A stretch of 36,628 bases of DNA from Bacteroidota bacterium (lineage in GTDB: Bacteria > Bacteroidota > Bacteroidia > Flavobacteriales > Flavobacteriaceae), in assembly GCA_046050185.1 (NCBI GenBank), contig JBJOQF010000016.1, positions 1 through 36,628 on the forward strand, written 5' to 3'. A program made the position numbers and the translations under genes. Each line of letters starts with the position of its first letter. The first letter of the stretch is position 1. The notes beneath the pieces are model-generated. The model made no database searches, had not been told where the DNA came from, and saw nothing but the letters and a program-made list of their open reading frames with translations. Shown here piece by piece: positions 1 through 36,628 of this stretch.

Positions 1-174
1 AAAAAAACAAACCGCTAACCACCATTAAGTAAAATTGACACTTTTTTAGTTACCGGAAAAACATTGATCTATAAAACTTTTTATCTTAGCTGAAGAAATG
101 CTGTTACAAAGCTTAGTAAGCTCACTAACAGAGAGACATTATAGGCTAATCAGACAAAATAAAGACTGAAAAGT

Positions 175-564
175 ATGAATAAAGACATTCAATCCTACAA
201 CGACTCGCAAGCAACTTCAGACAAGGAAATTTGCTTCTTGCTTGCTTCGGTCATTGACAGTGTTTTGACAGAAGCAGAAAATAAAATTTGGCATGCTCAT
301 CCAGTTTGGTTTCTAGACGAGAATCCAATCGTTGGGTACAGTAAACTTAAAGACAGCGTTCAACTATTTTTTTGGAGCGGACAAACTTTTGAAGAAGAAA
401 AACTGATTAATCATGGAAAATTTAAAGCAACTGAAATTCGCTACACTTCGACTGACCAAATTGACCTGACAGACTTGAAGCGTTGGCTTAAAAAAGCAAG
501 AGAAATTCAATGGGATTATAAAAACATTGTAAAAAGAAAAGGACAACTTGAACGATTAAAATGA
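175..564 (+). CDS. DUF1801 (YdhG-like) domain protein
   Basis: 129-aa ORF with family-typical KIWHAHPVWF..NPIVGY, LFFWSGQ.F.E and C-terminal IQWDYKNIVKRKG. Confidence 0.8.
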   Translation: MNKDIQSYNDSQATSDKEICFLLASVIDSVLTEAENKIWHAHPVWFLDENPIVGYSKLKDSVQLFFWSGQTFEEEKLINHGKFKATEIRYTSTDQIDLTDLKRWLKKAREIQWDYKNIVKRKGQLERLK

Positions 565-735
565 CAATTAAAACACTCACGCTCAGTCATAAAGATGGTT
601 ATATTTGGGATAAAGGACAAATGCTTAGCAATCAATGCACGGATATTGAGAATAGTTCCGAAAAGTTGGAGTTATTATGCGTTCAGGTTACTTTGACGAT
701 GGAAAAACAAGTTGATAAATAGGCAATTTATAATA
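561..735 (+). pseudogene. Decayed small MORN-variant-repeat-like gene
   Basis: ATG at 561 overlaps the upstream stop (ATGA). Stitching frames gives HKDGYIWDKGQ...GY*E*FRKVGVIMRSGYFDDGK..QVDK*AIYN, resembling small proteins recalled as HKDG..WAKG...GYWEWFRKDG..MRSGYF..G.QVGEWTTYD. Stops at 647-649 (TGA), 653-655 (TAG) and 720-722 (TAG) fall at Trp positions; frameshifts are also present. Confidence 0.6.
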
Positions 736-935
736 CCGAATGAAAAAAAATTGCTCTATATTAAATAAAATAAGGTTAGATATTATCACCAAAATTTTTA
801 TTACTGCTTCACTAGATGAAATTTGGACTTCTGGAAAAACTGTTAAACAGTATGATGATTCAAAAACAATCAGACTCAGGAATAAAAAAATCATTTACCA
901 AACTGAAAAATTATACTAAAAAATTACCTTTAGTT

Positions 936-1280
936 ATGGCTTACAATCAAAATTTAGCAAACCGAGTAAGGGAAAAATTTGTAAAACTACCCAACGTTGT
1001 AGAAAAAGAAATGATGGGTGGCTTGACATTTATGTACAATGACAAAATGTGTGTTGGGATAATCAAAGATGAACTTATGTGTCGCATTGACCCAAACTTA
1101 CATGATATTGCTGTTGAGAAAATTGGTTGCAAAACAATGGACTTTACTAAGCGACCAATGAAAGGTTACATAATGATAGACGGCAATGGAATGAAAACAC
1201 AGAAAGATTTTGATTATTGGATAGACCTTGCATTAGATTTCAACAAAAATGCAAAATCTAGCAAACGGACAAAAAAATAG
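936..1280 (+). CDS. TfoX/Sxy N-terminal-domain family protein
   Basis: MAYNQNLANRVR..EKEMMGGLTFMYNDKMCVG..MDFTKRPMKG..W is typical of the family. ATG 936 is preferred over the ORF-track start at 816 because the first 40 aa have no family character. Confidence 0.8.
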   Translation: MAYNQNLANRVREKFVKLPNVVEKEMMGGLTFMYNDKMCVGIIKDELMCRIDPNLHDIAVEKIGCKTMDFTKRPMKGYIMIDGNGMKTQKDFDYWIDLALDFNKNAKSSKRTKK

Positions 1281-1577
1281 AGTCCGTAATCACAAGTTGA
1301 TTTTTGTCAAATTATTATGGAATTTAGGAGTTCAAAAAACGTTTTTTACAACTCTCTTTTTGAAAAGCTAAACTAAAATCCTTTTTTAAGAAATAATTTT
1401 AATTATAGTTTAAATCCCGTATATTCACTTCCTAAACGAAAATTAATTCGTTTAATTTTTAAAGCTATAAAACATCACAAAAAAATATCAAACAAGCAAC
1501 GTTTGACAACAAGCAATTCAAATAAATTAAATTTTAGCCCAAAATAATTTTTTAACAATTATATAAACACTATTCAA

Positions 1578-2024
1578 ATGAAATGGAAATTATCATTTTT
1601 CTTAATTATAAGTATTAGCATATTAAGTTACAGTCAAAAAATTGATGAGTCTGAATTAATAAAAAAATTACTTGAAAAAGAATCTGCTACATGGAGAGCT
1701 GCTGATAGTAAAGGCCATACGGAATGCTGGTACATTCAACCTTACAGCAGGATATTAGTTTCGACCGCAGAAGGTGTAACCTTGGATATTCCTCCAACTG
1801 CAATGATTAATACAAATCCTAATGCAATGGGTAATGGAGGGTTTTCAGTAAATAGCAACTATAAAATGAGTATTCATAAGAATAATGCTTGGGTAAGCCA
1901 TAATGAAGAATCAACTGCTAAAGATGGTAAAAAAACGTTCTCTTATGAAATTCGGTTATTAGAGAAAATAAATGGTCAATGGAAATTAGTGGGGCAATCC
2001 ATTCATATTTATGAACCAAAATAA
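1578..2024 (+). CDS. Secreted NTF2/SnoaL-like (DUF4440-type) protein
   Basis: Signal peptide MKWKLSFFLIISISILSYSQ (Bacteroidota Gln at +1); NTF2-like C-terminus EIRLLEKINGQWKLV. Confidence 0.65.
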   Translation: MKWKLSFFLIISISILSYSQKIDESELIKKLLEKESATWRAADSKGHTECWYIQPYSRILVSTAEGVTLDIPPTAMINTNPNAMGNGGFSVNSNYKMSIHKNNAWVSHNEESTAKDGKKTFSYEIRLLEKINGQWKLVGQSIHIYEPK

Positions 2025-2080
2025 AACATTGTTGACTAGCATTTGAAGCAAAGTGAGTTCTAAAAACAGTATATATATTT

Positions 2081-2118
2081 AAAACTCCTTCTTAGTTTAA
2101 ATAATAAGAAGGAGTTTT
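2081..2118. terminator. Bidirectional intrinsic terminator
   Basis: Perfect 14-bp inverted repeat AAAACTCCTTCTTA (2081-2094) / TAAGAAGGAGTTTT (2105-2118) between convergent genes. Confidence 0.85.
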
Positions 2119-2125
2119 TAAATAT

Positions 2126-2485
2126 TTATTTTAATAACAATCGCTTGACTCTAACGATTAACTCATTAGGACTAAAGGGTTTTGTTATAAAATCATCAGC
2201 ACCTAATTCAAAAGCATTTAATACGTTTTTTTCTAAACCTACAGCTGATAATATAATTATTGGAATATTTAATTTTAGCTCTATTTTTACTTTATTTACG
2301 ATATCTAGTCCTGATGCAAAAGGCATTTCTATATCTGACAATATAAGGTCTGGATTTTCTGAAACTATTTTATCTAATGCAATTTTACCGTCCGGACACG
2401 AAATAACTTCATATCCTTCACGAATGAGCTTAAACTCCATTGTTTTTAGCATCATCTCATCATCTTCGGCTATTAGTATTTTCAT
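2126..2485 (-). CDS. Single-domain response regulator (receiver only)
   Basis: ILIAEDD, LSDIEMP (phospho-Asp), ILSA, FITKPF; 119 aa with no output domain. Confidence 0.9.
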   Translation of the reverse strand: MKILIAEDDEMMLKTMEFKLIREGYEVISCPDGKIALDKIVSENPDLILSDIEMPFASGLDIVNKVKIELKLNIPIIILSAVGLEKNVLNAFELGADDFITKPFSPNELIVRVKRLLLK

Positions 2486-2720
2486 TTATTGTGATTAATT
2501 ATTAGTATGAATAATTTTTTGAAAAAATCATATTTTGTAGTTCTTAAAGCACATACGCTTTTCTCAAAAATAGGCTTTTTAAACGGTTAATGGTATTAAT
2601 ATATAAGGAAATTGTTGTGAAATTATGTTGCAAAACAAAAAGAATGTTATAAACTAAAATAATTCTTATTTATAGATCACTTTACGCTTTTTATTTGCTC
2701 GATTTGGTATTATCTACTTG

Positions 2721-5078
2721 CTATATTTTTGAGAAACCATGTACTGTTTCTAATTCGTTGAAAACACATTGGCAAATTTCATGAAATTTTTCAATTTCGT
2801 CTTTCCGTATTTGTCCCATAGGGTTTATTTCCATTTCGTTTTCAATAATTTCAATACATTTTGAGGCTTTTGCTATTCCTAACAAACTGACAGAAGATTT
2901 TAATTTATGAACTTCAGCTTTCAAAACTACTATATCATCAATATTGTTTGCCTCCATTATAGTTTCTAAAGCTGGTGGAGCATTCTGTAAGAACAAGGAT
3001 ACCATTTTTTCGACAAAAGTGTTGTCACCGTCGGCAAATTCATTTAAATATTTAAAATTGATTAAATTTTCAACAATTACTTCTTCGTCTTGAGATAAAT
3101 CCGAAGATTTACTATTATTTGCATTCATTAAATTGTGATGCAATTTTTCAAGCAATACATTAAAGTCAAAAGGTTTAGACAAATAATCATTCATACCACT
3201 TTCTACACTTCTCTTTTCTTCGGCCAAAGTCGCATGTGCAGTTAAAGCAATTATTGGCACATTTGATTTAGCTCCCATATTGCTTCTGACATATTTTGCT
3301 ACTTCATTTCCATCCATTTCCGGCATTTGAATATCCATCAGAATAATATCGTAATCATTCTTCTCGATTTTTTCCAGGGCTATTTTTCCATTATCAGCTA
3401 TGTCAATTTCTTTTTCCCATTTTTTAAATACCTTGATTGCTAAAAGTTGATTGAGTTCATTATCTTCTACCAAAAGTATTTTGACGTCTTTTAGAAAATC
3501 CGATGACAATTGCTCTTTTTTTCCTTTTACAAGTTCAAAATCTCCTTTTTGAGCCTTTTTATATTGTATAAAAAAAGAGAACTCACTCCCTTTTGAAACC
3601 TCACTTTCAACCGTCAATTTTCCGCCTTGCAATTCAATGAGTTTACGGGTAATTGTAAGTCCTAAACCAGTTCCTCCAAATTTTCTCGTCGTTTCATTTG
3701 ATGCTTGGTTAAAACTTTCAAAAATAGAATCAATCTTATTTTCAGGAATACCAATACCTGTATCTATAATATTAAATCGGACAAATGTATCTAATTCAGA
3801 TTCTTTCTCTTGGGTGACAATTAACTCAACGTACCCTTTTTCAGTAAATTTTAAAGCATTACCAACCAAATTAATTAATATTTGAGATAATCGTGTTGGG
3901 TCTCCAATCAAAAAATCATTTATTTCAGGATCTATTTCGCACAATAATTTTATTTTTTTCTCTTTTGAAATTGGAGAAAGCAATTCAATTACTGAATTTA
4001 TATTTTTTGACAAAGAGAAATTCACATCTTCAAATGTCATTTTATCAGCATTTATTTTAGAAAAGTCTAAGATGTCATTAATAATAACCAATAAATTTTG
4101 ACTGGCTCTTTTTATGGCTTCCACACTTTGTTTCTGGTCGTTGTCTAAATTTGTGTCTTCCAGAATTCTTGCAAATCCTATAATTCCATTCATTGGAGTA
4201 CGAATTTCATGACTCATGTTAGTCAGAAACTGTTCTTTCACTTGAACGGATTCTTCAGCGATATCTTTAGCGTTTATTAACTCCTTTTCAATACGTTTTT
4301 GCTCACTAATATCCTGAATGGTCCCCAAAATCCTTAATGGAACATTATGTTCATCATTCAAACATTTTATAAACTCATTAATGTACTTAATAGTTCCATT
4401 TTTAGACAACAAACTATGGCTAAACTGTACTTCAGTGTTACTGTTTTTAACATAATTGAGGTTACTTTCAAAAAGTTCAATGTCATCAGAATTAATTAAA
4501 CATGATTTAATGAGTGCTATCGAAGGAACACTATTTTTGTCTATTTCAAAAATATTGAAAACTTCTTCGGAGAAAAAAACTCCCCCATCATTTAAATTTA
4601 TTTCCCAACTCCCAATCTTGGCTAATTTTTGAGCTTCATAAAGTCTATTAGCATTTATATTTAAAGCTAATTCTGTCTTCTTACGCAGTTGGAGGCTATC
4701 ATGAAGTTTAATAGCATTTCTGATGCTTTGCGATACACCGTCAGGAGTAAGTAATGTTTTTGGAATATAATCAGAAGCCCCGCCTAAAATAGCCTGACTG
4801 GCAATTTTCTCATCTCCTTGTGAAGTAACAAAAATAACGGGAGTTTCTATATCTAAATCTCTTAACCCTTTTAGAAAGGAAATTCCATCACTATCCGGCA
4901 TCATATAATCCAAAAAAATTAAGTCATAATGAAATGATTTAATCTTTTCTATACCTTCTTTAGCTGAAAAAGCACTTTCAACATCAGCAATAATTCCAGA
5001 ATGGGATATGGAACGAATTATAGTAATTGAATCGACTCTGTCATCATCGATTATAAGTATTTTTAAAGCAACAGCCAT
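2721..5078 (-). CDS. Hybrid histidine kinase (REC-PAS-HisKA-HATPase-REC-HPt)
   Basis: N-terminal receiver (LDYMMP), PAS (KIGSWE), H-box MSHEIRTPMNG, N-box NLVGNALKFT, DTGIGI, GGTGLGL, second receiver (MDIQMP), HPt VHKLKSS; no TM segments. Confidence 0.92.
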   Translation of the reverse strand: MAVALKILIIDDDRVDSITIIRSISHSGIIADVESAFSAKEGIEKIKSFHYDLIFLDYMMPDSDGISFLKGLRDLDIETPVIFVTSQGDEKIASQAILGGASDYIPKTLLTPDGVSQSIRNAIKLHDSLQLRKKTELALNINANRLYEAQKLAKIGSWEINLNDGGVFFSEEVFNIFEIDKNSVPSIALIKSCLINSDDIELFESNLNYVKNSNTEVQFSHSLLSKNGTIKYINEFIKCLNDEHNVPLRILGTIQDISEQKRIEKELINAKDIAEESVQVKEQFLTNMSHEIRTPMNGIIGFARILEDTNLDNDQKQSVEAIKRASQNLLVIINDILDFSKINADKMTFEDVNFSLSKNINSVIELLSPISKEKKIKLLCEIDPEINDFLIGDPTRLSQILINLVGNALKFTEKGYVELIVTQEKESELDTFVRFNIIDTGIGIPENKIDSIFESFNQASNETTRKFGGTGLGLTITRKLIELQGGKLTVESEVSKGSEFSFFIQYKKAQKGDFELVKGKKEQLSSDFLKDVKILLVEDNELNQLLAIKVFKKWEKEIDIADNGKIALEKIEKNDYDIILMDIQMPEMDGNEVAKYVRSNMGAKSNVPIIALTAHATLAEEKRSVESGMNDYLSKPFDFNVLLEKLHHNLMNANNSKSSDLSQDEEVIVENLINFKYLNEFADGDNTFVEKMVSLFLQNAPPALETIMEANNIDDIVVLKAEVHKLKSSVSLLGIAKASKCIEIIENEMEINPMGQIRKDEIEKFHEICQCVFNELETVHGFSKI

Positions 5079-5083
5079 ATAAT

Positions 5084-5509
5084 TTATTTTTTTTCACTTG
5101 AAAATTCAATGATGTTCCAATAGTCATTAAGTATTGAAAAAAAATCGGTAGTGTTTTTGCCTTCAAATGGCTTATACATGTATCCTGCTACATTTAAATT
5201 TAAAGCAGTAACTTTATTTACATCATTGTCAGCTCTTGTTATTACAAAAACTAAAATTGATTTTAAATTCGGATGATTTCGTATATTATTTAATAACTGT
5301 ATTCCGTTTACACTTTCCTCGTTAATATCTATCAATATAATTTTTGGAGTAGGAGATAACTTATTATCTCCTTGTAACATTAACCATGCTTCGGCATCAT
5401 TTTGAGCGAAATGTAAAGTAGATTTAATACCAATTTCAGAAAATGCTTTTTTAACATTTTCAACATCAATAGTACAATTGTCTACTAATAAGATACTTTT
5501 TTTCGTCAT
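5084..5509 (-). CDS. Rcp1-like single-domain response regulator, divergent
   Basis: Paralogous to the adjacent receiver (PKIILIDIN, LNVAGY, KP) but the acidic pocket reads LLVDNC and the phospho-Asp loop reads DINEES. Confidence 0.8.
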   Translation of the reverse strand: MTKKSILLVDNCTIDVENVKKAFSEIGIKSTLHFAQNDAEAWLMLQGDNKLSPTPKIILIDINEESVNGIQLLNNIRNHPNLKSILVFVITRADNDVNKVTALNLNVAGYMYKPFEGKNTTDFFSILNDYWNIIEFSSEKK

Positions 5510-5531
5510 AAAGTAAAATTATGAAAAAATT

Positions 5532-5942
5532 TTACATTTCACACAATTCCCAAAAATTATTAAGTGTTGAAACCGAAATCACAAATTTTTCAAAAGACAA
5601 CGGTTTTAAAATATATCCAGCTACGTTCAAATTATAGGCTTTAATTTTATCACTATCTTCGTTTGAAGTAGTCATAACAAATACAGAAATATTTTTAAGC
5701 CTTTCATTTCCCCTTAAATTTTTCAAGAATTCTATTCCGTTCATCTTTGGCATATTAATATCCAAAATAATAATTTTAGGCAAAGGAACAATCTTACCAT
5801 CAAGAAGTTCTAGTGCTTCAACCCCATTCCCTGCTACAAAAAGTGGATTTTTTATATTATTTTTAGAGAATGCTCTTTTAACATTCATTACGTCAACCTC
5901 ATCGTCTTCAACCAATAAAATGTTTACCAATCTTTGCGTCAT
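5532..5942 (-). CDS. Rcp1-like single-domain response regulator
   Basis: LLVEDDEVD, ILDINMPKMNG, MTTS, YILKP, C-terminal FW typical of the Rcp1 class. Confidence 0.9.
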   Translation of the reverse strand: MTQRLVNILLVEDDEVDVMNVKRAFSKNNIKNPLFVAGNGVEALELLDGKIVPLPKIIILDINMPKMNGIEFLKNLRGNERLKNISVFVMTTSNEDSDKIKAYNLNVAGYILKPLSFEKFVISVSTLNNFWELCEM

Positions 5943-5959
5943 AATTTATTTTTTTTATG

Positions 5960-6673
5960 TTATTGTTTAGGCCAATTAAATTTAAAAACTGAACCATTAT
6001 TTACAGCTGGAGAATATTGAATTGAACCTCCTACTAATTTAATTATTCTACTGGTAATTGCTAATCCTGCGCCTGTCGAATCTACAACATCTTTCGAATT
6101 AACTGTATAAAAAATCGAAAAAATCTTTCCTTTTACTTCTTCTGGAATTCCTGGACCATCATCCGTTACTTTTATTTCATAATCCGTATCATTTTCGATT
6201 ATTTCAATAAAAACATTCTTTTTTTCTTTATCATGAAATCGAACAGCATTATCGATTAAATTAAATAATGATTTTTGTAACTTCTTACCCAAAGTAACTG
6301 TATTTTCATTTTTCAAATTATACTCAAAATGAAATTCTACATTTGACTTATCTTCTAATGTTTCAATACAATCATTGACTAATTTAGGAATATTTACATC
6401 ATACAACTCCATTTCATTACTATTAACACGAGAAAGTTCAAGCAAAGCATTCATCATTTTTTCAAGACGCTCTACTCTATTTTTTAACAATCCAAAATTG
6501 TCTAAAATATCCTTGTCTGCATTACTTCCCAAATCTTCTTCAATCCATGTTGTTAAATTTGAAATCGCCCGCATTGGGGTTTTTATATCGTGCGACACAA
6601 TATAAACAAATTCTTCAAACTCTTTCTTAAGGGCAACTAATTCCTCTTGACATTTTTTTTCTGATTCTGTCAT
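5960..6673 (-). CDS. Sensor-less histidine kinase (HisKA + HATPase only)
   Basis: H-box SHDIKTPMRAI at about residue 27, NLIDNAVRF, DDGPGI, STGAGLAI; 237 aa, no input domain. Confidence 0.88.
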   Translation of the reverse strand: MTESEKKCQEELVALKKEFEEFVYIVSHDIKTPMRAISNLTTWIEEDLGSNADKDILDNFGLLKNRVERLEKMMNALLELSRVNSNEMELYDVNIPKLVNDCIETLEDKSNVEFHFEYNLKNENTVTLGKKLQKSLFNLIDNAVRFHDKEKKNVFIEIIENDTDYEIKVTDDGPGIPEEVKGKIFSIFYTVNSKDVVDSTGAGLAITSRIIKLVGGSIQYSPAVNNGSVFKFNWPKQ

Positions 6674-6680
6674 ATTTTAA

Positions 6681-9002
6681 TTATTTAGGAACAGTAAAAA
6701 TAAAACTTGTTCCATTATCATTTTCAGATTCTATGTAAATATTCCCTCCTTTTTCTTCAACTATCTTTTTAACAATAGATAAACCAATACCTGTACTTTC
6801 TTTTTTATCCCGTGCTTCAATAGTTTGAAAAACTTCAAATACTTTTTTATGGTATTCTTCCGCAATACCCGGACCATTATCTTTTATGGTAAATTTATGA
6901 TAATCAGGCAATAATTCATATAAACATTCTATTTTACCAATTTGTTTATCATTATACTTTACGGAATTGCTTATTAAATTACTAAAGACCTGTTGTAAAA
7001 GTATAGTTTCTGTTTCAATGACGGGCATATTATCTTCTATAAAAACTTCGAATCCTTCAATAGGGACAACAGAATCAACAATCTGATTCAACATCTTTTT
7101 TAAATCAGTTATTTCTTTTTCAATTTTTGTTCTACCAATTCTAGAATATTCTAAAACACCATTAATCAGGTTTTCCATTCGCTGTATACGACCGCGTAAT
7201 AACTCAAAATTATCTCGCACTATATCAGGCATTTCGGGCATATCTTCAACAATCCACTCCGAAAGATTATTAATAGCTCTCAACGGTGCTTTAAGGTCAT
7301 GAGAAACGACATAAGCATACTGATCCAGCTCTTTGTTCTTTTTTTCGAGATCGACTAAGGCACTGTTTAAATTTTCTTTTGCTAATTTTTCTTGAGTGAT
7401 GTCCGTACTAATCGCTATGTATTGATAAGGTTTTCCTTTTGCGTTCAAAAAAGGAACAACAGTAGTGTTTTCCCAATAAAAAGAACCGTCTTTTGCTCTA
7501 TTCATTACTTCACCTTTCCAAACTTTTCCATTAGAGATTGTTCCAAATACATCTCTTCTAAATTCTATTGAATGATGACCTGTGCTAATAATTTGTTGAT
7601 CATGGCCTATTAGTTCCTCTTTAGAGTATTTAGAAATCGCACAAAAATTCTCGTTAACATATGAAAAAACACCTTTTTTATCCGTAATGGCTACAATTGC
7701 CGCTTCGTCTAATGCTGATTTAATATCGTTTATTTCTTTTGCTTTTTCTTCTATTTTTTGTTCCGCTAATTTTTTATCAGTAATATCCTGCATAGTACCT
7801 TGAATCCCTATGACCTCTCCTTTTTCATTTCGATACGCTTTCCCTACACCTACTACATATTTTAAGCTTCCATCAGAAAACAAGATTCTATGATTATAAT
7901 ACAAGTCAGCTCCAGTAGTTAATGAATTATTAAGTACTTCGTCAAGACTCTCTAAATCATCAACATGAATTTTTTTTCGGTATGCTATATAAAGCTGATC
8001 AGAAGGCAATTCCTCTAAATCAAAAATCTTATAATGTCCTTTAGACCATATAAGTTCTTTTGTAATTAAATTAAACTTCCAGCTTCCAATTTTAGCGATA
8101 TTTTGTGATTCATCTAATAATTTATTGCTGCTGATTAAATCTAACTCTGCTTCTTTCTCCTTTTTCATATCCCTGGCGATACAATATAAATATCCAGTTT
8201 CAGGATCTGGAGATGTATTCCAACTCAATAAAGCATACTCCCCGTTTTTACATCGATACCGATTTTCAAAACTAACATTAACTCTTTCTTCAAAAAGTGT
8301 TTGAACTTCTTTTAAGGTTTTATCTAAATCTTCGGGATGAATAAAATCTATAAATGGCTTTCCAATTAACTCCTTTTTAGAATAGCCTAATACATTTGTA
8401 AAGGCAGGGTTAACTTTATAAAAGAAACCATCAACGTCAGCAATACAAACCAAATCCTTTGAAAGCTCAATGAAATTTTGAAATTCTCTTTGTGATTTAA
8501 TAAAATCTGCATTCCTTTTTCGTAAATCCAATAATAAAACCACTTGATTGGCAAGCAATTTTAAAGCATTTTTTTGTTCAACAGTCAGTATCCTAGGCTC
8601 CTTATCTATAACACAAAGTGTCCCTAAATTAAACCCATTTTCATCCTGTAATGGAGCTCCAGCATAAAATCGAATATTAGGTTTTCCGGTTACCAGAGAA
8701 TTATCCGCAAAAATCTCATTTTCTAAAGCATCATTGACTTCATATACATCATCACCAAGAATTGCATATTGGCAAAAAGACAAGGTTCTTGGGGTTTCAG
8801 TAACCTTTAATCCAACACTCGATTTAAACCATTGTCTTTCCTCATCCAATAGACTTACTAAGGCAATAGGAGTTCCACAAATATAAGAGGCTAGCTGGGT
8901 TATTGAATCATATTCCTTTTCCGGCAAAGAATCCATAATTGAATACTCTTTCAGTGCTTTGAGTCTTTCTATTTCATTTTCCGGTATCGGATTTTTTTTC
9001 AT
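6681..9002 (-). CDS. Cytoplasmic GAF-PAS-PAS-PAS histidine kinase
   Basis: GAF (RQWFKS..SFC..IRFYAGAPL..GTLCVID), three PAS/PAC (FIHPED; KIGSW; WKGE..NRAKDGSFYW), H-box SHDLKAPLRAI, NLISNSVKY, DNGPGI, STGIGL. ATG 9002 chosen; TTG 9005 is an alternative start. Confidence 0.92.
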   Translation of the reverse strand: MKKNPIPENEIERLKALKEYSIMDSLPEKEYDSITQLASYICGTPIALVSLLDEERQWFKSSVGLKVTETPRTLSFCQYAILGDDVYEVNDALENEIFADNSLVTGKPNIRFYAGAPLQDENGFNLGTLCVIDKEPRILTVEQKNALKLLANQVVLLLDLRKRNADFIKSQREFQNFIELSKDLVCIADVDGFFYKVNPAFTNVLGYSKKELIGKPFIDFIHPEDLDKTLKEVQTLFEERVNVSFENRYRCKNGEYALLSWNTSPDPETGYLYCIARDMKKEKEAELDLISSNKLLDESQNIAKIGSWKFNLITKELIWSKGHYKIFDLEELPSDQLYIAYRKKIHVDDLESLDEVLNNSLTTGADLYYNHRILFSDGSLKYVVGVGKAYRNEKGEVIGIQGTMQDITDKKLAEQKIEEKAKEINDIKSALDEAAIVAITDKKGVFSYVNENFCAISKYSKEELIGHDQQIISTGHHSIEFRRDVFGTISNGKVWKGEVMNRAKDGSFYWENTTVVPFLNAKGKPYQYIAISTDITQEKLAKENLNSALVDLEKKNKELDQYAYVVSHDLKAPLRAINNLSEWIVEDMPEMPDIVRDNFELLRGRIQRMENLINGVLEYSRIGRTKIEKEITDLKKMLNQIVDSVVPIEGFEVFIEDNMPVIETETILLQQVFSNLISNSVKYNDKQIGKIECLYELLPDYHKFTIKDNGPGIAEEYHKKVFEVFQTIEARDKKESTGIGLSIVKKIVEEKGGNIYIESENDNGTSFIFTVPK

Positions 9003-9589
9003 CAATTTTGTTTTTTTTCTTTAATAACAATATTACAGAATTTATTAGGTATAAACTAAATATTTTTATAGTTCCACTTTCTCTTTTATCTAAACTTACT
9101 AAACTGTTATAAACACAAAAATAATTTATTTTTTGTATTAACAATATTTATCTAAAATTAATATTTTTAAACAATTTGAATTTGTTTTTTTCATAAAATT
9201 CATGTTGTTTTCTTTCGGTTAAAACAAAAACACGTCCCAAGATTTAATCAAAAAAAGATTGCTATTTACTGATTCTGTATTTATATCACCTCAACAAATG
9301 AAAAACATAAAATACTGTTTTTTAAATACTTAAATTTAAATACTTCTAAAAAAAAGCTTTTTTTATACCTAATAAAAAATTATTTGATTAAATTTACAGT
9401 ATTGGTTTAAATAAGTGGAAATACCTACTATTCTCTTCTTTTAACCACAAAACGACGTAAATTTCAAACCTACTTTTGAATTACAAAGTTTACTGTCGGA
9501 TTAACGGAACCGCCTGCCTCATCTATTTTTCTATTGTTACTATTCTAACCGACAAATAATAGTCCGTTTTTATTCAAAAAACATACGAA

Positions 9590-12010
9590 ATGGCAAAGTA
9601 CAAACACATCCTGTTTTTTAACGAAATTGGCATTGAAGCCATTGATAAAGTTGGCGGTAAAAATGCATCACTTGGAGAAATGTATAACCAACTCAATCCA
9701 ATAGGTGTCAGCGTACCTAATGGATTTGCAGTTACTGCAAAAGCCTATCGCCTCTTTCGTGAAGCAAATAATCTGAAAAAAAATCTTGACGATTTATTAT
9801 TTTCATTAGATACAAAACAGTATTCTAATCTTTCTTTAATTGGAGAAAAAGCCAGAAATCTTATTTTATCAGCCAAAATTCCATCAGAAATTCGGGATGA
9901 AATACGAGTTGCTTATCAATCACTTTGTGAACAATGCGGTATAAATAATCTTGATGTAGCGGTACGAAGCAGCGCTACATCTGAGGATTTACCAACGGCT
10001 AGTTTTGCGGGTCAAATGCAATCTTTTTTAAATATTAACGGTGAAAATCAATTGCTGGATGCGGTACACCGCTGTTTTGTATCCTTATTTACGGATCGCG
10101 CTATAAAATACCGCCATGACATGGGCTTTGCCAAAATAGATATTGCTATTTCCGTTGGGGTACAGCAAATGGTTCGAAGTGATAAAGCATCTTCTGGCGT
10201 AGCATTTACAATTGATCCTGATAGCGGATTTGAAAATGTCATCATCATCAACAGCATTTGGGGATTAGGCGAAAACATTGTTCAAGGTACTGTTACACCT
10301 GACGAATGGATGGTTTTTAAACCTACTTTGGAAAACCCGGATTTAAATCCCATTCTAAAAAGACAGTGCGGGAAAAAAGAATTTACAATGATTTATGCCG
10401 ATAAATCAGCAAGCACATCCGCAGAAAACACAATTGTTAATACTGACACTTCCTTAGAAAAACAAAACCTGTTTTCGCTAGACGACAATGAAGTTATTCA
10501 GCTTTCTCGATGGTGTTATAAAATTGAAAAACATTATAAAAAACCAATGGATATTGAATGGGCAAAAGACGGTTTAAATAACCAACTTTATATCGTTCAG
10601 GCACGACCGGAAACCGTTCATGGAAAAACAAATAAGCAAGTTCGGGAAATCTATAAACTAAAAGAAAAAGGCACAATTTTGACACAAGGAATTGCTCTTG
10701 GCGACAAAATTGCTTCGGGAAAAGTACGCATTCTAAACAGTCCGCAAGAAGGCCATTTATTACAAGAAGGAGAAATCATAGTTACTGATTTGACTAATCC
10801 TGATTGGGATCCCATCATGAAAAAAGCTTCGGCGATAATTACTAATAAAGGCGGGCGCACAAGTCATGCCGCCATTGTAGCACGAGAACTGGGAACTGTG
10901 GCTGTAGTAGGCTGTGGTAATGCAACTTCCATGTTAAAAAATGGACAAGAAATTACCGTTTCCTGTGCTGAAGGTAAAGAAGGATATATATATAAAGGAT
11001 TACTGAAATGGGAAATAACTGAACAGGATTTCAGCAAACTTGAAATGCCAAAAACAGACCCTATGCTTATTCTTGCCGACCCGGAAAGAGCATTTGCATT
11101 AAGCCATTATCCCAATCAGGGTGTAGGTTTGATGCGAATGGAATTTGCTATTTCGAATACTATAAAAATTCATCCGTTGGCATTGTGTGAACCTGAAAAA
11201 ATAACCGATGAGAAAATTGTTGCCAAAATAGCCGTATTAACCAAAGGCTATGAAAATCCTAAAAATTATTTCATTGATAAACTAGCCGAAGCAGTCGCAA
11301 TTGTAGCTGCCGCTTTCTATCCAAAAGATGTGATTGTACGAATGAGTGATTTTAAAAGCAATGAATATGCTAACCTCATCGGAGGGGAATATTACGAACC
11401 TCAGGAAGAAAACCCAATGATAGGATTTCGCGGTGCTTCCCGCTATTACAGTGATTTTTATCGAAAAGGGTTTGCTTTGGAATGCGAAGCCATGAAAAAA
11501 GTACGAAATGAAATGGGACTTCTCAATGTAAAACTGATGATTCCGTTTTGCAGAACAGTCGAGGAAGGCGAAAATGTACTTACTGAAATGACTAAAAATG
11601 GATTAGTGCAAGGCATCAACGGACTGGAAGTATATGTCATGATTGAAATTCCAAGTAATGTATTAATGGCCGATGAATTTGCAAAACTCTTTGACGGATT
11701 TTCAATTGGTTCCAATGATTTAACTCAACTCACATTAGGTTTAGATCGCGACTCTGCATTAGTGAGCTATTTGTTTGATGAGGAAAATCCAGCCATAAAA
11801 TATTTAATTAAAGAAACTATTCGGGTCGCCAAACGTTTTGAAATAAAAGTAGGACTGTGCGGACAGGCTCCAAGCGACATCCCACAATTTGCTAAATTTT
11901 TAGTAAATGAAGGCATTGACAGCATTTCATTTAATCCTGATGCTTTGATAAAAGGAATTGAAAATATTTTGGAAGCAGAAAAGAAAACAAAAAGAAAAAT
12001 TTTAATGTAA
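9590..12010 (+). CDS. ppsA: Phosphoenolpyruvate synthase (pyruvate,water dikinase)
   Basis: VGGKNASLGEM, VAVRSSAT.EDLP.ASFAGQ, phospho-His motif GGRTSHAAIVARELG, EENPMIGFRGASRY, SIGSNDLTQL. Confidence 0.96.
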   Translation: MAKYKHILFFNEIGIEAIDKVGGKNASLGEMYNQLNPIGVSVPNGFAVTAKAYRLFREANNLKKNLDDLLFSLDTKQYSNLSLIGEKARNLILSAKIPSEIRDEIRVAYQSLCEQCGINNLDVAVRSSATSEDLPTASFAGQMQSFLNINGENQLLDAVHRCFVSLFTDRAIKYRHDMGFAKIDIAISVGVQQMVRSDKASSGVAFTIDPDSGFENVIIINSIWGLGENIVQGTVTPDEWMVFKPTLENPDLNPILKRQCGKKEFTMIYADKSASTSAENTIVNTDTSLEKQNLFSLDDNEVIQLSRWCYKIEKHYKKPMDIEWAKDGLNNQLYIVQARPETVHGKTNKQVREIYKLKEKGTILTQGIALGDKIASGKVRILNSPQEGHLLQEGEIIVTDLTNPDWDPIMKKASAIITNKGGRTSHAAIVARELGTVAVVGCGNATSMLKNGQEITVSCAEGKEGYIYKGLLKWEITEQDFSKLEMPKTDPMLILADPERAFALSHYPNQGVGLMRMEFAISNTIKIHPLALCEPEKITDEKIVAKIAVLTKGYENPKNYFIDKLAEAVAIVAAAFYPKDVIVRMSDFKSNEYANLIGGEYYEPQEENPMIGFRGASRYYSDFYRKGFALECEAMKKVRNEMGLLNVKLMIPFCRTVEEGENVLTEMTKNGLVQGINGLEVYVMIEIPSNVLMADEFAKLFDGFSIGSNDLTQLTLGLDRDSALVSYLFDEENPAIKYLIKETIRVAKRFEIKVGLCGQAPSDIPQFAKFLVNEGIDSISFNPDALIKGIENILEAEKKTKRKILM

Positions 12011-12020
12011 TACTTCTATT

Positions 12021-12776
12021 ATGGAAACAATATTCAAAAATAAAGTGGCAATTGTAACTGGCGGCTCATCAGGAATTGGTAAAGCTACAGCTCTTGTTTT
12101 TGCAAAAAAAGGAGCTAAAGTAGTTGTTGTGGATTGGGTAGAAAACAAAGAAACAGTAAACTTCATTAAAGAAATGGGTGGAGAAGCCATTTTTATCAAA
12201 TGTGATGTATCAAAAACTGCTGATGTTAAAGCTATGGTAGCGGAAACCATTGCCACTTTTGGAAGATTAGATTATGCCTTTAACAACGCTGGAATTGAAG
12301 GAATATCAGCCTCTACGCAAGATTGTACCGAGGAAAATTGGGACAAAACCATTGGTGTAAACCTAAAAGGAATTTGGCTTTGCATGAAATATGAAATCCC
12401 TGAAATACTGAAACAAGGAAAAGGTGTGATTATCAATTGTGCCTCTGTTGCAGGATTAGTAGGATTTGCCGGTTTACCAGCTTATGTAGCATCAAAACAT
12501 GGTGTTGTAGGATTAACAAAAACCACTGCTTTAGAATGTGCTAAAATCGGAATTCGAGTAAATGCTATTTGTCCAGGAGTAATTCAAACCCCCATGATTG
12601 ACAGACTTATCGGAAACAGTAAAGAAGCCGTAGCACAATTTACAGGCTTGGAACCTGTTGGCCGTTTTGGTCAACCTGAAGAAATAGCTAACGCAGTAGT
12701 TTGGATGTGCTCAGATGAAGCTTCTTTTGTAACCGGTCATGCCATGGCTGTTGACGGTGGTTTTGTAGCGCAATAA
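12021..12776 (+). CDS. Classical short-chain dehydrogenase/reductase
   Basis: TGGSSGIG, NNAG, YVASKHG (YxxxK), VNAICPG, VDGG. Confidence 0.93.
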   Translation: METIFKNKVAIVTGGSSGIGKATALVFAKKGAKVVVVDWVENKETVNFIKEMGGEAIFIKCDVSKTADVKAMVAETIATFGRLDYAFNNAGIEGISASTQDCTEENWDKTIGVNLKGIWLCMKYEIPEILKQGKGVIINCASVAGLVGFAGLPAYVASKHGVVGLTKTTALECAKIGIRVNAICPGVIQTPMIDRLIGNSKEAVAQFTGLEPVGRFGQPEEIANAVVWMCSDEASFVTGHAMAVDGGFVAQ

Positions 12777-12803
12777 ATTAATTATAATAGTAATTCCTGC
12801 TTT

Positions 12804-14543
12804 ATGATTTCCATCAAAAATAAAATAGAGCACCATCTTTTGGATTATGAAAAAGTGCAAAATTCTTTTTCATGGGAAACAATTGCCCAAGAATTAAGCG
12901 GTCTTCCCAATGGAAAAGGATTGAATATCGCTCACGAAGCTGTAGATATCCATGCTAAGAGTCATCTGAAAGATACGGTAGCGCTTCGTTTTATTCGAAA
13001 AGACAGAAACTTTCATGATTTTACTTATGCTGAATTACAAATTCAAACATCAAAATTTGCTAATGCACTTCATAATTTAGGCATCCAAAAAGGAGAGCGT
13101 ATTTTCTCTTTGGCAGGAAGAATTCCCGAATTATACATTACTGCTTTGGGAACTTTGAAATATACGGCAGTATTTTGTCCGTTATTTTCTGTTTTTGGTC
13201 CTGAACCTATTTTTCAAAGACTCAGCAAAGGCGATGCATCCGTTTTAGTGACAACTTCAGCTTTATTTGAAAAGAAAATAAAACAAATACTCGATAAACT
13301 TCCTTTGCTTCGTTATATCCTTATCATTGATGCCAAAGAACATGTTTCAGAGAAAATAGTGTCTTTCCAAAAATTAATGGAACAGGCAAAAGAAGATTTT
13401 ATTATACCAGAAACGAATCCTGAAGATGCCGCCCTACTCCATTTTACAAGTGGAACTACCGGAATGCCAAAAGGTGTTTTACACGTTCACAAAGCGGTAC
13501 TTACCCATTATATAACAGGCAAATATGTTCTCGATTTTCATCAGGAAGATTGGTTTTGGTGTACTGCTGATCCGGGTTGGGTTACCGGCACTTCTTATGG
13601 AATTATTGCTCCGTTACTACATGGAATCAGCAGTATTGTTGATGAGGAAGAATTTGATGCCGCAAGATGGTATTCCTTACTGGAAGAACACAAAATAACA
13701 ACTTGGTACACTGCTCCTACCGCCATCAGACGATTGATGCGTATGGATATAAAGCCTTGTGAAGAATACAATCTTAAAAATCTTAGGTTGATTTTGAGCG
13801 TGGGCGAACCACTACATGCCGAAGCTGTTATTTGGGGAGAAGAAAACTTTGGCTTTCCTATTCTTGACAATTGGTGGCAAACCGAAACAGGTGGTATTAT
13901 GATTGCTAATTATCCTTCGATGAAAGTAAAACCCGGTTCCATGGGAAAACCTTTGCCCGGAGTGGAAGCTGCAATTGCTGAAGTAAATGACAATCAACTA
14001 AAACTAAAACTAAAGACCAAACCTAATATTCAAGGACATTTGGTTTTAAAAAAAGGATTCCCTTCCCTATTTCGGGCGTATTTACATGAAGAAGAACGTT
14101 ATAACAAATGTTTTATAGGCGAATGGTACCTCAGCGGTGATTTAGCTAAAAAAGATACCGATGGCTATTTCTGGTTCATCGGTCGAGCTGATGATATTAT
14201 CAAGACTTCAGGACACATGGTAGGACCATTTGAAGTTGAAAGTACTTTGATGCGGCATCCTGCGGTGGCTGAAGCGGCTGTGATTGGGAAACCGGAACCT
14301 ACTATTGGTGAATTAGTAAAAGCATTTATAGTCTTAAAAACTGGAAAAGAGCCTAATGAAGAGACAAAAATGGATATTATGGGTTTTGCCCGAAAAGAAA
14401 TGGGACCTGCTGTGGCTCCCAAAGAAATTGAATTTGTAAAAAATATTCCTAAAACCAGAAGCGGAAAAATTTTGCGGCGCTTACTAAAAGCTCGAGAACT
14501 TGGTTTACCGGAAGGAGATATTTCAACATTGGAACAATCATAA
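12804..14543 (+). CDS. acsA: Acetate--CoA ligase / acyl-adenylate-forming enzyme
   Basis: FTSGTTGMPKG, WCTADPGWVTG, DNWWQTETGG, SGD, GRADD, PKTRSGKILRR. Confidence 0.88.
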   Translation: MISIKNKIEHHLLDYEKVQNSFSWETIAQELSGLPNGKGLNIAHEAVDIHAKSHLKDTVALRFIRKDRNFHDFTYAELQIQTSKFANALHNLGIQKGERIFSLAGRIPELYITALGTLKYTAVFCPLFSVFGPEPIFQRLSKGDASVLVTTSALFEKKIKQILDKLPLLRYILIIDAKEHVSEKIVSFQKLMEQAKEDFIIPETNPEDAALLHFTSGTTGMPKGVLHVHKAVLTHYITGKYVLDFHQEDWFWCTADPGWVTGTSYGIIAPLLHGISSIVDEEEFDAARWYSLLEEHKITTWYTAPTAIRRLMRMDIKPCEEYNLKNLRLILSVGEPLHAEAVIWGEENFGFPILDNWWQTETGGIMIANYPSMKVKPGSMGKPLPGVEAAIAEVNDNQLKLKLKTKPNIQGHLVLKKGFPSLFRAYLHEEERYNKCFIGEWYLSGDLAKKDTDGYFWFIGRADDIIKTSGHMVGPFEVESTLMRHPAVAEAAVIGKPEPTIGELVKAFIVLKTGKEPNEETKMDIMGFARKEMGPAVAPKEIEFVKNIPKTRSGKILRRLLKARELGLPEGDISTLEQS

Positions 14544-14592
14544 ATACTATTAGGATACTGAAAATTAATTTTCACTAAAATAAATTTCTATC

Positions 14593-16098
14593 ATGATACC
14601 ATTAAAAAAAATACACTTGAAAAGTAAACTATTTTATTGGTTGATTATCCTTTTGTCGTTTCAAGGATGTCACGCACAGGATAAGAAAAATGAGAAAGAC
14701 ATTGAAGAAATACAAAAAAATAACAGCTCCAATCCTGAGAAAGCTTCCTATACAGGTATTGTAGATTTCAAATTAGCCGCCAAAATAGCCACGCCTGGAG
14801 TAGTACATATCAAATGCCTTTTTAAATCCCAAATACAACGCGATGGGAATGAAGATGGATTTTATAATTTACCTGACCAATTAAAAGAATTCTTTAAAGA
14901 AGAACCTTTTTTAAGACAATTTAAATCCCAACAACAATATGACAATGAACCTGTAATAGGCAGTGGATCTGGCGTAATACTGACAACTGACGGATACATA
15001 ATTACAAATAACCACTTAGTAAAAGATGCAGATGACATTAACATAACACTGTTTGACGGGCGTTCCTATACAGCCAAAATTATAGGCACTGATCCTCAAA
15101 CAGATCTCGCTCTCCTTAAAATTGACGAAAAGAATCTTTCCTTTATTAGGTATGGTGATATTGACACTATTGAAGTGGGAGAATGGGTGGTAGCCGTGGG
15201 GAATCCCTTTAATCTCGCATCAACCGTTACGGCAGGAATTGTAAGCGCCAAAGCCCGGAATATAAATATTTTGAATAATCAGGGCGCTATTGAATCATTC
15301 ATACAAACCGATGCAGCAGTGAATCCCGGCAACAGCGGTGGTGCATTAGTAACATTAGACGGAAAACTAATTGGAATCAATACTGCAATAGCAACACCTA
15401 CGGGAGTTTATGCGGGATATGCTTTTGCAATTCCTGTAGACATTGTGAAAAAAGTCGCCAATGACCTGATGAATTTCGGATCGGTTAAAAGAGGTGTTTT
15501 AGGAATTAGTATCCATGATTTGAACAGCACTCTTGCCAAAGAAATAAATATTGATCGTGCCAATGGTGTTTATGTTGACAGCGTAATGGTAAACGGAGCA
15601 GCAAAACAAGCCGGTATCAAAGAAAAAGATGTAATCATCAGCATTGATAACATTGAAACCGTTTCTGTAGCAAAATTGCAAGAGATTATTATGCGAAAAC
15701 ATCCTGGAGAAAAAGTAAAAATTACACTAATCAGAAATGGTACAGAAAAAAAAGAATTTATCGTAACACTACAAAAACAAGAAGCAATCCCTAAAATTAT
15801 AAAAACCAAAGGAAAAGATTTGCTCAAGGATTTAGGGGTCGAACTTGTTCAAATTAATAAGGAAGACCAGAAAAATTACAATGTTAAAAACGGACTAAAA
15901 GTCACACAATTGTATGAAGGAAAACTGAAAAGATACACCAATATACGCGAAGGATTTGTAATTACATCCGTTAACAATAAAATGGTCTCAACAATTAATT
16001 CCTTTATGGAAGCGGTTGAAACACAAAAAGGAGGCATAATGCTGGAAGGAAAATATGCCGGTGATTCTACATACTATTATTATGCATTTGGTATGTGA
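14593..16098 (+). CDS. HtrA/Do-family serine protease with PDZ domains, probable lipoprotein
   Basis: Catalytic triad TNNH / TDLAL / GNSGG; two C-terminal PDZ-like regions; lipobox-like LSFQG-C. Confidence 0.92.
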   Translation: MIPLKKIHLKSKLFYWLIILLSFQGCHAQDKKNEKDIEEIQKNNSSNPEKASYTGIVDFKLAAKIATPGVVHIKCLFKSQIQRDGNEDGFYNLPDQLKEFFKEEPFLRQFKSQQQYDNEPVIGSGSGVILTTDGYIITNNHLVKDADDINITLFDGRSYTAKIIGTDPQTDLALLKIDEKNLSFIRYGDIDTIEVGEWVVAVGNPFNLASTVTAGIVSAKARNINILNNQGAIESFIQTDAAVNPGNSGGALVTLDGKLIGINTAIATPTGVYAGYAFAIPVDIVKKVANDLMNFGSVKRGVLGISIHDLNSTLAKEINIDRANGVYVDSVMVNGAAKQAGIKEKDVIISIDNIETVSVAKLQEIIMRKHPGEKVKITLIRNGTEKKEFIVTLQKQEAIPKIIKTKGKDLLKDLGVELVQINKEDQKNYNVKNGLKVTQLYEGKLKRYTNIREGFVITSVNNKMVSTINSFMEAVETQKGGIMLEGKYAGDSTYYYYAFGM

Positions 16099-16164
16099 AA
16101 TAAAATCAAAGACAGAAATTAAAACTCACAATATTTAGATTGTTAAACCAATACTAATAAACAC

Positions 16165-17154
16165 ATGGTACAATCAGCCACAATACAGAAACCTATGAAT
16201 GCTAAAAAAGGATTACTTCTTTTTTATCAAATGCTGCTTATAAGACGATTTGAAGAAAAAGCAGCCGAGCAATATACGAAAGCCAAAATTAGGGGTTTTC
16301 TACATTTATATATAGGTGAAGAAGCAGTAGCTGTAGGCGTAATACAAGCTTTAAATGATGATGATAATGTGTTAAGTACCTACCGAGAACATGGACATGC
16401 CTTGGCACGTGGCATTGATCCGGATGTTATCATGGCCGAAATGTACGGAAAACTGGAAGGCTGTAGCCGAGGTCGTGGTGGCTCGATGCATTTGTTTGAT
16501 GTATCAAATAATTTTTATGGTGGCAATGCCATTGTGTGTAGTCATCTTCCTATTGCTGTTGGGATGGCTTTGGCCTCCAAAAAACAAAAGAAAACAAATA
16601 TTACCTGTTGTTTTTTTGGCGAAGGCGCCGCTGCCGAAGGAGTATTTCACGAAGCCATGAATCTGGCTTCACTCTGGAAAGTTCCTGTTTTATTTGTTTG
16701 TGAAAACAATCTATATGCTATGGGAACTGCTATAAAATATTCGCATGCCGTGACTGAGCTCGAAAAAAAAGGGGCAGCTTACGGAATAGAATCTGCTGTG
16801 GTAGACGGTATGGATTTGATCGCTGTAGTGGATGCCGCTAATACAGCTGTCGAAAAAATAAGAAGTAATGGCAAACCTTATTTTTTGGTTTGCAATACAT
16901 ATCGTTTTCGAGCGCACTCAATGTTTGATGCCGAATTATACCGAGATAAAAAAGAAGTGGAGGAATGGAAAAAAAAGGATCCTATTCCGCAATTCGAGCA
17001 GTTTCTTTTGCAACAACAATGGATTACAGAGAATGAAATTGCCGAATTTGAAACTAAAATTGAAACCAAAATTAAGATTGCAGTAAATTTTGCGGAAGCG
17101 GGAACTTGGGAGCCTTTAGACCAATTAACAAAATTTGTTTATAGCGAAATTTGA
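16165..17154 (+). CDS. pdhA: Pyruvate dehydrogenase-like E1 alpha subunit
   Basis: IRGFLHLYIGEEA, YREHGH, GRGGSMH, ThDP motif GEG..N (CENN), TYRFRAHS. Confidence 0.9.
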   Translation: MVQSATIQKPMNAKKGLLLFYQMLLIRRFEEKAAEQYTKAKIRGFLHLYIGEEAVAVGVIQALNDDDNVLSTYREHGHALARGIDPDVIMAEMYGKLEGCSRGRGGSMHLFDVSNNFYGGNAIVCSHLPIAVGMALASKKQKKTNITCCFFGEGAAAEGVFHEAMNLASLWKVPVLFVCENNLYAMGTAIKYSHAVTELEKKGAAYGIESAVVDGMDLIAVVDAANTAVEKIRSNGKPYFLVCNTYRFRAHSMFDAELYRDKKEVEEWKKKDPIPQFEQFLLQQQWITENEIAEFETKIETKIKIAVNFAEAGTWEPLDQLTKFVYSEI

Positions 17155-17219
17155 AATTCATAAAGAAAACTAACCCTAATTTCAATCCTTATTTATTTAA
17201 CTATTAAAAAATTAAAACT

Positions 17220-17492
17220 ATGGAAAACACTACTTTTTGTCAAAGTTGCGGAATGCCACTTAGCACTGAAGAATTAAAAGGTACTGAACATAATGGTATT
17301 AAAAACAATGAATATTGTAAGTATTGCTATGAGGATAGTCACTTTAAGCATCCAGAAATGGATTTAGAAAAAATGAAAAATGCTGTACAAGCTCATATGG
17401 AAAAAGAAAAACTTCCTAATTACATGGTTCAAAGAGCTTTAAAAATTTTACCTGTATTAAACCGTTGGAAAAACAAACATTTTATCATCTAA
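17220..17492 (+). CDS. Putative zinc-ribbon domain protein
   Basis: [25 protein letters not shown] pattern. Confidence 0.85.
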
Positions 17493-17508
17493 AAAATCAA
17501 TTCAATCC

Positions 17509-18507
17509 ATGGAAAATAGTAATGGTAAAATTAAAATCACCTATCGGGAGGCTTTGAAACAAGGTCTTCGCGAAGCATTACAAAATGACGAACGTGTTTT
17601 TTTGATGGGAGAAGATGTGGGCCGTTACGGAGGCGCTTTTGCGGTAAGCAAAGGACTGTTACAAGAATTTGGAGAAGAACGTATTATGGATGTACCGCTT
17701 TCTGAGGCAGGTTTTGTGGGAGCCGGAATTGGCGCGGCAATGGCTGGTATGAAACCAATTATTGAAGTGATGACCGTTAATTTCAGTTTGCTTGCCATGG
17801 ATCAAATTGTGAACAACGCGGCAACCTTACAACACATGTCAGGCGGACAATTGCATGACCCACTTGTAATCCGAATGGGCTGTGGCATTGGTCGTCAGTT
17901 AGGAGCGCAACATTCACACAGTTGGGAACCATTTTATTCCCACATACCAGGATTAATTGTCTTGTCTGTGGGAACACATGAAGATGCGCGGTATATGTTA
18001 CGTGCCGCATTACAAAGCCCAGATCCAGTGGTCCTTTTTGAATATACAGCAATGCTGAATATGGAAAAAGAAATAGCTGTTGACTTAGGAACTGTAACCA
18101 TTTTTAATGCCAAAGTGTTGAGAGAAGGTACAGCTATTTCCATTATTACCTATGGAACAGGTGTTTATAAATGTTTAGAAGCAGCTGCCGAATTAGCGAC
18201 TGTTGGGATTGATGTTGAAGTCATTGATTTGCGAATTTTACGACCATTGGATGAGAAGACTTTCTTGACTTCGGTTGCTAAAACGCATCGGGTACTTGTT
18301 GTGGAAGATGCATGGCGTTCAGTTAGCGTTTCTTCGGAAATCAGTGCCCGTATTATGGAAAAAGGATTTTATGATTTGGATGCTCCCGTACAGCGATTGT
18401 GTGGTGTTGAAGTACCTATTCCCTACTCTGCCCACATGGAAGAAGCTGCCATTCCTCAGAAAAAAGATATTGTTAATACCGTAAAAAAAATGATACGCCA
18501 TGATTGA
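17509..18507 (+). CDS. pdhB: Pyruvate dehydrogenase-like E1 beta subunit
   Basis: [38 protein letters not shown]. Confidence 0.9.
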
Positions 18508-19699
18508 ATTTCTAATGCCTAGTTTGGGTGCGGATATGGAAGACGGCACATTGATTGAATGGAAAAAAAAACCAGGAGATACAGTGAAGCGAGGCGATAT
18601 TATTGCCGAAGTGGAAACACAAAAAGGCCTGATTGAGATAGAAATTTTTGACGAAGGAATTATTGGGGAGTTACTGATTCAAGAAAATACTAAAGTACCT
18701 GTGGGAACCGTAATGGCTACAATAAATCCGAGCGTAGTAATATTAGAAACAAAAGAAAAGGAAATTCCTGAAAAACAACCAATAGCATTACAACCGATAG
18801 AAGAAAAAATAATGGAACCAATTTCCGTTGAAAAAGCCGCAACAATACATTTCAAAGTCTCTCCATTGGCGAAGAGAATTGCTGAAGATAACCATATTGA
18901 CATTTCGCAAATAACAGGAACTGGGCCTGATGGGGCCATCACCAAAGAAGATGTAGACTTTGCGATAGCCGAACGAGAAAAAACAGAAACAGAAAAAATT
19001 GAGAAAATACCTGTTGGAATAGAAAAACGAGGAACTGCAGCAGAAGCAATTCGTTCTGCAGTGGCGGCTGCCATGAGTAAATCTAACAGAGAAATTCCAC
19101 ACTATTATTTGGAGAAAAAAATTGATATGACAAATGCATTGGCATGGTTGCAGGTTGCAAATAGTAAACGTCCCCTAAAAAAAAGGTTGCTTCCTGTCAC
19201 TTTATTACTAAAAGCAACAGCAAAATCGCTTCTTGAATTCCCAGATTTGAATGCTATTTGGGATAATGGTTTACAGCTGAAAAAAGATATTAATATTGGT
19301 TTTGTGGTATCCTTACGTACCGGTGGTATTATCGTTCCGGCTCTTCATCAAGTCAATTTAAAAAGTATTGATGAAATCATGGATGCCTTAAATGATATTA
19401 TTCCGAGAGCTCGAGCATTGAGATTACGAAGTTCAGAATTGAGTGATTCTACCATAACACTTACAAGTATAGGAGATGGTGGGGCTGATTCCGTTTTTGG
19501 TGTAATTTATCCTCCTCAAGTGGCCATTATCGGTTTTGGAAGTATTACGGAACTTCCTTTTGCCAAACATGAAATGATAGGTATCAGATCTTGTATTTCT
19601 GTAACATTGGCTGGTGATCACCGTGCTACAGACGGATTAACTGGCAGTCGGTTTTTAGTTACTTTGAATAAATATTTACAAATTCCTGAAGCCTTATGA
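18500..19699 (+). CDS. pdhC: Dihydrolipoamide acyltransferase E2 (one lipoyl domain)
   Basis: [11 protein letters not shown] lipoyl domain with ETQKG, E3/E1-binding [21 protein letters not shown], catalytic DHRATDG. Confidence 0.9.
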
Positions 19700-19941
19700 C
19701 CGAAAAAAAAATTAGATCCATTATTTTTCAATTACTAAAAAAAATTGCTCCCGACACAGAACCGTCAGCATTGAAACCTGACGAAAATATTCGGGAAATA
19801 CTTTCTATCGATTCTTTTGATACGTTGCAATTCATCGTTGCACTGAATGAAAAATTAGGAATTGAAATCCCAGAACAGGACTATGGAAAAATCACCACTT
19901 TAACAACATTAGTATCTTACATTAGAAATAAAAAACGATAA
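19696..19941 (+). CDS. Acyl carrier protein
   Basis: 81 aa with IDSFD (phosphopantetheine Ser) and GIEIPEQDY; ATGA-coupled to pdhC. Confidence 0.88.
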   Translation: MTEKKIRSIIFQLLKKIAPDTEPSALKPDENIREILSIDSFDTLQFIVALNEKLGIEIPEQDYGKITTLTTLVSYIRNKKR

Positions 19942-19943
19942 AA

Positions 19944-20933
19944 ATGAAAGTATTAGTTTATAGCGTATTAGGTTTTGATAAACCCTTCCTGAAAAAAGCA
20001 GCCCATGGAAATCACGAATTGGTTTTCACGGGTCAGTCTTTGAGTAAAAACACGGTAAACTTTGCCAAAGGCTTTGATGCCGTTTCGCTTTTCACTTCAG
20101 ATGATGCCTCTGAAGCAATATTAGAAAAATTATACATACATGGTGTTAAATATATTGCCTTACGTACTACAGCTTCCGATAATATTGATTTGGCAAGAGC
20201 AAAATCTTTGGCAATAAAAGTAGCTAATATCCCCTCTTATTCCCCTTATTCCGTTGCTGAACTTGCGGTCTCTTTACTATTGGCATTAAACAGAAAACTT
20301 GTTTTAGGTCAAAATTTAATGCAACTAGGCGATTATCGTTTGGATCATTTAATAGGTTTTGATCTACATGGAAAAACAATAGGTATTATAGGAACTGGGG
20401 AAATTGGTGCTGCTTTTGCGAGAATCATGCATGGTTTTGGGTGTAGCCTTTTGGCCTTTGATAAGGACGAAAATAAGGCGTTGATGAATGAAATCCCAAT
20501 CAATTATGCTTCATTGGAAGAGGTTTGTAAAAATTCAGATGTAATTTCCGTGCATTGTCAATTAGATGAAACAACTGACCATCTGTTTAATAAAAACACT
20601 TTTTCGCAAATGAAAAAAGGAATGATTTTTATTAATACAGCTCATGGAAGTATTGTAAATACTGAAAGTTTAGTGGAAGCGATAGAAAATAAAACACTGT
20701 CAGCTATAGGTTTAGATGTTTATGAAAAAGAGAAACCTATATTTTTTCAAGATCATACTGATTCTCCCGTAAGTGATCCTTTGTTTCTAAAACTTCGTTC
20801 CTTTCCAAATGTGATGATTACGGGGCATCAGGGTTTTTTGACAAATGAAGTTTTAGAAGGAATTGCCCATAGCACTATTGCCAATTTAAACGCTTGGGCA
20901 TACACCGGTATGTCTGAAAATGAAATAAACTGA
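19944..20933 (+). CDS. ldhA: D-lactate / D-2-hydroxyacid dehydrogenase family protein
   Basis: YSPYSVAE, GFDLHGKTIGIIGTGEIG, GLDVYEKE, ITGHQGFLT; the canonical NTxRG reads NTAHG. Confidence 0.8.
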   Translation: MKVLVYSVLGFDKPFLKKAAHGNHELVFTGQSLSKNTVNFAKGFDAVSLFTSDDASEAILEKLYIHGVKYIALRTTASDNIDLARAKSLAIKVANIPSYSPYSVAELAVSLLLALNRKLVLGQNLMQLGDYRLDHLIGFDLHGKTIGIIGTGEIGAAFARIMHGFGCSLLAFDKDENKALMNEIPINYASLEEVCKNSDVISVHCQLDETTDHLFNKNTFSQMKKGMIFINTAHGSIVNTESLVEAIENKTLSAIGLDVYEKEKPIFFQDHTDSPVSDPLFLKLRSFPNVMITGHQGFLTNEVLEGIAHSTIANLNAWAYTGMSENEIN

Positions 20934-21033
20934 TTGTTGTTGTTTTTATTTTTAAATAAATGCAAGCTGTTTTTTTTTATTTGCTTATTTTTTTCTAATC
21001 ATGCTATGCTTATAGCATTTAAAATTTAAAAAA

Positions 21034-22140
21034 ATGAAAGGATCTTTTAAACTCGGAAAAGTAGCAGGTATCGGGATATTTGTTCATTGGACTTTCTCTT
21101 TACTTATTTTGTTTATCATTTTCATTAACTACAAAGCTGGTCAGAATACTGCTCAAATAATATGGTCTGTTGCCTTTATTTTATGCATTTTTGTTACTGT
21201 TTTATTACACGAACTGGGACATGCTCTGGCAGCAAAAAACTATAATATAGTCACCAAAGACATTACGCTTTTGCCCATTGGTGGTTTAGCCCGATTAGAG
21301 CGAATACCTGAAAAACCATCCGAAGAATTAATAGTCGCTTTGGCCGGTCCTTTGGTAAATTTCGCCTTGGCATTTATAACAGGATTTTTTATTACACTTC
21401 CTGATACTTCCGAAAAATTGATGGCTGAATTAGCCAATGGTGTAAATGCACATAATTTTTTACTCAATTTCTTTTTAGTCAATTTTTGGTTGGCACTTTT
21501 CAATTTAATTCCAGCATTTCCTATGGATGGTGGCAGAGTTTTACGGGCACTATTATCTTTTAAATTACAACGTCATGTTGCCACAAGAATCTCAGCACGA
21601 ATTGGTCAAATAGTAGCCTTGGGTTTTATCCTTTTGGGATTTTTCACCTCCCCTTTTTTGATTTTTATAGGTATATTTGTTATTGTAGGGGCACAAATTG
21701 AAGCTGATTATACCGAATCTAAATTCATGCTGAAAGGTTTTAAAGTCCATGATGTACTAATGAAAGATTACCAAAGAATTGATGCAAATGAAAAAGTAAA
21801 AAAAGCAGTTGAATTATTATTGAACAGCCAAAACAAGAATTTTTTGATTACTGAAAATGATATTGCTGTTGGAACACTTAATCGCGACCAAATTATAATG
21901 GCACTTTCTAAAAAAGGAGAAGACGAATTCATTTATAATATCATGGATCGAAATTTGATATTTCTAGACAGTAATTCTCTTTTAGAAAATGTCTTTGAGT
22001 TGATACAGCAAAATAAATCAACATTAATGCTAGTTATGGAAAACAATGAACTGGCAGGAGCTTTGGATGTAGAAAATCTTATCGAATTCATTTTAATTAA
22101 CGAGGTAAAAATAAATAAAGCCCATGACGAAAAGCAATAA
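21034..22140 (+). CDS. Site-2 (M50) metalloprotease with CBS domains
   Basis: HELGH, AGP, FNLIPAFPMDGGR, multiple TM segments, C-terminal CBS pair. Confidence 0.92.
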   Translation: MKGSFKLGKVAGIGIFVHWTFSLLILFIIFINYKAGQNTAQIIWSVAFILCIFVTVLLHELGHALAAKNYNIVTKDITLLPIGGLARLERIPEKPSEELIVALAGPLVNFALAFITGFFITLPDTSEKLMAELANGVNAHNFLLNFFLVNFWLALFNLIPAFPMDGGRVLRALLSFKLQRHVATRISARIGQIVALGFILLGFFTSPFLIFIGIFVIVGAQIEADYTESKFMLKGFKVHDVLMKDYQRIDANEKVKKAVELLLNSQNKNFLITENDIAVGTLNRDQIIMALSKKGEDEFIYNIMDRNLIFLDSNSLLENVFELIQQNKSTLMLVMENNELAGALDVENLIEFILINEVKINKAHDEKQ

Positions 22141-23281
22141 TTCCTTTACTGCTCCTAAAAACCTTGAGCTTGTTTTAAGTGGCGAAGATTATTTTTCTCG
22201 ATTAGAAACCATTATCCGTAATTCTCAATTTGAAATCCACATTCAAATGTATCTTTTTGAAAACGATGCAACGGGAAAAAGAATTATTACTGCATTAAAA
22301 GAAGCCGCTTCACGCCATGTTAAAATTTATATCCTTTTAGATGGTTTGGGCTCTTTAACATTTCCCTCTGAGACCCTAAACGAAATGAAACAAAGCGGAA
22401 TTAACATTCGCTTTTTTGCGCCTTTGTTTTCAACATATACCTTTTATCTTGGCCGAAGATTACATCGAAAAGTAGTTGTTGCTGATGCAAAAATTGCTCT
22501 AATTGGTGGTATTAACATCGCCGATAAATACTGCGGAACTCCTACAGAAGCACCTTGGCTTGACTATGCCGTTCAGCTAAATGGTATAATTGCTCAGCCG
22601 CTTCAGGAGTTATGCGTTGCTATTTATTTTAAGAAAATACGCTTTCAAAACAAAAAAATAAAATCAGCATTTCATGTTCAGGACGATACTTTGGTACGCA
22701 TCATTCAAAATGACTGGTTAAAACGAAAAACCGAAATTTGCGATGCGTATATAAAGTACATTCGGCATGCAAAAAAAGAAATAATTATAGTAGGAAGTTA
22801 TTTTCTTCCAGGCATACGAATCATTCAAGCCTTGAAAAAAGCTTCCAAAAATAATGTAAAAATAAAATTAATTCTATCCGGGATTTCAGATCTTCCTTTG
22901 ACCAGACGTGCCACTTGTTTTCTTTATGGTAAATTACTTAATTACAATATTGAATTGTATGAATGGGACAAATCTATTTTACACGGAAAAACGGCAGTTA
23001 TTGATGGATACTGGACTACAATAGGCTCTTTTAACCTGAATAATTTAAGTTCGTACGGAAGCCTCGAAATGAATGTTGAAATAAATTCTGCTGCATTTTC
23101 TAAAATGTACCAAATACATCTCGAGGAGATTATTGTACAATGCCAGAGAATAACTCCGGAATCCCTAAAAATGAAAAGTAATATATTCTCGAAATTCATT
23201 AACCTGATATCGTATTGTATTACCCGAATAATAGAACTAATTGTCACTTATACGCCCCATAAACGTTTCTATAATTCATAA
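22124..23281 (+). CDS. clsB: Cardiolipin synthase B-like phospholipase D
   Basis: Two HKD motifs (LHRKVVVAD, LHGKTAVID), GGINI, GSFNL; no N-terminal TM segments. Confidence 0.8.
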   Translation: MTKSNNSFTAPKNLELVLSGEDYFSRLETIIRNSQFEIHIQMYLFENDATGKRIITALKEAASRHVKIYILLDGLGSLTFPSETLNEMKQSGINIRFFAPLFSTYTFYLGRRLHRKVVVADAKIALIGGINIADKYCGTPTEAPWLDYAVQLNGIIAQPLQELCVAIYFKKIRFQNKKIKSAFHVQDDTLVRIIQNDWLKRKTEICDAYIKYIRHAKKEIIIVGSYFLPGIRIIQALKKASKNNVKIKLILSGISDLPLTRRATCFLYGKLLNYNIELYEWDKSILHGKTAVIDGYWTTIGSFNLNNLSSYGSLEMNVEINSAAFSKMYQIHLEEIIVQCQRITPESLKMKSNIFSKFINLISYCITRIIELIVTYTPHKRFYNS

Positions 23282-23391
23282 ATCCAATTGCATTTTTGAG
23301 CAAAATATAAAAAGGTCATTTAAGTTTTATGGAATAAAAATAATACTGGAAAAATTAGTGTTATCAGTACCGTTTATTTAAATATTTTTTG

Positions 23392-23399
23392 TAACTTTA
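23392..23399 (+). promoter_or_regulatory. Possible Bacteroidota -7 box for the 41-aa ORF
   Basis: TAACTTTA, one mismatch to TAnnTTTG, about 80 nt upstream of ATG 23478. Confidence 0.35.
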
Positions 23400-23477
23400 G
23401 ATGTGCTTTAAATAATTTAAAACACTAAAAATAAGCATTTTATAAATTTTTAAAATATAAATTTAGAATTTAAAAAA

Positions 23478-23603
23478 ATGGAACCACATCGAATAAAAAC
23501 TAAAAAAAAAGAGGAATGGATTCAAAAGGATTTCGAGAATAAAATCCCGAAATTAGATCAAAAAACACTATTTCTTCCCAGTCAGGATGAATTGTTCTTT
23601 TAG
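23478..23603 (+). CDS. Unannotated 41-aa small protein upstream of the retron RNA
   Basis: ATG after A-rich leader TTTAAAAAAATG; MEPHRIKTKKKEEWIQKDFENKIPKLDQKTLFLPSQDELFF*; below the ORF-track cut-off. Confidence 0.5.
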   Translation: MEPHRIKTKKKEEWIQKDFENKIPKLDQKTLFLPSQDELFF

Positions 23604-23624
23604 TTTATCTCTCAAATAAATTTG
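23592..23624 (+). promoter_or_regulatory. Bacteroidota housekeeping promoter for the ncRNA-RT unit
   Basis: Perfect -7 box TAAATTTG (23617-23624) with TTG at 23592-23594; predicted start near 23630, right where the structured region begins. Confidence 0.6.
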
Positions 23625-23629
23625 TTTAC

Positions 23630-23789
23630 ACAGGTTAGCAACGGAGCCGTGAGTCACTGTTCTGTAATTGAATGCTCTTTCAAGCACCAGGTTTAAAAGA
23701 TTCTCCGCAGAGCTACGAACTTTTAAACCGGTATTCTTAATTGGGGTTAGGGACAAAATAGTCCCTGCTCCATTAACGATTTAAGCCCT
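23630..23789 (+). ncRNA. Putative retron msr-msd RNA
   Basis: GC-richer structured segment directly 5' of a retron RT. Long hairpin ACC(A)GGTTTAAAAG(A)TTC 23686-23703 / GAACTTTTAAACCGGT 23717-23732; hairpin AGGGAC/GTCCCT 23749-23766; end pairing GTTA..GGAGC (23634-23647) with GCTCC..TAAC (23767-23777); TTAGC at 23635-23639 as candidate branch-G context. Confidence 0.7.
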
Positions 23790-24851
23790 ATGGATTTTAT
23801 TCAATACAAAGAAGCCTTTAGACATGATGCCCATAAAAAAGGCTATTTAGAACAGAATATTCAGCGCTGTCTGGATTATGCTGAAGTTTTATTTGCACAT
23901 GATATTCCTGTAATTTATAATCCAACCCATTTATCACTTTTGGTTGGATATAAAAAAGAATTTCTAAAAAAAGCGGCTCTTTATCCCAAACGTTATTATC
24001 GCGATTTTGAGATTTTCAAAAAAAATGGCAGCAAACGACTTATTTCTGAGCCACTTCCCAGTTTGAAAGAAATCCAAATCTGGATTCTAAGAAACATCCT
24101 TTATAAAGTGCCCGTTAGCCCTTTTGCGAAAGCATACAAACCTAATATAAGTATCCTGGAAAATCTTAAATTCCATAAAAACCAACTCAAAGTTTTCACG
24201 CTGGATTTAGAGCATTTCTTTCCTTCTATTGGCTTTGAGGTGGTTGAAAAAGAATTTCTTGAAATGGGATATTCCAAAATGGTCTCAAAACTGCTTTCAA
24301 AATTATGCATCCGTGATGGAAGTTTACCACAAGGTGCGCCAACGAGTCCCTATCTTTCGAATTTGATTTTCAAAGAAGCCGATGCGGTGATTTCTGATTA
24401 TTGTATCCAACATAAAATAAGATACACCCGTTATGCTGACGATTTGAGTTTTTCCGGAGACTTTGATGAAAATAAGCTACTCCATAAAGTAACTGAAACC
24501 ATCGAGAAATTAAATTTTCATCTCAATAAAACCAAAACCAAACTCATGACGCCTGACTGCCGCCAAACTGTTACGGGTATTGTGGTTAATGAAAAACCGC
24601 AGGTCGTATTTCATAAACGTAATGATTTGAGACAGGCCATGTATTATATCAAGAAATTTGGTTTCGAAGAACACCGGGAATACAAAGAGATTGACCAAAA
24701 GAATTATCTGGAACATTTGTTAGGAAAAATAAATTTTGTACTGCAAATAAACCCAAGTGACACTGAATTTATAGGCTACAAATCCATACTGATTGACTTA
24801 AAAAAGAAACAGGATTTAAAAGCGATGGAAGATGAATTATTGCCAATATGA
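23790..24851 (+). CDS. Retron-type reverse transcriptase
   Basis: KKNGSKRLISEP, region-X-like SILENLKFH (NAxxH variant, 24162-24176), LDLEHFFPSI, LPQGAPTSPYLSN, YTRYADD (YADD 24432-24443), region-Y QTVTGIVVN (VTG 24570-24578). Confidence 0.93.
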   Translation: MDFIQYKEAFRHDAHKKGYLEQNIQRCLDYAEVLFAHDIPVIYNPTHLSLLVGYKKEFLKKAALYPKRYYRDFEIFKKNGSKRLISEPLPSLKEIQIWILRNILYKVPVSPFAKAYKPNISILENLKFHKNQLKVFTLDLEHFFPSIGFEVVEKEFLEMGYSKMVSKLLSKLCIRDGSLPQGAPTSPYLSNLIFKEADAVISDYCIQHKIRYTRYADDLSFSGDFDENKLLHKVTETIEKLNFHLNKTKTKLMTPDCRQTVTGIVVNEKPQVVFHKRNDLRQAMYYIKKFGFEEHREYKEIDQKNYLEHLLGKINFVLQINPSDTEFIGYKSILIDLKKKQDLKAMEDELLPI

Positions 24852-24879
24852 CAGAAATCATACTTATCATAGAAATTCA

Positions 24880-24903
24880 AAAAAGCTCCAAATGGAGCTT
24901 TTT
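24880..24903 (+). terminator. Intrinsic terminator after the RT
   Basis: AAAAAGCTCC-AAAT-GGAGCTTTTT hairpin with U-tract about 30 nt after the RT stop. Confidence 0.8.
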
Positions 24904-24941
24904 AAATAAACACAATCAACTAATTTCAAAATTGATATAAC

Positions 24942-25520
24942 ATGAAAAAAATAACAGTAATTATCGTAACCTTATTTTTCTCTACTTTTCTATTGGCACA
25001 AACAACATGGAAAGCAGATCCGATGCATTCAAAACTAACTTTTAGCACCGTTCACCATGGCATTTCTGATATTGCCGGATTATTCAAAATATTTGAGATA
25101 ACCGCAACAGCCAAAAAAGCTGATTTTAGTGATGCATCTTTTGAACTTTCGACTGAAGTAACCTCCATCAATACCGAAGTGGAAATGCGGGATAATCATT
25201 TGCGAAGTGCTGAATTCTTTGAAGTGGAAAAATACCCAAAAATGACTTTTAAAAGTACTTCCATAAAAAAATTCGGAAAAGAAAAAGGGAAATACAAACT
25301 AATGGGAAACCTTACACTACACGGAATTACCAAGCCTGTTACCCTGAATATGTGGTATAGGGGAACGATAATAAATCCCCAATCAAAAGCAATCACAGCC
25401 GGCTTTCAGTTTAGTGGCATTATAAAACGATCTGATTTTGATATTGGTCCAAAATTTCCTGCGCCAATGATTAGTGATGAAGTAAAAATTAAAGCTGATA
25501 GTGAATTCATCAAGCAATAA
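24942..25520 (+). CDS. YceI-family polyisoprenoid-binding protein
   Basis: Signal peptide ending AQ; WKADPMHS, SINT..RDNHLRS.EFF, GNLTLHGITKPV, IKRSDF. Confidence 0.93.
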   Translation: MKKITVIIVTLFFSTFLLAQTTWKADPMHSKLTFSTVHHGISDIAGLFKIFEITATAKKADFSDASFELSTEVTSINTEVEMRDNHLRSAEFFEVEKYPKMTFKSTSIKKFGKEKGKYKLMGNLTLHGITKPVTLNMWYRGTIINPQSKAITAGFQFSGIIKRSDFDIGPKFPAPMISDEVKIKADSEFIKQ

Positions 25521-25682
25521 TTTTTTTAGTGAATTGAAAAAAAACTTGTCAATAATTTAGATTAGAACAATTACCTAAAAACGCTTTTCTCCTTTTTTCA
25601 GCCTTTAAAAAACATCTCTTTTCAACGACTAATCCACTCACAATAAAATACTTAATTCTTATTTTAACAACAAAAAATTGAT

Positions 25683-25690
25683 TAAATTTG
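25683..25690 (+). promoter_or_regulatory. Bacteroidota -7 promoter box
   Basis: TAAATTTG about 90 nt upstream of the USP gene. Confidence 0.5.
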
Positions 25691-25782
25691 ATAGTAGAAA
25701 TAGTTCATTGGTAGGATATAATTCTTTGTGCTTCCAGAGATTAAAAGGAGTCATTTAACAGTAATTATAAAAATAAAATAAC

Positions 25783-26217
25783 ATGGATAACATGAAAAAA
25801 ATAGTAATCGCAGTTGACAATGACCCCACTTCAGAAAAAATTGCGTTAAAGGGTTTTCAACTCGGTCTTCAACTGAATGCTGAAATTACATTACTAAGCG
25901 TTGTTGATTTGACAATGCTTATAACTGAAAGCGCTGTCATTCCTAAGGAATTTGCTGATATCACCATAAACGACTACAAAAAAAATCAGCAAATACTTGT
26001 TGATACCATATTTAAGGATTATAAAGTTAGGACTTATGTAGAAGAAGGAATCCCACATGAAGTAATTTTGAATGTAGCTAAAGAATGGGATGCCGATATA
26101 ATTGTTTTGGGTACACATGGCAGAACAGGATTTTCACATTTAATCATGGGCAGTGTCGCTGAAAAAGTAATAAGACATTCCGAAATACCAGTATTTATCA
26201 TACCAATTAAGTCCTGA
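25783..26217 (+). CDS. Universal stress protein (UspA family)
   Basis: KKIVIAVD, DIIVLGTHGRTG..MGSVAEKVIRHS..PV; alternative start 25792. Confidence 0.93.
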   Translation: MDNMKKIVIAVDNDPTSEKIALKGFQLGLQLNAEITLLSVVDLTMLITESAVIPKEFADITINDYKKNQQILVDTIFKDYKVRTYVEEGIPHEVILNVAKEWDADIIVLGTHGRTGFSHLIMGSVAEKVIRHSEIPVFIIPIKS

Positions 26218-26330
26218 TTAAAAAATTTCTTCCAAACAATGTATGCGGAAGAAACAATTCATTAATCAATTGTAAATGTAGTTAGTTACAGATTTAATAG
26301 CAACATTGATAATTCTAAAAACAATCCAGC

Positions 26331-27233
26331 ATGGCATTTATAGACTATTACAAAATCCTTGAAGTGGATAAAAAAGCAACGGAAGCCGATATTAAAAAGG
26401 CGTACCGTAAAATGGCACGAAAATACCATCCCGACTTAAATCCAAACGATAAGGAAGCCGAAAGAAAATTCAAAGAAATTAATGAGGCCAACGAAGTATT
26501 GAGCCATGCCGAAAATCGTAAAAAATATGATGAATACGGCGAAAACTGGCAACATGCTGAGCAATATGAACAAGCTAAACAGCAAGGGCAATATTCCAGA
26601 GGTGGACAACAAGATGGTTTTGGCGGATTTAGCGGCGGTGGAGATTTTTCAGATTTTTTTGAATCTATGTTTGGTGGTCGTGCTTCAGGAGGTGGAGGCC
26701 GTCAACGTAATACCCAATTTAAAGGCCAGGATTTCAGTACTGAATTATATCTGGACCTAAAAGACGTTTATACCACCCACAAACGAACCTTAACAATCAA
26801 TGGCAAAAACATCCGAATCACTATTCCTGCCGGAGTAGAGAATGGTCAGCAAATAAAAATCAGCGGACTTGGAGGAGAAGGCTCCGGCGGAGGACCAAAA
26901 GGAGATTTGTATATCACTTTTGCTATTGAAAACCACACTAATTTTAAGCTGGACAAACACAATTTATATTCCACTGTTGATTTAGATTTATACACCGCCA
27001 TATTAGGTGGCGAAATCACCGCAGACACATTTGACGGAAAAGTAAAACTTACGGTAAAATCCGGAACCCAAAACGGAACTAAAATAAAACTGAAAGGAAA
27101 AGGATTCCCTATTTATAAAAAAGAAGGGGAATTTGGTGATTTATACCTTACGTATCAAATACAAATCCCCACAAACCTTACCGAAAAAGAAAAAGAATTA
27201 TTTACGGAACTTGCTAAGTTAAGAACGTCATGA
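26331..27233 (+). CDS. cbpA: DnaJ-class co-chaperone CbpA
   Basis: J domain (DYYKIL..YHPD), G/F-rich linker, C-terminal DnaJ domains, no zinc finger; coupled to cbpM. Confidence 0.9.
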
Positions 27234-27523
27234 ACATAGAAAACCTTATTCCCTTACCTACACTAATTGCCCATTACAAAGTTGAAATGGCATTTTTTAA
27301 CACCCTCAGTGAAATGGGCTTACTTGAAATAAAAACAATCGAAGATACGCAATACATTCACCCTGATGCTATTTTTGAAATAGAGAAAATGATTCGGATG
27401 CATCAGGAATTAGAGGTTAACATCGAAGGAATTGATGTGGTATTCAATCTTTTGCAAAAGATAGAAGACTTGCAAAATGAATTAATCACTGTTAAAAATA
27501 GATTGCGTTTGTACGAAAGTTGA
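27230..27523 (+). CDS. cbpM: Chaperone modulator CbpM (MerR-like HTH)
   Basis: ATGA overlap with cbpA; [23 protein letters not shown]. Confidence 0.88.
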
Positions 27524-27846
27524 TTTTGTATAAACTACTATTATACTTAAAATAACCATGGGTGTAATTGTTTTTTGATGATCATTTTTCTTCTGTTTGA
27601 ATGATTTATACAAAAGATAAAATATTTTTGAAACCAATGTTTCTGAAATTTAGTTCTATTAATTCTTGCCTAATTTTTAATTTATAATGTATTCCCTTTC
27701 TTAATATTACAATTTTATAAAAGAAAGAACCCTACTAAATTGGCTTAATTTTACTATACTTTTTTTAAATCGATTTTTTCTCGACAAAATTATAAAAAAA
27801 ACAGACTAACAACACGTAAAACCACTGATAATCAAGTAAATAATCG

Positions 27847-27854
27847 TATATTTG
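27847..27854 (+). promoter_or_regulatory. Bacteroidota -7 promoter box
   Basis: TATATTTG about 40 nt upstream of mlaE. Confidence 0.55.
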
Positions 27855-27892
27855 AGTAGCCATTTTTCTATTAAAAATTAATTCATTTGCCT

Positions 27893-28675
27893 ATGAATAG
27901 TATTTTTAAAATAATCGAAATATTCAAAGGTTTTTTAATTGAAATTGGTGAACTCTCCTATTTTGCCGGTCGTTTTTTTAAAGAAGCATTTAAACGCCCT
28001 TCAGAATTCAGGGAATTTCTTCGCCAATGCTTTTATATGGGAAACCGTTCCCTGCTTCTAGTAGCTGTTACGGGATTTATTATTGGTCTGGTTTTCACCT
28101 TACAATCACGTCCTACATTGCTGGAATTTGGCGCCGTTTCCTGGATGCCGTCTATGGTGAGTATTTCACTTATTAGAGAAATTGGACCTATTATTACCGC
28201 TTTAATTTGTGCAGGACGTATCGGTTCCGGTATTGGTGCTGAATTAGGCTCTATGAGAGTTACGGAACAAATTGATGCTATGGAAGTTTCAGGAACAAAT
28301 CCTTTTAAATACCTAGTGGTTACACGTATATTAGCAACCACTTTCATGCTTCCTATTTTGGTTTTTTTTGGAGATGCTATTGCAATTTTTGGCTCTTTTC
28401 TGGTAGAAAACATCAAGGGAAATGTTTCTTTTTTATTGTATTACAATCAGGTTTTTGATGCGTTGGAATTTGGCGATTTAATACCTGCAACTATTAAGAC
28501 TTTCTTTTTTGGATTTGCCATAGGATTAGTAGGCTGTTTTAAGGGATATTATTGTAAAAAAGGAACTGCCGGTGTAGGTTTAGCTGCTAATTCAGCGGTA
28601 GTTTTCACCTCGATGCTACTTTTTATTATTGATTTTATTGCTGTTTTTGTTACCGATATTTTTTATGATTTATAA
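27893..28675 (+). CDS. mlaE: MlaE-family ABC permease
   Basis: REIGPIITAL..GRIGSGIGAELGSMRVTEQIDAMEV; ATG 27893 chosen, TTG 27887 alternative. Confidence 0.92.
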   Translation: MNSIFKIIEIFKGFLIEIGELSYFAGRFFKEAFKRPSEFREFLRQCFYMGNRSLLLVAVTGFIIGLVFTLQSRPTLLEFGAVSWMPSMVSISLIREIGPIITALICAGRIGSGIGAELGSMRVTEQIDAMEVSGTNPFKYLVVTRILATTFMLPILVFFGDAIAIFGSFLVENIKGNVSFLLYYNQVFDALEFGDLIPATIKTFFFGFAIGLVGCFKGYYCKKGTAGVGLAANSAVVFTSMLLFIIDFIAVFVTDIFYDL

Positions 28676-28681
28676 CTAATT

Positions 28682-29434
28682 ATGAGTACACCTATACAAA
28701 ATAAAAAACCTATCATAGAAATCAAAAACTTACGAAAAAGCTATGGTGACAATCATGTTTTGGACGATTTTAATATGGTTTTGTATGAAGGTGAAAATCT
28801 GGTCATCATGGGAAAATCCGGTTCAGGTAAATCAGTAATGATAAAATGCTTAATTGGATTAGAAGAGCATGACAGTGGCTCAATTGTAGTGATGGAAAAA
28901 GAGATTAGTGAGCTCGACCGTGAGGAATTAGACGAGCTTCGAACAGAAGTTGGATTTCTTTTTCAAGGAAGTGCACTTTATGATTCCATGACCGTTCGGG
29001 AAAACCTGGAATTTCCGCTGAGGCGTCACAAAAAAAAATTTGGAAAAATAAAAGACACCACACCATTAGTAATGGAAGCATTGGAAAACGTAGGTTTAGC
29101 TCATACTATTAATTTAATGCCCGAAGAACTTTCGGGAGGAATGAAACGAAGGATAGCTTTGGCAAGAACTTTAATTCTCCAACCAAAAATTATTCTTTAT
29201 GATGAACCAACTACTGGATTAGATCCCATCACCGCCAAAGAGATTTTGTTGTTAATGATGTCTATCCAAAAAAAATACAACACTTCGGCAATTATCATAA
29301 CACATGATGTGGATTGCGCCAGAGTAATTTCGAACAGAATGATTTTACTGGTTGACGGTATCAATTATATCGAAGGCACATTTGAGGAATTATCAGCGGC
29401 AACTGATCCTAAAGTACAAGCTTTCTTTAAATAA
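28682..29434 (+). CDS. mlaF: MlaF-family ABC ATPase
   Basis: Walker A GKSGSGKS, FQGSALYDS, LSGGMKRR, YDEPTTGLDP, ITHD. Confidence 0.92.
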   Translation: MSTPIQNKKPIIEIKNLRKSYGDNHVLDDFNMVLYEGENLVIMGKSGSGKSVMIKCLIGLEEHDSGSIVVMEKEISELDREELDELRTEVGFLFQGSALYDSMTVRENLEFPLRRHKKKFGKIKDTTPLVMEALENVGLAHTINLMPEELSGGMKRRIALARTLILQPKIILYDEPTTGLDPITAKEILLLMMSIQKKYNTSAIIITHDVDCARVISNRMILLVDGINYIEGTFEELSAATDPKVQAFFK

Positions 29435-29442
29435 GAATAAAA

Positions 29443-30420
29443 ATGGAAAAAACGACATCACAAAAAATACGTCTTGGACTTTTTATAATAATCGGGTTAT
29501 TGCTATTTATACTGGCCGTCTATTTCATTGGCGACAAGCAAAAAATGTTTGGAAAAACGAATCATTTAGAAGCAATTTTCGATAACGTGAGTGGTTTACA
29601 ATTAGGGAATAATGTGCGTTATTCCGGAATAAATGTAGGAACAGTTCGTGCAATACAAATGATTAATGATTCTACCATAAAAGTGGATATGCTCATTGAT
29701 AAAGCCATTTTTCCCCATATTAGAAAAAATGCCATTGCCACCATAGGCTCTGATGGTTTAGTGGGAAATATGATCATAAATATTATTCCTGGAAAAGGTA
29801 TGGAAGCATCTGTAAAACCAGGAGATGAGATTCAATCCAAAAGTCGCATTCGTACAGATGAAATGCTCAACACACTTGGCATGACCAATAAAAATGCAGC
29901 ACTGCTTACGGCTGATTTACTTAAAATTACAAAAGAAATAACTGAAGGAAAAGGAACTGTGGGTTTATTAATTAAAGACTCTATTTTGGCAGGAGACCTG
30001 AAAGAAACTATGCATTATTTAAAAATCACAGGAAAAGGAACTTCGGAATCCGTAATCAAATTAAACAGACTCATTTCATCTTTAGATAATAAAGATAACG
30101 TGATAGGTGTTTTGAAAGATACGGCTGTCGCCAATAATATAAAAACAATTTTCCGAAATTTAAATCAATCGAGTTCTAAAATAGACAATGTAATAACCAA
30201 CCTTAATTCGACAATTGTAAATATAAAAGACGGAAAAGGGACTATAAATTATCTTTCGAATGACCCAAAACTAGTGCGAAAGATAGATTCTACAATGACT
30301 AATATTAATGAAGCCAGTTTCCGATTAAACGAAAATATGGAAGCTTTGAAGCACAATTTGTTATTTAGGGGTTATTTTAGAAAACAGGAAAAAGCAAAAT
30401 TAAAAGAGCCTAAAAAATAG
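29443..30420 (+). CDS. mlaD: MlaD/MCE-family protein
   Basis: N-terminal TM, SGLQLGNNVRYSGINVGTV, SDGLVG, long helical C-terminus. Confidence 0.9.
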   Translation: MEKTTSQKIRLGLFIIIGLLLFILAVYFIGDKQKMFGKTNHLEAIFDNVSGLQLGNNVRYSGINVGTVRAIQMINDSTIKVDMLIDKAIFPHIRKNAIATIGSDGLVGNMIINIIPGKGMEASVKPGDEIQSKSRIRTDEMLNTLGMTNKNAALLTADLLKITKEITEGKGTVGLLIKDSILAGDLKETMHYLKITGKGTSESVIKLNRLISSLDNKDNVIGVLKDTAVANNIKTIFRNLNQSSSKIDNVITNLNSTIVNIKDGKGTINYLSNDPKLVRKIDSTMTNINEASFRLNENMEALKHNLLFRGYFRKQEKAKLKEPKK

Positions 30421-30466
30421 AAAACTGAATCCATATCAGATAAAGAAATCACAAAAAAATAAACAC

Positions 30467-31504
30467 ATGGTTACTATCGAAAAACTTGGTATTATACTAA
30501 GTCCAACTGAAAGAGTATTTGAAAGTACAGGTGTTTTAAATCCTGGTGTTTACCAAGATGGCAATACCGTTCATTTTTTGTACAGAGCGGTGCAAAACGG
30601 GAATTTCTCAACAATTGGATATGCCAGAACAGAAGGTCCTATAAAAATAGTGGAACGACTAGAAAAGCCTATTATTATTCAAGACTTTGATTATGAAAAA
30701 CAAGGAGTTGAAGACGCCCGAATTGTAAAAATTGAAGATACATATTATATAACTTATACCGCTTATGACGGTGTAAACGCTATGGGAGCACTTGCTACTT
30801 CAAAGGATTTAATCCATTTTGAAAAACATGGAATAATTACTCCTCAAGTTAACTATAACGAATATGAAAGTTATGTAAATTGTTGCAATGCCAGTAAATT
30901 GAATCCCAAGTACCATGAATATTATAATCTTTTTGCACAAATAGGACTCGAGAGTGATGAAACTCGCTTACTGCGCGATAAAGATGTGGTTTTATTTCCA
31001 AGAAAAATAAATGGTCAATTTGTCCTTTTGCATAGAATCTGGCCAGGAATTCAAATTGTAAAGTTTAACAACTGGAATGAGTTAACGGTATCCTTTTGGG
31101 AAAATTACCTACAGAACCTGACTGATTATATTATTTTAGATCCAAAAGATGCTTACGAAACGAGTTACATTGGGGCTGGAGCACCACCAATAGAAACCCC
31201 TGATGGATGGTTGTTAATTTATCATGGAGTACACGAAACAACAAGAGGAAAAATCTATCATGCTAAGGCCGCTTTATTGCATTTAGAAAAACCTGAAATA
31301 GAAATATCCAGATTACCCTATCCGCTCTTCTCCCCCACTAAACAATGGGAAATAGAAGGCGAAGTCAACGATATTGTATTCCCAACCGGTCATGCATTAT
31401 TCGGGGATGACCTTTACATATACTACGGTGCGGCTGACAAGCATATAGCTGTTGCTAAAATGAATATTAATGAATTGCTCCTTGAATTAAGAAAACAACC
31501 TTAA
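30467..31504 (+). CDS. GH130-family glycosidase/phosphorylase
   Basis: VLNPG, LYRA, GVEDARI, TYTAYDG, DKDVVLFP, GAGAPPIET..GWLLIYHGV, VFPTG, YYGAAD. Confidence 0.87.
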   Translation: MVTIEKLGIILSPTERVFESTGVLNPGVYQDGNTVHFLYRAVQNGNFSTIGYARTEGPIKIVERLEKPIIIQDFDYEKQGVEDARIVKIEDTYYITYTAYDGVNAMGALATSKDLIHFEKHGIITPQVNYNEYESYVNCCNASKLNPKYHEYYNLFAQIGLESDETRLLRDKDVVLFPRKINGQFVLLHRIWPGIQIVKFNNWNELTVSFWENYLQNLTDYIILDPKDAYETSYIGAGAPPIETPDGWLLIYHGVHETTRGKIYHAKAALLHLEKPEIEISRLPYPLFSPTKQWEIEGEVNDIVFPTGHALFGDDLYIYYGAADKHIAVAKMNINELLLELRKQP

Positions 31505-31514
31505 AAAAAGTGCC

Positions 31515-33737
31515 ATGAAATTCGAAAAGGGAATAAAAATGTTAATTGTAAGTTCCTATCCGTCAAGAGAATGCGGAATTGCAACTTTTTCCAATGATAT
31601 TGTAAATGCGATAGAAAATGTTTTTGGTGAAACGCTTCCTGTTGAGGTTTGCGCTTTGCAAAATAGCAATCAAAACTTCTCTTACAATTCTGAAGTAACC
31701 TATATTTTACCGGTTGATTCATTAGATCATTATAGACTGATTGCTGAGAAAATAAACGAAAGAAATGATATTGGACTAGTTTGTATTCAGCATGAATTTG
31801 GCCTTTTTAGAGGAGATTATGGCGATTACATACTCTCTTTTATATTAGCGTTAAACAAACCAATTGTCACCGTTTTTCATACTGTACTCCCAAATCCGGA
31901 TGAAAAAAGAAAGAAAATAGTTCATGCAATAGCTGATTTATCTGATAAAATTATTGTGCTCACCAAAAATTCACAAGCTATTTTAACTAGAGATTATCAA
32001 TTGCCTGAGATAAAAACAATTGTAATTCCTCATGGAAACCATAGTGTATTATGGGAACAAAAAGACGAATTAAAAACCAAATATGATTTCTCTGACAAAA
32101 TAATAATGTCCACATTTGGTTTAATCAGTGAAAATAAAGGCATAGAAACCGTATTACGTGCTTTACCTGAAATTGTCAAGAAATATCCTGAAGTCCTTTA
32201 CTTAGTGATTGGAAAAACACATCCGGAAATAATTGATCGCGAAGGAGAAAAATATCGTGATAGCCTAAACAGTATTGTCCAAGAACTCCATTTAGAAAAC
32301 AATGTCATCTTTATCAATGAATACCTTCAATTGTTGCAATTACTGGAATGTTTAACTTTATCAGACATCTATTTATTTTCCTCCAAAGACCCTAATCAAA
32401 CAGTCAGCGGAACTTTTGCTTATGCCATGAGCTGCGGATGTGCTGTTATTTCTACACCAATTCCCCATGCAGCTGAAACTCTTGTAAATGGTAACGGTAT
32501 ATTATTAAATGGATTTGATAAATCAGAAGAATTCGAAAAAGCAATTCTATACCTCATCGAAAATAAAGAAGAACGAATTGCCATGGGAAAAAACGCATTC
32601 ACATTGGCGCATGCCACAACATGGGAAAATATCGCTATCCAATATCGTTTATTATTTGACCTATTGACCAATCGAGAAGAAGATTTAAGGTTTAATTTTC
32701 CCCCTATAAAATTAGACCATATTGAGAAACTCACCACTGATTTTGGAATTCTTCAATTTTCAAAATTCAGTACACCAGATCCGGAATCAGGTTATACATT
32801 AGACGATAATGCCAGAGCGTTAATCAATATGGTGCTCTATAACAAAGCTTTCCCGCACAAAAACACTTTAAAATTAGCAAATACCTACTTAAACTTTATA
32901 GAAGGCATTCAACAAGACGATGGATGGTTTGACAATTACAAAGATTTTGAAAATCAATTAACAAAACAAAACGGAGAAGTAAATCTTGAAGATGCTAACG
33001 GAAGAGCTTTATGGAGTTTAGGAACCGTTATTTCCCACAGGGAATCCTTACCCTTAGACATGATTTGCCAGGCAGTAAAATGTTGGGATAAAGCCCTAAA
33101 AAGAATTGACAACATTAAATCTCCAAGAGCAATCGCTTATGCCTTGAAGGGACTTTATTTCTATTATTCTTTTTACAAAGACGATGAGATAAAGCCTCAT
33201 ATTGAAAAACTTGCTGATGAACTTTTGCATCATTACAACATCAATTCAGCCGAAAATTGGTGCTGGTATGAAGACTATATGACCTATGCAAATAACGTTT
33301 TGCCGGAAGCTATGATGTACAGTTTTCTGGTCACAAAAAATCCTAAATACAAAAAAATTGCAGTAATCACATTTGATTTTCTCCTTTCCCATTATTTCAT
33401 GAAAGGACAACTAAAAGTAATTTCAAACAGAGGTTGGTTCAAGAAAGAAAATGAAAGGATTTTCTATGGAGAGCAGCCTATAGAAGTAGCCACTACAATT
33501 ATTGCGCTGGATTTATTTTACGAAGTGACTAAAAATAAAAAATACAAAGACCAATTAAAACTGGCCTTCATCTGGTTTTTAGGCAATAATCATCTGAAAC
33601 AAATCATGTATAATCCTGAAAACGGCGCTTCCTATGATGGATTAGAGGACAAACACATCAACATCAATCAAGGTGCGGAATCTACCTTATGTTATTTCAA
33701 AGCGAGATTAATTATGGAAAAATATTTCGAGAATTAA
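31515..33737 (+). CDS. GT4 glycosyltransferase fused to a C-terminal helical (glycosidase-like) domain
   Basis: RECGIATF, IQHEFG, TFGL..KG.E, GKTHP, SGT..YA; C-terminal GYTLDDNARAL, EDANGRALW, NQGAESTL. Confidence 0.87.
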   Translation: MKFEKGIKMLIVSSYPSRECGIATFSNDIVNAIENVFGETLPVEVCALQNSNQNFSYNSEVTYILPVDSLDHYRLIAEKINERNDIGLVCIQHEFGLFRGDYGDYILSFILALNKPIVTVFHTVLPNPDEKRKKIVHAIADLSDKIIVLTKNSQAILTRDYQLPEIKTIVIPHGNHSVLWEQKDELKTKYDFSDKIIMSTFGLISENKGIETVLRALPEIVKKYPEVLYLVIGKTHPEIIDREGEKYRDSLNSIVQELHLENNVIFINEYLQLLQLLECLTLSDIYLFSSKDPNQTVSGTFAYAMSCGCAVISTPIPHAAETLVNGNGILLNGFDKSEEFEKAILYLIENKEERIAMGKNAFTLAHATTWENIAIQYRLLFDLLTNREEDLRFNFPPIKLDHIEKLTTDFGILQFSKFSTPDPESGYTLDDNARALINMVLYNKAFPHKNTLKLANTYLNFIEGIQQDDGWFDNYKDFENQLTKQNGEVNLEDANGRALWSLGTVISHRESLPLDMICQAVKCWDKALKRIDNIKSPRAIAYALKGLYFYYSFYKDDEIKPHIEKLADELLHHYNINSAENWCWYEDYMTYANNVLPEAMMYSFLVTKNPKYKKIAVITFDFLLSHYFMKGQLKVISNRGWFKKENERIFYGEQPIEVATTIIALDLFYEVTKNKKYKDQLKLAFIWFLGNNHLKQIMYNPENGASYDGLEDKHININQGAESTLCYFKARLIMEKYFEN

Positions 33738-33774
33738 CGAATATCGTTCAGGTATTTCTATTTTTAAATTACAA

Positions 33775-33903
33775 TTTGGGCGTGCCCCTACAGATTGCTT
33801 CGTCGTTCCTCCTAGCAACTTCGGGTCGTGCTGTACGTTCCCGCTTTTTTTAGAGGCACAAAAAGCCTCTAAAAAAGAGCTCCACTACCATCACTCACGC
33901 AAA
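33775..33903 (+). ncRNA. Flavo-1-like structured intergenic RNA/repeat element
   Basis: TTTGGGCGTGCCCC..GGGTCG..CCACT.CCATC.CTCACGC layout; GCGTG (33780-33784) pairs with CACGC (33896-33900); 12-bp stem TTTTTTAGAGGC/GCCTCTAAAAAA (33846-33876). Family name is from recall, not a covariance-model search. Confidence 0.55.
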
Positions 33904-33976
33904 AAAAAGCGACAAACTACACATTAAGCCTTACAAATAAACAAATTCAACACGTATCTAATTTGTTCATTTATGC

Positions 33977-34032
33977 GAATCAAGGGTTGGAATGTGCGTT
34001 AGGCACTAAAAAAAGACTTTCAACCTTGATTC
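33977..34032. other. Long inverted repeat downstream of the cysteine desulfurase gene
   Basis: GAATCAAGG(G)TTGGAA pairs with TTTCAACCTTGATTC, enclosing a GTGC/GCAC mini-hairpin. Confidence 0.55.
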
Positions 34033-34054
34033 TCTTCATTTATAAAATGCTTTT

Positions 34055-35179
34055 TTAAATACTTTTCAATGCTGCAATAAACAAATCAATATCTTCTTTT
34101 GAGTTATAATGACTTAAAGAAATACGCAAACTTGGTTTTTTCAAATCTTCATTAGAGAGCATTTCTGCTAATACATGCGAAGGTTTTACACTTCCGCTTT
34201 GACAGGCGCTTCCGCGGGAAACTGCAATTCCTTTCATGTCTAAATGAAATAAAATCATCGCCGTTTTATCTTCTGAAAAAGGCAATAAAACATTCAATAT
34301 ATTGTAAAATCCATCAACGCTTCCATTGATTACAAAAGCTGGAAATTCAATTTCAAGTTGGGTAATTAAATAGTTTTTCAATTCAGCGATATGATTTCTT
34401 TCTGTTTCTAAATTAGAATAAGAAAGCTCCAGTGCTTTTGCCATTCCCGCAATTTGGTGCAAAGCTTCCGTTCCTGCCCGCAATCCTTTTTCCTGTTCAC
34501 CACCAAAAAACAAGGGTTGTAAACCGGAATTTTTTCGAATAAAAGCAAACCCAACACCTTTAGGACCATGAAATTTATGGGCACTGGCTACAATAAAATT
34601 AACAGGGATTGATTGTAAATCTATCGCTGTCTTCCCAATAGACTGCACGGTATCCGAATGAAACAAAGCATTATTTTCTTGACAAATAACACCTATTCTA
34701 TCTAAATCTAAAATGGTACCTGTTTCATTATTCACATGCATCAGGCTTACCAAAGTTTTCTTCTCTTGAGAAAGTAATTCAACTAAATCAGTGATATTAA
34801 TTTCACCATTTGGTTTAACAGCCACATAATCAACCTGAATACCATATTCGCTTTGCAAAGCTAAAATCGTATATAAAACGGCATGATGCTCGATTTTACT
34901 GGTAATAATACGTTTTACTTTTAAATCTTTAACGGCAGAACGAAGAATCCAATTATTGGCTTCAGTACCACAGGAAGTAAAAATTATTTCTTGTGCGGTA
35001 CCATTCAAATGTTTTGCAATTGATTTTCTGGAAAGTTCCAAAATACTTTTGGCATTACGGCCAAAACTATGTGTTGACGATGGATTCCCATAATCTTCGG
35101 TCATAACTTTGGTCATTTCTTGAATAACTTCCGGACGAATTGCCGTTGTAGAAGCGTTATCGAGGTATACTTTTTTCAT
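34055..35179 (-). CDS. iscS: Cysteine desulfurase (IscS/NifS class I)
   Basis: YLDNASTT, GNPSS, IEHHAV, MHVNNETG, PLP Lys SAHKFHGPKG, RAGTE, SRGSACQSG. Confidence 0.9.
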   Translation of the reverse strand: MKKVYLDNASTTAIRPEVIQEMTKVMTEDYGNPSSTHSFGRNAKSILELSRKSIAKHLNGTAQEIIFTSCGTEANNWILRSAVKDLKVKRIITSKIEHHAVLYTILALQSEYGIQVDYVAVKPNGEINITDLVELLSQEKKTLVSLMHVNNETGTILDLDRIGVICQENNALFHSDTVQSIGKTAIDLQSIPVNFIVASAHKFHGPKGVGFAFIRKNSGLQPLFFGGEQEKGLRAGTEALHQIAGMAKALELSYSNLETERNHIAELKNYLITQLEIEFPAFVINGSVDGFYNILNVLLPFSEDKTAMILFHLDMKGIAVSRGSACQSGSVKPSHVLAEMLSNEDLKKPSLRISLSHYNSKEDIDLFIAALKSI

Positions 35180-35197
35180 TTTTTGAAAATTATAAAA

Positions 35198-36118
35198 TTA
35201 TTTTGAAACCTCTATTTCTGATGATGTGGCTTTCCATTTTCTGGGAAAAATCAGTTTCTCATTAAAAACAACTATTGAGACCAAAATAAGAAAATAAGAA
35301 ACCAATTGTAGATTAGTTACCTGTTCATTAAAATAAAATATAGCCAATAAAAACCCAATAATGGGATTAATATAAATCATAATTCCAACTGCTGATGAAT
35401 TAATTCCTTTTAGTGCGTACAAGTTTAAAAACAAAGGAATAATCGTAAAACAAACTACGATGAAGAGCAAACAGCTGTAGAACAATGATTCTGTAGGTAA
35501 AATACCGCTATAATTTGGATAAAAAGGAATCAAAATTAAAGCTGTAAAAACCAATTGAATAGTCAAAACAAGGAATTTGTCCAATCCAGTATTTTTTCGT
35601 TGGCTCACTAAATACATCGCATAAGTTACTGCAGTAATAAGGCTATAGAAAATGTCTTTAAAATGATTTAATGATAATAAAATACAACTAAAGGCACTTA
35701 TCATTACGGCAATCCATTGCCATTTACTCAGTTTTTCTTTTAATATAAAAAAAGCCAATATTGTGGTTAAAATGGGACATATTAAGTAAGCTAACGAAGC
35801 TGCTTTTACACTTACATGATTCATCACATAAATAAAAACAAACCAGTTTGAAGATAAAAACATCCCGCCTCCAAGCGTTAACACAATAACATTTTGTTTT
35901 TGTTTTTTAGTCATACTTTTGAAATGATTCCAATTCTTTTTTAAAACTTTTCTTCGAAAGGAAAGATTAATCAATAGCATGGTAACGACACTAAAAAAAA
36001 CTCGGTAAAATAAAATGTCCAAAGACGGGTAATTATGCAGCGGTTTTAATGCTAAACTAAAAAATCCCCATACAAAAAAGGCAGAAAAAGCGGCTAAATA
36101 GTATTTGTTAAATTTCAT
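35198..36118 (-). CDS. EamA/RarD-family DMT transporter
   Basis: About 10 TM segments; FFVWGF, SNWFVFIY, ASLAYLICP, KEKLS..QW, YINP. ATG 36118 is preferred because a promoter box overlaps the ORF-track start. Confidence 0.87.
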   Translation of the reverse strand: MKFNKYYLAAFSAFFVWGFFSLALKPLHNYPSLDILFYRVFFSVVTMLLINLSFRRKVLKKNWNHFKSMTKKQKQNVIVLTLGGGMFLSSNWFVFIYVMNHVSVKAASLAYLICPILTTILAFFILKEKLSKWQWIAVMISAFSCILLSLNHFKDIFYSLITAVTYAMYLVSQRKNTGLDKFLVLTIQLVFTALILIPFYPNYSGILPTESLFYSCLLFIVVCFTIIPLFLNLYALKGINSSAVGIMIYINPIIGFLLAIFYFNEQVTNLQLVSYFLILVSIVVFNEKLIFPRKWKATSSEIEVSK

Positions 36119-36136
36119 ATTTGCTATAAATTGAAG

Positions 36137-36144
36137 CAAAGGTA
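36137..36144 (-). promoter_or_regulatory. Bacteroidota -7 promoter box for eamA-iscS
   Basis: TACCTTTG on the minus strand, 18 nt upstream of ATG 36118. Confidence 0.6.
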
Positions 36145-36313
36145 ATGATTTCTATTCGCTTTAATTTGTCGTAATCTTTCCATTTTTAATAAAGCTTGAA
36201 TAGTTATTATTAGAAATTTAAAAGCCTAATATCCTGTTAAATTCCATGTTTTTGAACAGGAATGTAATTGGAACAAATTAAAAATTCTATTTTTGTTTCA
36301 AATAGTATAAAAA

Positions 36314-36628
36314 ATGAAAAGAGTTGTAAGTTTATTAGCCTTAGTAATGTTACTAAATGGTTGTGATGACGGTAATTTAACCCAAGAAGACATTAATTTT
36401 GAAGACATTCCTACACAAAGCTGCAGTATCAATAATATCATATATAAACTAAAAGATACGGAATCATTACTTCTGGAAATCCCTGAAACATCCTTTACAA
36501 ATGAGCCCAGTACAGTTGGCGAACCAACCCTTTTAGACATTAATAGTGCCAATAGAGTTGTTTATCGATTTTATAACGGGACAGTATCAGCAACTAACAT
36601 TTGCGAAACTATTCCGCCGGCAACTCCT
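36314..36628 (+). CDS. Lipoprotein, hypothetical (truncated by the window end)
   Basis: Not in the ORF track: MKRVVSLLALVMLLNG-CDDGNLTQEDINF... is open to the window end; lipobox LNGC. Confidence 0.85.
   Translation, partial: MKRVVSLLALVMLLNGCDDGNLTQEDINFEDIPTQSCSINNIIYKLKDTESLLLEIPETSFTNEPSTVGEPTLLDINSANRVVYRFYNGTVSATNICETIPPATP

Follow-up and report, generated by a model that had tools for sequence, protein, structure and literature searches.

A toxin-less relative of type III-A1 retrons in Flavobacterium that keeps the tail of its winged-helix partner as a separate 41-residue gene

What might a retron reverse transcriptase (RT) do when no toxin gene accompanies it? Mestre et al. (PMC7736814) did not settle whether retrons without a toxin work with partners encoded in trans or have another job, and the question is raised again by a flavobacterial contig (JBJOQF010000016.1 of assembly GCA_046050185.1; the window is the whole stretch of 36,628 nucleotides that was analysed), in which an RT gene preceded by a structured RNA lies among stress genes. 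The features discussed below are the following, in coordinates of the window:

9590-27523: co-oriented gene block, with PEP synthase first, CbpM last and the retron between ClsB and YceI
23387..23399, + strand: candidate promoter of the unit, a TAnnTTTA box differing at one position from the Bacteroidota -7 consensus
23478..23603, + strand: 41-aa micro-ORF, the C-terminal tail of a III-A winged-helix (WH) accessory protein and a predicted RT-docking subunit (PADLOC, alignment, selection, complex model)
23604..23624, + strand: equivalent of the a1 segment of intact relatives, holding TAAATTTG at 23617-23624 and pairing weakly with a2
23623..23683, + strand: msr-like part, with hairpins at 23623-23640, 23643-23663 (GTGAGTCAC core) and 23668-23683 (ending TTCAAGC)
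23690..23775, + strand: msd-like part, a long hairpin at 23690-23729 and a second at 23738-23775, with putative boundaries taken from homologues
23776..23789, + strand: a2-equivalent segment, abutting the RT start codon
23790..24851, + strand: type III-A1 retron RT of 353 aa with an extra helical N-terminal domain (PADLOC RT_III-A, trees, fold, dN/dS)
24880..24903, + strand: 11-bp inverted repeat with a T run, likely an intrinsic terminator (repeat search)

The first-pass annotation, made from the letters alone, had let the unit begin at 23592. Its true start lies about 200 nt further upstream, and the conserved 41-aa ORF, which fell outside those coordinates and was overlooked there, is part of it. 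The block opens with genes for PEP synthase, an SDR, an acyl-CoA synthetase and an HtrA-like protease; its middle comprises pyruvate-dehydrogenase-like E1/E2 genes, with a zinc-ribbon gene between the E1 subunits, and an acyl carrier; and D-lactate dehydrogenase, M50-CBS, ClsB, the retron, YceI, Usp, DnaJ and CbpM make up the remainder. The unit thus has an M50-CBS peptidase and a ClsB-like gene upstream and YceI, Usp and DnaJ-CbpM downstream, domain annotation having found both the ClsB-like and the YceI neighbour that had been named at first sight. ClsB was considered as an effector and set aside: DrmC models match it via the PLD fold only, and it is missing beside several units. Five signalling genes occupy the minus strand at 2721-9005, namely two PAS/hybrid histidine kinases, a short kinase and two single-domain response regulators.

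The RT carries NLKFH (24162-24176), YADD (24432-24443) and VTG (24570-24578) motifs, and its Pfam content is RVT_1 alone, bearing out the early view of a YADD- and VTG-bearing enzyme free of fused nuclease, TOPRIM, TIR or protease domains. Its best PADLOC model, matched over the whole length, is RT_III-A PDLC02942 (508.8 bits), well ahead of the runners-up (other III-A, 327 bits; Ec107-like, 320.5 bits; RT_VI, 201 bits). The nearest solved RT by both sequence and fold is Ec86, the sequence match beginning at residue 39, and the predicted model shows an extra helical N-terminus. PADLOC models, fold and trees alike group the protein with retron RTs, as the first-pass annotation had proposed to check. 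While type III-A comes from PADLOC, subtype A1 comes from a row of the Khan census (PMC10849725) and from ncRNA likeness to Retron-Sda1 and Retron-Bpu1. The census table lists a Flavobacterium granuli RT as clade 2, III-A1, which we infer to be one of the copies studied here (L018), because the F. granuli genome has one such RT and no PRTase.

A type III-A1 retron as described by Mestre et al. in 2020 has an RT of clade 2 together with a PRTase, a WH protein and an ncRNA (PMC7736814). The relatives of the window's RT unit belong to Flavobacterium, and a genome scan yielded 39 loci: two with PRTase and WH, 36 with a whole RT and neither of these, and one (L038) deleted through the unit. In the two intact loci (L031 and L033; RT 62-65% identical) the PRTase and WH genes precede the ncRNA. 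More generally, relatives at 54-65% RT identity combine a PRTase (PDLC02931, 303 bits) and a WH protein (PDLC02974, 118 bits) with the same ncRNA core, and further intact PRTase-WH-ncRNA-RT systems were found in genomes, metagenomes and a plasmid. Integrase/excisionase-like and primase/relaxase genes adjoin the intact systems at L031:63-2428 and L033:81-4485, which thus lie on mobile elements. For the reduced form we pooled 46 units, i.e. the window, the 36 scan loci and nine further loci, leaving out L038 and L066 (decayed), L063 (identical to L021) and L064, L065 and L068-L072 (taken as repeats).

In a careful tree of 44 RTs, which includes 23 of the 46 reduced units and from which three long rows and a nearly duplicate intact one were dropped, a single branch (bootstrap 90, SH-aLRT 79) separates the 23 reduced rows from the rest, and they are nested among intact systems; a quick tree with all 46 agrees (branch support 86). 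The reduced units may share one origin, the tree support lying under the tool's star threshold. Homologues that carry an effector simply deleted here had been named at the outset as grounds against an effector-less retron. Half of this proved true, in that relatives do possess PRTase and WH, but the same loss characterizes all 46 units. The reduced unit is not a fresh relic, because the deletion is old, the 46 units have it in common and purifying selection has acted since.

RT identity to the window tracks the identity of ClsB, M50 and DnaJ (Spearman 0.86, 0.94 and 0.83, respectively), pointing to inheritance together with the stress block. The conservation of neighbourhood that the first-pass annotation had suggested examining is not universal: three units adjoin YaaA rather than the block, giving at least two gene contexts. 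Among 300 Flavobacterium genomes, 21 contain a whole RT of the reduced kind and one a close system that is intact, while the M50 gene, which marks the block, is present in 25. The 25 M50-bearing genomes divide into 19 with a whole RT, one with a deletion, one with an RT remnant and four with no trace in the stretch read, so that the unit is lost or broken in six of 25 while the block persists without it. Three decayed copies could be delineated:

L038, 5500-6540: deletion of the micro-ORF, the ncRNA and the N-terminal half of the RT
L066, 3033-3755: micro-ORF frameshifted, RT truncated
L110, 2296-2466: C-terminal remnant of the RT

The micro-ORF matches positions 67-101 of the PADLOC WH_III-A model PDLC02974 (E 3.7e-8), and its peptide aligns with the tails of 18 full WH proteins, its start falling past their predicted WH core. 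In every one of the 46 reduced units with a whole RT this tail has acquired its own start codon (an in-frame ATG or GTG), and the frame is open over 37-48 aa without a frameshift, with an A at -3 in 37 of them. Across 22 disjoint pairs of reduced units, drawn from 45 of the 46 since L055 was missed by the search pattern, the core of the micro-ORF has a dN/dS of 0.140 (135 synonymous and 121 non-synonymous differences), against 0.139 for the RT, synonymous sites being near saturation in both comparisons. Variation in the micro-ORF peaks at third codon positions (45 units), and its other two frames contain stops in 41 of 45 and 45 of 45 units. In four units (L021, L058, L059 and L060) the stop codon is lost and the frame extends six to nine codons into the a1-equivalent segment. 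Databases hold the peptides as hypothetical proteins only (five of six looked up were there); an unrelated 606-aa protein, P0160, sits in one of the micro-ORF clusters and looks like a database clustering error. A sequence search of the PDB found no relatives of the WH protein or of the peptide, and a fold search with the WH protein gave no match at E<=0.001, HTH regulators matching only weakly. The peptide ends in QxELxF, which we took to resemble a sliding-clamp motif, a reading abandoned when the Q proved not to be conserved. The early option of a "micro-effector" came close, but the small protein is the predicted RT-docking tail of the lost WH partner and not a recognisable toxin.

In the RT, YADD is present in 46 of 46 reduced units and region X reads NLKFH or NLRFH in all of them, rather than NAxxH. 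The first-pass annotation had singled out NLKFH as a special variant; it also occurs in eight of 25 non-reduced rows of the tree set, and because PRTase-bearing relatives are among these it is a trait of the clade.

Between the micro-ORF and the RT, the upstream structured segment that had been noticed at first sight is real. The 168 nt 5' of the RT fold at -51.6 kcal/mol (z -3.46; 0 of 200 shuffles equally stable), and in an alignment of 33 homologues (31 reduced and two intact) two-sided changes affect 18 of 45 pairs, against 9.0 in shuffles, a test that kinship inflates, and 3-7 when the structure is slid. The five hairpins have 95% of cells paired, against 34-53% when slid. The core of this ncRNA is common to reduced units and intact relatives and combines short msr hairpins with long msd hairpin(s) beside the RT, as in retrons; Rfam gave no match near a gathering score. 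TTCAAGC, with which the last msr hairpin ends, borders the RT-DNA regions listed for Retron-Bpu1 and, in putative complementary orientation, for Retron-Sda1 (PMC12548924); by this analogy the msd-like part suggests a template for a two-hairpin RT-DNA of about 100 nt.

At the closing repeat the reduced units differ from their close intact relatives. Significant a1/a2 pairing is seen in 11 of the 13 close intact systems, where the repeat carries compensatory changes, versus 0 of 46 reduced units. An invariant unpaired branching G after a1 was not found in either reduced or close intact units, while such a G is present in a Bacillus plasmid relative (L098). Priming in the reduced units may have been lost or altered, given that a1/a2 closes in none of them and no invariant G follows a1; yet since clear closure is seen in just three of ten more distant intact systems, the weak pairing is a warning and not proof of such a change. 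A circularly permuted ncRNA, in which the 3' hairpin would act as a1/a2 and be followed by the G, was dropped: intact relatives have a conventional a1/a2 on the outside, and the G in question is missing in L030, L036 and L056. In L030 and L036 the loss of this otherwise near-invariant G after the last hairpin goes with a one-base deletion in that stem, just before the RT.

The Bacteroidota -7 consensus is TAnnTTTG (PMC9723704), and a TAnnTTT[AG] box precedes the micro-ORF in all 46 units, 34 of them having the stricter form T(T/C)2-3GTAnnTTT[AG], whose frequency across the genome is 0.061 per kb per strand. The first-pass annotation had instead made a promoter of the box TAAATTTG (23617-23624), which does not hold: TAnnTTTG occurs there in only seven of 46 homologous units, the motif is common in this genome (0.92 per kb per strand), and the box overlaps the a1-equivalent segment and the first hairpin. 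Because the first box precedes the micro-ORF in 46 of 46 units and TAnnTTTG precedes the ncRNA in seven, one transcript probably spans peptide, ncRNA and RT. RNA-run contigs of a 90-95% relative span the unit, although contigs as such are no evidence of transcription; other runs yielded short fragments. As for the terminator claimed at first sight, the inverted repeat and T run are there, but the terminator scan did not list 24880-24903, and a crude script found a similar repeat in nine of 37 loci.

A predicted complex bears on the role of the WH tail. RT and peptide score 0.69 together, versus 0.01 for the best of three controls, where the mark applied is reached by 116 of 157 solved and two of 215 mismatched pairs, counts that apply only approximately to our own alignments. 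The runs share at least 95% of contacts, with partner pLDDT of at least 70. The predicted interface joins RT residues 6-58, 89-94 and 162-165 to peptide residues 14-41 and includes all seven invariant peptide residues; conservation of the RT interface residues is 0.81, equal to that of the whole RT (0.81), versus 0.72 for other N-terminal residues. The peptide is hence predicted to dock on the N-terminal domain of the RT and to fill the WH docking site. Part of the score may reflect likeness to solved retrons, because Retron-Kva2 and Ec86 show comparable contacts. In the type IX Retron-Kva2 an extra RT N-terminal domain (residues 1-45) contacts the C-terminal end of the WH protein, and defence is lost when one or the other is deleted (bioRxiv 10.64898/2026.07.14.738597), whereas in Ec86 the effector tail peptide touches nucleic acids (cited in PMC12746101). 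Retron-Eco11 (III-A3) likewise has a conserved effector tail peptide that defence requires, and the phage helicase UvsW binds its msDNA directly (PMC12746101). Going by these reports, both Kva2 and Eco11 keep a toxin domain (HEPN and PRTase, respectively) tethered via the WH protein; the window unit keeps none.

Compared with type III-A1 the unit has the same RT family, ncRNA core, gene order (WH-ncRNA-RT) and WH tail sequence, but it is without a PRTase, its WH gene is cut to the last ~40 residues with their own start, its a1/a2 is weak, and it occupies a fixed chromosomal site in place of a mobile context. Though built from III-A1 parts, it falls outside the III-A1 system as that is defined. 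That all characterised retrons are tripartite RT/msDNA/effector systems, as the first-pass annotation had put it, overstates the novelty of the locus, because toxin-less ones have been described: effector-less branches are on record (PMC7736814, PMC13712802), among them an Ec107 (Eco5)-like orphan branch of clade 2, sister to III-A1, whose effector is presumed lost (PMC7736814), and Retron-Sda1. The Ec107-like forms are mainly from Bacillota in the SPIRE survey, and the accessible text on them does not mention a retained tail peptide; the window RT scores 320.5 bits for their model against 508.8 for III-A and has an accessory micro-ORF, our trees containing no Ec107 sequence. Closest in kind is Retron-Sda1 of Sphingobacterium, a III-A1 RT without PRTase that makes RT-DNA, with a WH-like C-terminus surviving in an upstream gene; there, however, this end forms part of a DUF3037 fusion with a HipA-like toxin next to it, an arrangement seen about six times and interpreted as recent, and RT and ncRNA are dispensable for the one phage defence seen (PMC12548924). 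In the window and its relatives the tail is a free microprotein under selection in 46 units, with no replacement toxin. A free, selected WH-tail microprotein was not found in the full-text literature, a corpus that has most subscription papers outside its scope. A retron that keeps only the docking tail of its WH partner as a separate gene thus appears new, none having been found in print.

These observations are combined in the following scenario. Descent from PRTase- and WH-bearing systems, loss of the PRTase and of the WH domain, and selection on RT, peptide and RNA structure are very firmly grounded. A III-A1 retron would have lost the PRTase toxin and the WH DNA-binding domain, the last 41 WH residues being kept as a gene whose product would dock on the RT N-terminal domain as a structural clamp; this docking and a single transcript from the 23387 box are likely, going by the complex model and the motif. 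The toxin-free RT-RNA-peptide particle would then still make msDNA, which we consider rather probable, and the msDNA may lure phage proteins that handle DNA, as a decoy that does not kill the cell. A decoy benefit, argued from analogy, is the least supported step and claims a minority share among the functional options; it was chosen because abortive infection needs a toxin and because a phage helicase binds Eco11 msDNA directly. Taken whole, a toxin-free III-A1 remnant particle making decoy msDNA is the best explanation we can offer, at slightly below an even chance. A bolder reading is that of a domesticated retron, with the toxin deleted, the tail freed as a microprotein, a1/a2 relaxed, the particle kept for a non-abortive job, and either non-canonical priming or no branched msDNA. 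This reading is tentative and less likely than not; if true, the selected output would be the nucleoprotein or the DNA itself and not cell death.

The stress-gene setting, the co-inheritance and the absence from viral contigs fit a role for the host equally. Among viral contigs no close member of the reduced clade was found, the best RT being 53% identical, and a PRTase query gave no match; 535 viral-contig stretches do encode retron-like RTs, 80 of which (L114-L193) lie at 27-53% identity. The same three-part particle could accordingly have been domesticated for host stress such as starvation, cold or low oxygen, perhaps without branched msDNA. Its position within the PEP synthase to DnaJ-CbpM block or beside YaaA, its inheritance with these neighbours and the weak a1/a2 speak for this, as does a paper on starvation induction of Ec107, judging by its title as cited in PMC7736814. 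Yet the unit has its own candidate promoter and occurs in two or more gene contexts, the block survives where the unit is missing, and all 46 units have kept YADD, making a stress role unlikely.

Somewhat less likely still is a particle that governs some unlinked effector from a different family, or that serves to neutralise III-A1 toxins arriving on mobile elements. Effectors in trans have been raised for orphan retrons (PMC7736814), and the integrase and relaxase genes beside the intact relatives L031 and L033 would suit neutralisation, although a bound tail peptide would probably block the full-WH site. That the unit lacks a toxin gene in cis, as the first-pass annotation had stated, is correct, no PRTase effector gene being present at the reduced units; its trans-encoded partner was sought as III-A PRTase and full WH families, and failed to appear. 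The window's own genome (79% complete) has no WH except the peptide and no III-A PRTase beyond a 26.7-bit match, a 227-aa gene adjoining a glycyl-tRNA-synthetase-like gene. This gene, presumably ComF-like, was rejected as a cognate PRTase for its low score and housekeeping-like setting. In 21 genomes with a reduced unit no cognate PRTase was found in trans and no full WH, the WH model (positions ~62-101) matching the tail only in 20 of 21. Except for one strong match in G226, from a separate complete retron, PRTase matches there scored 20-28 bits; the two genomes with intact systems reached 273 and 110 bits by the same search. The second retron of G226 (L113:2694-5248) pairs a 425-aa PRTase-like gene, apparently a C-terminal fusion, with a 366-aa RT.

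The 41-aa peptide might itself have become a toxin, held by the RT-msDNA complex and arresting growth when released or translated on infection, in the manner of type VI retrons, which have small-protein toxins (bioRxiv 10.1101/2025.10.22.683967). Addiction would account for persistence, and in none of three decayed loci (L038, L066, L110) has an intact peptide gene survived next to a broken RT, though three are few. Against this, its invariant residues coincide with those that full WH proteins conserve in their tails and are placed towards the RT by the complex model, a whole RT with a dead peptide gene occurs in 0 of 46 units although addiction would allow it, and no HTH antitoxin is seen. 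With 201 bits for RT_VI and no HTH gene conserved beside window-type RTs at the loci examined, the unit also differs from type VI, and we regard a peptide toxin as improbable. A slowly decaying III-A1 relic without present function, to which the loss or decay in six of 25 block-bearing genomes and the weak a1/a2 might point, is very improbable: both ORFs have a dN/dS of 0.14 at nearly saturated synonymous sites, the RNA shows compensatory changes, and all 46 units have retained the new start codon.

Natural deletion has here trimmed a III-A WH protein down to its predicted RT-docking module, which the retained fragment delimits. Other "lone" retron RTs may have overlooked micro-ORFs, here annotated only as hypothetical, and we would guess that III-A1 RTs tested for editing without accessory genes, as in the Khan census, might improve with the tail peptide. 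The question of toxin-less retrons can be tested in this group, because culturable Flavobacterium species offer intact systems resembling the ancestor, the reduced clade, and strains that have lost the unit naturally. The flank of the unit varies in one further respect: in three species (L015:218-5455, L017 and L020) M50-ClsB is replaced upstream by a secreted endonuclease I / exo-endo-phosphatase protein of 1745 aa, which ends in a type IX secretion tail.
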